Positions 1-64,000 of a stretch of 64,000 bases of DNA are shown piece after piece. Origin of the DNA: Flavobacteriales bacterium (lineage in GTDB: Bacteria > Bacteroidota > Bacteroidia > Flavobacteriales_F > PHOS-HE28); assembly GCA_016712535.1 (NCBI GenBank), contig JADJQW010000004.1, positions 38,756 through 102,755 of the forward strand, in the 5' to 3' direction. The position numbers and the translations under genes are program-made. How positions within the stretch are numbered: the first letter of the stretch is position 1; the number at the start of each line of letters is the position of its first letter. The notes beneath the pieces are model-generated. The model ran no database searches. It had not been told where the DNA came from and saw only the letters and a program-made list of their open reading frames with translations.

Positions 1-1
1 G

Positions 2-1339
2 ATTATGACCGGAAGCGCCAGCGACCCCGATACTTGGCAGGATCACATCCGCAACAAAGCCCGCCGAGAGGAACTGGCCAAGCGATTCAAGAAACCCGAC
101 GACCCACTGAAGCTGGTGATTGTGCGCGACATGTGGTTGACCGGCTTCGACGCGCCTTGCCTGCACACGCTTTACGTGGACAAGCCCATGCGCAGCCACG
201 GCCTGATGCAGGCAATCGCACGCGTAAATCGCGTATTCCGCGACAAGCCGAACGGTCTCGTGGTTGACTACCTGGGCTTAGCAAACGAACTGCGCAAAGC
301 GACCGCAACATATACAGAAAGCGGAGGCGCTGGAGAGGCTACACATGACAAGGAGCAGGCCCTATCGGTGATGCAGGAGAAGTTCGAGGTCTGTGGAGCA
401 TTCTTCCATGACTTCGATCGTTCACCTTGGACCACTGGTGCACCACAAGACAAACTCAATCTCTTGCCCAGAGCACAGGAACATATCTTGGCGCAAGGCG
501 GTGATGAGACCCATTCGGCCAAGTCGCGCTTCCTGTCTGCAACCAACGATCTGCGAAGAGCATTTGCCTTGGCTAGTCCACATGAACGTGCTACCGCCAT
601 CGTGGAGGAGGTACGTTTCTTCATAAGCGTTGCCGCTGTGCTGCGCAAGCGCGAGGTCGTCGACCGGGAAGAGAGCCGCGAGGACATGGACCAAGCCATA
701 CGGCAGTTGGTATCGCAGGCCGTTGCTCCGGGTGGCGTGGTAGACATCTTTGCTGCTGCCGGTTTGAAGAAGCCGGAACTGAGCATCCTGAGCGATGCCT
801 TCTTGGATGAGGTGAAGGACATGCCCCAGCGCAATCTGGCGGTGGAGTTCTTGCGGAAGATGCTGAATGGAGAGGTACGCCGTCGTGAACGACAGAACGT
901 GGTGCAAGCCCGGTCCTTCGCAGAGATGTTGGAACAGACCATCCGTGGCTATCAGAACCGCGCGATCGAAACGGTGGAGGTGATCCAACGACTCATTGAG
1001 TTGGCCAAGCAGATGCGCGAAGCCGACAAGCGCGGAGAGGACCTTGGCTTATCCGATGACGAAGTCGCCTTCTATGATGCGTTGGAGGTGAACGACAGCG
1101 CCGTGCAGGTACTCGGTGAGCCTACGCTTAAGCTGATCGCCCAAGATCTTGTCAAGAGCATTCGCTCGAACGTCACCATCGACTGGACCGAACGCGATGC
1201 TGTGAAAGCCCTCTTGCGTGTTGCTGTGAAGCGGATCCTTCGCCGGTATGGCTATCCACCGGACAAGCAGGCAAGGGCAACGGAGCTTGTTCTAGAGCAA
1301 GCCGAGACCATTGCGAAGGAGTGGGCGGAAACGACATGA
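2..1339 (+). CDS. hsdR: Type I restriction enzyme R subunit (HsdR), C-terminal part; 5-prime end lies outside the window
   Basis: Frame is open to the window edge. It carries helicase C-terminal motifs ([20 protein letters not shown] and motif VI-like QAIARVNRV). These are followed by the conserved HsdR C-terminal tail ([19 protein letters not shown] ... [10 protein letters not shown]). Confidence 0.85.
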
Positions 1340-1369
1340 TCCAGTCCAGTATCCTCACAATCACATACG

Positions 1370-1732
1370 ATGATCCTGAACATTGACACGCTGCGACCAA
1401 TCACAGATATACCCTATCGCCAAGACTTTGATCGCTGGCGCGGGCGATTGAGCGACGCACAGTATGATGCCATCATGGTAGCTCTGAATGAACGCTTTGA
1501 TGGTACTGATATCCAGACCTCGAGTTGGATACCGGGAAGCGATTGGATGGGAACGGTTTACGAGCCGATCTACACCACCGCCTGTCTCCGTGACTTTAAT
1601 GAATCTGCACTTTGCTTCGGCCTGTTCGTGTGGGTCGCTGTCCAAAACCGGGAGGACGAATGGGGCTTTGGGCGATACAAATTGAAGGATATCCCAATTA
1701 GTGGGCTGACCTACTTCAGAGTACATCGATAG
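1370..1732 (+). CDS. Hypothetical protein (120 aa), no recognisable motif
   Basis: ATG-started ORF fills the gap between hsdR and the DUF262 gene on the same strand. The region is locally AT-richer. No competing ORF has better composition. Confidence 0.4.
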   Translation: MILNIDTLRPITDIPYRQDFDRWRGRLSDAQYDAIMVALNERFDGTDIQTSSWIPGSDWMGTVYEPIYTTACLRDFNESALCFGLFVWVAVQNREDEWGFGRYKLKDIPISGLTYFRVHR

Positions 1733-1737
1733 ACACA

Positions 1738-3537
1738 ATGCAAACCCAGAAATACTCCATCCAACAACCCCTCATCGAAAGCCTGCTCTCGTGGGTGAAG
1801 GAGGGCGAGATCGCCATACCGGAGATCCAGCGGCCCTTCGTCTGGGACAAGAGCAAGGTGCGCGACCTGATGGACAGCATCTACCGGGGCTATCCGGTGG
1901 GCTACATCATCACGTGGAAGAACCCGACGATCCGGTTGAAGAACGGCAACCTCGGTGAGGGCAAGAAGATCCTGATCGATGGGCAGCAGCGCATCACCGC
2001 CCTGCGCGCCGCGCTGATGGACGAGTACGTGGTGGACCAGGACTACGCCCGCATCAAGATCAAGATCGCCTTCCACCCGCTGGAGGAGCGCTTCGAGGTG
2101 CAAACGCCCATCATCCAGAAGGACAAGCTCTGGCTGCCGGACATCAGCGTGTTCTTCAGCAGCGGTTTTTCGCTGATCAAATTGAACAAGGAGTACACCG
2201 CCGCCAACCCCGGCGCGGACCCCGAGGTGGTGGAGCGCAGTTTGGGCCAGCTGGCCAACCTGGCCAAGCGGCAGATCGGCGTGATCGAGCTGAACGCCGA
2301 CCTGGATATCGAGACGGTGACGGAGATCTTCATCCGCATCAACAGCAAGGGCGTGGTGCTGAGCCAGGCGGATTTCGCCATGAGCAAGATCGCCAGCAAC
2401 GAAACGCACGGCGGCCCACTGCTGCGCAAGGCCATCGATTACTTCTGCCACCTGTGCAAGGAGCCGCAGTACTACGACCACATCAAGGAACACGACGCGG
2501 AGTTCGCCGCCACGGACCACTTCAAGGCCATGAAGTGGCTGCGCAACGAGACCGAGGACCTCTACGACCCGGACTATACCGACATGCTGCGCGTGGCGAG
2601 CGGCGTGGAGTTCGGCCGGGGCAAGATGAGCGACCTGGTGAGCCTGCTGAGCGGCCGCGATTTCGAGAAGCGCACCTTCGAAGAGAGCGTGGTGGAGCAT
2701 TCGTTCCAGCGCCTCAACGCGGGCGTAACCCGCTTCATCAACGAGAGCGACTTCAAGTTCTTCACCCTCATCCTGCGCTCCGCGGGCTTCATCCACGCCA
2801 AGCTGATGCGTAGCCAGAACGCGGTGAACTTCGCCTACCTGCTCTACCTGCACCTGCGCCGCCAGGGCATGGACCGCGGCGATGAACTGCAAAGCCTGGT
2901 GCGCCGCTGGTACGTGATGAGCATCCTCACCGAGCGGGCTACAGGCAGCTTCGAGAGCCGCTTCGACCGGGACATCAAGCGCTTGAACGAGAAGAACGCC
3001 AGCGACTACCTGAGCGAGATCGAGGCCGGTGACCTCAGTGATGCCTTCTGGAACAGCGTGCTACCCGGTCACATGGAAAGTCCGCAAGTGAGCAGTCCGT
3101 TCTACGGCGTGTACCTGGCCGCGCAAGTGAACCACAAGGACCACGGCCTCTTCAGCCGCCACCTTACCGTACACGACATGCTGCTCACACGCGGTGACAT
3201 CCACCACATCTTCCCGAAGGCGCTGCTGAAGAAGCACGGCATGGGCCGCACACAATACAACCGCCTGAGCAACCTCACCTTCATGGACCAGCCGGGCAAC
3301 ATCAAGATCGGCGACCGCACACCCGCCGCCTACTTCACCGCCGTGGCCGATAAAGTGGAGAAGGGCAAGGATGGCGTGAGCGGCTTGCGCAATGCAGCCG
3401 ACCTGAAGAAGAGCCTGCGCGAGAATTGCATCCCCGATGGCATCTTCGGCTACGACGTGAAGGACTACGACGACTTCCTGGAGGAGCGGAAGGTGCTGAT
3501 GGCGAAGAAGATCAGGGGGTATTATGAGGGGTTGTGA
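1738..3537 (+). CDS. GmrSD-type DUF262/DUF1524 protein (putative type IV modification-dependent restriction enzyme)
   Basis: N-terminal DUF262 signature (IPEIQRPFVWDKSKVRDLMDSIYRGYPVGYII and LIDGQQRITAL). C-terminal His-Me/HNH-like DUF1524 signature (GDIHHIFPKALL ... YNRLSNLTFMDQPGNIKIG). Confidence 0.85.
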   Translation: MQTQKYSIQQPLIESLLSWVKEGEIAIPEIQRPFVWDKSKVRDLMDSIYRGYPVGYIITWKNPTIRLKNGNLGEGKKILIDGQQRITALRAALMDEYVVDQDYARIKIKIAFHPLEERFEVQTPIIQKDKLWLPDISVFFSSGFSLIKLNKEYTAANPGADPEVVERSLGQLANLAKRQIGVIELNADLDIETVTEIFIRINSKGVVLSQADFAMSKIASNETHGGPLLRKAIDYFCHLCKEPQYYDHIKEHDAEFAATDHFKAMKWLRNETEDLYDPDYTDMLRVASGVEFGRGKMSDLVSLLSGRDFEKRTFEESVVEHSFQRLNAGVTRFINESDFKFFTLILRSAGFIHAKLMRSQNAVNFAYLLYLHLRRQGMDRGDELQSLVRRWYVMSILTERATGSFESRFDRDIKRLNEKNASDYLSEIEAGDLSDAFWNSVLPGHMESPQVSSPFYGVYLAAQVNHKDHGLFSRHLTVHDMLLTRGDIHHIFPKALLKKHGMGRTQYNRLSNLTFMDQPGNIKIGDRTPAAYFTAVADKVEKGKDGVSGLRNAADLKKSLRENCIPDGIFGYDVKDYDDFLEERKVLMAKKIRGYYEGL

Positions 3538-3540
3538 GCC

Positions 3541-4788
3541 TCAACCCGCGCTGAACAAGTCGGGCTCCGCCAACTTGTAGCTCTTCTTGCGCCCCACAGG
3601 CGGTTCCACCTTGTTCAGGTGTACTAAGTGCTCGAGCAGCTTGTCGATGCGCTCGGTGGTCATACCGAGGTGCTTGGCGAGGGCCTTGTCCGTCATGGGT
3701 GTGGTCAGGGCTTTGAGCACGGCTTCCATGTCATCGGTCTCGGAATGTGCCGTGGCTGTTCCGTTGCTCTTCACTGGCGCTGCTTTCTTGGGCTTCTCGT
3801 AAGCCACCGGTGGTTCGTGCACTTCGGCCGGTTGCCCCGCGAACAATTCGTGCGCGGTTAGCGAACCGCGTTCCAGCTCCTCCATGCGCAAAGCATGCGG
3901 GTCCGCATCGGGTAGCACCAATGCACCACGCTCCACCAAGGCCCGGTTTCCCGAGCGCAGGTCGGCCTGGTGCTTTACCCACACGGGCACCCACTTCTTC
4001 TTCAGGTCTTCGGTGGCACCGGCCCATGTGCCGCCTTTGCCGTTATCGGAGCACACCACCACGGCCGCGCGGCTGAGACAGTAGACATATTTATTGCGCG
4101 ACATGGCGTTCGCCCCACTGAAGCCCGATTCGGGGTGGAAGGGACAGAGCAGCACGATGTCGCTGCGTTGGATGGCATCGCGGTACTTGTGGCTGGTAGC
4201 GGTCTTCAACAAGCTGTCGGCCACCACGCCGATCACGGTGCCGTTCGCTTCGATAGCACCGCGCATGGAAGCTTCGTCCACGCCACGGGCACCGCCCGAT
4301 ACGATGGTCCAACCTTGTTGCGCGGCTGAATGGCCCAATTGCCGAGCGAAGTGGAGATCATCTTCCGCCGCATTGCGCGAGCCGATCACCGCGAGGGCTT
4401 TCGTGTCGAGCTTCTTGCGGTCGCCTGCGCCATAGAAGATTGGCGGCGACTGGTCGCCTAATCGTTCATGTAGCAGCTTGGGGTAATCAGCCGATGAGCG
4501 CGTGATGACCCATAGACCCGCACGCTGCCATTTCTCCAGAAGCAGGCCCACTTGGAAACCCCGGTCGAGCAAGGGAAGGAGCCGTTCCAACGTAACGGCC
4601 TTGTCCTGGAACGTTGCGAGCGTATGCTTGGGATCGCCCACGAGCAGGTCGCTGGCCTTCATGCCTTGCGCGCTCAACCATGCAGCCAAGCGCGACCACT
4701 CGCCCGGTGCGAGCGGATGCACGGATCCCCCACCGGGCAGGTGCGCGGTGAGCAGCAGGGTCACATGGTCGTCCGGTCGTAGGTCCAT
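3541..4788 (-). CDS. DprA/Smf-like DNA-processing protein with C-terminal winged-helix region (ShosA-like)
   Basis: DprA Rossmann core motifs (ALAVIGSRNAAEDDLHFARQLG, WTIVSGGARGVDEASMRGAIEANGTVIGVVADSL). The ATG lies 3 nt downstream of the stop of the helicase-PRTase gene on the same strand, so this looks like an operon. Confidence 0.8.
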   Translation of the reverse strand: MDLRPDDHVTLLLTAHLPGGGSVHPLAPGEWSRLAAWLSAQGMKASDLLVGDPKHTLATFQDKAVTLERLLPLLDRGFQVGLLLEKWQRAGLWVITRSSADYPKLLHERLGDQSPPIFYGAGDRKKLDTKALAVIGSRNAAEDDLHFARQLGHSAAQQGWTIVSGGARGVDEASMRGAIEANGTVIGVVADSLLKTATSHKYRDAIQRSDIVLLCPFHPESGFSGANAMSRNKYVYCLSRAAVVVCSDNGKGGTWAGATEDLKKKWVPVWVKHQADLRSGNRALVERGALVLPDADPHALRMEELERGSLTAHELFAGQPAEVHEPPVAYEKPKKAAPVKSNGTATAHSETDDMEAVLKALTTPMTDKALAKHLGMTTERIDKLLEHLVHLNKVEPPVGRKKSYKLAEPDLFSAG

Positions 4789-4791
4789 GGG

Positions 4792-6889
4792 TCAGGCGTG
4801 CGAAGTACTGGCAAGCGCCACGGGATACACCAAGTTACTTCCGGCTTGGCGCAGTTGCGCGGCGATGATGGCAAAGGTCCAACCGGAATCGACCGCATCG
4901 TCCACCAGGAGGACAGGACCTTCCGGCAAAGGCGTGTTGATGGCGAAGGCGCCTTCCAGATTGGTGCATTGGTGGTGCTTGTTCTGCATAAGCTTCTGCG
5001 GCTCGTTGGTCTTGGTCTTCGACACGACCTGCCTGAATGGGATGCCGAGGCGTACGGCAAGTCGTTGGGCGAAGTCGGGCACCAAGTGCGGGTGGTTCAA
5101 TGAAGGTACACAGGTGAGCCATTCCGGAAACGGCTCTGGTCGCCAACGCTGGGTGATCATCTCGGTCATAGCATCCACGAGGTCGTCCTCAAACCGGTTG
5201 GCGTGCTTCTGTGCGGCCACCAGCTTTCCCCAGCCGGCGTCGCCCCAGCGACAGAGCACACGGCCCAACTCTGGTCGCAGGTGCGGCAGGAGTTTGCCCT
5301 TCTCCGATAGCCCGGTCAAGGTGCCGGGCGGCACACGGGTCGGGCATTTCAACTCGAACTCAGCATGCTTCAGGAACAAGGCGGCCTTGGAAATGGTGGT
5401 GGCATCAAGCTCGGTCCGGAAATGCTTGCTGAGGCAATTGGAGCAGCGGCCGCACGAGGTCACGCCAGTGTCGTCCAATGCGGCTTGCAGAAAGTTCATC
5501 AAGCAGCCCTTGTGTTCCAGGTACAAGTGGACCTGTTCCCATTCGCGCTTGCGTTGTGCGGTGAGCCGTTCGATTCGTTCGGTATCCAGCTTGAACGGAA
5601 CGGCGGTGCGTTTCCAGTTGAAGCCTTCCTGCACCACTGGTGCGGGCTGCTCCATCGCGAGGAACTTCAGCGCACGTTCGATCTGGCCGTAACGCAAGTT
5701 GATCACCTGTTCGATCTGCCATTGGGCCATGGCGTCGACCTTCTCCAGTAGGGGCGAGAATTCGCGCAACGGTGCTGGCGGCCGGAAAGGCGTTCTCCTG
5801 GAAGTAGGCGTGTATCTCTTCATCCTCGTCACCGGCCAGCAGTATCCCGTAGGCCTTGTCAATGGCTCGCCCGGCGCGGCCCACCTGCTGGTAGTAGGTG
5901 ATGATGGATGAGGGTGCTTGGTAGTGGATGACGAAACCGAGGTCGGGTTTGTCGAAGCCCATGCCCAAAGCCGTGGTAGCCACCAGCGCTTTGAGCGTCC
6001 CGTTCAGGAGCGCGTCCTCCAGCTGCGCACGGCGCGTGTTGGTATCCGCATCGTCCGTGGCGGCGATTCCCGCATGATAGGCTTCGGCTGTGATGCCGCA
6101 TTGTTGCAACCACTTCGCAACGCGTTCGGCGTCTTTCGTGGTGAGCGTGTAAATGATCCCGGAGCCCGGTAGCTTGGGCAGGTAGTGCGCGAGCCAGGCC
6201 AGCCGCGAAGCTTGGTCCGGCAGGCGGAGTGCATCAAGTCCGAGGCTTGTCCGCACCAGGGTGCCCCGTTCGATGGTGATATCCCCGAGTTGGTCTTGCA
6301 GGTCCTTGATCACCCGATCGTTGGCCGTAGCCGTGGTGCCCAGAACGGGGAGGTTGCCGGGCAGCCGTTTGAGGATGGAAACGATGCGTCGATAGTCCGG
6401 CCGGAAATCATGCCCCCAATCGCTGATGCAATGCGCTTCATCCACCACGAGCATGCCGATGCGCGCCGCGATGGGCAGCAGCACTTCATCCACGAAGCGT
6501 TGGTTCGCCAACCGTTCCGGGCTTATCAGGATCGCGTCCACCTCGTTCGCAAGCACTGCGGTGATCACGGCATCATGTTCTTCCTTGTTGGCACTGTTGA
6601 TCGTTACGGCCTTTATCCCCATGCGCTCCGCAGCGAGCAACTGGTTGCGCATCAACGAAAGCAGGGGACTGATGATAAGGGTGGGTCCAGCACCTTTCTC
6701 CCGCAACAGTTTCGCCCCGATGAAATAGACCGAGCTCTTGCCCCAACCCGTGCGCTGTACGACCAGCAGGCGCTTGCGATCGCGCACAAGCGCGACGATG
6801 GCTTCCAACTGGCCATCGCGGAATTCCGCGGTCGGCGTACCGACGGACTTTCGCAACAGTTGAAGTGCTTCGTCCTCGATGGTGGTCAT
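4792..6889 (-). pseudogene. RecQ-family helicase fused to a ComF-type phosphoribosyltransferase domain, interrupted by one apparent frameshift near 5780
   Basis: The N-terminal ORF (5405-6889) has RecQ motifs: TGWGKS, VVDEAHCISDWGHDFRPDY, TTATA and QQVGRAGR. It loses sense after ENAFP. The overlapping ORF (4792-5862) resumes sense at PAPLREFSPLLEK. It carries a Cys cluster (SCGRCSNC) and a PRTase end (NLEGAFAI ... VLLVDDAVDSGWT). Confidence 0.8.
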
Positions 6890-6951
6890 GAGAGCAAGAT
6901 AGCCGCCGTCTTTGGCTTGTTGTGCCGATCTTGTCGCTCGAATAACGGCCC

Positions 6952-7020
6952 ATGACCTCCCCCGCCATCGTCAACAAAGTCTGGAACTTCTGCCACACCC
7001 TGCGCGATGATGGCGTGGGC
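6952..7020 (+). repeat. Direct repeat copy A: first 69 nt of hsdM (codons 1-23), one mismatch
   Basis: atgacctcccccgccatcgtcaacaaagtctggaacttctgccacaccctgcgcgatgatggcgtgggc matches 14564-14632 apart from two differences (a>c at 6961 in codon 4, c>t at 7011 in codon 20). It opens a 30-codon ORF that stops at 7042-7044. Confidence 0.9.
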
Positions 7021-7044
7021 CTTGGTCGCGACCTCGGATGCTAG

Positions 7045-7092
7045 AAGTCAGTGATGGCGCAGAAGATCAAGGGGAATTATCAGGAGACATAA
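7045..7092 (+). pseudogene. 3-prime remnant (about 15 codons plus stop) of a second GmrSD-like gene
   Basis: The in-frame translation KSVMAQKIKGNYQET* aligns with the end of the intact gene at 3490-3537 (KVLMAKKIRGYYEGL*). By hand alignment about 30 of 36 core nucleotides are identical, with the stop codon at the equivalent position. Confidence 0.5.
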
Positions 7093-7094
7093 GA

Positions 7095-10000
7095 ATGCAA
7101 GGCACTCCAATGGGACATAGCATCACCGCCTTTTCCGGATCGTGCCTCCTTGGATCGATGTTGGTACTAGGGTGCACCGCACCCAAGCAGAGCCTGTACA
7201 GCAGGTACCTCACCGAGGGCAGGCTGGATCTGGCGGAAGCCCAAGCGGACACGACCTATGCCGCGCATTACTCCGAGCATAGATCAAGTTCGCTGCCCGC
7301 ATTCCAACGCGACAGCATTGCCGGCATCCAGTTCTACTACGATGCGGACAGGTACCGGGGGTGCATGGCTTTTGCGAAACACGAGGCTGCGGCCGATCGT
7401 GCCCGGCAACTGCTGGCCAATAGCCTTGGCAAGAACGATCCATACTACCTGGATGCGGTCATGGAGTGCGCCTACGCCCGACTCTTGCAAGGGCGCCGGG
7501 AAGAAGGGTTGGAGCTGGCCAAGGAAGTGAAGACCAAATTGTTGGCGGATCCCACGTTGGGGCGCGACAGGGTCGGCCTGTCGGACCTCTTCACCTTCTA
7601 CATGCAGGCGCAAGATGAAGCCACCGTGAAAGAGGTCGTTCGTCGTGGGCTCGCATACTACAACCCGGCGTATCGTACCGTGCCCGATACCGAAGGCAAG
7701 GCCCTCCTGGGCGCCCCGGAACTGGGGGCTTTCGACCGGGTCACCGACCTGGGCGCATACTCCCGCTTTCTCAACCACGCTGCCCTGTACAACTGGACGG
7801 TACTTGATCCATTCTGGTGCGAGCACTTCTACAAGTTCGATCGTGCCTTTGCCAAATGGTACAGTTCCACCGTTCGGGATGAGAACGTCGCGGACATCGC
7901 TTACGCGCATGCCATCGCCGGCCTTGGCAAATCTTCCGCCGCTCTGGAACTGGATAAGCGTGCGTACCTGGCCCTTGGCAAGCGCTATAAGGCGAGCAAC
8001 GTTGATTATGCCATCGGCGCAACGAATTATGCGAGCCACTATCTGGACTATGCGACGAATAATTGCGTCGCCATGCCCTATGCCTACCTCGATTCCATCT
8101 ACTCGGTCGATTGTCCGAAGATGAACGGGAGGACGAACGAAGAAAGAATGCGTTACATACAGTGCTCATGCGGGCAAGCCTTGTTGCGCACCAGTGCAGG
8201 GGAACCGGATTCCGCGCTCTCCACCTTGCGCAAGGCCGAGGTAGCTTACCACTTGATGGGCATGCGCGGTCGCACGCCGGAATCTTACGGTGGCATGTAC
8301 GCGGCGTACACGGCCACATGGTTCGAATACTGGCTTTCGACCGGCCACTATCAGCGGTGCGATTCGCTGTTGAACGTAGCCGAGCGGATACCGCTCACCT
8401 GGCGAATCATGCGTCCCAAGCTGGCTTACATGCGGGGCAAGTTGCAACTGGCGCAGGGCGATCCTGAAGCAGCAGCACGGACCCTTGCCTCCCATCGCAC
8501 GGTAACGAACACTTATCGCAATGAGGGTCTTGCAGCCTTTTCGTCGCGGAACACCCGGGACCTTTTGGGGGCCTATGAAAGTGCCGATGCGTTGGAATTG
8601 ACCGCATTGTTGGCACTGCCGGGCAAGGAGCAACAGCTCCTGTCCATTCTGGACAGCAGGAAACTGAAGGTGGCCAGCGCACAGATCCAAGCGGCACACG
8701 ATAAGCGGATGGGCTTCACGGATGAGGTCTATGATGAAGCATATGCTGACTGGCACCGCACCAAGAAGGAGATCGGTCGGATCATGACCGACAGGAGCGC
8801 TACCGCCTCCATGCTCCAACGCGCGCGCTCGCTGGAGGACACCCTCAGCGCCCAAGAGGCACTGCTCTCCCTCCTCTACCGGGAATGGATGAAGGACGTT
8901 CGGGATCAGCCTGGTTATGTAGACCGGTTCACGGTGGAAGCAGCCTTGAATCCCAAGACCGCGGTGATCGATGCACATCGCGTCCACCTGTTCGATGCCG
9001 GGCTGACCGCCTATGAACCGGCTTACTTGCTCATGGTACGCCGGAACACGGGCGTACCCACAGTCATCCGCGTTAATGATGCCGAGCGCATCGACTCCCT
9101 TATTGCCGTTGTGAATGAGCGGCACACGCAAGGCAAGGATGCCCCGGAAGCCATCCAAGCGTTGAGCGATGCGCTGGTAGCGCCCCTGAGCGCGGCCTTG
9201 GGAAAGACATCCTTGGTGTATGTATGTGGCGATGGTGCTTTGGGTCTGCTCAATTGGTCCTACCTCTGGGAAGGCTCGAAACGCTTCTGTGAGGATCGAA
9301 GCATACAGCACGTACATGGCATGCACGCGCTGCGCTACAAGGAGGTCACCGGCTATTTCGATTACGTGAGGGAGGCTGCGTTCTTCGGCGCACCAACGTA
9401 CTATTCAAGCAATGCGTCCCGCGAGGCGAATGTGACCAATGCCGCACGCATTTCGACCGCACAGGGCGAGGTGCGGGAATTCACCGGTAAGGACGGAGTG
9501 AAGGCACTGCCACATACGCAACCCGAGATAGAAGCCTCAGCTCGTATCGTGAAGGACGCGCCTCTTGTAGCCATGAACGAAAGGGCGGTAAAGACCTTCC
9601 TCGGGGTTGATGCAACGGAAGCGAACGTGCGGTCCCTTGGCAAAGTGAACCTGTTGCACATTGCCACACACGGCTTCTTCGAGCAGAATGAGGACGAGCT
9701 CATGAGCATGTACCGCTTGAATGATTCGCTCTCCTCGTTCAGCCGCGACCCCCTATTGCGATCAGGTTTGTTGCTTGCAGGCAGCGGTGATTACCTCGCG
9801 AACGGAACCCGTTCTGCTGCGCTTGATGATGGTTTGCTGAGCGCGGCCGAGATCGCTGATATGGATCTGTCCAAGACGGAGCTGGTGGTCCTGAGCGCCT
9901 GCCAGTCCGGCCAAGGCACCGTGGCCACATCGGACGGAATTGATGGGCTGCAGAGTGCGCTGTTCATCGTCGGCGCGAAAGCGGTGATGGTATCCTATTG

Positions 10001-10172
10001 GAAGGTGGATGATAAATTCACCACCATGTTCATGCAGGAGTTCTATCGGCGATGGAGCGGCAAGGAACGCCATGCGTTCGAGGCGCTGCGCAGCACGCAG
10101 CGGCACTTCGCCGCGATGCCGGAATACGCTTCCCCCCGCTATTGGGCTTCCTTCAATATCGTGGCCCGATGA
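7095..10172 (+). CDS. CHAT-domain (caspase-like) protease with long helical/TPR-like N-terminal region and lipoprotein-type signal peptide
   Basis: C-terminal CHAT dyad context: VNLLHIATHGFF (His) and ELVVLSACQSGQG (Cys). The N-terminus MQGTPMGHSITAFSGSCLLGSMLVLGC ends in a lipobox-like VLGC. An in-frame alternative start exists at 7038, but it would put an acidic extension in front of the signal. Confidence 0.8.
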   Translation: MQGTPMGHSITAFSGSCLLGSMLVLGCTAPKQSLYSRYLTEGRLDLAEAQADTTYAAHYSEHRSSSLPAFQRDSIAGIQFYYDADRYRGCMAFAKHEAAADRARQLLANSLGKNDPYYLDAVMECAYARLLQGRREEGLELAKEVKTKLLADPTLGRDRVGLSDLFTFYMQAQDEATVKEVVRRGLAYYNPAYRTVPDTEGKALLGAPELGAFDRVTDLGAYSRFLNHAALYNWTVLDPFWCEHFYKFDRAFAKWYSSTVRDENVADIAYAHAIAGLGKSSAALELDKRAYLALGKRYKASNVDYAIGATNYASHYLDYATNNCVAMPYAYLDSIYSVDCPKMNGRTNEERMRYIQCSCGQALLRTSAGEPDSALSTLRKAEVAYHLMGMRGRTPESYGGMYAAYTATWFEYWLSTGHYQRCDSLLNVAERIPLTWRIMRPKLAYMRGKLQLAQGDPEAAARTLASHRTVTNTYRNEGLAAFSSRNTRDLLGAYESADALELTALLALPGKEQQLLSILDSRKLKVASAQIQAAHDKRMGFTDEVYDEAYADWHRTKKEIGRIMTDRSATASMLQRARSLEDTLSAQEALLSLLYREWMKDVRDQPGYVDRFTVEAALNPKTAVIDAHRVHLFDAGLTAYEPAYLLMVRRNTGVPTVIRVNDAERIDSLIAVVNERHTQGKDAPEAIQALSDALVAPLSAALGKTSLVYVCGDGALGLLNWSYLWEGSKRFCEDRSIQHVHGMHALRYKEVTGYFDYVREAAFFGAPTYYSSNASREANVTNAARISTAQGEVREFTGKDGVKALPHTQPEIEASARIVKDAPLVAMNERAVKTFLGVDATEANVRSLGKVNLLHIATHGFFEQNEDELMSMYRLNDSLSSFSRDPLLRSGLLLAGSGDYLANGTRSAALDDGLLSAAEIADMDLSKTELVVLSACQSGQGTVATSDGIDGLQSALFIVGAKAVMVSYWKVDDKFTTMFMQEFYRRWSGKERHAFEALRSTQRHFAAMPEYASPRYWASFNIVAR

Positions 10173-11035
10173 ACGCCCGCACAGTTGGCAGGACATCCCT
10201 TCGCTCGTTGAATGCCCTAGGGCAATTGCAGCGGATCGGGTTGTGCATGGCCGTATTCCTCCTTCCGTGGACGGCGTCTGCCCAGGTCGAAGCGGCGCGG
10301 GTTGAGCTACCGCCTCCATTCACACGGGCACAGGAGAAAGCGGTGGAGCTCCGCATAGTTCAAGACGGTGCTACTTCAGAGACCTCCATTTTGCATGCGT
10401 TGCGGACGGCTCTCGGCAAGGACTTACCCCGACAGGCGGCGATCACATTGGTCGCCAAGGATGGAGTGCAACCTTTCGTCCTTGATCGTGTGGACCGGGT
10501 CAAACCTGGTAAGGGAGTGCAGTACACCGTGGTCCGAGGGGATAGTCAGTTGAAGTTCTCTCGTCCTGAGCAGTTGAATGTCTTCTGGAGCGACAGCTTG
10601 GTCGTGGTCGATTCCTTGGTTTTGGACTTTGCGGGACTACGTGGTGCTGGGCCGGGGCAGTTGTATATCACCGTGCAGAACGATGAGCAGATGGTGATGC
10701 CCTCCATCAGGAAGCGAAAGAGTGACCCTGCCCTGCATGTGCTCCGGGATCCTTGTTCCTCCTCGGGTCCTGGTGAACAGGACACAACCTGCGTGCGCAA
10801 CATTCGCCTGACCAGCAGCACAGAGCCAAGGCTGAATGGTTCCGCTCGTTTCATCTTCCTTAGCGCTTACGACCGCACACGGTTGGTCGCCTTTGCCACC
10901 GCGATCAATGAGGCTTCCGGGTTGGACCGGGATGCGCTGGTCGACCGGGTAGAAGCCTTCACCAAGACATACTATGGTCCTCCCATCCGCAGTGATGTTG
11001 AGCGTTTGCTGATAGGTGCAGGTCTTATCCATTGA
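10169..11035 (+). CDS. Secreted hypothetical protein (288 aa)
   Basis: The ATG overlaps the CHAT stop (ATGA at 10169-10172). Signal-peptide-like N-terminus (RIGLCMAVFLLPWTASAQ). No known motif recognised. Confidence 0.55.
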   Translation: MNARTVGRTSLRSLNALGQLQRIGLCMAVFLLPWTASAQVEAARVELPPPFTRAQEKAVELRIVQDGATSETSILHALRTALGKDLPRQAAITLVAKDGVQPFVLDRVDRVKPGKGVQYTVVRGDSQLKFSRPEQLNVFWSDSLVVVDSLVLDFAGLRGAGPGQLYITVQNDEQMVMPSIRKRKSDPALHVLRDPCSSSGPGEQDTTCVRNIRLTSSTEPRLNGSARFIFLSAYDRTRLVAFATAINEASGLDRDALVDRVEAFTKTYYGPPIRSDVERLLIGAGLIH

Positions 11036-12528
11036 GCGTGGAAAAGCTGATCCACTTCCTTGGGTTCTTCCTGATCGTCGGCGTCGTCCTCATCGGGCTG
11101 GCTGGTTTCATCCGGCGGTCACAGCGGAATGCGATAACGTTCACATTAGTGTGGTCTTTGGCCCTGACCACGATCGTAGTGTATTTGCAGTCGTTCCTGC
11201 CGCTGCGGTTCGGTGAGCAGATCAGTTCCTTGGAGTTCGGTGGATTTGTATTGGAAGGCATACACGATTCGCGTTCGAAGGCTGAGAAGTTCCTTGAGCG
11301 CAATTGCACGCTGATCGATGTATCCCAGGACCTGCGATTGATACCAGCGCCCAACCAGATCGACAGCGGCGCATCCGTTGCTGTTACCGATCGGGAGAAG
11401 CTCGCTTCGTTCTTGGAGTACCTGGCGCCTGACACGGCCTTGTTCGACATGGTCATCGTCGATGTGCTTTTCGACATTCCTACAGCGCACGACAAGCCCT
11501 TACAGGCGGCACTAATTGACTTGGCCAAGAAGGGAAAGTTGGCTTTGGCGCACGACGAGCAACTGTGCCGTGATGTATCCTTCTACCACAACGATGAACT
11601 CATCGGCACCTTTGGAGAAGTGGGGGAAAGGGAACAGGATGGCCTCTATTACAAGCATACACTGCTTCGGCGTTCGGTCAAGGGCGATAGGTTGTTGTCG
11701 CTGAGCCTGCCTTACCGCGCGTACACACGCATGAACAAGGTGGAGCGCATCGACCGTTTCAGTGGGCTGTTGGGTTCTGCCCGGGAGCATGGGCCACATG
11801 TGGACCGGTTCATTCGGACCTGGTTCAATCCGATACTACTGGGAGGCACCCTGCCAGAATCAGAAGGCCTTCTGAAGAGGCTGGGGCATGAACTAGGCTT
11901 CGGAAGCGACACCTATTCGCTATCGCATCAGCACGAACTGCAGGCTTTGCGAGGTCTGAACGCCGCCACGCCTCTCGGTCGTTGCACCAACGAGATCATG
12001 GAGGATGAAGGGGCACCATTCCTGCGCGCGATGCTCAAGAAGCGCATGGAAGAATCAGGCCCTCACGTGATCGTCATTGGCAATTTCCTCGATGGTGAAC
12101 GCGACGTCCACCAAACGGCGCATGGAGCCATGCACGGTTCCGCTATCGTCATCGGGGTTCTCCATGAATTGTTGGAAGGAGGGCACCGAGCCTCTTGGGG
12201 CTTCCTGTTGGTTGTTTGGGCCTGTCTTGCGGGTATCACATGGGCGCTGCTTAAGCAATGCAAGACGAATAGCGATCAAAGATCCGTTTCTCATCCCGCC
12301 CCAAGGAGGAGGATGCTCGCGACCATCGGCCACCTTCTATTCGTGGAAGAGAAGCACTACTGGTTCCTGTTCTTGGCCTTTGTCTTGGTGGAGATCTTGT
12401 TCCTGCGCATCGTGAACCTGCTGTCCTTGGTCCTGGTCTTCGCCATCATGGAGGTCGTGTTCCGCGCTATGCTTCAGCCTATCAGTTCATCCGATCAAGT
12501 GAGTACATCGAACAAGTCGACACCATGA
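11032..12528 (+). CDS. Membrane protein with CHASE2-like topology (N-terminal TM, about 350-aa external domain, C-terminal TM cluster)
   Basis: The TTG start overlaps the upstream stop (TTGA). N-terminal TM is LIHFLGFFLIVGVVLIGLAGFI. The segment LFDMVIVDVLFDIPTAHDKPLQAALIDLAKKGKLALA resembles the conserved CHASE2 core. C-terminal TMs are WGFLLVVWACLAGITWALL and YWFLFLAFVLVEILFLRIVNLLSLVLVFAIM. Confidence 0.55.
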   Translation: MSVEKLIHFLGFFLIVGVVLIGLAGFIRRSQRNAITFTLVWSLALTTIVVYLQSFLPLRFGEQISSLEFGGFVLEGIHDSRSKAEKFLERNCTLIDVSQDLRLIPAPNQIDSGASVAVTDREKLASFLEYLAPDTALFDMVIVDVLFDIPTAHDKPLQAALIDLAKKGKLALAHDEQLCRDVSFYHNDELIGTFGEVGEREQDGLYYKHTLLRRSVKGDRLLSLSLPYRAYTRMNKVERIDRFSGLLGSAREHGPHVDRFIRTWFNPILLGGTLPESEGLLKRLGHELGFGSDTYSLSHQHELQALRGLNAATPLGRCTNEIMEDEGAPFLRAMLKKRMEESGPHVIVIGNFLDGERDVHQTAHGAMHGSAIVIGVLHELLEGGHRASWGFLLVVWACLAGITWALLKQCKTNSDQRSVSHPAPRRRMLATIGHLLFVEEKHYWFLFLAFVLVEILFLRIVNLLSLVLVFAIMEVVFRAMLQPISSSDQVSTSNKSTP

Positions 12529-12598
12529 CCTCCACCGCCATCGTCAACAAAGTCTGGAACTTCTGCCACACCCTGCGCGATGATGGCGTGGGCTACGG
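12525..12598 (+). repeat. Direct repeat copy B: first 74 nt of hsdM, one mismatch
   Basis: Identical to 14564-14637 except gat/gac in codon 20. Its ATGA supplies the stop codon of the CHASE2-like gene. It opens a 26-codon ORF that stops at 12603-12605. Confidence 0.9.
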
Positions 12599-12607
12599 CC
12601 GCTGACT

Positions 12608-12922
12608 ATGCCCAAGCGCACCGAACACCGTCGAGACCCAAGTGATGTGGAGATCACGCGTTTCGAGCTGATGCGCATTTTCGATGGCGACGAGGAGTGG
12701 CTGCGCACGCTGGAGCACAATTTCTTCTGCGGCACCTGCCATGTGCCGAACCGCCGCCTGATCAATTACCGGGTGATGGTGAACGATCTGTTCGACATCG
12801 CCCTTCAAGGCACCTGCAATGGTTGCCACACCATCGCCGCCCGCTATGTGGAGACCGGCGAGGATCCAGAGAAGGTGAAGCGGATAAAGGCGGTGCTGCG
12901 GGAACGGAAGAAGGCCCGCTGA
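12608..12922 (+). CDS. Hypothetical Cys-rich protein (104 aa; CGTC ... CNGC)
   Basis: The ATG lies 2 nt after the stop of the truncated hsdM leader ORF. Two CxxC pairs suggest a zinc-ribbon-like fold. No family recognised. Confidence 0.4.
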   Translation: MPKRTEHRRDPSDVEITRFELMRIFDGDEEWLRTLEHNFFCGTCHVPNRRLINYRVMVNDLFDIALQGTCNGCHTIAARYVETGEDPEKVKRIKAVLRERKKAR

Positions 12923-12932
12923 ACGACGGTCG

Positions 12933-12995
12933 GCACTATACTGGACATGCAGCAAATGCCGGATCCGCACATTTATGGCACGCGCAGTATAGTGC
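12933..12995. terminator. Inverted repeat between convergent genes (11-bp arms gcactatactg / cagtatagtgc)
   Basis: Perfect 11-bp arms at 12933-12943 and 12985-12995, lying between the 3-prime ends of 12608-12922 (+) and 13002-13448 (-). The loop is long and there is no T-tract, so terminator function is only a guess. Confidence 0.25.
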
Positions 12996-13001
12996 GGTGC
13001 C

Positions 13002-13448
13002 CTACTTACCCTCCAGTGGGAGTTCCGGCGCAAAGGCCTTCACATCCATCAGCGGAAGCAATGCGCCGTGCAAGGGCGTGCCCTTGAACACGCCGAACAT
13101 GATGCCGCGCGTGGTGCTGATGGCAATGCCGTTGAGCGTGGCCAGCAGATCGGGCGGGATCACCGCGATGCCCTGCTCGTTCTTGTAGACGAGCGTGTTG
13201 AAGTCGGCCACGGAGAAGGATACCGTTGCACTGAGCTTACCCACGGGCACGGCGCTCTTCTGGGTAACGATGTTAACGGTCACGTTGCACAGCACCCAGC
13301 CGTTCTGCTCATGCACGGCGTTCTCAAGGTTCACGCTGAAGTTCAATCCCGAGGCCGCTTCATCCTGTGGAGGCACCGGATGGATGTGCGACTCGTTCAG
13401 CTGAAGGAGGTTCAGGCTGTACTTGTAGGGAGGCTTGGCGTCGCTCAT
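13002..13448 (-). CDS. SecB-like putative chaperone (148 aa)
   Basis: The start ATG overlaps the stop of the HTH gene (TGATG). By eye the sequence can be threaded on E. coli SecB. For example, YSLNLLQLNESHIHPVPP aligns with FQIQRIYTKDISFEAPNAP, NVTVNIVT with RVTVTA, and LLPLMDVKAF with LAPVNFDAL. Confidence 0.45.
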   Translation of the reverse strand: MSDAKPPYKYSLNLLQLNESHIHPVPPQDEAASGLNFSVNLENAVHEQNGWVLCNVTVNIVTQKSAVPVGKLSATVSFSVADFNTLVYKNEQGIAVIPPDLLATLNGIAISTTRGIMFGVFKGTPLHGALLPLMDVKAFAPELPLEGK

Positions 13449-13924
13449 CAGGCAAAGCAGGGTTGCTTCTGTCCATAGTGGTACAGTGGTTCGCTCACCA
13501 TGGGCACAGCCCCGGCAGCGTTGGAGGAACGGCTCACGAAAGCCATTTCGCCCATGGCCACAGTACGGCGCTCTTGCGAGAGGGCAGGTGCTTGCACGCT
13601 GACCGTAGTGGAGAACACCACCCTCTCTTCCTCGGGGCGCAGCAGGTCGGCAACGCTCATACCCAGCGCATGGCCGATGTCCACTAGTGTATCCAAGGTG
13701 AAGTTGTGCCCGCCGCTCAGCCACTTGGTGACCATGGAGGAACCCTTCAAGCCACACGCCTCGGCCAGTTCCTTCTTCTGCATGCGCAGTTCTTCGAGGC
13801 GATCTGCGATGCGCACGGCTGCACGCATCTTGATCGACACCTTCTCCTGCTGCTGGGGCGTGATGCGTGCCAGCAGTTCGTCCAGGATGGCGCTGCGATA
13901 AGGCTCAGGTGTCTTGCTCATCAT
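13448..13924 (-). CDS. XRE-family helix-turn-helix protein with about 60-aa low-complexity C-terminal extension (putative antitoxin)
   Basis: HTH_XRE-like core (LRMQKKELAEACGLKGSSMVTKWLSGGHNFTLDTLVDIGHALGMSVADLL). Overlaps the upstream gene by 20 nt. Confidence 0.75.
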   Translation of the reverse strand: MMSKTPEPYRSAILDELLARITPQQQEKVSIKMRAAVRIADRLEELRMQKKELAEACGLKGSSMVTKWLSGGHNFTLDTLVDIGHALGMSVADLLRPEEERVVFSTTVSVQAPALSQERRTVAMGEMAFVSRSSNAAGAVPMVSEPLYHYGQKQPCFA

Positions 13925-14405
13925 CCAATTCTAATGTGAGGTCACCGGTCCATTCCATCTCGTCGGATGTCCAACCGATCTCACGGTTCTGCATTTTCTC
14001 TTTCATGGCCTTGGAGATGGCGATCATCTCTTCGGCTGCTTGTTTCAACTTCGGGTCATCCTGCCAGGCACGCACCAACTTCGGACCACCTGCCCCCAGC
14101 AGGAGTATCGAGTTCCCGTATCGTATGCCATAGGCGCGTAAGGTGGCGGTCACATCATCGGAGACAGCTACGACCAAGTCGCCCGGCAAGCCTTCGCCAA
14201 TTCGGAAAAGGTCCGTGCGCAAGCCGGTCTGCTGACCCATGGTGCGCAGCTTGGCGACCAGATTCTCGGTCTCTTTGGGGTATTGGGTTGCGCATTCCTT
14301 CAGCAAGGTGTCGAAGAGGCTGGCACTTCCATCGGTCCTCACAAGCGTGTAAACCGTTGCCCGTCTCCCCGAAAGTTGAACGTACTTGACGATCCGATAG
14401 TTCAT
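13905..14405 (-). CDS. Putative toxin component (Gp49/HigB-like pattern, weak)
   Basis: First gene of a three-gene minus-strand operon. The segment LRAYGIRYGNSILLLGAGGPK resembles the conserved R-x-Y ... ivLL-g-f-KK strand of Gp49/RelE-superfamily toxins. The assignment is tentative. Confidence 0.4.
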   Translation of the reverse strand: MNYRIVKYVQLSGRRATVYTLVRTDGSASLFDTLLKECATQYPKETENLVAKLRTMGQQTGLRTDLFRIGEGLPGDLVVAVSDDVTATLRAYGIRYGNSILLLGAGGPKLVRAWQDDPKLKQAAEEMIAISKAMKEKMQNREIGWTSDEMEWTGDLTLELDDEQDT

Positions 14406-14563
14406 CTAAAGCCGAATTTTGGCCCCAGAAGCGAACCGTCCTCGCCAACGATTTCACCCTTAGGTGCATTTTGCGGGTTCAAACCTACAACATTTGACTT
14501 GGTCGGCCCAAGCTTATAATCCGTCGATTTTCCCGTCAAGGTCATAATCCCTAAGCTAGCAGA

Positions 14564-14637
14564 ATGACCTCCACCGCCATCGTCAACAAAGTCTGGAACT
14601 TCTGCCACACCCTGCGCGATGACGGCGTGGGCTACGG
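14564..14637 (+). repeat. Direct repeat copy C (the functional 5-prime end of hsdM)
   Basis: Reference copy for repeats A (6952-7020) and B (12525-12598). Confidence 0.9.
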
Positions 14638-16042
14638 TGATTACCTCGAGCAGCTCACCTATTTGCTGTTCCTGAAGATGGCTGATGAGTACAGCAAGCC
14701 GCCCTACAAGCGCGACACCAAAGTGCCCACCGGCTTCGACTGGCAGAGTCTGCGCGGCAAGAGCGGCGCCGAGCTGGAGAGCCATTACGTGAAGCTGCTG
14801 GACGAGCTGGGCAAGAAGACCGGCATGCTGGGCGACATCTTCGTGAAGGCCCAGAACAAGATCACCGACCCGGCCAAGCTCCACAAGCTGATCCAGCTGA
14901 TCGACGGCGAGAGCTGGGTGCTGCTGGGCGCCGATGTGAAGGGCGATATCTACGAGGGACTGTTGCAGAAGAACGCCGAGGACACGAAGAGCGGTGCCGG
15001 GCAATACTTCACGCCGCGTCCGCTGATCCGGGCCATGGTGGAGTGCGTGCGTCCACTGCCCGAGAAGACCATCGCCGACCCGGCCTGCGGCACCGGCGGC
15101 TTTTTCCTCGCGGCCTACGACCACCTGACCAACCCGAAGAACTTCAAGCTGAACAAGGACCAGCTGAAGTTCCTGAAGTACGAGACCTTCCACGGCTGGG
15201 AGATCGTCACCAGCACGGCGCGCCTGTGCCTGATGAACCTCTTCCTGCACAACGTGGGCGACATGGACCACGAGGCGGACATCACCCGCGATGACAGCTT
15301 GCGCGCGGCGCCTGCGAAGAAGTTCGACTACGTGCTCACCAACCCGCCCTTCGGCAAGAAGAGCAGCGTGACGGTGACTAACGACGAGGGCACGGAAAAG
15401 CGCGAGGCCCTCACCTACAACCGCCAGGACTTCTGGGCCACCACGAGCAACAAGCAGCTCAACTTCGTGCAGCACATCTGCAGCATCTTGAAACCGGGCG
15501 GCACCGCCGCCGTGGTGCTGCCGGACAATGTGCTCTTCGAAGGTGGCGCCGGCGAAACCGTGCGCAAGCAATTGCTGCGCACCACGGAGCTGCACACCAT
15601 CCTGCGTCTGCCCACAGGCCTCTTCTATGCACAGGGCGTGAAGGCGAACGTGCTCTTCTTCGAGAACAAGCCCGGCGCCAAGACCCCCTGGACCAAGGAC
15701 GTATGGATCTACGACTACCGCACCAACATCAAGCACACGCTGAAGACCGACCCGCTCCAGTTCGAAGACCTCACGGAATTCATCAAGTGCTACAACCCTG
15801 CAGACCGTCACAAGCGCAAGGCGACATGGAGCGACAAGTCACCGGAAGGCCGCTGGCGCAAGTACAGCTACGACGAGATCATGACCCGCGATAAGGCCAG
15901 CCTGGACATCTTCTGGCTGAAGGACGACAGCTTGGAGGACAGTGCCAACCTGCCTGAGCCGGGGGTGCTGGCGGCGGAGATCGTGCAAGACCTAGAGGCG
16001 GCGTTGAAGGAGTTCAGGGCAATCGCAGATGACCTCCACTAG
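14564..16042 (+). CDS. hsdM: Type I restriction-modification system DNA methyltransferase subunit M
   Basis: HsdM N-terminal domain (IVNKVWNFCHTLRDDGVGYGDYLEQLTYLLFLKM). SAM motif I (IADPACGTGGFF). Catalytic motif IV (VLTNPPFGKK). Confidence 0.93.
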   Translation: MTSTAIVNKVWNFCHTLRDDGVGYGDYLEQLTYLLFLKMADEYSKPPYKRDTKVPTGFDWQSLRGKSGAELESHYVKLLDELGKKTGMLGDIFVKAQNKITDPAKLHKLIQLIDGESWVLLGADVKGDIYEGLLQKNAEDTKSGAGQYFTPRPLIRAMVECVRPLPEKTIADPACGTGGFFLAAYDHLTNPKNFKLNKDQLKFLKYETFHGWEIVTSTARLCLMNLFLHNVGDMDHEADITRDDSLRAAPAKKFDYVLTNPPFGKKSSVTVTNDEGTEKREALTYNRQDFWATTSNKQLNFVQHICSILKPGGTAAVVLPDNVLFEGGAGETVRKQLLRTTELHTILRLPTGLFYAQGVKANVLFFENKPGAKTPWTKDVWIYDYRTNIKHTLKTDPLQFEDLTEFIKCYNPADRHKRKATWSDKSPEGRWRKYSYDEIMTRDKASLDIFWLKDDSLEDSANLPEPGVLAAEIVQDLEAALKEFRAIADDLH

Positions 16043-16095
16043 TGATAGCACACTCCCAGTGTTCGCGGCTTTGGCATATTGTCATGCGCGCTACT

Positions 16096-16842
16096 TCAGC
16101 CTTCAGCCCCGCCGAACATCTGCCCCATCCCCCGCTTCGCACGGCGTCCGAGCACTTCTGATGTTTCCACCACCTTCCCCTTCACCAGCCACGAGACCCC
16201 GAAGGCAAGCAGCATGACGGTCTCCGGCCAGAAGATGCTTTGCTCCAGGACGAAGCCCGCGATGCCTGCCCAGATCAGGCAGCACGCGATCACGATCCCG
16301 CATGCGCGGTGCAAGGCATTGCGCCGCTGCTTCGATGGGTCCAGCTCTTTGTCGGTGATGGGAAAGAGGAAGTACGACATGTAGGCGAAGCTGATGAAGA
16401 GCGTGGCCGCGCCGATGAAGTGGGCGGTGCCCATGTAGTCTTCCCACCAGGTCAGCGGCGGGTAGTGGCCCTCGACCTCGGTAGGGAAGAAGGCGAGCAC
16501 GAGCGCGCCGATTCCCGCGATGCGCGCGGACAGCCGGTCCTTCCAGCCCGTGGGGTTGTCGTAGCCATCGTAGGTGATCAGGAAGATCCCGAGCGCGACC
16601 ACGATCCCGATGAAGACCGCTTCGGCCCCGGTGTGGTAGTATCCGCTGATACTCTCAAGCAGTGCCCAGCGATCGGCTGCGCCATTCACCGGCCGCCAGC
16701 CTGCGGCAATGAACACCATCAGCGGCAGGGCAATCCCGAGGATGCCGAGCAGTTGGCGGTGCGCATTGCTGGAGAGGTCGTCTTCATTCTCCTCGGGGAT
16801 GAAATCGCTCCGTAGTCGTCGGGTGCTCCTGATCTGTTCCAT
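16096..16842 (-). CDS. Polytopic integral membrane protein (DUF998-like impression only)
   Basis: ATG start and six or so hydrophobic helices (LGILGIALPLMVFIAAGW, AVFIGIVVALGIFLITY, IAGIGALVLAFF, FIGAATLFISFAYMSYFLF, ACGIVIACCLIWAGIAGFVL). Confidence 0.6.
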   Translation of the reverse strand: MEQIRSTRRLRSDFIPEENEDDLSSNAHRQLLGILGIALPLMVFIAAGWRPVNGAADRWALLESISGYYHTGAEAVFIGIVVALGIFLITYDGYDNPTGWKDRLSARIAGIGALVLAFFPTEVEGHYPPLTWWEDYMGTAHFIGAATLFISFAYMSYFLFPITDKELDPSKQRRNALHRACGIVIACCLIWAGIAGFVLEQSIFWPETVMLLAFGVSWLVKGKVVETSEVLGRRAKRGMGQMFGGAEG

Positions 16843-16866
16843 GGTGCGATGTCGGAGGTGCCTGCT

Positions 16867-18066
16867 TCAATCATCATCCCTCACCCCGTAGATCAACTTG
16901 AACTCCACGGGCTTGTGGTCGCTGTAGTAGGAGCCGTAGGTGCCCACATTGAAGTTGCCGGTGCCGGGATAGTCCCCGTCGTCGGGGTCCCATGTCGGCT
17001 CCATGAGGGCCACCAGGTCGAGTGGCACGAAGTGGTGCGGGTCGATGTCCGTGGCGGTGAATCGCGGTCGGTACATCACGTGGTCGAAGGGCTTGCCGGT
17101 GCGGGCCACGTTGGTGGCCAGGCAGGCGGCGTTGATGGATTGATAGCCGCTGGGCGTGGCATCCACGAGCTCGTCGCAGTCCTGGATGTTCATGTCGCCC
17201 ACGATCAGGTGGTCGGGCTCGCCGTTGGCGGCGTGCTCGGCGATGAAGGCGAGCTCATCGCGGCGCTGCTCGTCGGCGCCTTCGTCGGCGGCCAAGTGCA
17301 CGTTGGTCACCGCGAAGTCGAGCGTGCCATCGAGCGTGGCGAAGTGGAAGGTCCACGGCACGCGGTCGAAGGTGGGGTTGCCCACCAGCGGCTGGTCAAC
17401 GAAGCCGCTGGGCGCGTGCAGGTATTGCAGCACGTGCGGTTTATAGAAGGCCACGAAGTACTCGCTGGTGCTGCCGTTGGTGGTGTTGCTGCTGCGCCCG
17501 GTCTTGGCGCTGCTCAAGGCGTAAGCGAACCGGTAATCCTCCATGAGCTGGAAGAAGGTCCGGGCTTGTTGCGTGCCGCTGAGCATGTAGTCCGGGTACA
17601 CCAGGTCCATGGGTGCCGAGACCAGCTCCTGCACCAGCACCAGGTCGTAGTCCTTCAGCAGGTCCACCAGCGGCTGGTACTGCTTGTTATTGCCCTGCCC
17701 GATGAACTTGATGTTGAAGGAGCAGGCCTTGAGCGGCTTGGGCACGCCGGTGGCGATGGGGCCGCCCGGCGTCCCGGGGCCCGTGGGCGTGCCGCCGCCG
17801 CGCGCCCACAGGGGTGGTTCGGCATCGCGCAGCCGCACGCGGTTGCGGTACACGTAGCCGAGGCAATTGCCCGGCGCGCGCACGTGGTAATAGCCGTCGT
17901 GGTCGTCCTCGTCCTCCAGCACCAGCGTGTCGCCCGCCTGCGCATGGTAGCATTCTTCGGTGTCCGTGCTCGGCCCTTGGCGCACGTAGCTGCTTCGGCT
18001 CACGATGGCCACTTTCGCCGTGGCATCGAGCGCGAGCACGAGCAGGGGAAGGAGCAGCGCGCGCAT
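16867..18066 (-). CDS. Secreted endonuclease/exonuclease/phosphatase (EEP) family protein with N-terminal SH3b-like domain
   Basis: Signal peptide MRALLLPLLVLALDATA. SH3b-like segment YVRQGPSTDTEECYHAQAGDTLVLEDEDDHDGYYHV. EEP C-terminal motif YYSDHKPVEFKL and internal IVGDMN. Confidence 0.8.
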   Translation of the reverse strand: MRALLLPLLVLALDATAKVAIVSRSSYVRQGPSTDTEECYHAQAGDTLVLEDEDDHDGYYHVRAPGNCLGYVYRNRVRLRDAEPPLWARGGGTPTGPGTPGGPIATGVPKPLKACSFNIKFIGQGNNKQYQPLVDLLKDYDLVLVQELVSAPMDLVYPDYMLSGTQQARTFFQLMEDYRFAYALSSAKTGRSSNTTNGSTSEYFVAFYKPHVLQYLHAPSGFVDQPLVGNPTFDRVPWTFHFATLDGTLDFAVTNVHLAADEGADEQRRDELAFIAEHAANGEPDHLIVGDMNIQDCDELVDATPSGYQSINAACLATNVARTGKPFDHVMYRPRFTATDIDPHHFVPLDLVALMEPTWDPDDGDYPGTGNFNVGTYGSYYSDHKPVEFKLIYGVRDDD

Positions 18067-18070
18067 GGCC

Positions 18071-18550
18071 TCAGGGCTTGTTCTGCGCGGCGGCGCGGGT
18101 ACGGCTCGCCTCGCGGATGGCATCGATCTCCTTCTGCGCGGTGCTCTTGATGCCCATCCAATCGCTGAAGAGCTTGGCGGCGCCCTTGCTTCCGCCGGCG
18201 ATGATCATGGCCGTGATGAGCATGCCCATCAGGGTCATCTTGCTGTGGCTCACCGGCAGCAGGATGCTGAGCGCATCGAAGTCCCACCACCAGCACACAT
18301 AGAAGGATACGCCCAGGGCGATGAGCTCCTTGATGCCACGATTGCGGGGCTGCGCATCGGTGATGGTGCCTTGGTCGGCGCCACCCTCGTGCTTCACCGT
18401 ATAGGCCACGCGCTCGATGAAGGCGCGGCTCTCGAAGAGCAAGGCGAGGGCGCGCTCAATGAGCAAGGCCAATAGCAGGATGGCGAGGAGCACCTCGCTC
18501 ACACGCTCGAAATCGAGGAAGAAGAGGTTGGGGTCGACCTTGCTGTGCAT
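18071..18550 (-). CDS. Hypothetical membrane protein (159 aa)
   Basis: Its stop lies 4 nt upstream of the EEP gene start, suggesting an operon. Three hydrophobic segments are present. No motif recognised. Confidence 0.5.
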   Translation of the reverse strand: MHSKVDPNLFFLDFERVSEVLLAILLLALLIERALALLFESRAFIERVAYTVKHEGGADQGTITDAQPRNRGIKELIALGVSFYVCWWWDFDALSILLPVSHSKMTLMGMLITAMIIAGGSKGAAKLFSDWMGIKSTAQKEIDAIREASRTRAAAQNKP

Positions 18551-18864
18551 GGGGCTGGATTTGCACCAGCGAACCTATCGGCCCCTACTCTCCCCTGTTA
18601 CCGGTGTTTACACGGGTACCGGGGGGCTTTTTGCACGGGTATGTTCTCCGGCCGAAAGCATTGCCCAAGGCGCGCATCACCTGCTGTACCCCCTCACGCG
18701 GGACTCCTTTCGTTCGTCACTCCGGAGCGCGGGAGCTGCGAAGCAGCTGGAACCCGCGCATCCGGAGTCTCACCCAAGCCATCACGCGAATGCAGATTCG
18801 TGAGACGCCGGATGGCCGATTCCGCCTTCGTCGCTGCGATCGCCCGGCCTCCGGCGGGACGGTA

Positions 18865-19734
18865 CTACGGGATCCACTTCCCCTTCCCGAACTGCGGCTT
18901 GCGCTTCTCGAGGAAGGCGTTGCGGCCCTCCTTCGCCTCGTCGGTCATGTAGGCCAGGCGCGTGGCTTCACCGGCGAAGACCTGCTGGCCCACCAGGCCG
19001 TCGTCGGTGAGGTTGAAGGCGAACTTCAGCATCTTGATCGCGGTGGGTGATTTCGCGAGGATCTCCTGGGCCCATTGCCAGGCGGTGCTCTCCAGCTCGG
19101 CATGCGGCACGCTCGCGTTCACCATGCCCATCTCGAAGGCGCGGTCGGCGGTGATGTCGCGGCCGAGGAAGAAGATCTCGCGGGCGCGTTTCTGTCCCAC
19201 CATCTTGGCGAGGTAGGCGCTGCCGTAGCCGCCATCGAAGCTCGTCACATCGGCATCGGTCTGCTTGAACACCGCGTGCTCCTTGCTCGCGAGGCTGAGG
19301 TCGCACACCACATGCAGGCTATGGCCGCCGCCCACGCACCAGCCGGGCACGACAGCGATGACGACCTTCGGCATGAAGCGGATCAGGCGTTGCACCTCGA
19401 GGATGTTCAGGCGCGGCGTGCCGGCTCCGTCCACGTAGCCTTGATGTCCGCGCGCGCGCTGATCGCCGCCGCTGCAGAAGCTCCACACGCCATCCTTCGG
19501 GCTCGGCCCTTCGGCGCTGAAGAGCACCACGCCGGTATCGGTGTCCTCCTGCGCATCGTGGAAGGCCTCGAGCAACTCGCTCACCGTATGCGGACGGAAG
19601 GCGTTGCGGACTTCCGGGCGATTGAAGGCGATGCGCGCCACGCCGCCGCTCTTGCGGTAGGTGATGTCGGTGAAGGCCTTCGCTTCGCGCCATTCGGGCG
19701 GAGCGGCCTGAAGCTGCATGCGGGCTTTGGTCAT
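18865..19734 (-). CDS. menB: 1,4-dihydroxy-2-naphthoyl-CoA synthase
   Basis: Crotonase-fold MenB signatures (FCSGGDQRARGHQGYVD, VPGWCVGGGHSLHVVCDL, DGGYGSAYLAKMVG, EGRNAFLEKRKP). Confidence 0.93.
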   Translation of the reverse strand: MTKARMQLQAAPPEWREAKAFTDITYRKSGGVARIAFNRPEVRNAFRPHTVSELLEAFHDAQEDTDTGVVLFSAEGPSPKDGVWSFCSGGDQRARGHQGYVDGAGTPRLNILEVQRLIRFMPKVVIAVVPGWCVGGGHSLHVVCDLSLASKEHAVFKQTDADVTSFDGGYGSAYLAKMVGQKRAREIFFLGRDITADRAFEMGMVNASVPHAELESTAWQWAQEILAKSPTAIKMLKFAFNLTDDGLVGQQVFAGEATRLAYMTDEAKEGRNAFLEKRKPQFGKGKWIP

Positions 19735-19765
19735 GCGGCAAATATCGCTGGCTCAAGGCCGAGCA

Positions 19766-20365
19766 TCACGGCAATGCCGCTGCGCAGCGCGCCACGAGCT
19801 CAGAGGCCAGGTCGCACGCAACGGCGGTGTTCGGTTCTTGCGTCCGCGATTCATCATTCGGCCGCATGAGCCAGAGCTCCCTGGCGCCCACAACGTCGGC
19901 GCCGCGTGCCTTTATCGCCTGAAGGAAGATACGATGCGCCCTGGCCGTTGAGCCGCTCCCCAAGGTGATCGCGATCACAGGCGCCTTGGCCATCCCCGGC
20001 TCCCGCTGCACATAATCCAGCACGCCTCCATCCGGCGCCCAGTTGTAGGTGTTCGCGATGACAATGCGCAGTTCCGCATCGAGGGGCGATTCAGTGTCCA
20101 TCGAAGCTGCGTCCTGTACACGGGCGTTCCACCCCATGCTGTGCAGCCGCTTCGCCATGGCTGCCGCTACCTGAGCATCCAGGTCATAGATGGGGTCCGG
20201 GTCGAACACGATCAGCGCCGTGCGCGCATCCGCTTCATCGGCAAGCATGTATTCGCTGAAAGGCCGCCCCGGCCTTTCGGCCCACCACGTGAGCAATCCC
20301 CAGAAAAGGCCAACGCCAATGAGCACTCGCAGCGCGCGGCGCATCCAGCGCTTCGGCGGTTTCAT
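19766..20365 (-). CDS. Hypothetical membrane-anchored protein (200 aa)
   Basis: The ATG at 20365 overlaps the upstream stop (ATGA). N-terminal anchor ALRVLIGVGLFWGLLTWW. The longer upstream extension in the ORF track is Arg/Ala-rich junk. Confidence 0.5.
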   Translation of the reverse strand: MKPPKRWMRRALRVLIGVGLFWGLLTWWAERPGRPFSEYMLADEADARTALIVFDPDPIYDLDAQVAAAMAKRLHSMGWNARVQDAASMDTESPLDAELRIVIANTYNWAPDGGVLDYVQREPGMAKAPVIAITLGSGSTARAHRIFLQAIKARGADVVGARELWLMRPNDESRTQEPNTAVACDLASELVARCAAALP

Positions 20366-21867
20366 GGCAACAAAGTTGGTGAATTGGCACCTGCACTGCG
20401 AGAGGAACGCCCCTGGAACACGAACGCAGCGCACACCACGCCGATGAAGAGCACCGGCAAGGTGTAGCGCTCCTCCACGCCGCGCTGCGCGTAGGCCAGG
20501 TAGAACAGGTAGGCGGCGCAGCCGAAGGAGAGCAGGCGCACGGGCAGCGGCACGCGCACGAGGAAGGCCAATGACGCCGCTGCGAGCAATGCGGCGTGCA
20601 GGATCGCGGAGGACCACCGGAGCGCTTCCATCAGGGGTTGGCCGCGCCACGTGTGCTGGAAGGCCCAGAGGTTGAGGTTCGAGTGCGCGATCATCTGCTT
20701 GAGCACACGCAGCGGCACCACCACATGATGATGCCAACGATGCGCGCGGCGCCATTCCCGGGTGATCGCTTCCAGGTCGAACAGGATGCCTTGTTCCTCG
20801 CGGGTGATGGAGCGGATGGTGCCCTCCGGCGTGCCGAGCGCAGGCGCCAATTGCGCGCAGGTGAAGCGCTGCCAGCGCAGGAAGGCGCGTTCAATTCCGA
20901 CGGATTGCTCGCTGCTGAGCATTCCGGGAGGCGCGAGCCGGAGGAAGCGCTCGGCATGCGTGGCAGATGTATCGCATAGCAGGGCTGCAGCGAAGGCGTC
21001 CTCCATCACCGGATGGAAGGCATCGCCGCGTGTGCCCCAGCTCTTGGCCAGATCCCAGAACGCTCCGTGCGTGGGTCGCTCGATGCCCGCAGCGCTGGCG
21101 GAATACAGCGGGTGCAGTCCCACCAGGGCTTCGGCGCGGACCACGTTCATCAGCCACCAGCCGAGCAGCGGTGCCAAAGCGAGCAGCGCGAAGGTTGATG
21201 CACGCAGCCAGCCGGTCCGCAGCAATCCCGGCAACAGCGCGAGGCCCGTCCACAGCAAGGCGGGCCGCGTGAACATGATCAGCGACCACAGCGCCAGCCC
21301 GGCAAAGAGCCAGCGGCGATGCGTGGCGTGCCGATCCTGCCTCGGCAGGCAAGCGCGAAACGCGCAGCAGAGCAGCAGCACCGAGAGCGATGGCGTGATG
21401 CCTTCCGTGAAGGTGTGGAAGAGGAAGCCGTGGAAGGTGGGCATCATGGCCAATGCAAGGATCAGCGGCCAGCGGATCCGGCCATCGATGCCTCCGCGCA
21501 CCAGCGTGTCCCACAGCATGGCCACTGCGAACGCATAGAGCAGGCATTGCATCCACACCAGTGCACTGATGGCAGGAAGGGGGTCGAGCACCAGGCGGGG
21601 CAGCAGGTAGAAGAGGGAGTAGCCGGGCGCCCGCAGCGATGGACGGTGCGCCTCGGGCGCCTGCTCGAGGTCGGGCCGCGCGCCGAGCAGCCGATCGACG
21701 CCTTGCAGGTAGGAGGCATCGTCGGTGCTGATGAGGGCACGGCCATCGCGGACATTGGCCCGCGCCGGCGAATCGGCCATGGCGCCGATGCTGATGCGGT
21801 TCCAGGCCTGCGCGCAAAGCAGCGCCAGCAGCGCGATGAGCACGTGGGTGAGGTAGCGCGCCGGCAT
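20362..21867 (-). CDS. Polytopic membrane protein, possibly a GT-C-type glycosyltransferase
   Basis: 501 aa with many TM helices. The N-terminal third has an Asp-containing loop (STDDASYLQG), as in ArnT/PMT-like enzymes. The family call is weak. Confidence 0.5.
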   Translation of the reverse strand: MPARYLTHVLIALLALLCAQAWNRISIGAMADSPARANVRDGRALISTDDASYLQGVDRLLGARPDLEQAPEAHRPSLRAPGYSLFYLLPRLVLDPLPAISALVWMQCLLYAFAVAMLWDTLVRGGIDGRIRWPLILALAMMPTFHGFLFHTFTEGITPSLSVLLLCCAFRACLPRQDRHATHRRWLFAGLALWSLIMFTRPALLWTGLALLPGLLRTGWLRASTFALLALAPLLGWWLMNVVRAEALVGLHPLYSASAAGIERPTHGAFWDLAKSWGTRGDAFHPVMEDAFAAALLCDTSATHAERFLRLAPPGMLSSEQSVGIERAFLRWQRFTCAQLAPALGTPEGTIRSITREEQGILFDLEAITREWRRAHRWHHHVVVPLRVLKQMIAHSNLNLWAFQHTWRGQPLMEALRWSSAILHAALLAAASLAFLVRVPLPVRLLSFGCAAYLFYLAYAQRGVEERYTLPVLFIGVVCAAFVFQGRSSRSAGANSPTLLP

Positions 21868-21932
21868 GCGTTCAGCTACGAATGTAGAAGTGCTTGTTGC
21901 GCGAACGCCCCATCGTGCGGAGCTTCGGCGCC

Positions 21933-22928
21933 GTGAAACCAGTCCTGCTCCCTGTCGCGGTGCTCCTGCCGCTCTTCGTCTCTGCGCAGAAAGCCGCCCG
22001 GAAACCTGCGCGCTTCGATGCCGCCGTGGTGGCCATCATCGTCCCGAGCGACGACCCCGCTAACGCTGCGTTCAACCCAGCAGTGCAGGAGCCGCGCATC
22101 GTGCTGGCCAACAAGGGCACCGAGTCGCTGTCGGGCATCTCCGTGCGTTACGGCACGGTGGGCTTCGCGCCGCGCATGTTCGCTTGGACGGGCCGGCTGG
22201 CTCCTGGCGCCACCACTGAGGTGAAGCTCACGCACCTGATCGACATGCGACCGGGACTGAACACCTTCACCGTATCGCTCGGCGACCCCAACGGTCGAAA
22301 GGACCGCAACAAGGCCGACAATACGCTGAGCGGCACCTTCACTTCGGCTGATGCCTGGGCAAGCCCGCTCACCGTGCGCATGCGCTTGCCCGCAGGCAAT
22401 GGCGGCCGCATCCGCCTGGAGAGCACGCGCGGTCCGGTGCACATCGATCACGCTTGGAAGTCGGGCAGCGACACGGTGCTGAGCGAAACACTGCGCTTGC
22501 CGCCGGGCAGCTATCTGCTGCATGCCGTGGACAGCGGCAAGGCCGATGCGGCATCGGTCCGGATCATCAGCGGGGGGGCTGATCTTCTGAAAGCGGTGCG
22601 CAGCGCGCCGAAGGAAGGCACGCTGTACCAGTTCAGGGTGGAGGCCGACGCGCCGCTCGATCCAAGGCCACGCACGGATGCGTTGCTGCTGAGGCGTCCG
22701 GGAAGGGGCATGGCCGTGGTCGATGTGTTCACCGCCAAGCCAGCGCGCCTATTCGTGAAGAATGGACGCAGTGAAGCGCTGATGGAATGGCAGGTGCCGG
22801 AGCAATTGAACAAAGAGTACCCAGTCGACCTTTCGGCGCAGCCCGCCGGGAGCTATGCCATCCTGCTCAATGAGGATGGCCGAGAGACGCAGGTGGGCCA
22901 GATCGACCTGTTCGATGCCGCGCCTTGA
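21933..22928 (+). CDS. Secreted protein, CARDB-like N-terminal domain, possible T9SS type A C-terminal signal
   Basis: A GTG start gives the signal peptide KPVLLPVAVLLPLFVSAQ. An in-frame TTG lies upstream at 21894. The C-terminal stretch YPVDLSAQPAGSYAILLNEDGRETQVGQIDL resembles Por-secretion tails. Confidence 0.5.
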   Translation: MKPVLLPVAVLLPLFVSAQKAARKPARFDAAVVAIIVPSDDPANAAFNPAVQEPRIVLANKGTESLSGISVRYGTVGFAPRMFAWTGRLAPGATTEVKLTHLIDMRPGLNTFTVSLGDPNGRKDRNKADNTLSGTFTSADAWASPLTVRMRLPAGNGGRIRLESTRGPVHIDHAWKSGSDTVLSETLRLPPGSYLLHAVDSGKADAASVRIISGGADLLKAVRSAPKEGTLYQFRVEADAPLDPRPRTDALLLRRPGRGMAVVDVFTAKPARLFVKNGRSEALMEWQVPEQLNKEYPVDLSAQPAGSYAILLNEDGRETQVGQIDLFDAAP

Positions 22929-22990
22929 TGAGCGCACGATCCTACTTTCGCGCCCGCCTTCCGCAGGGAGGCCCAGTCGCTCCGGCGCCC

Positions 22991-23062
22991 GGCCCCATAG
23001 TTCAATGGATAGAATAGGAGTTTCCTAAACTCTTGATCCAGGTTCGACTCCTGGTGGGGTCA
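22991..23062 (+). tRNA. tRNA-Arg (anticodon CCT)
   Basis: A hand-folded cloverleaf fits. Acceptor ggcccca/tggggtc, anticodon stem ggagt/actct with loop ttCCTaa, T arm ccagg-ttcgact-cctgg. CCA is not encoded. Confidence 0.9.
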
Positions 23063-23196
23063 CTCGCCTTCCTGCTTCGCGCCCCTTAACAGAACGCTGT
23101 GTGAAAATGCGCTGCGGCCCTTGCCGGGCGCCGCGCACGCTGCGGGCAACTTGCGGCGGGGCAGTGCGCGCGTGCGCGTGCCCCCCGCACGCACCC

Positions 23197-24189
23197 ATGC
23201 GCCTGGTACTCGCATCCCTGCTTTCGCTGATCGCCGCGAGCGCCTTCGCGCAGCCCGCCAATAGCAATTGCGCCACGGCATCGCAGCTCTGCGCGCAGCA
23301 GGCCGCAACGGGCAACAACACGGGAGCCAACGGCGCAGGGCCGGTGTACTGCCAGCCGGGCGGCAACCAGGTGTGGTACACCTTCACCACCAACAGCGTG
23401 GGCGGCACGGCCACCGTATCGCTCAATGGCATCAACTGCCCGCTGGTGGGCGGCATGGACAATGAGCTGAGCATGGCGGTGCTCTCCGGCAGCGCCAATT
23501 GCAATCCCGCGAACTTCGGCTTCGTGGGCCCGTGCGAGACGGACAGCATGCCGTTCAGCATCACCACGCAGCCGCTCACGCCCAATACGCAGTACTGGGT
23601 GGTGGTGAGCGGTGCGCAGAATGGAGGCGCCATCACCCCCGCGCAGTGCGATTTCGGCATCGATGTGAGCGGCCCCGGCGTGGATGTGATCGGCGTTGAT
23701 TTCTCCGCCGGCCCGGATGCGGAGATCGCCCAGGGCGGCGCGGTGCAGCTCGATGCTTTCGGCGGCACCACCTACGATTGGTCGCCCACCAGCGGCCTGA
23801 GCGGAAATGGCATCCCGGACCCCATCGCCAACCCGTCGAGCACCACCACCTACGCGGTGACCACCACCATCAATGGCTGCACCTACACGGATACGGTGGT
23901 GGTGGATGTGGTGCGACTGGTGAATCCGCCCAACACCTTCACGCCCAACAGCGATGGCCGCAACGATGCCTGGGAGATCCCGGGCATCCAGGATTATCCC
24001 GGCGCGGTGGTGATGATCTACGACCGCTGGGGCCAGCGCGTGTTCAACAGCAATGGCTACCGCGAGCCGTGGGATGGCACGCGCAATGGCCGGCCGCTGA
24101 GCGAGGGCACCTACTACTACTACATCGAGCTGAATCCGCTCGAGGGCCGCTCCGATCCATACACGGGCTACGTCTCGATCATCCGATGA
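23197..24189 (+). CDS. T9SS cargo protein with type B (gliding-motility-associated) C-terminal sorting domain
   Basis: Signal peptide MRLVLASLLSLIAASAFAQ. C-terminal motif block NTFTPNSDGRNDAWEIPGIQDYPGAVVMIYDRWGQRVF ... GTYYYYIEL ... YTGYVSIIR. Confidence 0.85.
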   Translation: MRLVLASLLSLIAASAFAQPANSNCATASQLCAQQAATGNNTGANGAGPVYCQPGGNQVWYTFTTNSVGGTATVSLNGINCPLVGGMDNELSMAVLSGSANCNPANFGFVGPCETDSMPFSITTQPLTPNTQYWVVVSGAQNGGAITPAQCDFGIDVSGPGVDVIGVDFSAGPDAEIAQGGAVQLDAFGGTTYDWSPTSGLSGNGIPDPIANPSSTTTYAVTTTINGCTYTDTVVVDVVRLVNPPNTFTPNSDGRNDAWEIPGIQDYPGAVVMIYDRWGQRVFNSNGYREPWDGTRNGRPLSEGTYYYYIELNPLEGRSDPYTGYVSIIR

Positions 24190-25121
24190 AGGCCGCACCG
24201 CTGCTCATGGCCCTGCTGCTGCCCTTCCTGGGGCAGGGCCAGCAGCTCACGCAGTACACGCAGTACGTGTTCAACCACTTCAGCGTGAACCCGGCCGTGG
24301 CCGGCAGCAAGGACTGCCTCGACGTGCGCTTGGGCTACCGCCGCCAATGGGTGGGCCTCGATGGCGCCCCCAACACCGGCTGGGCCAGCATTCATGCCAC
24401 CATCCAGAAGAAGGGGGCGGTGAAGAAGAACAAGCACGGGGTGGGCTTCTTCGCCGAGAGCGACAACGCGGGCAACTGGGGCTATACGCGCCTTTCGCTG
24501 GCCTACGCCTACCATATACAGATGTCGCGCGACTACCATATGAGCATGGGTTTCTTCGGTGGAGCGCAGCAAGTGAAGTACGACGTGGGCGCCAGCACCT
24601 TGGTGGACTACAACGACCCCGCGCTCAATAGCCGAGCCAACACCCTGGTGGCGCCGGAGCTCACACCGGGCATCTTCCTCTACAACAAGAAGGCCTGGGG
24701 CGGCATCAGCATGCACCAGATCCTCGCCAACCGCATCAACGGCATCGGCACGGACTCGCGGCTTGCGCGGCAATTCATGCTCAGCGGCGGTTACAAGTAC
24801 CGCATCGGCCGCAAGGTCTCGCTCGCGCCCAGCCTGCTGCTGAAGAAGAGCAAGGCCGCACCGTGGGCCCTCGATATCAACGGCATGGTGGAGTGGAACC
24901 GCAAGTTCGGGCTTGGCGTGGGCTACCGTGCCGGCGATGCGGTCACCTTCAACATGAAAGTGAGCTTCGCGAAGCTCTTCCAGTTGGGCTACAGCTACGA
25001 TGTGACCACATCGCGCCTGCGCCTCGGAAGCTCCAACACGCACGAGATCATCCTGGCCATCACGCCATGCAGCCAGGAGAGCATCGGCCGCCGAGCCATC
25101 AACTGCCCCGCTTTCGACTAG
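24186..25121 (+). CDS. PorP/SprF-family T9SS outer-membrane protein
   Basis: The ATG overlaps the cargo stop (ATGA). N-terminal signature QQLTQYTQYVFNHFSVNPAVAGS and C-terminal SNTHEIILA beta-barrel end. Confidence 0.9.
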   Translation: MKAAPLLMALLLPFLGQGQQLTQYTQYVFNHFSVNPAVAGSKDCLDVRLGYRRQWVGLDGAPNTGWASIHATIQKKGAVKKNKHGVGFFAESDNAGNWGYTRLSLAYAYHIQMSRDYHMSMGFFGGAQQVKYDVGASTLVDYNDPALNSRANTLVAPELTPGIFLYNKKAWGGISMHQILANRINGIGTDSRLARQFMLSGGYKYRIGRKVSLAPSLLLKKSKAAPWALDINGMVEWNRKFGLGVGYRAGDAVTFNMKVSFAKLFQLGYSYDVTTSRLRLGSSNTHEIILAITPCSQESIGRRAINCPAFD

Positions 25122-25134
25122 AACCTGATCCGCG

Positions 25135-28100
25135 ATGCGCACCCACTACCGCCACCTCCTCATCGCCGCGCTGCTCCTGCTTACCGCCGGCACGGCGCTG
25201 AGCCAGCGCCGCACCCTCTTTTGGGTGGGCGGCAGCGGCGCCTGGAGCGATGCCGCGCACTGGAGCCTGACCGAGCACGGACCGGGCGGCGCCGGGATTC
25301 CCGGGACAATTGATGATGCGGTGCTGCGGATGAAAGGCGAAGATGTGGTGAGGCTCGAAGGGAATGCGCGCTGCAACAACCTGCGCGTGGATGCGCGTGA
25401 AGGCTTCGCGCGCTTCACCGGTGCTCCCGGCAATGAGCTGCGCGTGCATGGCGACTTCGTGCTGAGCGGAAGCGTGCATTGGGCCTTCGATGGCACGGTG
25501 CGCTTGAGCGGTGATGGGGAAGGGAAGGTGATCGATGCGCGCGCGATCCCCCTGCGCGGCCAACTGCGCTTCGATGGCGGCGGTTCGTGGAGCATCGTGA
25601 GCGACCTGCACCTGACGGATGGCGATATCACCTGGAGGGCGGGAACCGTGCATGCAGCGGGCGCACTCGTGCGCGCGCGAACCCTTTGCAGCGAAGGGCG
25701 TGGCGCCAAACGCTTGATGGCCGGCCGCAGCGTGATCCAGCTGGCGCAAGCGCCGGAGCCCGGCGTGATCGATCGCGTGGTGGAGCAGCAACAGGCGGTG
25801 ATCACGGTGGGCAATGCGCCCATCAGCGCTGACCTCGCCATTCCGCCAGCGGGCAATGACCGCGATGTGGTGGTGTGCGCCACCGGTGGCGGGCAAACGC
25901 CCTTCGTGGCAACGACCTCCGCCACGACCAGCTACAATGGCTTCAACATCAGTTGCCGGGGCGAATGCGACGCGACCATCACCGTGAACGTGACCGGTGG
26001 CGTTGGCCCCTTCACCTATTCATGGCTCTTCGGCGGCCCGAACACGCAGACCTGGATCGGCGCTTGCGGCGGACCGCAGATCGTGGTGGTCACCGATGAA
26101 GGGCAGGGCGTGAGCTGCGGCGTGCCCATCAATGTCACCGAGCCGAACCCCTTGGGCGTGATCTTCTTCGGCGCAGGCTCACCGCCTGCCTGCGCTGACG
26201 TTTGCAACGGATCGCGCACCGCGCTGGCCATCGGCGGAGTAGCGCCGCACAGCTACAACTGGAACAACGGCGCGGGCACGGGCTCCTCGTTCAACCAGCT
26301 CTGCGCGGGCGTCAATACGCTGGTGATCACCGATGCCAACCTCTGCACCTTCGATACCACCTTCACCTTCGACCTGCAGCCGATCACGCCCAACCTGACG
26401 TTCACGGATGTGACATGCAACGGTGTGTGCGATGGCACGGCGAGCGTGAATCCTACCGGAGGCACGCCGGCGATCAGCGTCACCTGGGCGCCGCCGCCGG
26501 GTGCGGGTCAAGGCACCAACAACGCCACCGGGCTTTGCGCGGGTCCTTACAGCGTGCTCCTGGTCGACGCGAACGGCTGCGATACCACGATCAACTTCAT
26601 CATCAATGAGCCGCCGCCGATCGTGCCGAACCCGGCGCAGACCGATGCGAGCTGCTTCGGCATATGCGATGGAACCGCCACAGTGAATCCCAGTGGCGGC
26701 ATAGGGCCTTACTCCTACAGCTGGGTGCCGCCGCCCGGCGGGGGCCAAAGCACCAATGCCGCAACCGGTTTGTGCGAAGGCAGTTACACGGTGACCATCA
26801 CCGATCAGGCGACGAATTGCATCACGACCCAGGATTTCACCATCGCAGCGCCGCCTGCCATCGACGTGCAGGGAACCTTGACGCCAGCAAGCTGCTCCGA
26901 TGCCTGCGATGGCGAGATCAGCCTCATCATCTCCGGCGTGCTGCCGCCCTTCACCATCACCTGGTCGCCGAACGTCTCGGGCCAAGGAACACCGAATGCG
27001 ACAGCGCTCTGCCCCGGTGACTACAGCGTGACGGTAGCCACGCCGAACGGCTGCGACACCACGCTCACCTTCAATGTGCCTTCGCCGCCGCCGCTGAATG
27101 CGCAGCTCACGCCGGTCGATGCCAGCTGCGCAGGTGTCTGCGATGGCGAGGCTTCGGTGACCGTCTCCGGCGGAACGGCGGGCTACACCTACTTGTGGGC
27201 GCCGAACGTGACCGGCCAGGGCACTCCGAACGTTACCGGGCTCTGCGCGGGCAGCTACACCTTGCTCGTATCCGATGCGAATGGCTGCGATACGCTGATC
27301 GCCTTCACCATCAACGAGCCGCCGCCGATCGTGGTGGTGCCCACGCAGACCGATGTGACCTGCGGCAGCTCATGCGATGGCACCGCTAGCGTGGCGGTGA
27401 GCGGAGGCGCGCCGGGGTATACCTATCTGTGGACGCCGAACGTGACCGGCCAGGGCACCCCGAACGCCACGGATCTCTGTGCAGGTCCGTACTCTGTGCT
27501 GATCACCGATGCGAACGGATGCACCATCACGCAGGCCTTCACCATACTGGATGCCGTGCCATTGGAAGTCTCGCTCCAAGTGCTGCCTGCGAGCTGTCCG
27601 GACGCGTGCGATGGATCGGCGGGCGTAATCGTGACGGGTGGAGTTGGACCGTACACCTACGACTGGCAGCCGCCGCCCACCGGCCAGGGCACGCCGAACG
27701 TGACGGGCCTTTGCGCGCAGGCCTACACCTTGCTCATCACCGATGCCGTCGGTTGTGATACGCTCATCGCCTTCACGGTTCCCGCTCCTCCGCCGATCTC
27801 GGTGACGAGCACTGTAACCGATCCGAGCTGCTCCGGCGATTGCAATGGCAGCATCAGCGTGCAGGCCAGCGGCGGTAATGGCGCATTCACCTATGCATGG
27901 GCGCCGAACGTGACCGGCCAAGGCACGCCGGATGCGACGGCCTTGTGCGCCGGTGATTATCAAGTCACCATCACCAGCGGCGGTTGCGACACCACGCTCA
28001 CCTTCACCCTTACCGACCCGCCGCAGATCGATGCCGTGCTTTCCACTACGGATGCAAGCTGCGCCGGGGAATGCGATGGCACAGCATCCGTGACCGTGAG

Positions 28101-31100
28101 CGGTGGCAATACGCCCTACAGCTTCGTGTGGGCTCCGAATGTGATCGGCCAGGGCACCCCAGACGCCATCGACCTCTGTCCAGGCAACTACACCGTGCTG
28201 GTCTCGGATGCGCTCGGGTGCGACACGCTCATCGCCTTCACCATCATTGAGCCGCCGCCGTTGGCAGTTGATCTTGTGACCACCCCTGCGAGCTGCGGCG
28301 GCGCATGCGATGGCACGGCCACCGCGAGCGTCAGCGGTGGAGCAGGGCCGTACCAATACGATTGGCAGGCGCCTCCCGGCGCAGGCCAAGGCACGCCCAA
28401 CGCCACGGATTACTGCCCCGGCGCCTACACGCTCACCGTGACCGATGCGAATGGCTGCACGTTGGTCACGCCCTTCGCGATCAGCACGCCATCGGGCATC
28501 GATGCGCAGTTCAGCACCACGCCCACCAGTTGCGGCAATGACTGCGATGGCACTGCAACCGTGAACGCAACAGGCGGGATTGAGCCCTACACCTGGCTTT
28601 GGGACCCTGTGCCCGGCGGCGGGCAGGGCACACCGAACGTGACTGGGCTTTGCCAAGGCATCTACACGCTTCAGATCACGGATGCCGCGCAGTGCGACAC
28701 GGTGCTCTTCATCAACATCACCGGCCCAACGCCGATCGAGCCCAACGCCTCGCAGACCGATGAAGACTGCAACGGGCCTTGCAACGGCACCGCCACGGTG
28801 AACCCCATAGGCGGTTCGGGGACCTACACCTTCGTTTGGAGCCCGCCCCCGCCTGCAGGTCAGAGCACCAATAGTGTGTCGCAGCTCTGCCCCGGCATCT
28901 GGAGCGTGACCATCGACGATGGCATTGGATGCGACACCACGGTTGTCTTCGACATCCTGCCCAAGGTGCCGATCGACAACAACGTGGCATGGTCAGATGC
29001 GACATGCCCGAACGCCTGCGATGGGACCGCGCAGGTTTTCCCCACTGGTGGAATCCCGCCTTACTCCTATGTCTGGTCGCCGAACCCGCCCGTTGGACAA
29101 GGCACTGAAGCGGTATCAGGCCTGTGCCTAGGCCTATGGAGCGTCACCGTGATCGACGCCGTGGGCTGCGAGGCCTCAACACCCTTCTTCGTAGGTGCGC
29201 CACCGCCGTTCAGTGCTGGCCTGGTGGTGCTGCCGGAGAGCTGCGCTGGGGCTTGCACGGGATCCGCCACGGTAACACCAACGGGTGGCTCAGGTTCGAT
29301 CAGCATCTCTTGGTCACCGCCGCCAGGCGGCGGACAAGGCACAACCACGGCCACGGGCCTCTGCGCGGGCATCACGTATTCGGTAACGCTCATCGATTCC
29401 ATCGGGTGCGACAGCACTTTCACCTTCACGGTGGATCCCTTCGCACCGATTGAACCGAACAGCAGCAGCACGCCGGTGAGTTGCGCTGGCGCGTGCGATG
29501 GCACTGCTACAGTGGGACCGACCGGCGGCACCGCGCCTTACACCTACATGTGGATGCCGGGCATGCAGGACACGCCGCAGGTCACCGACCTCTGCGAAGG
29601 CGTGTACACGGTGACGATCACCGATGCGAACAACTGCAGCACCGATGCGCAAGTGATCATCACCGGTCCACCAGCGATCGATGCAAACGCCACGGTGACG
29701 CCGATCTCCTGCAACGGGCAATGCGATGCTTCCATCGTGCTGAACACTGCGGGCGGAACCGGCAATTACACGTACACCTGGGCGCCCATCCCTCCGAACG
29801 GGCAAGGACAATCGAGTGCGACGAACCTCTGCTCTGGAACTTGGGACGTGGTGATCACTGACGACAGTGGCTGCAGCGTGCCATTCTCCTTCGACCTGAC
29901 GGAGCCAGACGCGCTCACCTTGAGCGTGGCGTCGACAACGAGCGAGTGCCAGGTCTGCATCGGCACCGCCACGGCAACGGTTGGGGGCGGCACTGACCCG
30001 CTCTCTGTTGAATGGTACAGCGCTGGCGGCAGCCTGGTTGGCGCCGGAACGAGCATCACCGATTTGTGCGCCGGTGTGTACACGGTGGTGGTCACCGACG
30101 CGAACGGATGCACGCTTCAGCAAGCGGTCCCGATCACCGACTCGGCGGGTGAGGACATCACAGCGAACGACGGCAGCACGAGCTGTCCGAACACCTGCGA
30201 TGGCGGCGTGAGCGTGGACTTCGTATGCGCTGATGCACCCTGCGCGATCGCCTGGTTCGACGCACAAGGCAATGATCTCAACCAGAATGGCAATTCACTC
30301 TCGAACCTCTGCCCCGGCGATTACCTCGTGCAAGTCACGAATGCGTCGGGCTGCGTGAGCGTCGATACGGCAACCGTGGTAGCGCCTGCGCCCACTGAGC
30401 TGCTTATCAGCAGCACGCCGGTGAGCTGCGCGGGCGATTGCGATGGCACGGCGACTGTAGGGGTGAACGGCGGCACGCCCCCCTTCACATGGACCTGGTC
30501 CCCCGAACCGGGAGGTGGCCAGGGCACTCCGTTGGCCACGGGCCTTTGCGCTGGCGTGTATACCGTGCTCATCATCGACGACGGCGGCTGCGACACCACT
30601 GCGCAGGTGCTGATCACCGAGCCGTTGCCGATTGCCATTGATGCGGTTGTAACCGGCATCACGTGCGCTGGTGATTGCAATGGCAGCATCGCGCTCACGA
30701 TCACCGGTGGAACGCAAGCCTACACCGTGGTGTGGAATCCTGTTCCTCCCAACGGACAGGGCGTGCTCACGGCCACGGATCTCTGCGCGGGGCAATACAC
30801 GGCGACGGTGACGGACGCCAATGGCTGCACTTCCATTGCGAGCTACGACGTGATCGAGCCGCAGCCTTTGCTGGTCAGCGTGAGCACCACGCCCAGCACT
30901 TGTCCGGATTGCGATGGACAGGCCACAGCAACCATCACTGGCGGCACCGCGCCGTATGCCGTGAACTGGTTCCTCGGTGGCGCGCTTGTCGGCACCGGTG
31001 AGAGCATCAGCAATCTCTGCGGTGGACTTTACACGGTGGAGGTGACGGATGACAATGGCTGCGCGGTCTCGCAGGTCGTGCAGGTGAGCGACAGTAACGC

Positions 31101-34100
31101 CGAGGCGCTCACGCCAGTGAACGGCCAGACCACATGCGGCAACAGCTGTGACGGTTCGGTGAGCGTGAGCTTCGTGTGCACCACACCACCGTGCAACCTG
31201 GTCTGGTTCGATGCGGGCGGCAATGTGATCGCGGTGAATGAAGGCATGGTGGACAGCCTTTGCGTGGGCGTCTACACAGCGCAAGTGACCAACGGAAGCG
31301 GCTGCGTGAGCTTCACCGACGCCGAGGTGGTGCCCTCACAGACGATTGTCCCGAACCTGAGCAGCACGCCGGTGAGCTGCGCTGGCGCCTGCGATGGAAC
31401 GGCAACAGTTGGCCCAACAGGCGGCATCGAGCCCTACACCTTCATCTGGTCGCCGGGCGGTCAATCGACGCCGCAGGTCACCGGCTTATGCGCTGGCGTG
31501 TACGAAGTGCTCATCGCCGATTCCACGGGTTGCGATACCACGGTTCAGGTGCTCATCACCGAGCCGCAGCCGCTCGATGCGACCGCCACGGTTGAGGATG
31601 CGCTCTGCACTGGTGATTGCAATGGATCGATCAGCGTGATCGTCACCGGCGGCACTCAGCCATACATCTATGCCTGGTCGCCCAACGCGAACGGGCAAGG
31701 CACGCCAACGATCACCGATCTGTGCCCAGGCACTTACACGCTCACGGTCACGGATGCGAATGGGTGCAGCCTCACGCTGGACTACACGGTGAATGAGCCA
31801 CAGCCCCTTCAAGCCACTGTGAGCACGACACTCAGCGAATGCGGGCTGTGCAACGGAACCGCCTCAGTGGCCATCACCGGTGGAACCCCGCTCTACTTCA
31901 TCACCTGGATGAGCGGCGCCTCGATCATCGGGACAGGAGACACGATCACCGATTTGTGCGCGGGGTTCTATGACGCCATCATCACGGATGCCAACGGATG
32001 CAGCATCACGGAGCTCGTTGCGATCAGCGATGCCGATGGCGAGCAGCTCACCATGACCGATGGCATCACCAGCTGCCCCGGTGATTGCGACGGCGTGGTG
32101 AGCGTGGATTACGCCTGCTCGCAGCCCCCATGCACCACCGCGTGGTTCGATGCGGATGGAAACGACCTGAATGAGCCGGGGAACACGCTCAGCAACCTGT
32201 GCGCGGGCCTCTACCTCGTGCAGGTCACCAACGGCATCGGCTGCATCACCATCGACACGGCCTTCGTCACGGAGCCGGATCCGATCGTTGCCAACCTGAG
32301 TACCACGCCAGCCATCTGCGCAGGCTTCTGTGATGGCACCGCAACCGTTGGCCCCAGCGGCGGACAAGGACCGTACGAGATACTCTGGCAACCGAGCGGT
32401 GAGATCACGCCGACCATCACGGGTCTCTGCGCCGGACAGATCAGCGTCACCATCACCGATGCCGCAGGTTGCTCCATCACGCAGGATGTGCTGATCCTGG
32501 AGCCGCAGCCACTCAGCCTCACGGACACGATCACGCCCATCACCTGCAACGGCGCCTGCGATGGCAGCATTACCGTGGTGGCCACGGGCGGCATACAACC
32601 ATACGCGTATCTCTGGTCACCGACGCCTCCAGGCGATCCAACGCAGCCGGGCATCACTGGCCTCTGCGCGGGCGATTGGACCGTGACCGTGACCGACGCC
32701 AACGGCTGCACGCTGTCGGAGACCTTCACGTTAGTTGATCCGCCGGTGCTCGATGCGCAGGTGATCACCACGGACAACCTGTGCTTCGGCGATTGCGAGG
32801 GAACAGCCGGCGCGACGATCAATGGAGGCGTGGCGCCTTATGCGATCGCGTGGGCAGATGCGAGCGGCAACATCATCGCTTCGGATACGCTCGACGTGAG
32901 CAGCCTCTGCGCAGGTGACTACACGCTGACTGTCGCCGATGCGAACGGCTGCGTGCTCAGCGTGCCCTTCACCATCACGCAAGGCGATGCGATCGAGGCC
33001 AACTTGCTGTGGACGAACGAGACCTGCTTCGGCCCCTGCGACGGCACGGCATCGATCACGCCCAGTGGCGGGGCTGAGCCATACGCCATCGATTGGCGCG
33101 ATCCCGATGGCAACCTCATCGCGCAGGATGTGACCGATGTGAGCGGGCTCTGCGCCGGAACGAATACCGTGACCATCACGGATGCGCTTGGCTGCGACAC
33201 CACCTACGCTTTCACCGTGCTGCCCTATACCACGATCACTGACAATGCCACGGTGACCAATGTGCAATGCAACGGCGATTGCGACGGCAGCATCGTGCTG
33301 AACGCGAACGGCGGCATCGGAGCTTACACCTACACCTGGGACCCGGTTCCGCCGAACGGCCAGGGCTCGGCATCGGCCACCGCGCTCTGCCCCGGCACCT
33401 ACACCGTGACGATCACGGACGGCGCAGGCTGCAGCCAGGCGTTCAGTTACGCCATCACCGAACCGCCGGTACTCAATGTCGCCGTGGATCAGGTGGTGGA
33501 TGCGAGCTGCGCCACCGCGAGTGATGGCGCAATCACCGTGACTGCCAGCGGAGGAACGCCGGGCTACACGTTCAGCTGGAGCGGTCCAGGCGGGTTCAAT
33601 TCCAGCGATGAGGACATCAGCAATCTGGCTCCGGGCAGCTACACGCTCACCTTGACGGATGACAATGGCTGCGCATTCACCATCACGGTGGACGTCGGTG
33701 CGCTCGCAACAGTGATTGCTGATGCCGGTCCGGACCAAACGGAATGCTCGGGCGTGGGCGTAACGCTCGATGGAACGAACAGCACCGGTGCAGTGACCTA
33801 CGCCTGGTTCGATGACCAAGGCGAACTGATCAGCGGATCGCCGGTGCTAGACCTCGGCGGCCTCGCGCCGGGCACATACACCTTCACGCTCACCGTGAGC
33901 GATGGTCCTTGCTCAGACAGCGATCAGGTCACGGTCACCATCCTCGACCTGCCCATTGCAGATGCGGGTCCTGACCAAGTGATCTTCCTCAGCGAAACCG
34001 CTCAGCTGGGCGGCGCGCCCACAGGCCCTGCTGGATCGACCTTCAACTGGCAGCCCGATTCCCTGCTGAACAACGGCAGCACCGCCGACCCGATCGCTGA

Positions 34101-34458
34101 TACGCAGGAGACCACCTGGTTCACCGTGCTGGTCACCGCTCCCAATGGTTGCGTCGCCCTCGACTCTGTTCTGGTCACAGTGGTGCCCGAAGTGGTGATC
34201 ACCAACGGCTTCACGCCGAACGGCGATGGCTGGAACGACGCCTGGGTGATCGATTACATCAACCTCTTCCCGGAGTGCGAGGTGGAGATCTACAACCGCT
34301 GGGGCGACATGCTCTTCCGCAGCGTAGGCTACAAGACGCCGTGGGATGGCCGCTATTCGGGCGGTTTCGTTCCGGTCGGCACCTACTACTACGTGATCAA
34401 GCTCAACGACCCGCGCTTCCCTGAGCCCTATACCGGTCCGCTCACCGTGATCCGCTGA
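25135..34458 (+). CDS. Giant (3107 aa) SprB-repeat cell-surface protein with T9SS type B C-terminal sorting domain
   Basis: Signal peptide HLLIAALLLLTAGTALSQ. Roughly thirty modules of about 78 aa (hand count) of the form C-x-G-x-CDG-x-A-x-V-x-x-x-GG-x-x-PY-x-Y-x-W ... GLC-x-G-x-Y-x-V-x-x-x-D-x-x-GC. C-terminus GFTPNGDGWNDAWVIDYINLFPECEVEIYNRWGDMLF ... GTYYYVIKL ... YTGPLTVIR. Confidence 0.9.
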   Translation: MRTHYRHLLIAALLLLTAGTALSQRRTLFWVGGSGAWSDAAHWSLTEHGPGGAGIPGTIDDAVLRMKGEDVVRLEGNARCNNLRVDAREGFARFTGAPGNELRVHGDFVLSGSVHWAFDGTVRLSGDGEGKVIDARAIPLRGQLRFDGGGSWSIVSDLHLTDGDITWRAGTVHAAGALVRARTLCSEGRGAKRLMAGRSVIQLAQAPEPGVIDRVVEQQQAVITVGNAPISADLAIPPAGNDRDVVVCATGGGQTPFVATTSATTSYNGFNISCRGECDATITVNVTGGVGPFTYSWLFGGPNTQTWIGACGGPQIVVVTDEGQGVSCGVPINVTEPNPLGVIFFGAGSPPACADVCNGSRTALAIGGVAPHSYNWNNGAGTGSSFNQLCAGVNTLVITDANLCTFDTTFTFDLQPITPNLTFTDVTCNGVCDGTASVNPTGGTPAISVTWAPPPGAGQGTNNATGLCAGPYSVLLVDANGCDTTINFIINEPPPIVPNPAQTDASCFGICDGTATVNPSGGIGPYSYSWVPPPGGGQSTNAATGLCEGSYTVTITDQATNCITTQDFTIAAPPAIDVQGTLTPASCSDACDGEISLIISGVLPPFTITWSPNVSGQGTPNATALCPGDYSVTVATPNGCDTTLTFNVPSPPPLNAQLTPVDASCAGVCDGEASVTVSGGTAGYTYLWAPNVTGQGTPNVTGLCAGSYTLLVSDANGCDTLIAFTINEPPPIVVVPTQTDVTCGSSCDGTASVAVSGGAPGYTYLWTPNVTGQGTPNATDLCAGPYSVLITDANGCTITQAFTILDAVPLEVSLQVLPASCPDACDGSAGVIVTGGVGPYTYDWQPPPTGQGTPNVTGLCAQAYTLLITDAVGCDTLIAFTVPAPPPISVTSTVTDPSCSGDCNGSISVQASGGNGAFTYAWAPNVTGQGTPDATALCAGDYQVTITSGGCDTTLTFTLTDPPQIDAVLSTTDASCAGECDGTASVTVSGGNTPYSFVWAPNVIGQGTPDAIDLCPGNYTVLVSDALGCDTLIAFTIIEPPPLAVDLVTTPASCGGACDGTATASVSGGAGPYQYDWQAPPGAGQGTPNATDYCPGAYTLTVTDANGCTLVTPFAISTPSGIDAQFSTTPTSCGNDCDGTATVNATGGIEPYTWLWDPVPGGGQGTPNVTGLCQGIYTLQITDAAQCDTVLFINITGPTPIEPNASQTDEDCNGPCNGTATVNPIGGSGTYTFVWSPPPPAGQSTNSVSQLCPGIWSVTIDDGIGCDTTVVFDILPKVPIDNNVAWSDATCPNACDGTAQVFPTGGIPPYSYVWSPNPPVGQGTEAVSGLCLGLWSVTVIDAVGCEASTPFFVGAPPPFSAGLVVLPESCAGACTGSATVTPTGGSGSISISWSPPPGGGQGTTTATGLCAGITYSVTLIDSIGCDSTFTFTVDPFAPIEPNSSSTPVSCAGACDGTATVGPTGGTAPYTYMWMPGMQDTPQVTDLCEGVYTVTITDANNCSTDAQVIITGPPAIDANATVTPISCNGQCDASIVLNTAGGTGNYTYTWAPIPPNGQGQSSATNLCSGTWDVVITDDSGCSVPFSFDLTEPDALTLSVASTTSECQVCIGTATATVGGGTDPLSVEWYSAGGSLVGAGTSITDLCAGVYTVVVTDANGCTLQQAVPITDSAGEDITANDGSTSCPNTCDGGVSVDFVCADAPCAIAWFDAQGNDLNQNGNSLSNLCPGDYLVQVTNASGCVSVDTATVVAPAPTELLISSTPVSCAGDCDGTATVGVNGGTPPFTWTWSPEPGGGQGTPLATGLCAGVYTVLIIDDGGCDTTAQVLITEPLPIAIDAVVTGITCAGDCNGSIALTITGGTQAYTVVWNPVPPNGQGVLTATDLCAGQYTATVTDANGCTSIASYDVIEPQPLLVSVSTTPSTCPDCDGQATATITGGTAPYAVNWFLGGALVGTGESISNLCGGLYTVEVTDDNGCAVSQVVQVSDSNAEALTPVNGQTTCGNSCDGSVSVSFVCTTPPCNLVWFDAGGNVIAVNEGMVDSLCVGVYTAQVTNGSGCVSFTDAEVVPSQTIVPNLSSTPVSCAGACDGTATVGPTGGIEPYTFIWSPGGQSTPQVTGLCAGVYEVLIADSTGCDTTVQVLITEPQPLDATATVEDALCTGDCNGSISVIVTGGTQPYIYAWSPNANGQGTPTITDLCPGTYTLTVTDANGCSLTLDYTVNEPQPLQATVSTTLSECGLCNGTASVAITGGTPLYFITWMSGASIIGTGDTITDLCAGFYDAIITDANGCSITELVAISDADGEQLTMTDGITSCPGDCDGVVSVDYACSQPPCTTAWFDADGNDLNEPGNTLSNLCAGLYLVQVTNGIGCITIDTAFVTEPDPIVANLSTTPAICAGFCDGTATVGPSGGQGPYEILWQPSGEITPTITGLCAGQISVTITDAAGCSITQDVLILEPQPLSLTDTITPITCNGACDGSITVVATGGIQPYAYLWSPTPPGDPTQPGITGLCAGDWTVTVTDANGCTLSETFTLVDPPVLDAQVITTDNLCFGDCEGTAGATINGGVAPYAIAWADASGNIIASDTLDVSSLCAGDYTLTVADANGCVLSVPFTITQGDAIEANLLWTNETCFGPCDGTASITPSGGAEPYAIDWRDPDGNLIAQDVTDVSGLCAGTNTVTITDALGCDTTYAFTVLPYTTITDNATVTNVQCNGDCDGSIVLNANGGIGAYTYTWDPVPPNGQGSASATALCPGTYTVTITDGAGCSQAFSYAITEPPVLNVAVDQVVDASCATASDGAITVTASGGTPGYTFSWSGPGGFNSSDEDISNLAPGSYTLTLTDDNGCAFTITVDVGALATVIADAGPDQTECSGVGVTLDGTNSTGAVTYAWFDDQGELISGSPVLDLGGLAPGTYTFTLTVSDGPCSDSDQVTVTILDLPIADAGPDQVIFLSETAQLGGAPTGPAGSTFNWQPDSLLNNGSTADPIADTQETTWFTVLVTAPNGCVALDSVLVTVVPEVVITNGFTPNGDGWNDAWVIDYINLFPECEVEIYNRWGDMLFRSVGYKTPWDGRYSGGFVPVGTYYYVIKLNDPRFPEPYTGPLTVIR
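29461..32300 (+). repeat. Higher-order tandem repeat inside the 3107-aa gene: a four-module super-unit of about 945 bp repeated three times
   Basis: Super-units start at about 29461, 30408 and 31362, and a fourth begins at about 32297. Each opens with SSTPVSCAG-x-CDGTATVG. Modules a-b-c-d recur in the same order, for example module d FVC-x-x-x-PC-x-x-x-WFDA-x-GN. The copies are diverged at DNA level. Confidence 0.6.
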
Positions 34459-34462
34459 CGCC

Positions 34463-35380
34463 ATGAAGAACCTCCGCCTCCTGATTCCGATCGCCGCGGT
34501 GCTCATGGCCGCGATGCCCATGCATGCGCAGCAGCTGCCGCAGCTCACGCAGTACATGCACAACGACTACATATTCAATCAGGCCGTGGCCGGAAGCCGC
34601 GCGGCCTTCGAGCTGCGCAGCGGCCACCGTTACCAGTGGGTGGGCGTGCAGGATGCGCCGCGCACCTTCACCCTGAGCGGGCACTCTGCCATCGGCAAGC
34701 GCATGGGGGTGGGCGGCTACCTCTACACCGATCATGTGGGCCCCACGCGGCGCACGGGGTTCCAGCTCAGTTATGCTTACCATCTCCCCATCACGGAGGA
34801 CCTCAAGCTCGGCTTCGGCCTTGGCTTCGGCATGCTGCAATTCCTGATCGATGGCAGCAAGATCACCTTCCACGACCAAGGCGATCCGATCCTCGATGAT
34901 CAGTTGCGCGGCGAAGTGAAACCCGACGCCACCTTTTCCTTCCTCCTGCACCACGAGCGCTTCTGGTTGGGCGCTGCTGCTCCGCAATTGCTCAACAACG
35001 AGGTGGTTTTCCTTCACGAGAACACCGGTACGCTCAGCCGCATGGAACGGCACTACTATGCCATGGGGGGGTATCGGCTGCCAGTTGGAGAGGACCTCCG
35101 GATTGAGCCGAGCTTCATGCTGAAGTACGTTTCGCCGGTGCCCATGAAGCTCGATGTGAACCTTACCGCCCGCTACAAGGAGGCCGTTTGGATAGGAGCC
35201 GGATACCGCACCAACGATGCTTGGTGCGCGATGATCGGCTACTGGCACAAGAAGCAATTCCAGTTCGGCTACAGCTACGATGTGATCACCAGCAACCTGC
35301 GCAACTACAGCACGGGCACGCACGAGGTGACCCTAGCGGTGACCATCCGGAAGCAAGCAGCAGCCCTGCATGCAGAGTAA
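34463..35380 (+). CDS. PorP/SprF-family T9SS outer-membrane protein
   Basis: Starts 4 nt after the giant gene stop. Signature QQLPQLTQYMHNDYIFNQAVAGS, with a C-terminal STGTHEVTLA. Confidence 0.9.
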   Translation: MKNLRLLIPIAAVLMAAMPMHAQQLPQLTQYMHNDYIFNQAVAGSRAAFELRSGHRYQWVGVQDAPRTFTLSGHSAIGKRMGVGGYLYTDHVGPTRRTGFQLSYAYHLPITEDLKLGFGLGFGMLQFLIDGSKITFHDQGDPILDDQLRGEVKPDATFSFLLHHERFWLGAAAPQLLNNEVVFLHENTGTLSRMERHYYAMGGYRLPVGEDLRIEPSFMLKYVSPVPMKLDVNLTARYKEAVWIGAGYRTNDAWCAMIGYWHKKQFQFGYSYDVITSNLRNYSTGTHEVTLAVTIRKQAAALHAE

Positions 35381-35573
35381 CCGGAAGCACTCGGCGGCGT
35401 CTAGACGCGAGCGAGTACCAGATCGATTCGTCGATAGCCTGCGCCCCATGGTCGATATGCCTTAGAGCGACGCGCCTTTGCTTGACCCTGTCGGGCTATA
35501 CTGCCGTACTTTGCGGCCCCTTTTCGCGAAACGGCTGGGCACTCCTTTGGGCACCTCTATCTTCCTATCCGGC

Positions 35574-38500
35574 ATGACCGCGCGCCTGATGCTCCTAGCC
35601 ATGCTGCTCTTTGGGGCCATGGGCGCCTCAAGCCAGGTGTGCATCGCGGATCAGGACCAGCAATTCGATTCTTGCACAGGTGAGTTCTACGATTCGGGCG
35701 GCGGCGGCGGTAACTACGGCAACAACGAAGACGTGACCGTGACCATCTGCCCGGCCGGTGGCGCGGGCTCCGGTCCATTCACCTCCGTCCGGTTCATCTC
35801 GTGGAATGTGGCAGGCGGTCCGCCTCCGGGAGATCAGCTCGAGGTCTTCGATGGCGTGGGCATCGCTGGCCTTTTGCTGAATACGGGCACCAGCGCGAAT
35901 TCACTCGCCGGCCTCACCTTCACCAGCGCCGATGCCTCGGGCTGCCTCACCTTCCGTTGGCGCAGCGACATCGGCGGAACGGCAACGGGCTGGTTCGCGC
36001 GCATCGTCACCACGCCATGGCCAGGCACCAACGGCAATAGCACCGTTTGCTCGAACGGCGCGAATGTGAATCTCTTCAGCCTGCTCGGAAACACGCCTGA
36101 TCCCGGCGGGACATGGACCGCCCCTGGCGGTGCGCCGCATAGCGGAACCTTCGTTCCGGGCACCGATCCCGGCGGCGTTTACACCTACACGCATCCGGGC
36201 GTCGCCCCTTGTCCGGATGCCAGCGCCACGGTGTCCATGACCAAGGTGCTTGCGCCGAATGCGGGCACGAATGGAACGGCCACCTTCTGTGCGACCGGTA
36301 CTTCAGCTGCGCTGATCAATTTCCTCAGCGGATCGCCCGATCCCGGCGGAACCTGGTCCGGTCCGGGCGGAGCGCATAGCGGCACATTCAACCCGGCTTC
36401 TGATCCAGCAGGCACGTACACCTATACGGTCACTGGCACCTCGCCTTGCGCAAGTGCCTCAGCCTCGGTGATCGTCACGGTGAACACGCCGGCCAATGCG
36501 GGCACCAGCGGCAGCATCAGTGTCTGCAGCAACGATGCTGCATTCCAGCTGTTCAGCGTGCTCGGCGGCGGTCCTCAGCCCACTGGTGCCTGGACCGGTC
36601 CAGGCGGTGGGCCTGTAGTGGGCACCTATACCCCTGGCACTTCAACGCCCGGTGTGTACACCTATACGGTGCCCGGTGCGCCGCCTTGTCCATCGGCCGT
36701 GAGCACAGTAACGGTGCTGCAGACCACTGCGCCCAATGCCGGCCAATCGCGCAGCATAACGGTATGCAGCGACGATGCGCCTTTCAGCATGGTAGCGCAA
36801 TTACTCGGAACGCCCGACGGCGGTGGGAGCTGGGTGGGTCCGGGAGGCGCTCATGGAGATCAGTTCAATCCGGCGAATGACCTTGCTGGGGCGTACGTGT
36901 ACACTGCGGCTGGCGCTGGACCGTGCGCCAATGCTTCAGCGACGCTCACGATCACGGTGAACCAGCGGCCGAATGCGGGAACCAATGGCAGCATCACGCT
37001 TTGCTCCACAGATGGCGTCTTCAACCTTTTCACGGCCTTGGGCGGCAGCCCGAACGTAGGTGGCTCCTGGCGGGACCCAATGAACAACCCGCATTCAGGC
37101 AGCTTCACCCCGGGCAGCAGTTTGCCTGGCCTCTATAGTTACACGGTCACGAGCCTGCCGCCGTGCGCACCAAGCACCGCAACGGTGAACGTGTCGGTGA
37201 ACACCGCGCCGAACGCGGGGAATGGCTCCAGCATCACGCTCTGCTCGAACGATCCTGATGTGAACCTCTTCGCGCTGCTCTCGGGAAATCCGGATGGAGG
37301 CGGCTCGTGGACCGGACCAGGCGGTACGCACAACGGCACCTTCGACCCTGCTGGCGACCTGCCGGGCGCGTACACATACACCGTGCTCGGTCTGGCGCCT
37401 TGCGCGAATGCCGCAGCAACGATCACGGTGAACGTGAATCCGGCGCCCAACGCGGGCACGAATGGCAGCATCGCCGTTTGCGGCAACGATGCTTCGTTCA
37501 GCCTCTTCGGCGTGCTCGGCGGCTCGCCTGACGCCACCGGCACGTGGACCGCGCCGGGCGGTGGAGCCATTGGTGGGACCTTCGATCCCGCAACGAGCGC
37601 GCCGGGCGTTTACACTTATACCGTTACCGGCCTGGCGCCATGCGTACCCGCAACAGCCACCGTCACCGTGAACGTGGTTGCCCCGCCGGTTCCCGGAACC
37701 AACGGGAGCATAACGGTGTGCAGCAGCGACGCAGCCGTTGATCTATTCGGCCTGCTTGGTGGCGATCCGCAAACCGGCGGCACATGGACAGCTCCCGGAG
37801 GTGGCGCGCATAACGGCATCTATCAGCCAGGCGCGCAAGCGGGCGGCAACTACACGTACACCGTGCAGGGCGACAGCCCATGCGGTCCCTTGAGTGCCGT
37901 CGTGCAGGTGAACCGTGTGATCGCGCCCAATGCCGGCGTGAATGGGACCATCACCGTGTGCAGCACGAATGCGCCCTTCGGAATGTTGGGCGCGCTCGGC
38001 GGTAATCCGAATGGCACGGGCTTCTGGCTCGATGCCGCGAACCAGCCTGTCTCCGGCACATTCACGCCAGGCACCACTTCGCCGGGCACCTACAAGTACG
38101 TAGTGCTCGCCACGTCGCCATGCGTGAACGACACCGGCTTCGTAACGGTGAACGTGAACCAAGCGCCCAATGCAGGAACCAACGCTTCAACGGTGGTCTG
38201 CAGCAACGATGCGCCTTTCGAGCTGATCGATGTGCTCGGCGGGAATCCGGATGCCGGTGGCAGTTGGACGCGTCCGAACGGCACCGCGCACAGCGGCACA
38301 TTCACCCCCGGGCAGAGCTCACCTGGCGGCTACACCTATACGGTGTCGGGCCAGACCCCATGCTTGGCGGCAAGCGCCGTGGTGACGGTGAGCGTGACCA
38401 CCGCGCCGAACCCCGGCACTGGCGGATCACTCATACGCTGCAGCAACCAAGGGGAGGTGAACCTCTTCTTGCAACTCGGTGGCACTCCGAACAACGGTGG

Positions 38501-41500
38501 AACATGGAGCGGGCCGGGCGGTGCGCATTCGGGTTTCTTGGATCCCGCGACCGATGCTTCGGGTGACTACGTGTACACCGTTCAGGGCACCGCGCCCTGC
38601 ACCGATGCCACCTCAACAATAAACGTCACGGTCAACCCTGCGCCCAACGCAGGCGGCGATGGCAGCATCACGGTTTGCCAAGGCACGGCGAGCGTGGATC
38701 TGTTCACCGTGCTCACGGGCACCTTCGATCTGAATGGATCGTGGACCGAACAGGGTGCTCCCACGGGCCAGCTCAGCGGCAACTTCTTCAATTGTGGAAG
38801 CCTGCCGCCGGGCACCTACGAGTTCCGATATGACGTGCCGGGAATCGGCAGTTGCGCTGCCGACCATGCGCATGTGGATGTGATCATCGTGGCCCTGCTC
38901 GATGCGGGCACCAACGGCACGCTGCCCGCGTGCAGCAGCAACAGCTCGGTGATCCTATTCAATGGCTTGGGCGGCAATCCGCAGCCGGGTGGGCAATGGA
39001 TTGATCTCAACTCGACTGGGGCGCTGGATGGACAGGTTTTCAACGCCACGCTCGTTGCAGCCCCGGGCAGCTACCAGTTCCGTTACCGTCTCACAGGCGC
39101 TCTGAGCTGTACCGCTGATTCAGCAACGGTGACTGTGAGCGTGACTGCGGCCCAGAATCCGGGATGCAATGGCACGGCGGTGTTCTGCAGCACGGTGCAA
39201 TCGGCCCAGGGGCTCTTCGCCTACCTCGGCTGCAATCCGCAGGTCGGCGGTCAATGGAAGCGAAACAGCCCCAACGGCGCGCCGTTCAGCGGCTCTTACG
39301 TCCCATCGATGGATGATCCCGGAACGTTCTTCTACGTTTTCAACCAAGGCCCGCCTTGCACCACGGTGTTCGCGTCGGTGACTGTGACCGAGGAGGATGG
39401 TCCAGTGGCGGGCGAGCCCAACTCCGTGCAATTGTGCAGCAGCGATCCGGCCTTCAACATGACGGCCGCGCTCAATGGGACCCCTGATGCTGGCGGGCAA
39501 TGGTTCTTCAACAACCAACCGCACGGATCGACCTTCACGCCGGGGCTCGATGCGCAGGGCGTCTATGAGTACAGGGTCGCGGGCACGCCGCCCTGCACCT
39601 TGGTCTCTGCATCTCTCACGGTAAGCGTGACCACAACCGCGAATGCAGGTTGCAACGCATCCGTGAGCACCTGCACTAACTCTCCGCCCTTCCTGCTCTA
39701 CTCCGGCCTGACCTGCAATCCGGACAACAACGGCTTCTGGCTCGCACCTGGTTTGGTGCCTCACCCTTCTGGGATCTTCACCCCCGGATCGAGCGCGCCC
39801 GGGGATTATCTGTATGTCGTTACGGGCGATGCACCTTGCTCGAACGACACCGCCCTCGTGAGTGTTTTCGTGGACCCTGCGCCGAACGCAGGTTGCCCAG
39901 GCCCGGCCTCACTCTGCACCGGAGGCCCCACAGTGAATCTCTTCAACTACTTGGGCTGCTCGCCCGATCCCTTCGGTACATGGGTGGGCCCTGCATCGTC
40001 AGGCAATCCGCCATTCAGTGGCTCCTTCACGCCCGGGGTGAGTGCTCCCGGCTTATACACCTACACGGTGACGAATAGCTGCGGCTCAGCATCGAGCACG
40101 GTCACCGTAGCCGTTGGCATTCCCGGCAATGCAGGCTGCAATGGCGCAGTCACGAAATGCTCCAACGACGGTGCGTTCGACATGCGCCTGTTCCTCGGAT
40201 GCAATCCAGCCTTGGGCGGAACATGGCGCGGTCCATTGCCGAGCACCGCCAGCGTGAGCCAGGTCTTCTCGCCGGGTACGAGCTTGCCAGGCACCTACGA
40301 ATACGTGGTGATGGGCACGGGCAGCTGCCCGGTGGCCACTGCAACGCTCACCGTCACCATCACGCCTTTCCGGGAGGCCGGTGCGGGAACGAGTATATCG
40401 TTGTGCGAGACGGATGGCGCCACGCCGCTCTTCCCGCTGCTTGGGCCAACCGCGATGGCCGGCGGTCAGTGGTTCTTCAATAGCGTCACGCCTCATTCGG
40501 GCACCGTGCTGCCGAGCATTGATCAGTCGGGCAATTACGTGTACCGCCATGCGGCTGCCGGTGGATGCCCGAAAGATTCGGCGGTGGTCGCAGTCACCAT
40601 CCATGCCCAGCCGACTGCGGGCTGCGATTCGCTGACAACCACCTGCAGCAGCGCGCCGCCTTTCCTTCTGTTCAATCTTCTGACCTGCTCCCCGGATGCC
40701 AACGGCGCATGGTTCAACCCATCAGGCGGCACCCACACCGGGATTTTCTCGCCCGGCATCGATGTGAGCGGCGCATACAAGTACCGCGTCCCGGGCAATA
40801 ACGGTTGCGGCGCCGATTCGGCCTATATAACGGTGCAGCAATTCACTGCCGTTGATGCCGGCGGGAACGGTGTCGCCCTCGTGTGCAGCAACGCCCCGCC
40901 CATCGAGCTCTTCGATCTCCTGCAAGGCGCACCGCAGCCTGGCGGGACCTGGTATGATCCAACAGGTGCTGCGCATAGCGGCTTGGGCACCTACACGCCC
41001 GGTGTTTCGCAAGCCGGCCAGTACAAGTACAAGGTTTTCGGTACGAGCCCTTGCTCCAATGACAGTGCATTCGTGAATGTGCTGGAGAGCGCAGCTCCGG
41101 ATCCCGGTATTTCCACGCTCGGCCCCTTGTGCAGCAGCCAAGGTCCGGTGGCGCTCATCGCCTTGCTGGGCGGCACACCCGATGGCAATGGCACGTGGTC
41201 GTACAACAACGATCCCATCGGCCCAGTGATCGATCCGGATACGGCCGCGCAAGGGCAATACACGTATACGGTTCCGGGTGTCTTCCCTTGCACGAGCCAG
41301 AGCGCCACGGTGGTGATCACCATAACGGATCAGGCAGTTGCAGGCGTTGGTGGTTCGATCACGGCATGCGAAGGATCAACGAGCATCGACCTGTATGATG
41401 GCCTGAGCGGCTACACGCCCGGAGGGGTCTGGAGCAACAACTGCGGCCTCGGCTTGCTCAATGGAGGGATCTTCGATGCGAGCACCTTGGTCGCCGGCCA

Positions 41501-44093
41501 AGGCTGCGCATTCACGTATGCGCATGCTGCCGATGGGCCTTGCCCGGCCACGAGCGCAACCGTGAGCCTCGGCATCGTCACAGCGCTTGATGCGGGCGGC
41601 GATAGTTCCTTGCAAGCCTGCCGCGGCGATGTGCTCGACCTGTTCGCACTGCTGGGCGGATCCCCGCAAGCAGGCGGCTGCTTCGTGAATGTGGACAACG
41701 CTTCGGGCGTGAATGGCTGCTTCATCTTCAACACCAGCGCCGTTGCGGGCGGTAGCACTTGGCGATTCGATTACGTGCTCCCATCGCTGCCGCAATGCGT
41801 GGGTGATACCGCCCGTGTGACGATTGAGGTGCTCGACGGGCCTTGGGCAGGCGTGGGCAACCAGTTGTCATCCTGTTCGATCAGCGCTCCGATCAATCTT
41901 GGCAATGGCCTTTCGGGCGGGCCGGATGCCGGCGGCCAATGGTTCAACCAGAACTGGGTCGCGATTCCAGCCACCTATTTCCCAGGCAATGGATCCGGGG
42001 TGTTCCATTACGTAGTGGGCGGCGGTGGCATCTGCCCTGCTGATACGGCCACGGTTGAGCTGACCGTCACGCCGGCCTCGAATGCCGGCCTGAGCACCCC
42101 ATTCTCGATCTGCTCCACCGATGGGCCTGTCAACCTTTTCGGTCTGCTTGGGCCGAATGCGCAAGCTGGCGGCAGTTGGCAATACACCTCCGTGGTGCCA
42201 GCAGTAGGCCATAGCGGCGTGTACAACCCTCAGATCGACTCGCCTGGCAATTATGTGTACACCGTGCTCGGCAACAACCCCTGTCCGAATGCTACCGCCA
42301 CGGTTGTGGTGGCCGAACCGCAAGCGCCGAATGCAGGAACCGATGCCGCCGTGGCACTGTGCAGCAACGGAGCTTCCGTATTGATGCGGACCCTATTGGG
42401 GGGGCAGCCCGCAGCCAGCGGTTCGTGGGTTTATGTGACTGGAGGGAACGTGCCGCACGGTGAGAACTTCGATCCGGCGACTGATCTGCCGGGCGAGTAC
42501 CTCTACACCGTTGTTGGCGACGCCCCTTGCCCCAATGCCAGCGCAACGCTCGTGCTCGCGGTGAATCCCGCCACCAACGCCGGGACCAGTGATACCCTTC
42601 AGGCCTGCCTGTCGCAAACCGACATCGAGCTCTTCGCTGCGCTTGGGGCGGGGGCACAGGCTGGCGGCATCTGGGAGGATGTGAACGGTTCGGGCGCATT
42701 CGATGGCAACAGCTTCAATCCCTCCCAAGCCGGCAATGGAAGCTGGCCATTCAGCTATGCGGTAGCGGGCATCTCGCCTTGCACGACTTCCGTGGCCACC
42801 ATCACCGTCGATGTGGGCGTTGGCGGCGCAGCTGGCGGCGATAGCATCGTTGTGGTTTGCGGCAACCTCACGGCCTTCGACCTCTTCACCGCTTTGAGCG
42901 GTAGCCCGCAGACGGGCGGTTCATGGACCGATGGATTCGGAACCGGAGCGCTTGGCCCTGATGGCATCTTGAATCCGAGCTTGTTGCCCACCGGCGGGCA
43001 GTTCCCCTTCACCTACACTATCAACGACCCCGCTTGCGGCTTGGTCACGGCCGTTGTGCGCGTCACGGCGGCGCCTTATCCCGTGGCGGGCACCGGTGCG
43101 AACCTCACGCTCTGCAGCACATCGAGCACCGTCGATCTCTTCAGTCAACTCGCCGGCAATCCCGATGTTGATGGAAGCTGGACCAACCCGAGCGGGCAAG
43201 CTCACGGCGATTTCTTCATCCCCGGCACGCATGCGCCAGGCAATTACACCTACACGGTTGCTGGCACCGCACCTTGCATCGACGCGAGCGCTGTCGTGGG
43301 CATCAGCGTGAATGAACCGCCTGATGCCGGGTCGGATGGCACTTTGCTCGCGTGCGATACGGTGCAGGCGCTCGACCTCATCGCTGGGCTGCAAGGATCT
43401 CCGCAAGCCGGTGGAATCTGGCAGGATGTAAATGGGTCCGGCGGCCTATCGGGCGGTACGCTCAATACAACGGGCATCGATCCGGGCACCTATGCCTATA
43501 GCTACACCGTGACCGTACCCGGGTGTGCGCCGGCTGCGGCTCAGGTGAGCGTGAACGTGGTGGGCGGGGTTGAGGTGGGCGATGTGCAGCGCGAGTGCAT
43601 CACGCGTGACCGGACCTATGTCGTCACCTTCACCATCACGGAAGGCGATGCCGCCACCTATGAAGTGATCGGCCTCACAGGGAGCATCAGCGCATCGGCA
43701 CCATTCACCTTCACCAGCGAGCCGCTGCTCACCGGTCAGGATTTCGAGGCTTTCGTGCGCGATCAGTACGGCTGCTCCGAAGTGCGCATCACTGGAGCCA
43801 CCCCTTGCGACTTCGCCAACGATGTGTTCGTGCCAGAGAGCTTCTCGCCCAACGGAGACGGCACCAACGACCGTTTCGTGATCCCTGGCATCGAAGGATT
43901 CCCGAGCAACAGCATCATCATCTTCAACCGCTGGGGCGCTGAGCTTTACGAGGCTTCGGCCTACGACAACAAAGCAGTGGTGTGGGATGGCAGCACCGCG
44001 CAGGGCGAGGCGCCCGCAGGCACTTACTTCTACGTGCTCGATCTGGGCAACGGCAAGGATGCCCTCACGGGCTTCATCTACCTGAACCGATGA
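35574..44093 (+). CDS. Giant (about 2840 aa) repeat protein with N-terminal CUB-like domain and T9SS type B C-terminal sorting domain
   Basis: Signal peptide MTARLMLLAMLLFGAMGASSQ. CUB-like segment CTGEFYDSGG ... DQLEVFDG ... CLTFRWRSDIGGTATGWFARI. About 30 modules of about 76 aa (hand count) of the form NAGTNGSITVCS-x-D ... LF-x-x-LGG-x-PD-x-GG-x-W ... PG-x-YTYTV-x-G-x-x-PC. C-terminus FSPNGDGTNDRFVIPGIEGFPSNSIIIFNRWGAELY ... GTYFYVLDL ... LTGFIYLNR. Confidence 0.88.
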   Translation: MTARLMLLAMLLFGAMGASSQVCIADQDQQFDSCTGEFYDSGGGGGNYGNNEDVTVTICPAGGAGSGPFTSVRFISWNVAGGPPPGDQLEVFDGVGIAGLLLNTGTSANSLAGLTFTSADASGCLTFRWRSDIGGTATGWFARIVTTPWPGTNGNSTVCSNGANVNLFSLLGNTPDPGGTWTAPGGAPHSGTFVPGTDPGGVYTYTHPGVAPCPDASATVSMTKVLAPNAGTNGTATFCATGTSAALINFLSGSPDPGGTWSGPGGAHSGTFNPASDPAGTYTYTVTGTSPCASASASVIVTVNTPANAGTSGSISVCSNDAAFQLFSVLGGGPQPTGAWTGPGGGPVVGTYTPGTSTPGVYTYTVPGAPPCPSAVSTVTVLQTTAPNAGQSRSITVCSDDAPFSMVAQLLGTPDGGGSWVGPGGAHGDQFNPANDLAGAYVYTAAGAGPCANASATLTITVNQRPNAGTNGSITLCSTDGVFNLFTALGGSPNVGGSWRDPMNNPHSGSFTPGSSLPGLYSYTVTSLPPCAPSTATVNVSVNTAPNAGNGSSITLCSNDPDVNLFALLSGNPDGGGSWTGPGGTHNGTFDPAGDLPGAYTYTVLGLAPCANAAATITVNVNPAPNAGTNGSIAVCGNDASFSLFGVLGGSPDATGTWTAPGGGAIGGTFDPATSAPGVYTYTVTGLAPCVPATATVTVNVVAPPVPGTNGSITVCSSDAAVDLFGLLGGDPQTGGTWTAPGGGAHNGIYQPGAQAGGNYTYTVQGDSPCGPLSAVVQVNRVIAPNAGVNGTITVCSTNAPFGMLGALGGNPNGTGFWLDAANQPVSGTFTPGTTSPGTYKYVVLATSPCVNDTGFVTVNVNQAPNAGTNASTVVCSNDAPFELIDVLGGNPDAGGSWTRPNGTAHSGTFTPGQSSPGGYTYTVSGQTPCLAASAVVTVSVTTAPNPGTGGSLIRCSNQGEVNLFLQLGGTPNNGGTWSGPGGAHSGFLDPATDASGDYVYTVQGTAPCTDATSTINVTVNPAPNAGGDGSITVCQGTASVDLFTVLTGTFDLNGSWTEQGAPTGQLSGNFFNCGSLPPGTYEFRYDVPGIGSCAADHAHVDVIIVALLDAGTNGTLPACSSNSSVILFNGLGGNPQPGGQWIDLNSTGALDGQVFNATLVAAPGSYQFRYRLTGALSCTADSATVTVSVTAAQNPGCNGTAVFCSTVQSAQGLFAYLGCNPQVGGQWKRNSPNGAPFSGSYVPSMDDPGTFFYVFNQGPPCTTVFASVTVTEEDGPVAGEPNSVQLCSSDPAFNMTAALNGTPDAGGQWFFNNQPHGSTFTPGLDAQGVYEYRVAGTPPCTLVSASLTVSVTTTANAGCNASVSTCTNSPPFLLYSGLTCNPDNNGFWLAPGLVPHPSGIFTPGSSAPGDYLYVVTGDAPCSNDTALVSVFVDPAPNAGCPGPASLCTGGPTVNLFNYLGCSPDPFGTWVGPASSGNPPFSGSFTPGVSAPGLYTYTVTNSCGSASSTVTVAVGIPGNAGCNGAVTKCSNDGAFDMRLFLGCNPALGGTWRGPLPSTASVSQVFSPGTSLPGTYEYVVMGTGSCPVATATLTVTITPFREAGAGTSISLCETDGATPLFPLLGPTAMAGGQWFFNSVTPHSGTVLPSIDQSGNYVYRHAAAGGCPKDSAVVAVTIHAQPTAGCDSLTTTCSSAPPFLLFNLLTCSPDANGAWFNPSGGTHTGIFSPGIDVSGAYKYRVPGNNGCGADSAYITVQQFTAVDAGGNGVALVCSNAPPIELFDLLQGAPQPGGTWYDPTGAAHSGLGTYTPGVSQAGQYKYKVFGTSPCSNDSAFVNVLESAAPDPGISTLGPLCSSQGPVALIALLGGTPDGNGTWSYNNDPIGPVIDPDTAAQGQYTYTVPGVFPCTSQSATVVITITDQAVAGVGGSITACEGSTSIDLYDGLSGYTPGGVWSNNCGLGLLNGGIFDASTLVAGQGCAFTYAHAADGPCPATSATVSLGIVTALDAGGDSSLQACRGDVLDLFALLGGSPQAGGCFVNVDNASGVNGCFIFNTSAVAGGSTWRFDYVLPSLPQCVGDTARVTIEVLDGPWAGVGNQLSSCSISAPINLGNGLSGGPDAGGQWFNQNWVAIPATYFPGNGSGVFHYVVGGGGICPADTATVELTVTPASNAGLSTPFSICSTDGPVNLFGLLGPNAQAGGSWQYTSVVPAVGHSGVYNPQIDSPGNYVYTVLGNNPCPNATATVVVAEPQAPNAGTDAAVALCSNGASVLMRTLLGGQPAASGSWVYVTGGNVPHGENFDPATDLPGEYLYTVVGDAPCPNASATLVLAVNPATNAGTSDTLQACLSQTDIELFAALGAGAQAGGIWEDVNGSGAFDGNSFNPSQAGNGSWPFSYAVAGISPCTTSVATITVDVGVGGAAGGDSIVVVCGNLTAFDLFTALSGSPQTGGSWTDGFGTGALGPDGILNPSLLPTGGQFPFTYTINDPACGLVTAVVRVTAAPYPVAGTGANLTLCSTSSTVDLFSQLAGNPDVDGSWTNPSGQAHGDFFIPGTHAPGNYTYTVAGTAPCIDASAVVGISVNEPPDAGSDGTLLACDTVQALDLIAGLQGSPQAGGIWQDVNGSGGLSGGTLNTTGIDPGTYAYSYTVTVPGCAPAAAQVSVNVVGGVEVGDVQRECITRDRTYVVTFTITEGDAATYEVIGLTGSISASAPFTFTSEPLLTGQDFEAFVRDQYGCSEVRITGATPCDFANDVFVPESFSPNGDGTNDRFVIPGIEGFPSNSIIIFNRWGAELYEASAYDNKAVVWDGSTAQGEAPAGTYFYVLDLGNGKDALTGFIYLNR

Positions 44094-45013
44094 GGAGCCT
44101 CATCCGCATAGCCGTTCTTGCCCTTGCGCTCATCGTCATGCGCGCATCCTATGCGCAGCAGGACCCGCTGTACAGCCAGTACATGTTCAACATGCTGGCG
44201 GTGAACCCGGCCTATGCGGGCAGCGCGGATATCTTCACGGCGATGGCGCTGAGCCGCCACCAATGGGTGGGCTTCGCGGGCGCGCCCAGCACGCAGACCC
44301 TGCTAGCTCACACGCCGCTGAAGAAGGAGAGCATGGCGCTGGGCCTCTCGGTGCTCAATGATCGGATCGGCCCTACGCGGCAGACGGGCTTCTATGGCGA
44401 TTACGCCTACCGTATCCGCACCGGCAAGGACACTCGTCTTGCCTTCGGCCTGAAGGGCGGCGCCAACCTCTATCAAGCCGATCTGGCCACGTTGGCCACT
44501 GTTGATCCCGATGCCGCCAATGCAAGCGTGCAAGGGAAGTGGCTGCCCAACTTCGGCTTCGGCCTTTTCTGGCATTCACCTGCCTACTATGTCGGCATCA
44601 GTGCACCGAAGCTGCTGCAGAACGAGATCGACGCGATACCCGCAGCGGGCATCGTGACCGCGGTGGAGCGCAGGCATTGGTTCCTCGCAGCCGGTTATGT
44701 GCTTGATATCGACCGCAGCGTGAAGTTCAAGCCCTCGATGATGCTGCGCATGGTGCAAGGAGCGCCGCTCTCGGTGGATGTGAATGCGAACTTCCTCTTC
44801 CGTGAGCGCATCTGGCTGGGCGCCATGTACCGCCTTGGCAATGCCTTCGGCGTGCTCGGGCAATACCAGGTGAACGACCAGCTGCGCATCGGCTACGCGT
44901 TCGACCTCACCACCACGCGCATCGGCGCATACAACGCTGGGACGCACGAGCTCATGCTCAATTACGACCTGCGCTTCTTCACCGGACGGGCCTCCTCGCC
45001 GCGCTACTTCTGA
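44090..45013 (+). CDS. PorP/SprF-family T9SS outer-membrane protein
   Basis: The ATG overlaps the cargo stop (ATGA). Signature QQDPLYSQYMFNMLAVNPAYAGS and C-terminal NAGTHELMLNY. Confidence 0.9.
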   Translation: MRSLIRIAVLALALIVMRASYAQQDPLYSQYMFNMLAVNPAYAGSADIFTAMALSRHQWVGFAGAPSTQTLLAHTPLKKESMALGLSVLNDRIGPTRQTGFYGDYAYRIRTGKDTRLAFGLKGGANLYQADLATLATVDPDAANASVQGKWLPNFGFGLFWHSPAYYVGISAPKLLQNEIDAIPAAGIVTAVERRHWFLAAGYVLDIDRSVKFKPSMMLRMVQGAPLSVDVNANFLFRERIWLGAMYRLGNAFGVLGQYQVNDQLRIGYAFDLTTTRIGAYNAGTHELMLNYDLRFFTGRASSPRYF

Positions 45014-45017
45014 ACCC

Positions 45018-47219
45018 ATGCGCGCGATCCTGCTCACGCTCCTGCTGATCGGCTTATCCGGCCCATTGCTATCGCAGCGCAATGCGGACCCCTACGTGCG
45101 CGAGGCGGATCGGTACTACGCGCAGATGGCCTATGCGCGCGCAGCTGAGCTCTATCGCACGGCCGCTGAGCTCGGCGCCGTGAACGAGCACGTGACCAAG
45201 CGCCTGGCCATCTGCAGCACAAGGCTCGGCGACATGGCCGAGGCCGAGCGCTGGTACGCTGTCGTGGTGAAGTTCCTGAACCGGGAACCGATCGACCTTT
45301 ACCATTATGCTGAAGCGCTCAAGGCGAACGCGCGTTATGAGGAAGCCGAGCTGTGGATGGACCGCTACCTCGCCTTGATCGAGGCCGAAGGGGTTGAGCG
45401 CCGCAGCAACATCGCCCTCTTCGCGCGCAAGCTCCAAATGGACCAGGACCGCTTCAATGTGCGACGGGTCAGCATCAACACCAGCGGTGCGGATCTGGCT
45501 GCGGCGTGGATCGGCCCGCAGCGCGTGGTCTTCAGCAGCTCGCGCCAGGGAACAGGCTTGATCGAGCGGCGCGCCGCTTGGAACGCGCAGCCCTTCCTTG
45601 ACCTCTTCACCGCCGATGTCACCGAGAACGGGGACCTTGCGAACGTGGCCCTGCTGGGAGGCACCGTGAACACGCGCTACCACGAAGGGCCCGCAACAGC
45701 CAGCGCATCGGGTGATGTGCTTTGGTTCACGCGGAACAATTTCTATAAGGGCCGCGCGCGCCGCAGCCAGCGCGGCGTGAGCCGCCTGGCCATTTTCCGC
45801 GCCAGCCGTGCAGGAGCAGGCTATGGCTCGGAGGAGCAATTCCTCTACAACAACTCCGAGGTCAGCATCGCCCACCCTGCGCTCTCAGCCGACGGCAAGC
45901 TCTTGTTCTTCACCAGCGACATGCCGGGCGGTTACGGCGGCACCGATCTCTACCTGTGCGAGCTCACCGAAGGGCAGTGGAGCGAGCCGAAGAATCTTGG
46001 CCCTGCGATCAATACCCCCTTCAACGAATGCTTCCCTTTCGTGACGGCCGATGGCAGCCTGTTCTTCGCGAGCAACGGCCATCCGGGCCTCGGCGGGCTC
46101 GATGTCCTGCGCGCGGCACGCGGCGATGATGGCCGCTATTCCGGTGCCTTGAATCTCGGAGCACCCGTGAACAGCGCGCGTGATGATTTCGCCTTCATCA
46201 TCGACGCCGCAGGCAAGCGCGGGTTCTTCACCAGCAACAGGCCTGGCGGCGCAGGAGACGATGACCTCTTCGCCTTCGATATGCTCGCTCCGTTGGAAGA
46301 GCGGTTCCTTGTCACGGGCCGCGTGATCGATGACGAGCACGACGTCCCCGTAGCCGACACGGAGGTCCGCCTGTCCGACCTCGATGGCGGTTTGGCAGCC
46401 ACCACCACCACCGATGCCAAGGGCGAGTACACGTTCAGTGTCCGGAAAGGCCGCACGTACCGGATCACGGCGCAGATGAAGGGCCGCTTCGAGGGCGAGC
46501 AGCACTTGAACACCGCCGGTATCGAGCGTGAGCTGATTGCCTCGCGGGACATCCACCTCGTGGCCGATGCGGGCGTTTGGCTGCGAGGCGCCTTGCGCGA
46601 GAAGGATGGTCCCGGATTCGTGAGCGGCGCCAAGGTGTGCGCGGTGAACCTGAGCAGTTTCAGTTCTGATTGCCGCCTCACGGGCGCCGGTGGCGATGTG
46701 AGCATGCGCCTGCAGACGAACGAAGAGTTCGAGGTGGTTGTGGAGAAGGCGGGCTACTTCAGCCTGAGCATCCCGATCTCTACCATCGGCATGCGCAGCG
46801 GCGTGATTGACCTTGGTCAGGCGCGGGAGCTGGTGCTTGAGCCCATCACGGTCGGGCAGCCCATTCCGTTCAAGCATGTCCGTTGGGCCGAGAAGAGCTC
46901 GCAACTCGATCCGCGCGCCCGCGCAGAGCTCGATCTGCTTGCGGAGCGGCTAGGCGTCAATCCAGGCGTGGTCATCGAGGTCGGTGTGCATGCGGATTCA
47001 AGGGGCGATCAGAAGGAAGAGCAGGAGCTCTCTCAGAAGCGGGCCGACGCCATCGCCGCGTACCTCGCGCAGAAGGGAATCGGCAAGGACCGTGTGAAAG
47101 CGCGCGGCTTCGGTGCTTCCCGTCTGCTGAACCACTGCGTTCCTGGCGTGCAGTGCACCGAAGAGGAGCACGCCATGAACCGCCGGACCGAGTACGTGGT
47201 CACCTCTGTGGCGCAGTGA
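45018..47219 (+). CDS. OmpA-family protein with N-terminal TPR, PD40/TolB-like propeller repeats and a CarboxypepD_reg-like domain
   Basis: The C-terminal OmpA/MotB peptidoglycan-binding block is VIEVGVHADSRGDQKEEQELSQKRADAIAAYL ... NRRTEYVV. A CarboxypepD_reg-like segment is VTGRVIDDEHDVPVADTEVRL. It starts 4 nt after the PorP/SprF gene. Confidence 0.9.
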   Translation: MRAILLTLLLIGLSGPLLSQRNADPYVREADRYYAQMAYARAAELYRTAAELGAVNEHVTKRLAICSTRLGDMAEAERWYAVVVKFLNREPIDLYHYAEALKANARYEEAELWMDRYLALIEAEGVERRSNIALFARKLQMDQDRFNVRRVSINTSGADLAAAWIGPQRVVFSSSRQGTGLIERRAAWNAQPFLDLFTADVTENGDLANVALLGGTVNTRYHEGPATASASGDVLWFTRNNFYKGRARRSQRGVSRLAIFRASRAGAGYGSEEQFLYNNSEVSIAHPALSADGKLLFFTSDMPGGYGGTDLYLCELTEGQWSEPKNLGPAINTPFNECFPFVTADGSLFFASNGHPGLGGLDVLRAARGDDGRYSGALNLGAPVNSARDDFAFIIDAAGKRGFFTSNRPGGAGDDDLFAFDMLAPLEERFLVTGRVIDDEHDVPVADTEVRLSDLDGGLAATTTTDAKGEYTFSVRKGRTYRITAQMKGRFEGEQHLNTAGIERELIASRDIHLVADAGVWLRGALREKDGPGFVSGAKVCAVNLSSFSSDCRLTGAGGDVSMRLQTNEEFEVVVEKAGYFSLSIPISTIGMRSGVIDLGQARELVLEPITVGQPIPFKHVRWAEKSSQLDPRARAELDLLAERLGVNPGVVIEVGVHADSRGDQKEEQELSQKRADAIAAYLAQKGIGKDRVKARGFGASRLLNHCVPGVQCTEEEHAMNRRTEYVVTSVAQ

Positions 47220-47838
47220 TGCCCATTTCGGGGAGCGCAGCGAAGCGATAGCCTTGTTCACGCCACGCTTCAAGCGCCAGGGGCAGCGCATGTCGCAGCC
47301 GTATCTCGGCCTTCCGGCTGTCGTGGAACACGATGATGGAGCCTGCGCGTGCTTGCTTCAGCACATTGCGCAGACATGCCTCAGGGGCCACGCGCGCATC
47401 GAAGTCCATGCTCAGCGCATCCCACATCACCACGGTGAAGCGCTTGCGGAGCTCGGCGGATTGCCGGCGCGTGATTCGGCCGTAAGGCGGCCGGAAGAGC
47501 CTCGTGCCCGTGAAGCCTTGCGCCAGGTCCGTATCGGCGGCGTAGTCATGCGCTGTTGCGCGCCATCCGTTCAGGTGACTGTAGGTGTGATTGCCGATGG
47601 CGTGGCCCTCTGAACGGATGCGCTGCACGAGGGCAGGGTGCTGCTCGGCATTTCTGCCAACGAGGAAGAAGGTGCCTTGGGCCTCATGCTCGCGAAGCGT
47701 GTCGAGCACCCATGGCGTCACCCCTGGAGTCGGGCCATCGTCGAATGTGAGGTAGAGCGTGCGGTGGTGCGCGGGCATGCGCCAGAGCAGGCTCGGCCAG
47801 AACAGGCGGAGCAGCGCGGGCGGCCTCACAGGCACCAT
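47200..47838 (-). CDS. Polysaccharide deacetylase family protein
   Basis: NodB-type motifs YLTFDDGP, GTFFLVGRN and HAIGNHTYSH. Confidence 0.85.
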   Translation of the reverse strand: MVPVRPPALLRLFWPSLLWRMPAHHRTLYLTFDDGPTPGVTPWVLDTLREHEAQGTFFLVGRNAEQHPALVQRIRSEGHAIGNHTYSHLNGWRATAHDYAADTDLAQGFTGTRLFRPPYGRITRRQSAELRKRFTVVMWDALSMDFDARVAPEACLRNVLKQARAGSIIVFHDSRKAEIRLRHALPLALEAWREQGYRFAALPEMGITAPQR

Positions 47839-47844
47839 GGCCGT

Positions 47845-50800
47845 TCAGAAGCGCATGCGCGACGTCTTCCGTTGCTGCTGGGCCTTGCTCATCCGGAAGA
47901 GCTCGTCGGCGGCTTGGAATCGCGCTTCGAGCTTCCCGCCGTACGCGCTGTCCTGCTTCGCGGCCACCTCGGCCAGCCTGCCCATCACCGCATGCGTGAT
48001 GTCCGCTTCTTTGGAGAGCGGTCCGTAGAAGCGCGGCTCCAAGCTCGAGAACCAGGTGAGATTCTCTTCCATGATCGTGAAGAGGCGCTCGGCGACTGCA
48101 TTGCCCTTGGCCGTTTCGCCGATGGCGTAGTAGGCCTCCACGGTGGGCAGCAGCACGCGGTCGAACGGCACGTTGCGGTCGGGCATCTTGTTGATGCTCA
48201 GGTCGAGGATGGTGCGGGCGTCCTCGGTTCGTCCTTCGGCGATGAGTTCCTCGGCCAAGGCGCTCAGCTGCAAGCGCAGGTTGGTGGTCATCCGCAGGAT
48301 GTTCTCGTCGAGGTAGATCTCGCCCTCAGTCTCCATGTTGCCCCAGCGGAAGTTCTCGGTGACCGTTCTGAACATGCGCTCGGTGGCCACGACGCCCGCA
48401 CTGCCGGTGCGAGGATCGCTGGGCGTTACCAAGGGCACCACGCGGTAGGTGAGGCCCTCTAATTGGAAGTGGTCCTGCAAGCCGATGTAGCTGTCGGGGC
48501 CGGTGGTAACGGCGAAGTAGATGGGCCGGGTCCAATCGTTGTTGGCCAGCAGGTCCAGCACCATGAAATGATTCTTCATCACCGCGCTGCGGTTGATGCG
48601 CCAGGTGATGGCATCCACGATCCGGGCGGTGTCCTTGGGCTCCACCACTTGGTTCGCCAGCACTTGCTCGCGGTCCACCGGGATCGTGAAAGCATCGGCG
48701 GGCAGGATCGCGTAGCGGTCGCCACCTGCGCTTTGCATGGTCTTGTCGTTGATCGCGTAGGCGATGGCTTTCCGCAGGTCCATGGCCGGTCCGTTCTTCT
48801 CCTCGCGCGGAACCAGGTAAACCGCATCGCGCGTTCCTTGGCGGTACTTCTCGGGCGGGATGGAGAAGGGCACGGGGTCGCTGTCGTAGGCTTTTCGCCG
48901 CATCTGATCGATGTACCAATCGGTGTTCAGCAGGCTGAGGTTCACCACGCGCACATCGGTGCGGATGTTCTCCACCTCTTGGGCGTACCACAACGGGAAG
49001 GTATCGTTGTCTCCGTTAGTGAACAGGATCGCATTCGGCGCGCAGCTCTGGAGGTAGTTGCTGGCGAGGTCGCGGGCAGGATAGCGGTTGCCTCGGTCGT
49101 GGTCATCCCACCCGTCAGCAACCATGATCGCTGGAACGGCAAGGCCCGCGATCGGAGCCAGCAGGCCGTGGGCAGCATCGGACCGCAAGAAGCGGCCGAG
49201 CAGAGCGAAGAGCGCCACCGCGCCTACGCCCACCACCGCCATGTAGAACAGGATGTACGATACGGCATGATGGTCCCCAGCGATGCCCTCCACGATGTAC
49301 TTCAGTGCGCCAAGGCCGACCGCACTGGCTGCTACGATCCCGAGATCGCGCATGGCGAAGCCGCGAGCGGCATCGTAGAGCGCGAACACGCCCAAGCCGA
49401 TCCATATGGCGAAGGCATAGAAGGAGCCGACATAGGCGTAGTCCCGTTCGCGGGGCTGGTAAGGAGTCTGGTTCAAGTAGATGACGATGGCCGCGCCGGT
49501 GAAGAAGAAAAGCAGCATCACCACGCTCCAATCGCGGCCGTGCCGGAGCAATTGGTACACGAAGCCGATGAGGCCCAGGATCAGCGGGAGCAAGTAGTAG
49601 CGATTAAGGGCCTTGTTCAGCGTGAGGCTCGATGGGAGCTGATCCTGGTTGCCCAAGCGCTGCGCATCAATGGTCTTTATGCCCGTGAGCCAGTTGCCGT
49701 CCATGATGCTGCCATGGCCCTGCACATCGTTCTGGCGCCCGGCGAAATTCCACATGAAGTAGCGCCAATACATCCAATCGAGCTGGTAGGCGAAGAAGTA
49801 GCGGAGGTTCTCGCCTTGCGTGGGCTTGAGGATCCGGGTCGGACGGCCTTGGCGATCGGTGCCGCGCATAGGCACGCCCTTGAACTCGCTCCAGCTCTTG
49901 TAGGCCGAGATGTGGCTCGGACTGCTGCTGTACATGCGCGGGAACATCATGGTGAACTGGGGCTCGTAAACCACTTCGGAACCCTTCCGCGGATCGGTCA
50001 CGATGTACTCGTGGCGTATCGTGTGGCCGGGGTTCTGCTCCACGAAATGATTCGCGCTCCAGCGGTCGTAGAACTTCTGCACCGGCTTCCCATTCTTCTC
50101 CACCACGTAGGTGGCGGTATGCACGGGCGTTCCATCCTTGCGCTCGCTGCTGTAGGGGCTGTCCCAGAACTGGCCGATCAAGAGCGGGCGATCGCCGTAC
50201 TGCTCGCGATTCAGGTAACTGAGCAGGTTGAAGACGTTCTCGGGGTTGTTCTCATCAATGGGCGGGTTGGCCACGGAGCGGATCACGATCATGGCGTAGC
50301 TGCTGTAGCCCACCAGGATCACGGCCACGCCCAGGATCACGGTGTTCCAGAGCACCTGGCCGCGGCGCTGCGTCCAGATCAGGCCCCAGGTGACAAGACC
50401 GATCAAGAGCAGGGCATACACCAGCACGCCGGAATTGAACGACAGGCCCATTCCGTTCACGAACCGCAGTTCGAACCAGCCCGCCATCTTCACCAGGCCC
50501 GGGATGATCACGGCCTGGATGGTGCCCAGGATCACCGCCGATACCACGAACGTGAGCACCACGCCCCAGGGGGTCACCGGGTAGCGCTTGAAGTAGTACA
50601 CGAAGGCGATGGCCGGGATGCAGAGCAAGTTGAGCAGGTGAACGCCGATGCTCAAGCCCATGAGATAGGCGATGAGGATGAGCCAACGGATGTTGTGCGC
50701 CTCGTCGGCCACGCTCTCCCATTTGAGGATGGCCCAGAACACGATGGCGGTGAAGAAGCTCGAGAGCGCATATACCTCGCCCTCGACCGCGCTGAACCAG

Positions 50801-51204
50801 AAGCTGTCGCTCCAGGTGTAGGCCAGTGCGCCCACTGCCCCGCTGCCGAGTATGGCGTAGACGGCGCCCATGGTGAGCTCCCGGCCATCGCGCAAAGCCA
50901 GCTTGTGCGCCATGTGCGTGATGCTCCAGAACAGGAACAGGATGGTGAAGGCGCTGGCCAAGGCGCTCATGATGTTCATGGCCATCGGGACGTTCTCCGG
51001 GCCCACGAACGAGCTGGCCACACGGCCCAGGATCATGAACAACGGCGCCCCGGGCGGGTGGCCCACTTCCAGCTTATAGGCCGTGGCGATGAACTCGCCG
51101 CAGTCCCAAAAGCTCGCTGTGGGCTCGATGGTGGTGATGTAGGTCCACGCGGCGATCAGGAACACCACCCAGCCGGTGATGATATTGAGCTTCTTATAGT
51201 CCAT
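47845..51204 (-). CDS. DUF2723-domain large membrane protein (GT-C-like, conserved in Bacteroidota)
   Basis: N-terminus TIEPTASFWDCGEFIATAYKLEVGHPPGAPLFMILGR is the DUF2723 signature. Many TM helices are followed by a large C-terminal helical domain. Confidence 0.85.
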   Translation of the reverse strand: MDYKKLNIITGWVVFLIAAWTYITTIEPTASFWDCGEFIATAYKLEVGHPPGAPLFMILGRVASSFVGPENVPMAMNIMSALASAFTILFLFWSITHMAHKLALRDGRELTMGAVYAILGSGAVGALAYTWSDSFWFSAVEGEVYALSSFFTAIVFWAILKWESVADEAHNIRWLILIAYLMGLSIGVHLLNLLCIPAIAFVYYFKRYPVTPWGVVLTFVVSAVILGTIQAVIIPGLVKMAGWFELRFVNGMGLSFNSGVLVYALLLIGLVTWGLIWTQRRGQVLWNTVILGVAVILVGYSSYAMIVIRSVANPPIDENNPENVFNLLSYLNREQYGDRPLLIGQFWDSPYSSERKDGTPVHTATYVVEKNGKPVQKFYDRWSANHFVEQNPGHTIRHEYIVTDPRKGSEVVYEPQFTMMFPRMYSSSPSHISAYKSWSEFKGVPMRGTDRQGRPTRILKPTQGENLRYFFAYQLDWMYWRYFMWNFAGRQNDVQGHGSIMDGNWLTGIKTIDAQRLGNQDQLPSSLTLNKALNRYYLLPLILGLIGFVYQLLRHGRDWSVVMLLFFFTGAAIVIYLNQTPYQPRERDYAYVGSFYAFAIWIGLGVFALYDAARGFAMRDLGIVAASAVGLGALKYIVEGIAGDHHAVSYILFYMAVVGVGAVALFALLGRFLRSDAAHGLLAPIAGLAVPAIMVADGWDDHDRGNRYPARDLASNYLQSCAPNAILFTNGDNDTFPLWYAQEVENIRTDVRVVNLSLLNTDWYIDQMRRKAYDSDPVPFSIPPEKYRQGTRDAVYLVPREEKNGPAMDLRKAIAYAINDKTMQSAGGDRYAILPADAFTIPVDREQVLANQVVEPKDTARIVDAITWRINRSAVMKNHFMVLDLLANNDWTRPIYFAVTTGPDSYIGLQDHFQLEGLTYRVVPLVTPSDPRTGSAGVVATERMFRTVTENFRWGNMETEGEIYLDENILRMTTNLRLQLSALAEELIAEGRTEDARTILDLSINKMPDRNVPFDRVLLPTVEAYYAIGETAKGNAVAERLFTIMEENLTWFSSLEPRFYGPLSKEADITHAVMGRLAEVAAKQDSAYGGKLEARFQAADELFRMSKAQQQRKTSRMRF

Positions 51205-51326
51205 GAGCAGCGGTTCGTTCGCGAAGCGGCGAAAGTACCATTCCGCATCCGCGTTGCAGGATGTCTGGTTTGGTGGAGTTCCCGCATCACCCTACTTTCG
51301 CGCCGCCCTTGGAAAAAGGGCTGTAT

Positions 51327-51399
51327 TGGCCGATGGTGTAACTGGCAACACGTCTGATTTTGGTTCAGAAGAGTCCAGGTTCGAGCCCTGGTCGGCCAA
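51327..51399 (+). tRNA. tRNA-Gln (anticodon TTG)
   Basis: A hand-folded cloverleaf fits. Acceptor tggccga/tcggcca with the U1:A72 pair typical of bacterial tRNA-Gln. Anticodon stem tctga/tcaga with loop ttTTGgt. T arm ccagg-ttcgagc-cctgg. Confidence 0.9.
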
Positions 51400-51401
51400 C
51401 A

Positions 51402-51430
51402 GGAAAGCCCCGCGAGCAGCGGGGCTTTCC
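51402..51430. terminator. Perfect 12-bp GC-rich hairpin between tRNA-Gln and the 3-prime end of the convergent peptidase gene
   Basis: ggaaagccccgc-gagca-gcggggctttcc. There is no clear T-tract on either strand, so intrinsic-terminator function is inferred from position only. Confidence 0.45.
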
Positions 51431-51453
51431 GTTGGCGGTCTCGCTGATGGGCA

Positions 51454-52254
51454 TCAACGGGCCGTGGAGGTCCCGTTAGGCGAAACGCCTTTCGCCGGAT
51501 CCTGCTTCAGCAGCCCGGCCATGGTCGCGTAGAGCTCCGGCAGCGCCTGCCTGAATTCGGCCGGCTGCTCGAAGAAGTACTCCACGGCCACCGCGAAGAA
51601 CTCCTCCTGATTGGTGCCTGCGTAGTCCCTGAAGAGGCTGCTGTTGCCGGCATGGATGCGGGCAGCCTCGGCCTTCGCCAACTCCCGCCAGCGGGCCATC
51701 AGCCTTTTGTCCAGCCTGATCAGGTCCTGGTTGCCCGTTCGGTCCTCGAACCAGAGCGCGTGCGCCATTTCATGCAGGCCGAGGTTCCGTCCGTCATCGG
51801 TGATATGGTTGTCCTCGCAGAAGCGCTTCCACGATATCACGATGGCGCGAAGGCCGGGATTCACTTCGCCGACATGGTCCGTTTGCCCGATGCGCGACCG
51901 GTATCGGTCGGGATAAACGATGATGCGCGTGAAATGCGCGAGCGTGGTGAGATGCAGGCCGAAGGTGAGCTGCACGAGTGAGGCGGCGAGGCTGTTCTGC
52001 ACGGCAGGCGTTACCTCGATGCTGCGCCCGATGAACTCCTTGTCCTCAACCACAGCGCGCACGCGATCGCGGAATCGCCTTTGGTGGCGATGGTCCAATC
52101 GTCTGTAGAACAACAGTTCCTGCATCAGTTGCGCATGCAGTTGCTGATCTTTCTTGTACTGCGTCCAACGGGATACAATGGCGACCACCAGCCACGCGAG
52201 AAGGGCAAGGCCATGCGGGAGTAGAACGGATTTCAGGATGATGAGAGCGTGCAT
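51454..52254 (-). CDS. Zinc-dependent peptidase, M90/MtfA-like, with N-terminal membrane anchor
   Basis: HEXXH motif at GLHEMAHALW. The tail EEFFAVAVEYFFEQPAEFRQALPELYATMAGLLKQDP parallels the E. coli MtfA C-terminus. The ATG at 52254 is preferred over the upstream GTG at 52293. Confidence 0.75.
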   Translation of the reverse strand: MHALIILKSVLLPHGLALLAWLVVAIVSRWTQYKKDQQLHAQLMQELLFYRRLDHRHQRRFRDRVRAVVEDKEFIGRSIEVTPAVQNSLAASLVQLTFGLHLTTLAHFTRIIVYPDRYRSRIGQTDHVGEVNPGLRAIVISWKRFCEDNHITDDGRNLGLHEMAHALWFEDRTGNQDLIRLDKRLMARWRELAKAEAARIHAGNSSLFRDYAGTNQEEFFAVAVEYFFEQPAEFRQALPELYATMAGLLKQDPAKGVSPNGTSTAR

Positions 52255-52259
52255 GCGGG

Positions 52260-52739
52260 TCAGTACACGGTCCTGTCCGGCTTCGACATCCACTCCTTGA
52301 ACACCGCCAGAGCCTCGTGGCGGAGCACGTTCGCCTCAGTGGCGATTCGGCGTTGTTCAGCAGGAAGCGGCAGCTCGTCGTAGATCAATTGGTCATCGAA
52401 GCCGGCCTGGGCGGCATCGGCGCGCGTGGCGGCGAACACGATGCGGTAGGGACGCGCCCAGTAGATGGCGCCTAGGCACATGGGGCAGGGCTCGCAGCTG
52501 GTGTAGAGCGTGCAGCCTTCGAGCTGGAAGGAGCCGATCGCTTGACACGCTTCGCGGATCGCCACCACCTCGGCATGCGCCGTGGGGTCATTGCTGCTGG
52601 TGACCTTGTTATTGCCCCTGCCGATGATCTCACCGTCCTTCACGACCACGCATCCGAAGGGGCCGCCCTCGTTGCGGTCCATGCCGGCACGTGCAAGGGC
52701 GATGGCTTCGCGGAGGAAGCGCTCGTCGTTGGGGTCCAT
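52260..52739 (-). CDS. CMP/dCMP-type zinc deaminase (guanine deaminase/nucleoside deaminase-like)
   Basis: Zinc-site motifs HAEVVAIREA and CEPCPMCLGAIYWA. Confidence 0.85.
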   Translation of the reverse strand: MDPNDERFLREAIALARAGMDRNEGGPFGCVVVKDGEIIGRGNNKVTSSNDPTAHAEVVAIREACQAIGSFQLEGCTLYTSCEPCPMCLGAIYWARPYRIVFAATRADAAQAGFDDQLIYDELPLPAEQRRIATEANVLRHEALAVFKEWMSKPDRTVY

Positions 52740-52750
52740 GACAGCGAATG

Positions 52751-54497
52751 TCAGGACTTCACCTCAATCCCCAGCTCCTTCAATTGGATGTCATCGATCC
52801 GGCTCGGCGCATCGATCATCACATCGCGGCCAGCGTTGTTCTTGGGGAAGGCGATGAACTCGCGGATGTCGGTGCGGTGGCCGAAGAGCGCCACCCAGCG
52901 GTCGAAGCCGAAGGCGCAGCCGCCATGCGGTGGCGCGCCGTACTCGAAGGCATCCATGAGGAAGCCGAACTTGTAGCGGGCGTCCTCATCCGTGAACCCC
53001 AGCACCCGGAACATGCGCTCCTGCAATTCACGCTCGTGGATGCGGATGCTGCCGCCGCCGATCTCGGTGCCGTTGATCACCAGGTCGTAGGCGTTCGCGT
53101 TCACGCTTCCGGGGTCGCTCTCCAGCTTGTGCGCGTCCTCCGGCTTGGGCGCTGTGAAGGGATGATGCTTCGCGTGCCAGCGGCCGCTCTCCTCGTCATG
53201 CTCCAGCAGCGGGAAATCAACGACCCAGAGCGGCTTGAAGACCTTCGGGTCCCGGAGCTTCAACAGATCGCCGAGGTGGAGGCGCAGTTCGTTCAATTGC
53301 TTCAGCGTCTTCTCCCGGCGGCCCGCCATGATGCAGAGCAGGTCGCCCTGCTTCATGGCGGAACGTTCGGCCCAGCCAGCGAGCTGGTCGGCCGTGAAGA
53401 ATTTGTCCACGGTGCTCTTCAGGCCTTCGTCGGTCCACTTCATGAACACGATGCCCGTGGCGCCGATCTGCGGGCGTTTCACGAATTCGATGAGCGCATC
53501 GGTCTGCTTGCGGCTCCATGCCAGCGCAGCCTTCGGCCTTGATGCCAACAACGAGTTCAGCATCGTCGAAGACTTTGAAGCCCTTCCCTTGGCCGAGGTC
53601 CCCGAGTTCGTGGAACTTCATCCCGAAGCGCAGATCGGGCTTGTCGCAGCCGTAGTCGCGCATGGCTTCGGCGTAGGTCATGCGCGGGAAAGGCTCATTG
53701 GACTCCAGGCCATGCACGGCCTTGAAGAGATGCTTGGCCAGGCCCTCGACAAGGCCCAGGACATTCTCCTGCTCCACGAAGGCCATCTCCAGGTCGATCT
53801 GCGTGAATTCCGGCTGCCGGTCCTGGCGCAGGTCCTCGTCGCGGAAGCACTTCACCAATTGGAAATAGCGGTCGAAGCCGGCCACCATCAGCAATTGCTT
53901 GAAGGTCTGCGGGCTCTGCGGCAGCGCGTAGAACTCCCCTTGGTTCATGCGGCTGGGCACCACGAAATCGCGCGCGCCCTCCGGGGTGCTCTTGATCAGC
54001 ACGGGCGTCTCCACCTCGAGGAATTGTTGCGCGCTGAGGTAGTTGCGCACCTCGATGGCCATGCGGTGTCGCAGCTCGAAGTTGCGGCGGATGTTGGCGC
54101 GGCGCAGGTCCAGGTAGCGGTACTTCATGCGCAGCTCGTCGCCGCCGTCGGTCTCCTCCTCGATGGTGAAGGGCGGGGTCTTGGCGCTGTTGAGCACCTT
54201 CATCCCGGTGACGATCAGCTCGACCTCGCCGGTTGAGAGGTTGGTGTTCTTGCTCTCGCGTTCGCGCACCGTGCCGGTGGCTTGCACCACGAATTCCCGA
54301 CCCAATTGTCGGGCCTGCTCGCACAGCCCCATATCGCGCTCCGCATTGAAGCTGAGCTGCGTGATGCCGAAGCGGTCGCGCAGGTCCACGAAGGTCATGC
54401 CCCCGAGATCGCGGGCGCGCTGCACCCATCCGGCGAGGGTGACGGTCTTTCCGGAATCGGCGAGGCGGAGTTCGCCACAGGTGTGCGTACGGTACAT
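52751..54497 (-). pseudogene. aspS: Aspartate--tRNA ligase, interrupted by one apparent frameshift near 53525-53545 (possibly a sequence error)
   Basis: The N-terminal frame reads [11 protein letters not shown] ... [36 protein letters not shown] and loses sense after VVGIKAEG. The C-terminal frame (52751-53563) resumes with [18 protein letters not shown]. It carries class II motif 3 ([22 protein letters not shown]). Confidence 0.9.
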
Positions 54498-54612
54498 GGA
54501 AGGTGCAAAGGGCCGCGAAAATAGTCCGTGCGTCATGGGGATCCCTGAACGACCCCGCCATGCGCGAGCGGAAGGAGCCGGCCCTGGTCTCATCTTCGTT
54601 GAAAATACCGCC

Positions 54613-55392
54613 ATGTGGAACCGGACTCTGCTCTTCGGCCTTTCGCTGCTCCTTGTGCCGTCACCTCTTGAGGCGTGCTCCTGCTTCGGTCCATCAACGT
54701 TCTGCGAGACCATGCAACCGTTTCCGGGCACGTTCCCACCAGATTGGGTAATTCCAGATCACGTGGTGCTGGGCGTGAAGCTGGCCACCGTGGAGTATGG
54801 CGTGGACCTGCAGGTGATCCAGGATTTCCGAGGCGGCCTGGCGGCCGACGAGATCATCCGGGTCTGGGGCGATTGCGGCTTCCTGTGCCGCACGTACAAC
54901 GGCTGGGTGGAATACGGCGATACGGTGCTTTGGGGGATCAAGCCATGCGATCTGGCGGGCAACATGTTCTGCGGCGCCAGCCAGTTCGAGGCCCCGGAAC
55001 ATTACCAGCTGCCCGTGTGCGGCATCTACTGGCTCGGCTACAGCAATGGCGTGGTGAGCGGTCCGCTCTTCACCGAGGGCGCAACCGAGACCATCGCGCT
55101 GGAGGATTTCGAAGCGCTGGTGAATGGATGCCTTGCCACCTCGATTGAAGCTCGATCACCCACGGAAGCCTCGGTCAGTTGCACGAGCGATGGCATCTTG
55201 ATCCGAACGACGCATGAGTGGTCGGAAAACAAACAGGTCTGCATCACCGATGCGACCGGCCGGCTGCTCCTCAACACAGGATTTCTCGGTGAGCTTGGGT
55301 CGATCCCGCTACCGGTGCATGCTGCCGGGATCCTGATGGTGACCGTGCTCGACGAGCAGCGCTCATTCACCGCTCGGGTGCTGGCGCACTAA
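54613..55392 (+). CDS. Secreted protein with N-terminal CSC (TIMP/NTR-like) module and probable T9SS type A C-terminal sorting domain
   Basis: The signal peptide [21 protein letters not shown] is followed directly by [11 protein letters not shown]. The C-terminal stretch [51 protein letters not shown] resembles Por-secretion tails. Confidence 0.6.
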
Positions 55393-55394
55393 GG

Positions 55395-56285
55395 TCAGCC
55401 CTTCTCAGCGGCGAGCGTGTTGCGCATGGCTTCCAATTCTGCCTGCGCCGCTTCATCGAGTGCAGGATGCTTCAGGTCAAGGGCTTCCATGCGCTCACGC
55501 ACCAGCCGGCCCACGATGGCGCGCGTCTCCCACTGGTCATCAGCGGGCACGATGTACCAGGGCGCGTGCGATGCCGCAGTGGCGCGGATGGCCTGCTCGT
55601 AAGCGTGCATGTAAGCGTTCCAGTGCCCGCGCTCCTTCACATCACCTGCATTGAACTTCCAGTTCTTAGCCGGGTCGTCGATGCGCTCGAGGAAGCGCTC
55701 CTTCTGCGCTGCGCGGCTCATGTGCAGGTAGAACTTCATGATCACCGTTCCGCTCTCGGCCAACTGCTTCTCCCAGGCTCGGATGGCCGCGTAGCGCGAT
55801 TCCCAGAAGGCGATGTCGATGTCCTTCACGGATGCGATGCCCGGGATGTTCTGCGCCAGGATGAACTCCGGATGCACGCGCGTTACGAGCACCTCTTCGT
55901 AGTGGCTGCGGTTGTGGATGCCGATGTGGCCACGCTCGGGCACTGCCTGGGAATGGCGCCAGAGGAAATCGTGGCTTCGCTCTAACGAGCTCGGCGCTTT
56001 GAAGCTCCAGACGCGCACGCCCTGCGGGTTCACGCCGCTCATCACGTGGCGGATGCAGCTGTCCTTGCCGGCCGCATCCATGGCTTGGAAGATGAGCAGG
56101 ACGGCGTGCTTGCCAACTGCGTAGAGCACGTCCTGCTGCTCGGCGATGCGCGCGCGGTCCTTCTCCAGCCGTTCTTTCAGCTCCTTCTTGTCGGCTTCCT
56201 TCGGGAGATCGCACAAGTGGCTCTTCAAGCTGAAGGAGCCGGGTTCGTTCACGGCGAAGCGGGGATCGTGCAGGAGGTCTTTCAT
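55395..56285 (-). CDS. Polyphosphate kinase 2 (PPK2) family protein
   Basis: PPK2 motifs LLIFQAMDAAGKDSCIRHV (Walker A-like) and FLWRHSQAVPERGHIGIHNRSHYEEVLVTRVH. The ATG at 56285 (MKDLLHD) is preferred over the longer ORF. Confidence 0.85.
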   Translation of the reverse strand: MKDLLHDPRFAVNEPGSFSLKSHLCDLPKEADKKELKERLEKDRARIAEQQDVLYAVGKHAVLLIFQAMDAAGKDSCIRHVMSGVNPQGVRVWSFKAPSSLERSHDFLWRHSQAVPERGHIGIHNRSHYEEVLVTRVHPEFILAQNIPGIASVKDIDIAFWESRYAAIRAWEKQLAESGTVIMKFYLHMSRAAQKERFLERIDDPAKNWKFNAGDVKERGHWNAYMHAYEQAIRATAASHAPWYIVPADDQWETRAIVGRLVRERMEALDLKHPALDEAAQAELEAMRNTLAAEKG

Positions 56286-56348
56286 GGCGCCCGAATCTAG
56301 GCCGCAGCATGGTGGCGTTTCGCGATCTTCACCGCTCATAAAAGCACT

Positions 56349-56747
56349 ATGCCCCCCATCGTCCATTCCCCATTCTCGCGCTTCGCGAAGCGGGTGTCGC
56401 TCATCACAGGCCGGCCCTTCACCTTCATACTCGCCCTCGTGCTCATCATCTCATGGGCGGTAACCGGGCCGCTGTTCGGTTACAGCGACACCTGGCAATT
56501 GGTGATAAACACCGGCACCACCATACTCACCTTCCTCATGGTGTTCCTGATCCAGAACACCCAGAACCGCGATACGGAAGCGCTGCAGATCAAGCTCGAC
56601 GAGCTCATCCGGGTACAGCATGAGGCGAACAACGCCCTGCTCGACCTGGAGGAACTCGATGAGGAGGACCTTGAGCGCGTCAAGGCCATCTACCTCTCCC
56701 TCGCCCGGAAGGAGCGGGAGCAGCGGGATGCGCGCGCTGATCAGTGA
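56349..56747 (+). CDS. Low-affinity iron permease family protein
   Basis: Family signature GYSDTWQLVINTGTTILTFLMVFLIQNTQNRDTEALQIKLDELI. Confidence 0.75.
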   Translation: MPPIVHSPFSRFAKRVSLITGRPFTFILALVLIISWAVTGPLFGYSDTWQLVINTGTTILTFLMVFLIQNTQNRDTEALQIKLDELIRVQHEANNALLDLEELDEEDLERVKAIYLSLARKEREQRDARADQ

Positions 56748-57880
56748 AGCGCCTGCTCGAGGTCGGCGATCAGGTCCTCTGCGTCCTCAAGGCCAACGCT
56801 TAACCGGATCAACGTGTCGGCCAGCCCATTCTTCAGGCGCTCCTCACGCGGGATGCTCGCGTGCGTCATGCTCGCGGGGTGACCGCTGAGCGATTCCACG
56901 CCGCCGAGGCTCTCGGCCAGTGAGAAGAGCCTGGTGCTGCTGAGCACGCGTGTGGCGTCAGCCATGTTGTCGCCCTTGAGCGTGAAGCTGATCATGCCGC
57001 CGAAGCCGCGCATCTGCTTCGCAGCGACCGCATGGTTCGCATGCGTCGGGAAACCGGGCCAGTACACCTTGTCCACCTTCGGATGCTTCGCTAGCCATTC
57101 CGCCACGGCCTTGCCGTTCTCACAATGACGCTGCATGCGCAGGTGCAGGGTCTTCAATCCGCGCAGCACGAGGAAGCAATCCTGCGGGCCGGGCGTGGCG
57201 CCGCTGCTGTTCTGGATGAATGCCAGTCTCTCGGCGAGCTGCGCATCCTTCACTACCAGCGCGCCCATCACCACGTCGCTGTGGCCGCCGAGGTACTTCG
57301 TCACGCTGTGCATCACGATGTCGGCGCCGAGATCGATCGGCGTTTGCAGGTAGGGGCTTGCGAAGGTGTTGTCCATGCCCAGCAGGCAGCCGTGCTTCTT
57401 CGCGATGGCGCTCAGGCCGGCGATGTCGATGATGCGAAGCAGCGGGTTGGTCGGCGTTTCGGCCCAGATGAGCTTCGTGTTCGAGGACATCGCGTCTTCC
57501 ACGTTCTTCAGGACGCCCATGTCCACGAACCTGAACTTCACGCCGAAGCCCTCGAAGATCTTCGTGAAGAGCCGGTAGGTGCCGCCGTAGAGGTCGTTGG
57601 TGCTCACCACCTCATCACCGGGCTTGAGTAATTTAATGATGGCGTCGATGCTGGCCATGCCGCTGCTGAAGCAGAGGCCGTGCGTGCCGTTCTCGAGCGC
57701 GGCCAGCGCGTTCTGCAGCGCGGTGCGCGTGGGGTTGTGCGTGCGGCTGTACTCGTAGCCCTTATGATCGCCCGGAGCGGCCTGCACGTAGGTGCTGGTC
57801 TGGTAGATGGGCGTCATGATGGCGCCCGTGGTGGGGTCGGGCTCCACGCCGGCGTGGATGGCTTTGGTGCCGAATTTCAT
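56741..57880 (-). CDS. Cys/Met-metabolism PLP-dependent trans-sulfuration enzyme (cystathionine gamma-synthase/beta-lyase family)
   Basis: N-terminus KAIHAGVEPDPTTGAIMTPIYQTSTY and the PLP-lysine motif HSVTKYLGGHSDVV. Confidence 0.9.
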   Translation of the reverse strand: MKFGTKAIHAGVEPDPTTGAIMTPIYQTSTYVQAAPGDHKGYEYSRTHNPTRTALQNALAALENGTHGLCFSSGMASIDAIIKLLKPGDEVVSTNDLYGGTYRLFTKIFEGFGVKFRFVDMGVLKNVEDAMSSNTKLIWAETPTNPLLRIIDIAGLSAIAKKHGCLLGMDNTFASPYLQTPIDLGADIVMHSVTKYLGGHSDVVMGALVVKDAQLAERLAFIQNSSGATPGPQDCFLVLRGLKTLHLRMQRHCENGKAVAEWLAKHPKVDKVYWPGFPTHANHAVAAKQMRGFGGMISFTLKGDNMADATRVLSSTRLFSLAESLGGVESLSGHPASMTHASIPREERLKNGLADTLIRLSVGLEDAEDLIADLEQALH

Positions 57881-57949
57881 GGTGAGTGATGAGGGCCGCG
57901 AAGGTAGGGGCGTCGAATTCGACGCCCCTACCTTCGCGGATCTTCATCC

Positions 57950-58942
57950 ATGCCCCGCATCGGCCCGATCCAACTACCGGAATTCCCGCTGCTGCTCGCG
58001 CCCATGGAGGACGTGAGCGACCCGCCCTTCCGCGCGCTGTGCAAGCAGCACGGGGCCGACCTGATGTTCACCGAGTTCATCAGCAGCGAGGGCCTCATCC
58101 GCCAGGCCGCCAAAGGCCTCAAGAAGCTCGACATCTTCGAGGCCGAGCGGCCCATCGGCATCCAGCTCTTTGGCGGCAGCGAGGACGCGATGGAAGAAGC
58201 CGCGCGCATCGCCGAGGCGGCCAAGCCCGACCTCATCGACATCAACTATGGCTGCCCTGTGCACAAGGTGGTGAGCAAGGGCGCAGGCGCCTGCCTGCTG
58301 CTCGATGTGGACAAGATGGTGCGACTCACCGAGAAGGTGGTGAAGGCCGTGAAGCTGCCTGTGACCGTGAAGACGCGCCTGGGCTGGGACGATAAGAGCA
58401 AGAACATCGTGGAGGTGGCCGAGCGCCTGCAGGATGTGGGCATCCAGGCCCTGAGCATCCACGGCCGCACGCGTGCTCAACTGTACAAGGGCCCTGCGGA
58501 TTGGACGCTCATCGGCGCCGTGAAGAACAACCCGCGCATGCGCATCCCGATCTTCGGCAACGGCGACATCGACAGCCCGGAGAGAGCTTTTGAGCAGCGC
58601 AACCGCTACGGTGTGGATGGCGTGATGATCGGCCGCGCGAGCATCGGCCACCCGTTCATATTCAACGAGATCAAGCACTACCTCGCCACTGGCGCGCACC
58701 TGCCGCAACCCAGCGTTGCCGATCGCGTGGAAGCCGCGCGCCAGCACCTGCGGAGTTCCTTGGCCTGGAAAGGCGCGTGGGAAGGCGTGGTGGAGATGCG
58801 GCGCCACTACGGCAACTACCTGAAGGGGCTTCCGAATGTGAAGGAAGTGCGATTGCGCTTGTGCACGGAGAAGGACCCGGTGGTGATCGAGGAGATCCTT
58901 GATGAGGTGATCTCGAGCTACACCCTTGCCGCCGTGGCGTAA
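57950..58942 (+). CDS. dusB: tRNA-dihydrouridine synthase
   Basis: Dus motifs LAPMEDVSDPPFR, IDINYGCPVHKVV and LSIHGRTRAQLYKGPADW. Confidence 0.9.
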   Translation: MPRIGPIQLPEFPLLLAPMEDVSDPPFRALCKQHGADLMFTEFISSEGLIRQAAKGLKKLDIFEAERPIGIQLFGGSEDAMEEAARIAEAAKPDLIDINYGCPVHKVVSKGAGACLLLDVDKMVRLTEKVVKAVKLPVTVKTRLGWDDKSKNIVEVAERLQDVGIQALSIHGRTRAQLYKGPADWTLIGAVKNNPRMRIPIFGNGDIDSPERAFEQRNRYGVDGVMIGRASIGHPFIFNEIKHYLATGAHLPQPSVADRVEAARQHLRSSLAWKGAWEGVVEMRRHYGNYLKGLPNVKEVRLRLCTEKDPVVIEEILDEVISSYTLAAVA

Positions 58943-60147
58943 AGGAACCTGCGGCTCAGTGCGCGCAGAGGCACCCATGTGGCCAGCAAGCCGATGGCGA
59001 GCACCGTAGCCGTGATCAGCAGCAGGTCGCCGCCCACGAGCTTCACCGGGAACGAATCGGTCATCGCCTCAGCCATTTCCACGAAGGCGAAGCGCTGCTG
59101 CGCCAGCACGATGCCCACGCCCAGCGCGAGGCCGATCGCGGCGCCCGCGAAGACGATCAATAGTCCTTCGTGAAGGAAGATGCGGCGCACCGTGCTCGCT
59201 TCGGCACCCATGCTCATCAGGGTGCGCATGTCCTCCTTCTTCTCGATCATCATCATGGTGAGCGAGGCGATCACGTTGAACGCGCCGATCAATCCGATGA
59301 AGGTGAGCACAACGAAGGCCACGAGCTTCTCAGTGGCGTTGGTCTGGTACATGAGCGCATTCTTCTGGTAGCGGGTCTTCACGGTGTAGCGCGGGCCCAG
59401 CACAGCGGCGATTTCACTCGCCGCGCGGTCCATGTCGGCCTTTGGCAACAGCTTCAGCTCAAGGGCGCTGGCGGCGCTGTCGTAGTGGAGCAGTTCAGCG
59501 GCGAGTTCGAGGGGCACCACGGCGTACTTGCTGTCGTACTCCATGTTCATGCTGAAGGCGCCGCTGAGCGCAACGGCCGCCTGCTCGAAGGCTGCCTGCT
59601 TGTACTTGCTGAGCTTGCGTCCTCGGATGGGAGCGCTGATCTCCAGCGGCTGGAACACGCCATCGTCCTCTGGAACGCCGAGGTCAGCCTTCAGCGCGAG
59701 GCCGAGGATGGCCGTTGGGCCGGTCGCGCCCTCCAGCGCGGCTTTGCCGGTGAAGAGATACCGCTGCATGTCGGACATCGCGAGGTATTGCGGCTCCACG
59801 CCTTTGAGGGTGGCCACGGCCTGCTGGTCGCCGCAGCGCAGCAGCACGTTCTCTTCGATGGTGAAGCTGGCCTGCTCCACATCGGCGCGCGCGAGCAGGG
59901 CGCCCAGGTCGATGGAGTCGCGCGCCAATGTCTTCCCCTCGGCGGGCGTGATGGTGATGTCGAGGTCGAAGGGCGAGTAGATGCGGTCCACCAGCTCGGC
60001 GATGCCGTTCATGGCGCTCATCACCACCACCATGGCGCCGGTGACCACCGCGATCACCACGATGCTGATCCACGTGATCACGTTGATCGCGTTGGTGCTG
60101 CGCCTGGCCAGCAGGTAGCGTCGGGCGAAGAGGAGGGGGAGGTTCAT
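58918..60147 (-). CDS. FtsX/LolE-like ABC transporter permease
   Basis: N-terminus FARRYLLARRSTNAINVITWISIVVIAVVTGAMVVVMSAMNG and a C-terminal FtsX-type TM triad (MMMIEKKEDMRTLMSMGA). Confidence 0.85.
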   Translation of the reverse strand: MNLPLLFARRYLLARRSTNAINVITWISIVVIAVVTGAMVVVMSAMNGIAELVDRIYSPFDLDITITPAEGKTLARDSIDLGALLARADVEQASFTIEENVLLRCGDQQAVATLKGVEPQYLAMSDMQRYLFTGKAALEGATGPTAILGLALKADLGVPEDDGVFQPLEISAPIRGRKLSKYKQAAFEQAAVALSGAFSMNMEYDSKYAVVPLELAAELLHYDSAASALELKLLPKADMDRAASEIAAVLGPRYTVKTRYQKNALMYQTNATEKLVAFVVLTFIGLIGAFNVIASLTMMMIEKKEDMRTLMSMGAEASTVRRIFLHEGLLIVFAGAAIGLALGVGIVLAQQRFAFVEMAEAMTDSFPVKLVGGDLLLITATVLAIGLLATWVPLRALSRRFLYATAARV

Positions 60148-60243
60148 TGATCAGGCGACCGGCGCATGAGTTGATCGGATGATCACAGCACGGTGGACAT
60201 TCAAAGTGGCACTCTCTGAGTATCTGATTGACCAATTGTCCGA

Positions 60244-61062
60244 TCACTTCCACGCCTTCACCACCAGTCCTGTCCCCGTACTGTGCTTCATGCGCACATC
60301 CGCCATGTTCAGCACGAAGGCGATGGGATAGGCCAGCAGGTAGTAGAACGGCAGCACGATGAAGAAGACCTTGCTCACGCCGAGCATCAGCAGTGGCCAC
60401 TTCATGCTCAGCTTCCAGCTGATCTTGCCCGGGGCGCCGTAGCTGTATCGTGCTTCCACCTTGCTGAAGCCGTTGCGCAGGCACTTGGCTCTGATGTCGT
60501 CGATGTTGTAGCCGTCGCGCACATGCTCTTCGATGAAGGAGCCTTCGCCCTCCTCATGCACATCACTGCCGCCTTGGTCGCTGGGGGTGCTGATGATGAG
60601 CATGCCGCCCTCCTTCAAGGAGGTGCTGTAGCAGCGCAGCGCTGCTTCGTCCTCTAGGATGTGCTCCATCACATCCACGCACACCACCAGGTCGAAGGTG
60701 TCCGGTTGCTGGAACTTGGTCACATCGCCCACTTCGAACTTCACCTGTGGCCTGCCGATGCGCTGGAAGAAGGCGTTGCAATCCGCCACCTGCTCGTCCT
60801 TCACATCGATGGCCGTGATTCTTGCTTTCGGAAGCCTTCCGCTGAGCCAATAGCTGTATTGCCCGAAGCCAGCGCCGGCATCGTAGATGGCAGTGATCGG
60901 CTTGCCATCCGCTTCTCGCTTCGCGATCCAGGTGCGCAGCTCGCGCTGGATGTGCCAGCAGCGCAGCAGCAGCAGGTCGAGGAGTTGATAGAAGATTTTG
61001 CGCAGCACCGGGGTGCGATTGAACACCACCCCCAAGCGGCGCTTGACCGGATCGTACTGCAT
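60244..61062 (-). CDS. Class I SAM-dependent methyltransferase with C-terminal hydrophobic tail
   Basis: SAM motif I IYDAGAGFGQYS, then the post-I acidic residue ITAIDV and motif DLVVCVDVMEH. Confidence 0.8.
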   Translation of the reverse strand: MQYDPVKRRLGVVFNRTPVLRKIFYQLLDLLLLRCWHIQRELRTWIAKREADGKPITAIYDAGAGFGQYSYWLSGRLPKARITAIDVKDEQVADCNAFFQRIGRPQVKFEVGDVTKFQQPDTFDLVVCVDVMEHILEDEAALRCYSTSLKEGGMLIISTPSDQGGSDVHEEGEGSFIEEHVRDGYNIDDIRAKCLRNGFSKVEARYSYGAPGKISWKLSMKWPLLMLGVSKVFFIVLPFYYLLAYPIAFVLNMADVRMKHSTGTGLVVKAWK

Positions 61063-61064
61063 CG

Positions 61065-61403
61065 CTATCCCTTCAGCAGTTTGTCAATGGCCTCTGCCCG
61101 GTCCAGTGAGTCATCCAGGTAGAAGAGCAGCTCCGGCACCACGCGCATCTGCTTGCCGATGCGGCCGCCGAGCGCTCCGCGCAACCGGTGGCTCTGCTCC
61201 TTGATGCGCGACATCACTTCGGACTTGTCCTTCACCGGGAAGAGGCTGAGGTACACCTTGGCCACACCCAGGTCCGGGCTGCAGCGCACGCCGGTCACGG
61301 TGATGAGGCCGCCGGGCAGCAGCGCCCTCCCTTCCTGCTGGAATACCGCAGCCATCTCCTTTAGGAGCAGGCTGTTCACCTTGTTCTGTCTCAGGCTATC
61401 CAT
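61065..61403 (-). CDS. rbfA: Ribosome-binding factor A
   Basis: RbfA pattern RQNKVNSLLLKEMAAVF ... ITVTGVRCSPDLGVAKVYLS ... VPELLFYLDDS. The ATG at 61403 is preferred over the longer ORF. Confidence 0.85.
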   Translation of the reverse strand: MDSLRQNKVNSLLLKEMAAVFQQEGRALLPGGLITVTGVRCSPDLGVAKVYLSLFPVKDKSEVMSRIKEQSHRLRGALGGRIGKQMRVVPELLFYLDDSLDRAEAIDKLLKG

Positions 61404-61479
61404 CGGCAGCGAAGGTAGGCGGGGCTTGCGGGGGCGCGAAATTTCGCGCCCTTGCACGCCCCTACATTCGCCGCGCAGC

Positions 61480-63309
61480 ATGCGCAACTTCTTCCGGATC
61501 CTCCGTTATGCCAGGCCCTATCGGCGCTATGCGGTGCTCAACGTGGTCTTCAACCTGGTGAGCACGGTGTTCCATCTGGGCTCGCTGCTCGTCTTCATCC
61601 CATTCCTCAACCTGCTCTTCGGGCAAACGCCGCCGCCCAGCGCCCGCCCAGCGTTCGAGTTGAGCCTTGAGGGCATCAAGCGCCTGCCGGAGCTCTTCAA
61701 CTGGCGCATGGCCGCCTACATCCAGGAGCATGGGCAGATGGGCGGCCTCGTCTTCATCTGCGTGGTGGTGGCGGGCTGCTTCCTGCTGAAGAACCTCACG
61801 CGCTACTTCGCGCTCTGGGCCATCGGCATCCTGCGCAACCGCGCCGTGCGCGACCTGCGCAACGAGGTGTACGACAAGATCCTCGACCTGCCCATGCGCT
61901 TCCACACCGGGGAGCGCAAGGGCAACACCATCGCGCGCATCACCAACGATGTGCAGGAAGTGGAGTTCAGCATCATGAACTACATCGAGATGGTGTTCCG
62001 GGAGCCGATCACGATCCTGCTCTCGCTGGCGCTGATGATCGGCATCTCGTGGCAGCTCACGCTCATCGCGCTGCTGCTGCTCCCGGTGAGCGGGCTGCTG
62101 ATCGGCCGGGTGGGCAAGAGCCTGCGCAAGGAGGGCCTACGCGCGCAGCAGAAGGCCGCCGATCTGCTGAGCACCGTGGAGGAGACGCTGACGGGCATGC
62201 GGGTGGTGAAGGCCTTCAATGGCGAGGAGCAGATGCGCCGCCGCTTCCGCCGCGAGAACGAGATGCTGAACAAGCTTAACGTGTTCACGCTGCGCCGGCG
62301 CGACATGGCCTCACCGCTCAGTGAGTTCCTGGGCGCGCTGGTGATGGTTGTGCTCGTGTACTTCGGCGGACAGCTCGTGATCGGTGAGAACGCCACGCTC
62401 TCCGGCGGCGAGTTCATCGGCTACATCATCCTCTTCAGCCAGCTGCTCGCGCCAGCGAAGGGGTTCACCACGGGCTACTATTGGATCAAGAAGGGCGGCG
62501 CCAGCGCGGAGCGGATCTTCGAGCTGCTCGCGATCGAGAACAGCGTGAAGGAGAAGCCCGATGCGAGGGCCATCACCGCGTTCAATGAGCGCGTGGAGTT
62601 CCACGCCGTGCAGTTCGCGTACGACGAGAAAGCCGTGCTGCGAACGATCGACTTATCGATACCGAAGGGCCGCAGCGTGGCGCTCGTGGGCACCAGTGGC
62701 GGCGGCAAGAGCACCTTGGCCGGATTGCTGCCGCGCTTCTATGATGCCACCGGAGGGCAGGTGCTCATCGATGGCGTCGATGTGCGGGACCTCAGGATCC
62801 AGGACCTGCGCGCGCTCATGGGAATCGTCACGCAGGACAGCATCCTCTTCAACGACACCGTTGCGGCGAACATCGCCTTCGGACAGCCGGGCATGAGCAT
62901 GGCCGACATCGAGCGCGCGGCTCGGGTGGCCAATGCGCATGAGTTCATCGTGAAGCTCGAGAACGGCTACCAGACCATGATCGGCGACATGGGCAACCGG
63001 CTCAGCGGCGGTCAGAAGCAGCGCCTCGCCATCGCGCGCGCGGTGCTGAAGAATCCGCCCATCCTCATCCTCGACGAGGCGACCAGTGCCTTGGATACCG
63101 AGAGCGAGCGGTTGGTTCAGGATGCGCTCTTCAAGATGATGGAGGGCCGCACGAGCCTGGTGATCGCGCACCGCCTCAGCACCATCCAGCATTGCGACGA
63201 GATCTGCGTGATCATGGAAGGCGCCATCGTGGAGCGCGGCACCCATGCGGAGCTCCACGCGAAGGGCGGGCACTACCGCAGGCTCTGCGACATGCAGGCG
63301 TTCGCATAG
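61480..63309 (+). CDS. ABC transporter permease/ATP-binding fusion protein (MsbA-like exporter)
   Basis: Six-TM N-terminal half. Walker A GTSGGGKST, signature LSGGQKQRLAIARA and Walker B ILILDEATSALD. The ATG at 61480 (MRNFFRILRYARPY) is chosen. Confidence 0.9.
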   Translation: MRNFFRILRYARPYRRYAVLNVVFNLVSTVFHLGSLLVFIPFLNLLFGQTPPPSARPAFELSLEGIKRLPELFNWRMAAYIQEHGQMGGLVFICVVVAGCFLLKNLTRYFALWAIGILRNRAVRDLRNEVYDKILDLPMRFHTGERKGNTIARITNDVQEVEFSIMNYIEMVFREPITILLSLALMIGISWQLTLIALLLLPVSGLLIGRVGKSLRKEGLRAQQKAADLLSTVEETLTGMRVVKAFNGEEQMRRRFRRENEMLNKLNVFTLRRRDMASPLSEFLGALVMVVLVYFGGQLVIGENATLSGGEFIGYIILFSQLLAPAKGFTTGYYWIKKGGASAERIFELLAIENSVKEKPDARAITAFNERVEFHAVQFAYDEKAVLRTIDLSIPKGRSVALVGTSGGGKSTLAGLLPRFYDATGGQVLIDGVDVRDLRIQDLRALMGIVTQDSILFNDTVAANIAFGQPGMSMADIERAARVANAHEFIVKLENGYQTMIGDMGNRLSGGQKQRLAIARAVLKNPPILILDEATSALDTESERLVQDALFKMMEGRTSLVIAHRLSTIQHCDEICVIMEGAIVERGTHAELHAKGGHYRRLCDMQAFA

Positions 63310-63368
63310 GGCTGACCAGCCGCGAGGCGTGTCAGGGCCCTCGCTATTTTCGCGCGATACTCACAAGC

Positions 63369-64000
63369 ATGAGGAACGCGCTACTGTTTGGCTTGCTCAT
63401 CCTGCTGGTGCCGGGCACCGCGCTTCCGCAATGGTCCCAGTTGACCGTCCCCAGCACTGAGGACCTACGGTCAGTCCACTATCGCGCAAATGGGAACGTC
63501 TGGCTTGGCGCATTCGATACGCTTCAGTGGTCCAGTAACAACGGGAACACCTTCATCGAACGACCGACCATGGTTGGCCCCTCGCCCCTTTTCGGCCTCT
63601 ATCTGGCCGTGCATGCCTTCGACAACGACACGGCGGTAATAACGGGAACCATGTTCACGGGAACCGTGGAGGCGATTTACCGCACAACCGATGCGGGTCT
63701 TTCATGGAACATGGTTCACACGGCGGACGTTGACCTTATCGATATTCTCTGGGACTTCGATTTCTCACAATCTCCAATCGGGTACGCAGTAGGCACCAAT
63801 GGCCGCATTCTGCGTAGCGCGGATATGGGTCTGAATTGGACACCGATACCGTCTGGAACGACCTGGGGCTTGAAGCGTGTCGTATGGGCAGGAGGGAGCA
63901 ATTACCTGGCTGCCGGGACTTCGGCATTCTTGCGCAGCACAAATGGAGGACTGAACTGGTCAGCCGTGAGCGGACCGACCGGAGCCGAGGACCTCGTCTG
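63369..64000 (+). CDS. Secreted BNR/Asp-box repeat (Ycf48/sialidase-like propeller) protein, 3-prime end outside the window
   Basis: Not in the ORF track because it has no stop. My own translation from the ATG at 63369 is open to the window end. It has a signal peptide (LLFGLLILLVPGTALPQ) and repeated S-x-D/N-x-G-x-x-W boxes (SSNNGNTF, TTDAGLSW, SADMGLNW, STNGGLNW). Confidence 0.6.
   Translation, partial: MRNALLFGLLILLVPGTALPQWSQLTVPSTEDLRSVHYRANGNVWLGAFDTLQWSSNNGNTFIERPTMVGPSPLFGLYLAVHAFDNDTAVITGTMFTGTVEAIYRTTDAGLSWNMVHTADVDLIDILWDFDFSQSPIGYAVGTNGRILRSADMGLNWTPIPSGTTWGLKRVVWAGGSNYLAAGTSAFLRSTNGGLNWSAVSGPTGAEDLV

Follow-up and report, generated by a model that had tools for sequence, protein, structure and literature searches.

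Truncated hsdM 5′ ends as probable recombination scars between defence cassettes in a Flavobacteriales island

Why does a Flavobacteriales genome carry the first 69‒75 nt of hsdM three times, in direct orientation and ahead of different genes? In the stretch of DNA analysed here (64 kb, hereafter the window), the copies begin at 6952, 12525, and 14564, each at the ATG, and are 97‒99% identical. A previous sequence-only reading of this DNA listed three explanations and chose none. We consider, with a probability of roughly 60%, that the two truncated copies (heads A and B) are recombination scars that double as homology anchors for cassette exchange.

Three copies of the hsdM 5′ end

Copy A (6952‒7020) and copy B (12525‒12598/9) are truncated, and copy C, from 14564, opens the real hsdM. 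The segments align where the sequence-only reading had placed them, and its count of only one or two substitutions per copy is confirmed (67/69 matches between A and C, 73/74 between B and C, and 68/69 between A and B), with a 44-nt core identical in all three. The 64 kb contain no further copy of the head, and 100 shuffles predict none by chance. The reported lack of shared similarity upstream was upheld, the 60 nt preceding the three copies being unrelated (20‒23% identity). Head B is 97.3% identical to the full hsdM of the related contig L211, and nt 1‒69 of head A match copy C at 97.1%, hsdM of L037 at 98.6%, and the head in L211 at 95.7% (L numbers denote the loci and contigs compared).

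The described divergence of the copies after codons 23‒25 holds for the coordinates but not for the junction of copy A. A weak similarity of this copy continues to about nt 85 (an 85-nt repeat family of 88‒89% identity in the repeat search), and comparison with L211, against which identity falls to 60% beyond nt 69, shows that the junction originally lay at about nt 82‒87, not 69, and later decayed. The short leader ORFs are as described, with 30 codons for A (6952‒7044) and 26 codons for B (12525‒12605). The leader of B ends 2 nt short of the orf104 start codon (12608); that of A ends 50 nt short of the ATG at 7095 and overlaps a further ATG, at 7038. Copy B does donate the stop codon of the CHASE2-like ORF (11032‒12528), which is the TGA within its ATGA.

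Table 1. Predicted features of the hsdM-proximal part of the window.
Feature	Coordinates	Strand	Basis or remark
HsdR C-terminal part, Type I restriction subunit	5..1339	+	Pfam T1RH-like_C 6e-126, T1R_D3-like
orf120	1370..1732	+	No Pfam, PADLOC, or NCBIfam match
GmrSD-type (DUF262) restriction enzyme gene	1738..3537	+	Pfam GmrSD_N 5e-32; PADLOC HEC-05 2e-30
PsyrA (DprA-like/SLOG)	3541..4788	-	PADLOC PsyrA 1e-127; Pfam DNA_processg_A, LDcluster4
PsyrT (RecQ-like helicase + PRTase)	4792..6889	-	L037 orthologue matches PADLOC PsyrT 1e-291
PsyrT‒hsdM intergenic region	6890..6951	.	In L037 directly upstream of intact hsdM
Head A, truncated hsdM 5′ end	6952..7036	+	nt 1‒69 intact (6952‒7020), nt 70 to ~85 decayed
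GmrSD-like 3′-end remnant, decayed	7037..7094	+	Left end of CHAT module
CHAT-domain protease-like protein, first gene of CHAT module	7095..10172	+	Pfam CHAT 2e-51
288-aa protein, signal-peptide-like N-terminus	10169..11035	+	ORF translation
CHASE2-like membrane protein, last gene of CHAT module	11032..12528	+	Pfam CHASE2 0.003, below cut-off
Head B, truncated hsdM 5′ end, 74‒75 nt	12525..12599	+	98.6% to copy C
orf104, small protein with CxxC pairs	12608..12922	+	Homologues L012 (91% aa), L033 (79%), L127, L128
Imperfect hairpin between convergent orf104 and orf147	12933..12995	.	Inverted-repeat search
orf147, HTH protein (13448‒13924), orf166 (13905‒14405)	13002..14405	-	PADLOC, Pfam HTH_3
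Intergenic region upstream of real hsdM	14406..14563	.	Homology contiguous with PDC-M64-like module
Intact hsdM (copy C = first 75 nt)	14564..16042	+	Pfam N6_Mtase 2e-69, HsdM_N 4e-12; 492 aa

Modules and junctions in comparison with relatives

Comparison with relatives shows the window to be a three-module mosaic, each part of which would once have ended in its own intact hsdM: PsyrTA (3541‒7020), GmrSD tail‒CHAT‒288-aa‒CHASE2-like (7021‒12598), and orf104 plus the PDC-M64-like genes (12599‒14563). The copies do delimit separable gene cassettes, as proposed earlier, and the cassette contents are of defence type in PADLOC (PsyrTA, HEC-05/GmrSD, PDC-M64). Window 3551‒7020 corresponds to L037 1329‒4797 (93.6%) in one block that runs on into full hsdM in L037. 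Window 6948‒12598 corresponds to L211 (83.8%), in which the CHASE2-like orthologue (78%) overlaps the ATG of full hsdM in like manner, and 12607‒15965 and 13004‒16026 correspond to L012 (88.7%) and L216 (85.9%), respectively. Cassette exchange by homologous recombination at the hsdM 5′ end, one of the explanations listed earlier, fits these data: the modules recur with different neighbours, copy A is exactly where, and the only place where, the L037-like and L211-like homologies overlap (6948‒7020), and empty sites for both cassettes were found in L037, L127, and L211. At junction B, the L211-like homology stops at 12598 and the L012-like homology starts at 12607, with no overlap, and no donor with this junction was found among the relatives; it could have originated by illegitimate insertion or by deletion in a tandem intermediate.

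Junction A fuses hsdM with the 3′ tail of a GmrSD gene. The remnant that follows head A ends in frame with VMAQKIKGNYQET and a stop codon. Window 7052‒7084 is identical to GmrSD 3496‒3528 at 29 of 33 positions (score 50, against 19 ± 3.3 and a maximum of 30 for shuffles), and a better-preserved remnant in L211 (5977‒6046) is 87% identical to window 3462‒3530. The fusion joins hsdM GACTACCTGGAG to GmrSD GACTTCCTGGAG, the parent sequences being alike in 11 of 12 nt, and shows a head created by a non-homologous or short-homology join. Serial deletions in an array, as the sequence-only reading had suggested, fit this origin, in which a head is fused to the GmrSD tail at a short common sequence; the modules, however, end in hsdM and do not begin with it. 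To its left, junction A has PsyrT in the window; in L211 a Fic gene takes this place, and the homology to L211 begins 4 nt before the ATG of the head. Over the 60 nt that precede the head, identity is 80% to L037 and 36% to L211. Within head A, identity steps down sharply at nt 69, from 96‒99% to 60%, and the CHAT gene stands at 84%. This drop and the different left neighbour are consistent with a homologous crossover within the head.

The island continues leftwards beyond the window: the HsdR gene extends past the left end, and no hsdS was detected within the window. The GmrSD gene, whose 3′ end contains CGACTTCCTGGAG at 3471‒3483, is a conserved island anchor gene, with nucleotide identities of 96% to L012 and 84% to L129 and L216 and homology beginning at the ATG. 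PsyrA is the predicted antitoxin partner in the PsyrTA defence system, and the PsyrT reading frame is split in two by a single additional C within the C-run near 5752‒5754, as seen in the alignment to the intact L037 orthologue (698 aa). The CHAT protein is 89% identical in amino acids to its L211 orthologue and has no PADLOC match. The start of the 288-aa gene overlaps the CHAT stop (ATGA), and its product, 77% identical to the L211 orthologue, has no family match in Pfam, PADLOC, or NCBIfam.

In the third module, PADLOC assigns orf166 to PDC-M64B (5e-31) and the HTH protein to PDC-M64C (2e-16), and together with orf147 they form a candidate PDC-M64-like defence or toxin-antitoxin module. The neighbour of this block is hsdM in L012 and L216; in L037 and L131 it is a truncated head. 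Orf104 is absent from L216, where GmrSD abuts the PDC-M64-like genes directly; together with the hairpin 3′ of it, whose conservation extends to L118 and L131 (−19.5 kcal/mol for the consensus fold), it behaves as a separable sub-module. The intergenic region upstream of hsdM travels with the PDC-M64-like module: window 13414‒14637 matches L037 60‒1286 contiguously (81.5%), and 14388‒14632 matches L131 669‒912 (77.6%). The arrangement of orf166, intergenic region, and hsdM 5′ end continues as full hsdM in the window as well as in L012 and L216, and the head is followed by PsyrTA in L037 and by an ATPase cassette in L131. The hsdM product is 83‒94% identical in amino acids to Flavobacteriales homologues, and the gene forms the right-hand island end, beyond which the genes are unrelated and on the minus strand and GC rises.

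hsdM heads across the family

Heads of 34‒219 nt, mostly 69‒85 nt, occur in at least 11 other loci or assemblies from Proteobacteria and further lineages, including Burkholderiales, Leptothrix, Thiohalomonas, and unclassified metagenome lineages. Apart from a partial fragment in L035 (nt 43‒69 only), all of them begin at the ATG and precede a full hsdM as direct copies. Older heads have decayed (85.5% identity in L131, 84.5% in L094), and a common single junction for L130 and L131 could not be demonstrated. Where hsdS was detected, it is upstream of hsdM on the same strand (120/120 loci), and in 83 of the 120 the two genes are separated by inserted DNA of 1 kb or more. The complete islands examined have the order hsdR, hsdS, cassettes, and hsdM as the last gene. 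L213‒L215 contain housekeeping genes, hsdR, hsdS, four inserted genes including AbiEi and AbiEii, hsdM, and housekeeping genes again; the HsdR of these hsdR‒hsdS‒hsdM islands (EcoEI_R_C) differs in family from that of the window. No match to integrase or transposase families was found among the scanned window ORFs or the annotated or scanned insert genes. Since cassette boundaries without a head prevail in relatives (L012, L127, L121, L122, L213, L216), heads record only some of the events. Third-position identity in hsdM codons 1‒42 is raised (0.87‒0.88 versus 0.76‒0.79), but so modestly that frequent gene conversion there is not proven.

Of about 10 events that appear independent, 6 or 7 have their junction at nt 69‒85. 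This clustering is not predicted by plain homologous plus illegitimate recombination; candidate explanations for it are that longer repeats are unstable, that shorter ones recombine poorly, and that the stretch is GC-rich and repetitive.

Origin of the heads and alternative explanations

We consider that heads A and B are the first 70‒85 nt of former hsdM genes, which would have remained after a defence block entered before hsdM, each incoming block bringing an upstream region and an hsdM 5′ end of its own. The locus is the variable slot immediately upstream of hsdM. A non-homologous or short-homology join would truncate hsdM near its start and create a head. The unit of head, cassette, intergenic region, and hsdM 5′ end would then be homologous on both sides to any hsdM of the family, and RecA-type recombination may insert it before the resident hsdM, with the left crossover in the 70‒85-nt head and the right one in hsdM. 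We infer both the RecA dependence of the crossovers and the order of the events. The hsdM gene would be kept intact, and the resident upstream region would come to precede the incoming cassette, which may be expressed from it. Heads would decay as neutral scars, and near-identical ones are putative substrates for cassette deletion. A dedicated recombinase is not required for such exchange; ordinary homologous recombination and short-homology joining suffice, and the earlier statement that no standard feature type explains the copies was too strong.

Pure decay in place, with the heads as deletion leftovers of a former tandem array of full-hsdM units and no later role in recombination, is possible but unlikely. 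It would account for the deletion type of junction A, for which the GmrSD gene must have lain downstream in the same orientation, and L174 does have hsdS‒hsdM and then GmrSD 3 kb downstream. The 73-codon head of L023, whose tail and downstream gene resemble, by eye only, an HsdS-type tail and a DUF1016-type gene, and the GmrSD heads without restored GmrSD in L033, L211, and L122 point the same way. However, the left neighbours of junction A in the window and in L211 are unrelated, none of 204 loci contained a pair of full hsdM genes within 10 kb, and the conservation of head A against 60% in the adjacent remnant of the same age calls for a crossover or gene conversion within the head at a later time. 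That the heads are selected leader peptides or translational couplers placing defence operons under hsdM expression signals seems highly improbable. Both form short ORFs that end close to the next start codon, as in several loci (L113, L144), and head A keeps the intergenic region that precedes full hsdM in L037; on the other hand, head length and spacing to the next gene vary, no convincing ORF follows the heads of L094 and L208, and cassettes in relatives are mostly without a head. Since equivalent heads in other genomes decay like neutral DNA (84‒86% nucleotide identity with several amino-acid replacements, e.g., MTSTAIVNKVWNFRYTLGDVGVG in L131), the leader ORFs seem not to be maintained functional elements, a role the sequence-only reading had entertained.

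A chimeric or collapsed join at the repeat, which that reading had named as a refutation, has a nearly negligible probability. Short-read assemblies do break at the repeat: the independent Logan contig L210, identical to window 10179‒12554, ends 30 nt into copy B and so reaches the start of this copy but not junction B. Yet junction A and the whole CHAT module recur in L211, an independent JGI metagenome contig, each module is collinear across its own head with independent assemblies, the copies are not identical, and analogous heads exist in many unrelated assemblies. We also regard as improbable that the hsdM 5′ end (codons 20‒29) is a true attachment site at which a recombinase or nickase acting in trans inserts and excises cassettes. 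Such a site would explain why junctions cluster in independent lineages (75 and about 85 in Flavobacteriales, 69 in L035, about 71 in L094, about 73 in L113, and about 79 in L151), and it agrees with small cassettes that lack a recombinase and bear the repeat on the 3′ side, with uniformly direct heads, and with insertion that always adjoins an intact gene. However, junction positions spread over 34‒219 nt, cassette left ends share no motif, no GTTRRRY-type core is present at the junction, no integrase was found among the scanned ORFs of the window or the examined flanks, and low-GC lineages (L144, L208) carry heads despite a different nucleotide sequence at the site. The GmrSD-tail fusion at junction A also points to illegitimate or short-homology joining and not to site-specific exchange.

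If the heads are recombination scars and homology anchors, as we favour, the two hsdM stubs would show defence islands gaining and swapping blocks without a dedicated recombination enzyme, whereas an attachment site would make the locus integron-like, or akin to Xer-dependent pdif modules, with the hsdM head serving as attC or attI.

The hsdM copies and the modules between them

The first 69‒75 nt of hsdM are present three times in the same orientation, as copy A at 6952, copy B at 12525, and copy C, the start of the intact gene, at 14564. Relative to copy C, copy A carries 2 substitutions in 69 nt and copy B carries 1 in 74 nt. A 44-nt core is invariant across the three copies and has no further match in the window (chance expectation, none), and the 60-nt regions upstream of the copies are mutually unrelated (20‒23% identity). 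The coordinates of the copies in the sequence-only reading were reproduced, and the extent of copy A was refined, with weak hsdM similarity reaching to about nt 85. The leader ORFs of 30 and 26 codons described in that reading are also present; the stop codon of leader B lies 2 nt ahead of orf104, that of leader A lies 50 nt ahead of the ATG at 7095, and the CHASE2-like gene terminates within the ATGA of copy B, as had been proposed. Hereafter, copies A and B, which are truncated hsdM 5′ ends beginning at the ATG, are called heads, and the right edge of a head is called a junction.

Gene content of the left part of the window
Feature	Position	Strand	Assignment
Partial hsdR	5-1339	+	T1RH-like_C
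orf120	1370-1732	+	
GmrSD-type enzyme	1738-3537	+	PADLOC HEC-05
PsyrA and PsyrT	3541-6889	-	PADLOC PsyrA 1e-127; PsyrT split by a frameshift
Head A	6952 to ~7036	+	Similarity to hsdM
CHAT protein, 288-aa protein (signal-peptide-like start), CHASE2-like membrane protein	7095-12528	+	
Head B	12525-12599	+	Similarity to hsdM
orf104 and conserved hairpin	12608-12995	+	
Three genes matching candidate system PDC-M64	13002-14405	-	
Intact hsdM, 492 aa	14564-16042	+	N6_Mtase PF02384 2e-69; HsdM_N PF12161 4e-12

The intact hsdM encodes both the N6_Mtase catalytic domain and the HsdM_N domain that characterize a Type I HsdM, and its N-terminus, MTSTAIVNKVWNF..., is of the type seen in Flavobacteriales MAGs. 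Exact-protein look-ups of the GmrSD and HsdM of the window returned no record. The partial hsdR belongs to a family different from that of HsdR in the hsdR-hsdS-hsdM islands of relatives, and the island extends to the left of the window. A tblastn search with three HsdS proteins matched 120 other loci and nothing in the 64-kb window; the hsdM of the window may lack partners, or its partners may lie to the left. In the PsyrTA module, a RecQ-like/PRTase PsyrT adjoins a DprA-like PsyrA, and the intact PsyrT of the related locus L037 is recognized by PADLOC at 1e-291. The minus-strand psyrT of the window (4792‒6889) has one extra C in a C-run (5750‒5756, near 5752‒5754), which yields two overlapping ORFs, and 698-aa orthologues are intact in L037 and in a second related locus, L127. 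Either the toxin gene is genuinely inactivated, or the extra C is a homopolymer sequencing error.

A 63-nt imperfect hairpin (12933‒12995), with outer and inner stems of ~10 and 12 bp, separates orf104 from the minus-strand genes. It is conserved in two related loci, L118 (5798‒5860) and L131 (~925‒985), and in L131 it lies directly 3′ of a truncated hsdM head. An Rfam search of window positions 1‒20000 with E values up to 1 gave no match; neither the repeats nor the hairpin correspond to a known RNA family. The hairpin could be a bidirectional terminator or a further module boundary.

The region 3′ of hsdM contains unrelated minus-strand genes and shows an increase in GC content, and the rest of the window carries ordinary Bacteroidota chromosomal genes, among them housekeeping genes and those for PorP/SprF and SprB-repeat proteins. 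Within 23778‒47219, three PorP/SprF paralogues (23778‒25121, 34463‒35380, and 43982‒45013) alternate with two giant ORFs of 3107 aa (SprB repeats) and 2871 aa, and an OmpA-family protein follows. The N-terminal 1000 aa of the 2871-aa ORF had no Pfam match. The arrangement resembles the type IX secretion adhesin loci that are typical of Bacteroidota.

Mosaic structure and heads in related loci

A degenerate 41-nt pattern drawn from the repeat retrieved 120 hsdM loci in reference genomes, and the window was compared by BLAST with these loci and with others obtained by protein look-ups (together designated by L-numbers). Window 3551‒7020 (PsyrTA, the intergenic region, and head A) matches L037 at 93.6% identity, where the full hsdM continues directly, as it likewise does in L127 (82.9%). 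Window 6948‒12598 (head A, the remnant 3′ of it, the CHAT module, and head B) matches L211 at 83.8%, where the CHASE2-like gene overlaps the ATG of a full hsdM. A contig from SRR28981372 carries an identical copy of the CHASE2-like region. Window 12607‒15965 (orf104, the PDC-M64-like genes, and hsdM) is contiguous in L012 (88.7%), and 13004‒16026 (the PDC-M64-like genes and hsdM) matches L216 at 85.9%, with GmrSD directly 5′ of the block and orf104 absent. Since the modules of the relatives run into a full hsdM, empty sites exist for both inserted cassettes. Judged from these alignments, the window is a mosaic of three modules, each of which formerly ended in an intact hsdM, and a head and the sequence 5′ of it are part of the left-hand module. 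Other module orders occur: the PDC-M64-like genes are followed by a 75-nt head, PsyrTA, and hsdM in L037, and by a 69-nt head, an ATPase cassette, and hsdM in L131.

The modules occupy a variable slot in Type I loci. In 120/120 loci with a detected hsdS, this gene is upstream of hsdM on the same strand, and it is downstream in none; the two genes are adjacent in 28 of these loci and separated by an insert of at least 1 kb in 83. A complete island (L213‒L215) consists of housekeeping genes, hsdR, hsdS, four inserted genes including AbiEi and AbiEii, hsdM, and housekeeping genes. The constant position of hsdS and the order hsdR-hsdS-hsdM in L132, L145, L147, and L213 rule out an hsdM-led operon. 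The defence-type content 5′ of hsdM differs among relatives: PsyrTA, the CHAT trio, and PDC-M64-like genes in the window, Hachiman (HamA and helicase) and M78/DUF4411 in L130, McrBC in L121, a ThsB-type TIR protein in L127, and AbiEi and AbiEii in L213. Among 17 Flavobacteriales-type loci, sequences 5′ of the hsdM ATG cannot be aligned (25% identity), and nt 6‒125 are 88‒99% identical. Third-position identity is 0.87‒0.88 in codons 1‒42 versus 0.76‒0.79 elsewhere. The conservation of nt 1‒125 reflects mostly constraint on the protein, with third positions only modestly raised, and we rejected it as proof of recombination.

Heads were surveyed with the HsdM N-terminus against 209 loci and with each locus's own first 150 nt for the 204 loci with a full hsdM. 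They were found in Flavobacteriales-type loci (75 nt in L037 and L130, 69 nt in L131, and ~82 nt plus a second head of 60 nt in L211), a Pseudomonadota MAG (L113, ~73 nt), Thiohalomonas (L094, ~71 nt), Burkholderiales (L089, ~35 nt; L023, 219 nt), and metagenomes (L151, ~79 nt; L144, ~59 nt; L208, 43 nt). Each lies in direct orientation 5′ of a full hsdM and begins at the ATG, the exception being a partial fragment in Leptothrix (L035) that covers nt 43‒69. The inserts at head-bearing loci measure 0.4‒5.6 kb and, where annotated or recognizable, carry defence or toxin-antitoxin type genes; no recombinase match was found among the scanned insert genes. Older heads are degraded (85.5% identity in L131 and 84.5% in L094) and contain amino-acid replacements, so such heads do not seem to be retained for a coding or regulatory role. 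Viral contigs scanned with the repeat pattern gave a single match and no sign of phage-borne arrays.

Gene fragments of other kinds were also observed in these loci. GmrSD 5′ fragments of ~40 to 274 nt, starting from the ATG, precede unrelated genes in L033 (reverse, ~175‒310), L211 (1779‒1808 and 4003‒4281), and L122 (7091‒7144); GmrSD therefore leaves heads like those of hsdM, without a restored full copy downstream. In L063 (reverse, ~2600‒2800), an insert of ~200 nt, GC-rich and bounded by 7-bp terminal inverted repeats (GGGGTGT...ACACCCC), splits GmrSD after ~nt 98 and resembles a miniature transposable element; the GmrSD head of L033 is cut at about the same position. A ~70-nt 3′ remnant of orf104 in L129 (~1810‒1900), flanked by a 118-aa gene and the ATPase cassette, is another gene-tail scar at a module joint. 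In L023 (6094‒6429, Burkholderiales MAG) and L001 (Rhodoferax MAG), hsdM codons 1‒73 and 1‒40, respectively, are fused in frame to a QDP(T/S)DEPAS.LLARI.AER tail, and these fusions look like internal deletions. By eye, the tail is of HsdS type and the next gene of L023 (371 aa) is of DUF1016 type; a second, full hsdM follows in L023. The hsdM of L121 (9739‒11215, GCA_963851765.1) has a frameshift near codon 85 and is annotated as a 404-aa protein without the N-terminus. A palindrome, GTTAATATAATGGCCATTA(C/T)ATTAA, precedes the start codon of an ATPase_2/DUF234 gene in L033 (reverse) and L131, and a similar one is located ~200 nt further upstream of that gene in L130; it could be an operator site.

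Formation of the junctions

Directly 3′ of head A lies a decayed GmrSD 3′ remnant, in which window 7052‒7084 matches 3496‒3528 at 29/33 positions (score 50; shuffles 19 ± 3.3). The same junction is better kept in L211, where hsdM nt 1 to ~82 (...GGCTACGGCGACTACC) passes into GGGGAGGTGCGGAAGG...GGGACTTTGA, a stretch 87% identical to the GmrSD tail of the window. The hsdM sequence GACTACCTGGAG (codons 26‒29) and the GmrSD sequence GACTTCCTGGAG (window 3472‒3483) have 11/12 nt in common, or 12/13 where hsdM reads GGCGAC. Junction A is therefore a join of both genes at a short shared sequence, with loss of the intervening DNA.

The window and L211 have junction A in common, but it follows PsyrT in the window, whereas its left neighbour in L211 is a Fic gene. 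The two are homologous from 4 nt 5′ of the head A ATG onward. Since L037-like homology stops at 7020 and L211-like homology starts at 6948, with an overlap of only 6948‒7020, the switch between the two occurred inside head A. Nucleotides 1‒69 of head A have 98.6% identity with the functional L037 hsdM and 95.7% with the L211 head, the following 74 nt are just 60% identical to L211, and the CHAT gene is 84% identical. Even decay would be expected of a scar as old as the split between the window and L211; the step in identity at nt 69 fits a replacement of nt 1‒69 from a functional hsdM by crossover or gene conversion. Junction A carries both marks of a recombination scar, a short sequence common to the parents and a homology switch inside the repeat. 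At junction B, the homologies do not overlap (L211-like to 12598 and L012-like from 12607), and neither a second example nor parent sequences were found among the compared loci.

We consider that the heads are junction scars of cassettes stacked in front of hsdM, with a probability of about 0.6. A head would be created by a short-homology or illegitimate join, as shown for junction A. A head on the left and an hsdM 5′ end on the right give homology on both sides to any hsdM of the family, so ordinary homologous recombination can insert the unit of head, cassette, and hsdM 5′ end; this step is suggested by the crossover evidence in head A. hsdM would remain intact, and the resident upstream region would then lie 5′ of the new cassette. 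The heads would subsequently decay, and young heads, such as those of the window, could mediate cassette deletion. Since the repeats are near-identical in this genome, cassette loss by deletion between A, B, and C is predicted.

Junctions cluster at hsdM nt 69‒85 in six or seven of ~10 apparently independent events in unrelated lineages, which the stacking model does not predict. Longer direct repeats may be quickly lost while shorter ones recombine poorly, or the GC-rich, internally repetitive nature of the hsdM stretch GGCGTSGGCTACGGCGACTACCTGGAG may be responsible; both are possible. A dedicated activity, whether of a recombinase or nickase acting in trans or of the Type I enzyme itself, seems improbable. 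If it were true, the hsdM start would be a true attachment site, and Type I loci of this family would be an integron-like platform for defence-cassette capture across phyla. In Pfam scans, the window's principal ORFs gave no match to an integrase or recombinase, and the ORFs scanned beyond the hsdM island gave none to an integrase or transposase family. No integrase or recombinase occurs in the annotated flanks of L121‒L131, L211, and L213‒L216, and no cassette carries an integrase. The junction sequences (GGCTACGGC followed by cassette DNA) lack the GTTRRRY core of attC, and the repeat consists of hsdM codons 1‒25. The crossover position is not fixed, with heads of 69‒85 and 74‒75 nt in the window and 34‒219 nt elsewhere.

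Three further candidates were discarded. An attC-like hairpin in the head (nt 7‒21 with nt 53‒67) was noticed only by eye in the Flavobacteriales sequence, and its arms are absent in Proteobacteria-type hsdM. ACTGAAT as a common motif at cassette left ends follows the leader stop only in L037, L113, and L144 and is unproven or due to chance. A single junction common to L130 and L131 is not supported, as the two loci cannot be aligned from the head to the ATPase gene.

Defence islands are known to turn over their content fast, but the joining of their blocks can usually not be observed, since no mark remains after a clean homologous exchange. Here the joins are visible. On the stacking model, the hsdM and GmrSD heads and the gene tails at the joints record serial stacking of blocks before an intact hsdM, with at least one joint made at a 12-nt sequence common to two defence genes, and junction A would then have gained a new neighbour via a crossover in only ~70‒85 nt. 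This would be a recombinase-free, testable route by which Type I loci of this hsdM family gather defence systems. A truncated hsdM start 5′ of a full hsdM may thereby be a signature for cassette boundaries, one that points to the CHAT/288-aa/CHASE2-like trio and orf104 as new candidate defence genes.

Comparison with known systems

Integrons are defined by the tyrosine recombinase IntI and by attC sites, imperfect palindromes with RYYYAAC and GTTRRRY cores and a crossover at G/TT. As in integron arrays (IntI, attI, attC), the hsdM array has ordered cassettes without their own recombinase, content that varies between relatives, the same short repeat at the 3′ side of each cassette, and entry beside a fixed anchor. 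However, it lacks IntI, its repeat is the coding hsdM 5′ end rather than an attC hairpin with R″/R′ cores, its junction positions vary, and its cassettes may contain several genes on either strand; the junctions resemble what homologous and short-homology recombination would leave. Some integrase-borne islands and ICEs target a gene end and restore the gene, among them tandem islands at tRNA genes, dusA-specific islands, and SXT in the prfC 5′ end. Such elements have an integrase gene at one end and an identical att core where the crossover position is fixed. They share with the hsdM blocks the flanking direct repeats of the target gene's end, the formation of at least three repeats by serial insertion, and the replacement gene end brought by the incoming DNA, which keeps the target intact. 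In contrast, the hsdM blocks have no integrase and no fixed crossover, their 0.4‒5.6-kb cassettes are not self-mobile, and one junction is a gene-to-gene fusion at a short common sequence.

The hsdS shufflons of phase-variable Type I systems switch specificity through inverted hsdS repeats, usually with a dedicated recombinase. They likewise contain repeated Type I gene fragments in one locus as recombination substrates, whereas here direct hsdM 5′ fragments bound unrelated defence genes. Homology-facilitated illegitimate recombination is similar in that one side is true homology (hsdM), the other is a few-base join (11/12 nt at junction A), and foreign DNA is brought beside an anchor. The classical process replaces recipient DNA without anchor duplication, whereas 70‒85 nt of the anchor are duplicated here and later reused as a second homology arm. 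In the literature on hsdM hotspots and defence islands, partial hsdM, and homology-facilitated illegitimate recombination, we found no account of hsdM heads as cassette joints.

The hsdM array belongs to a known class, the defence hotspots inside Type I loci. PrrC within EcoprrI is a defence gene embedded in a Type I operon (mentioned in PMC12707154), and defence-island hotspots have been surveyed (PMC10121019, PMC10250203). As in these cases, a variable defence set is located between conserved Type I genes, and the flanks are conserved among close relatives. To this class, the present loci add a slot just 5′ of hsdM, with hsdS on its other side in the loci that show this gene, in which the variable DNA begins at the hsdM ATG and hsdM heads persist as scars that reveal the joins.

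Follow-up and report, generated by a model that had tools for sequence, protein, structure and literature searches.

What do three tightly packed genes do between the restriction genes of a Flavobacteriales bacterium? An earlier note on the 64,000-nucleotide stretch of DNA that we analysed (the window) had put this trio (g1, g2 and g3; Table 1) forward as its candidate for an undescribed defence system. Our results point, with confidence that is evenly balanced, to one extracytoplasmic signalling-and-proteolysis module whose most likely role would be anti-phage or anti-mobile-element defence. A new kind of phage defence is plausible from the sequences, but the role is not established, as it is argued from guilt by embedding in restriction-modification (R-M) loci only.

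Table 1. Features of the trio and its insertion slot, in positions of the window.
Feature	Position	Strand	Basis
hsdM-leader copy 1 (orphan; 29-codon remnant ORF)	6952..7036	+	Repeat search; blastn 97% over 69 nt against the real hsdM start
g1, 1025-aa CHAT lipoprotein (predicted)	7095..10172	+	Pfam CHAT, alignment, N-terminus comparison, dN/dS 0.13
g2, 288-aa secreted protein (predicted)	10169..11035	+	ATGA overlap, alignments, dN/dS 0.27
g3, 496-498-aa membrane protein (predicted)	11032..12528 (probable start GTG 11038)	+	CHASE2 matches, TM/charge analysis, AF2 secondary structure, alignment, dN/dS 0.25
hsdM-leader copy 2	12525..12598	+	Repeat search; 98.6% identity over 74 nt
hsdM, intact type I R-M methylase	14564..16042	+	Pfam N6_Mtase 1.9e-69, HsdM_N; repeat family

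ORF calling opened g1 at 7038 or 7095. The 4-nt ATGA overlap between g1 and g2 can be read directly in the sequence, as claimed before, whereas the corresponding TTGA overlap of g2 and g3 exists only if TTG 11032 is the g3 start. When homologs were aligned, every one of them began at an M/V-[D/E]-K position that corresponds to GTG 11038, 2 nt past the g2 stop codon, and this GTG is the probable start. Coupling of g2 and g3 is tight with either codon. The dN/dS values of 0.13-0.27 indicate that all three are real genes under purifying selection and, because of these values, we consider them functional.

The product of g1 matched Pfam CHAT (PF12770, clan CD caspase fold) over aa 686-1023 with an E-value of 2.2e-51 (175.5 bits against a cut-off of 24), and its His859 (LLHIATHG) and Cys936 (LSAC.SGQG) were unchanged in the alignment with five homologs of 49-89% identity. 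The strong CHAT score and the invariant residues of the dyad, which had been recognized in the earlier note, argue for an active protease. The N-terminal region before the CHAT domain is Cys-rich and measures ~660 aa instead of the ~800 aa first reported; the TPR-like character attributed to it came down to matches with TPR_4 (E = 0.058) and kinesin light chain (E = 0.18), and g1 had no PDB sequence match to solved structures, Csx29 included. The lipobox-like beginning fared better: the signal peptide ends in LVLG↓C27, the Cys27 is invariant in the alignment, and every homolog has a signal-peptide-like N-terminus. Lipoboxes across the family, examined with the pattern [LVI][ASTVIL][GAS]C, read LVLG↓C, LLAG↓C, LLFG↓C, MITA↓C and LLVG↓C. 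If translation begins at 7095, the n-region of the window protein has no K/R. Besides C27 and C936, seven more Cys are invariant in the alignment of this 49%-identical family, which suggests the presence of disulfides.

A cleavable signal peptide was confirmed for g2, with an A↓Q cleavage site in 14/14 aligned family members and a predicted mature N-terminus of QVEAARVELP, and searches of Pfam, NCBIfam, PADLOC and PDB returned no match, in agreement with the claim that it belongs to no recognisable family. Its alignment outlined an invariant motif, FW.D..V.D.L, that includes D142 and D148, and, together with the AF2 model, two conserved halves joined by a variable linker of low confidence (aa ~172-203). 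Following the suggestion to run Foldseek on AlphaFold models of g2 and g3 was unproductive: both models were poor (pLDDT 63 and 64, respectively) and neither found a match.

According to the TM analysis and the AF2 secondary structure, g3 consists of two N-terminal TM helices, a net-acidic domain of ~330 aa and three C-terminal TM helices. The topology proposed previously was thus right about the external domain and the three final helices but had counted a single N-terminal one. We placed the large domain in the periplasm because the K/R-rich loops fall on the cytoplasmic side, a prediction with which the positive-inside charge counts of nine homologs agree. The window protein scored 17.7 bits (E = 0.0028) against CHASE2 (Pfam PF05226), below the gathering threshold of 26.3 bits; however, CHASE2 was matched by six of the nine family members (best E = 1.8e-7), and a g3 paralog at locus L015 matched it at 8.5e-5. 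The CHASE2-like core noticed before is hence supported at the family level, where g3 would be a divergent CHASE2 protein. With two N-terminal TM helices it has one beyond the canonical CHASE2 number, and no cytoplasmic output domain follows the last TM helix in g3 or in 9/9 homologs, all of which end 9-19 residues past that helix. The C-terminal helices carry the invariant residues E438, H440, Y441, W442, R457, N460 and E472 (496-aa, GTG-start numbering). No sequence match was obtained for the g3 profile in the PDB. Since each of the three products has conserved export or membrane signals, an extracytoplasmic location of the whole module, as had been claimed, is well supported.

Upstream of the trio lie an HsdR C-terminus, GmrSD_N, PsyrA and a frameshifted PsyrT (PADLOC matches to PsyrTA of 1e-127 and 3e-182), and downstream lies hsdM. 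The repeats said to bound the trio between restriction genes are indeed copies of the hsdM leader, beginning at 6952, 12525 and 14564. The first copy, equivalent to the first ~69-85 nt of hsdM, forms the left edge of the trio cassette. The second, whose ATG overlaps the g3 stop codon, is both the right edge of this cassette and the left edge of a second one. The third is the first ~72 nt of hsdM itself, which hosts the insertion slot and is context outside the module. What had been taken for a GmrSD scar is a GmrSD-like gene (1738-3537) with an open 599-aa ORF, not obviously a scar. We did not find hsdS beside hsdM in the window, and because of this and the frameshift in psyrT the island is partly decayed, which makes hitch-hiking of the trio possible. 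None of the three genes matched PADLOC-DB v2.0.0 at E ≤ 0.01, and no CRISPR or cas genes were present in the ~7 kb to each side of it or among the other window ORFs scanned.

The g2-g3 pair turned out to be very rare: a survey of 1.84 billion representatives gave 14 clusters (at 50% identity), two of 185,579 species genomes have it, and the family was absent from plasmids and viral contigs. At every locus g2 and g3 are direct neighbours, 0-4 nt apart, and a secreted caspase-fold protease adjoins them, in one of three arrangements: CHAT-g2-g3; g2-g3 with a convergent Peptidase_C14 gene and an OmpA-domain protein; or g2'-g3'-C14'. The protease partner accordingly varies between the CHAT lipoprotein and C14 while g2-g3 is constant, and the C14 partners retain the His/Cys pair and have signal peptides. 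Two lineages that share only 45-50% identity have the CHAT-type trio in type I R-M loci, where it lies directly 5' of hsdM. In one of them, lineage A, to which the window and the closely related L001 belong, the cassette is flanked on both sides by repeats of the first 60-85 nt of hsdM, in L001 beside GmrSD_N and Fic genes. At L007 the order is hsdR-DUF4357-PDDEXK_4-trio-hsdM, and three further loci (L017, L023 and L024) have a remnant of the hsdM leader immediately 3' of g3. When the window is compared with L007, hsdM is 91% identical in DNA and the trio ~66% over the aligning segments, so the cassette and its host hsdM have different histories. Embedding in R-M genes is a feature of the window, L001 and L007, plus the three loci with leader remnants; lineages C and D do not have it.

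We propose the following working model for a defence module. g3 would be a CHASE2-family inner-membrane receptor that lost its cytoplasmic output domain or never had one, g2 would be its secreted periplasmic partner, and g1 a periplasm-facing lipoprotein with the CHAT caspase-fold protease domain as output. A g2-g3 complex may hold or position the protease in an inactive state until an envelope-level cue (candidates: a breach by phage, damaged peptidoglycan, a foreign protein in the periplasm) releases or activates g1, which could then cleave periplasmic or membrane targets, possibly g2 or g3 themselves, with the outcome that entry is blocked or the infected cell dies. The CHAT version would be a travelling cassette that settles just 5' of hsdM in a single family of type I R-M loci, and it is because this slot collects defence genes that we favour an anti-phage or anti-mobile-element role. 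The physical complex, its trigger, its substrates and the defence phenotype are all things that we infer.

The alternative that survives best, possible but clearly less probable than defence, is a module without an immune function, in which the CHASE2 receptor and its periplasmic partner control a periplasmic caspase-fold protease whose substrates are envelope proteins of the cell itself. Such processing might serve, for example, homeostasis of the outer membrane or peptidoglycan, maturation of surface proteins, or adaptation to biofilm or gliding, and presence in R-M loci would then be passive hitch-hiking in a recombination hotspot. Congruently with this, the lineage D modules (L002-L006, L020-L021), which include a peptidoglycan-binding OmpA-domain protein, have LptE, sigma-54 activator and MiaB-like genes on one side and SurA, LptC and SecG on the other, with OMP beta-barrel genes also in the neighbourhood; one Flavobacteriales genome has two paralogous modules beside T9SS cargo and exosortase genes; and where CHASE2 operons have been characterised, they control biofilm formation or cAMP signalling (PMC5192318; PMC5498481). 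On the short contigs of lineage C (L010-L014), which have no R-M genes, we found only a DUF2779 nuclease and HSP20. The neighbourhood survey thereby divides the defence-island association, and with it the proposal of an undescribed defence system: the two CHAT lineages embedded between hsdR and hsdM favour it, and the distant C14 versions among housekeeping envelope genes do not. Against a housekeeping function stand the extreme rarity and patchiness of the family, the occupation of the same 5'-hsdM slot by both CHAT lineages despite their divergence, the leader-flanked array of lineage A that also holds defence genes, and an hsdR-like gene 8 kb upstream at L015.

Defence could also be executed differently from our model, by a suicide system in which g3 or g2 is a membrane-disrupting effector and g1 only its activator. 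If the periplasmic domain of g3 or the variable linker of g2 were cut, the conserved TM helices or a fragment would be freed and could depolarise the inner membrane, a logic analogous to gasdermin activation by caspase-like proteases. We consider this improbable. The output-less g3 with its invariant charged and polar residues in the C-terminal TM helices, the variable g2 linker and the exchange of CHAT for C14 around a constant g2-g3 all fit such a system, but these TM residues may be common to CHASE2 proteins in general, a cleavage site is not predictable, and neither Pfam nor Foldseek revealed similarity to gasdermins or pore-formers.

Even less likely is an outward weapon or shield, that is, a surface-exposed CHAT lipoprotein that degrades foreign proteins before cell contact (for example receptor-binding proteins of phages, pili or effectors of competitors, or factors from predators) with g2 and g3 as export or anchoring helpers. 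The host is T9SS-bearing and Bacteroidota-like, many lipoproteins of Bacteroidota are surface-exposed, and the g1 protease would be lipid-anchored and is Cys-rich. However, an acidic lipoprotein export signal is known from Bacteroidota surface lipoproteins, and the residues after the lipobox Cys in the g1 family (TAPKQS, VNMKPY and INMKPY) contain none; moreover, the Pfam search detected no T9SS C-terminal domain in g1, and g3 would be an inner-membrane protein. Finally, the frameshifted psyrT, the orphan hsdM leaders and the missing hsdS might suggest chance or decaying ORFs in a degenerating restriction island, an explanation with a negligible probability that is refuted by the conservation of three intact ORFs at 30-89% identity in >10 independent contigs, their invariant catalytic and signal residues and their low dN/dS.

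Returning to the defence reading, its furthest-reaching form is one that we put forward tentatively and hold to be rather unlikely: the first extracytoplasmic caspase-type immune pathway, spread as a cassette by an hsdM-leader array. A CHASE2 receptor without output domain, together with a secreted partner, would detect an envelope disturbance caused by phage and release a periplasm-acting lipoprotein CHAT protease; if true, sensing and execution would both take place outside the cytoplasm. The hsdM-leader copy (60-85 nt) after each cassette would let homologous recombination insert, stack and swap defence cassettes with no dedicated integrase, which, if true, would be a previously undescribed mechanism.

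In agreement with the earlier note, no described defence system like the trio appeared among the PADLOC models or in the literature searched, and we compared its parts with known systems. In the Burkholderia BiofilmReg operon a secreted periplasmic LysM/FecR protein is encoded ahead of a CHASE2 histidine kinase, as is usual for canonical CHASE2 kinases (PMC5192318), and S. meliloti CyaD1 is a CHASE2 adenylate cyclase whose pCyaD1-deltaCHASE2 construct gives constitutive cAMP (PMC5498481). Like these receptors, the trio encodes a secreted protein immediately upstream of a CHASE2-like membrane protein, whose CHASE2-like domain is preceded by an N-terminal TM region and followed by three C-terminal TM helices. 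Unlike them, g3 has an extra N-terminal TM helix and no kinase, cyclase or GGDEF output, g2 has no detectable FecR or LysM homology, and the sole enzymatic partner would be an extracytoplasmic protease. That caspase-fold proteases associate with CHASE2 was known before, from fusion proteins that also join both in one functional unit: the Trichodesmium metacaspase-CHASE2 and EACC2-caspase proteins with a C-terminal CHASE2 (PMC3501461, PMC8195603). The fusions have a covalently linked protease with a predicted cytoplasmic location, whereas in the module described here it would be a separate exported CHAT lipoprotein or secreted C14 on CHASE2's side of the membrane, and a third secreted component, g2, is obligatory.

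The likeness to type III-E Craspase (gRAMP/Cas7-11 with the TPR-CHAT protein Csx29, which cleaves Csx30) that had been drawn earlier holds at the level of the protease domain only: both have a CHAT Cys/His protease after a long non-catalytic region and, presumably, a conflict-system output. In the trio, TPR repeats are not demonstrated and g1 is predicted to be exported and lipidated. We rejected g1 as a Craspase TPR-CHAT given its export signal, its lack of a Csx29 match and the absence of gRAMP/Cas7-11 or other cas genes from the ~7 kb flanking the trio. Gasdermin-protease operons and the type IV Thoeris caspase-like protein likewise set a caspase-fold protease beside a partner of ~280 aa in defence islands, and share with the trio an interchangeable protease type (CHAT or C14). 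Their effectors are cytoplasmic, while g2 has a cleavable signal peptide, no gasdermin similarity and no Pfam or structural match, and we discarded the trio as a bacterial gasdermin system; no TIR or nucleotide-signalling gene accompanies it.

R-M embedding is a published predictor of defence genes (10.1101/2024.01.29.577857; PMC12255303). Like DarTG2 in the EPEC RRDM island, PrrC and the PADLOC HEC/PDC candidates, the trio is inserted between hsd genes and is probably co-transcribed with them. While that cargo is cytoplasmic and targets nucleic acids or NAD, the trio would be an envelope module with no PADLOC model, and its slot is the 5' end of hsdM, with a copy of the hsdM leader after each cassette of the array.

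The CHAT domain of g1, the lipoprotein gene of the trio (Pfam PF12770, 175 bits, residues 686-1023), carries the His/Cys dyad that the earlier note had read in it: His859 and Cys936 are invariant in all five homologs compared (49-89% identity). The lipobox-like start was likewise borne out, with Cys27 invariant in the five homologs and all N-termini resembling lipoprotein signal peptides. Seven further cysteines are invariant in the N-terminal ~660 residues of these proteins and, judged from the alignment, would fit an oxidising, extracytoplasmic location. That N-terminal region had been put at ~800 residues of TPR-like character; it is shorter, at ~660, and nothing, TPR included, could be assigned to it convincingly. 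PDB sequence and profile searches returned no significant solved structure related to g1. Profile-profile tests gave no sign of a shared adaptor domain, either between the N-termini of g1 and of Peptidase_C14 (C14), the caspase-fold protease that replaces it in some modules, or between g1 and g2.

The second gene, g2, encodes a secreted protein with the cleavable signal peptide ascribed to it; in 14 of 14 aligned family members the cleavage context is A|Q and the motif FW.D..V.D.L is invariant, and the conserved mature N-terminus is QVEAARVELP. No relative was found in Pfam, NCBIfam, PADLOC or PDB, in agreement with the earlier reading, and g2 represents a new protein family that comprises only 14 clusters (50% identity) in 1.84 billion proteins. 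These clusters come from an exhaustive HMMER search, as a word-indexed search with the g2 profile missed known distant members; their lengths (182-286 aa, most about 230-286) leave no room for an extra fused domain. Foldseek on a weak AF2 model (6-sequence alignment, pLDDT 63) found nothing below E=1e-3 in PDB or BFVD, and its top match, the MtxA C-terminal domain, was discarded at TM 0.22-0.32. A gasdermin identity was also rejected, given the signal peptide and no match of any kind.

For g3, the CHASE2-like membrane protein, a single N-terminal transmembrane (TM) helix had been proposed; we found two, then a net-acidic ~330-aa domain and three more TM helices before a short tail. The loops behind TM1 (RRSQR) and TM3 are rich in K/R and lie on one and the same side, so that in nine of nine homologs the large domain falls in the periplasm. 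The suspected CHASE2 core is borne out at family level (six of nine members match, best 1.8e-7); the window protein itself matches only below threshold, at 17.7 bits, and the g3 paralog of locus L015 also matches. On these profile matches we regard g3 as a divergent CHASE2 protein, CHASE2 being a widespread sensor domain of unknown ligand (PMC5192318). g3 has no output domain. PDB sequence and profile searches gave nothing significant for it and, together with Foldseek, no reference CHASE2 structure for comparison; its AF2 model (9 sequences, pLDDT 64) was too weak, and Foldseek with it against PDB returned nothing below E=1e-3.

As described before, g1 ends and g2 begins within a common ATGA. 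The TTGA overlap claimed for g2 and g3 fared less well: TTG 11032 does overlap the g2 stop (11033-11035), but every homolog starts at an M/V-[D/E]-K position equivalent to GTG 11038 in the window, 2 nt past that stop. TTG 11032 is thus probably not the true start, and translational coupling of g2 and g3 is likely whichever start is used.

Across the loci compared with the window, g2 and g3 are adjacent in every case and always lie beside a secreted caspase-fold protease. In lineages A (window, L001), B (L007/8, L017, L023/24) and C (L010-14) this is an upstream ~1020-aa CHAT lipoprotein; lineage D (L002-6, L009, L015, L016, L020-22) has instead a convergently oriented Peptidase_C14 of ~410 aa, which carries a signal peptide and whose His/Cys dyad is intact, and its modules add an OmpA-domain, peptidoglycan-binding protein. 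A constant g2-g3 pair with an interchangeable CHAT or C14 partner is a clean evolutionary argument, and a strong one, for a three-part functional unit. Two Flavobacteriales MAGs (L015, L016) carry a second, diverged module on one strand, made up of a secreted protein resembling g2, another CHASE2-like protein and a Peptidase_C14 with a signal peptide (g2'-g3'-C14'); the ~7.5 kb between the two modules hold T9SS cargo, VIT-VWA and exosortase genes, and in L015 an hsdR-like gene lies ~8 kb upstream. The module is very rare: in 5.8 billion proteins g3 relatives make up 9 clusters (90% identity), none was found in plasmids or viral contigs, and module loci turned up in 2 of 185,579 species genomes, each a Flavobacteriales MAG, and five times among 241 million metagenome records.

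The trio had been placed between restriction genes and within hsdM-leader repeats, and we found just this, with the HsdR C-terminus upstream, orphan leaders on both sides and an intact hsdM downstream. The full order is HsdR C-terminus, 120-aa ORF, GmrSD_N, PsyrA/PsyrT (minus strand), leader and trio, leader and 2-kb cassette, and hsdM. The leader copies are stacked and repeat, in direct orientation, the initial 59-85 nt of hsdM (69-85 nt in the window); each starts exactly at the ATG and is preceded by one inserted cassette; in L007 and L008 the g3 stop overlaps the ATG of the real hsdM. The hsdM DNA of the window and L007 is 91% identical (86-91% across loci), against only ~66% for the trio cassettes over aligning segments, so cassette and host gene have different histories. 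No integrase was found within the cassettes and no hsdM leader in viral contigs. As far as their sequence tells, the repeats look like an array of cassettes built up by homology at the hsdM 5' end. The slot is also used by other cargo, since in L025 (Gemmobacter aquarius plasmid NZ_CP028920.1, 5762-13473), an annotated type I R-M system (hsdR-hsdS-DUF262-hsdM) with a related hsdM, the stop of the embedded DUF262 gene overlaps the hsdM ATG by 4 nt, a geometry that matches the g3/hsdM junction. Stacked leaders would point to a simple, homology-based collection of defence cassettes by one type I R-M family. In the second cassette, the HTH_3 and PDC-M64C-like ORFs are possibly one frameshifted gene.

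Features of the window and of related loci (window coordinates unless a locus is named)
Feature	Position	Strand	Remarks
120-aa ORF	1370-1732		unassigned; directly after hsdR
GmrSD_N (DUF262) protein	1738-3537		599-aa open ORF; PADLOC HEC-05-like matches
PsyrTA (RqlHI-type)	3541-6889	-	toxin-antitoxin defence pair
hsdM-leader copies	6952-7036, 12525-12598, 14564-14648		third is the start of the real hsdM
g1	7038/7095-10172	+	1025 aa
g2	10169-11035	+	288 aa
g3	11032-12528	+	496-498 aa
Second cassette	12597-14563		~2 kb, between leader copies 2 and 3
Cys-rich 104-aa ORF	12608-12922	+	second cassette
Hairpin	12933-12995		second cassette; 26-nt arms, after 104-aa ORF
ORF with PDC-M64C-like C-terminal part	13002-13757	-	second cassette; PADLOC E=1e-11; overlaps HTH_3 ORF
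HTH_3 ORF	13448-13924	-	second cassette
166-aa ORF	13905-14405	-	second cassette
Exo_endo_phos protein	16867-18123	-	downstream of hsdM
tRNA-Arg(CCT)	22991-23063		~7 kb past hsdM
Gliding/adhesin-type loci	25135-34458, 34463-35380, 35478-44093, 45018-47219
hsdM-leader copies, L001	1656-1714, 5912-5996, 11488-		same three-copy design
hsdM leader after g3	L017 ~6037-6090; L023 ~6051-6104; L024 ~5600-5653		truncated, immediately 3' of g3
g2'-g3'-C14'	L015 ~18151-21431; L016 ~12664-15577		second module

Around the array, PsyrA is intact (PADLOC 1e-127) and PsyrT is broken into two overlapping ORFs; the one at 5405-6889 covers positions 1-372 of the profile and the one at 4792-5862 covers 373-686, which indicates a frameshift near 5751. 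We detected no C-terminal nuclease domain in the GmrSD_N protein and no hsdS (Methylase_S) downstream of hsdM in 16042-18150, where unassigned ORFs and the Exo_endo_phos gene lie; perhaps this type I locus is incomplete, or its hsdS precedes the window. Exo_endo_phos genes near the module in the window and in L009 were compared and are not homologous. The first ~16 kb, with the restriction island, have a GC content of 0.56-0.61 versus 0.63-0.66 elsewhere in the window. Further downstream lie genes for two giant T9SS cargo proteins of 3107 and 2871 aa, separated by a PorP/SprF gene; both end in a CHU_C tail, the longer one also has 21 SprB repeats, and an OmpA/PD40 protein comes after the second. 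Together, the cargo proteins and PorP/SprF indicate a Bacteroidota-like, diderm host. Sigma-70 promoter and terminator scans gave no more than chance; such scans are ill suited to a host of this kind.

We propose that g3 and g2 would form an envelope sensor and that the lipoprotein protease g1 would be its output, acting in the periplasm. This division of labour is drawn by analogy: canonical CHASE2 receptors have a secreted LysM/FecR partner encoded ahead (PMC5192318), a CyaD1 construct without CHASE2 produces cAMP constitutively (PMC5498481), and caspase-CHASE2 fusion proteins exist (PMC3501461, PMC8195603). The likeness of g2 to such partners is one of analogy only, a Pfam-level domain search having detected no FecR/LysM homology. 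Its trigger, its substrates and its result, an entry block or cell suicide, are all inferred. Defence against phages or other mobile genetic elements is the most likely role of the CHAT version, held at roughly even confidence, because of its embedding in R-M genes; a position inside R-M, BREX and Hma loci has been used in published work to predict defence genes (PMC12255303; 10.1101/2024.01.29.577857). Lineage D modules sit among LptE, SurA, LptC, SecG and GroEL, and no R-M genes were seen on lineage C contigs, both of which count against reading defence from the embedding. A non-immune module for envelope remodelling is a less likely rival. That g3 or g2 is a membrane toxin activated by the protease seems improbable, and an outward-facing protease very improbable. 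Decay or chance is excluded: measured against L001, the closest relative of the window, dN/dS is 0.13, 0.27 and 0.25 for g1, g2 and g3 (dS about 0.5-0.6), so that all three encode proteins under purifying selection. If the defence reading is true, a periplasmic, lipid-anchored protease with a CHASE2 receptor would mean that protease-based immunity can work at the envelope, and CHASE2 would gain a tractable minimal system of three genes with a protease read-out.

To our knowledge, the characterised bacterial caspase-fold immune proteases (Craspase, the gasdermin-activating proteases and type IV Thoeris) are all cytoplasmic. We looked in the trio for the defining features of Craspase, of the gasdermin system and of type IV Thoeris and did not find them; the trio is therefore none of these. 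Its combination of an exported caspase-fold protease, an output-less CHASE2 protein and an obligatory secreted partner is absent from PADLOC and the searched literature, as is any description of such a module as R-M-embedded cargo, which upholds the view that it matches no described system. The CHAT domain is certainly known already, CHASE2 is known at the family level and the caspase-CHASE2 association from fusion proteins; the trio is a variant of protease-based conflict modules and CHASE2 sensors.
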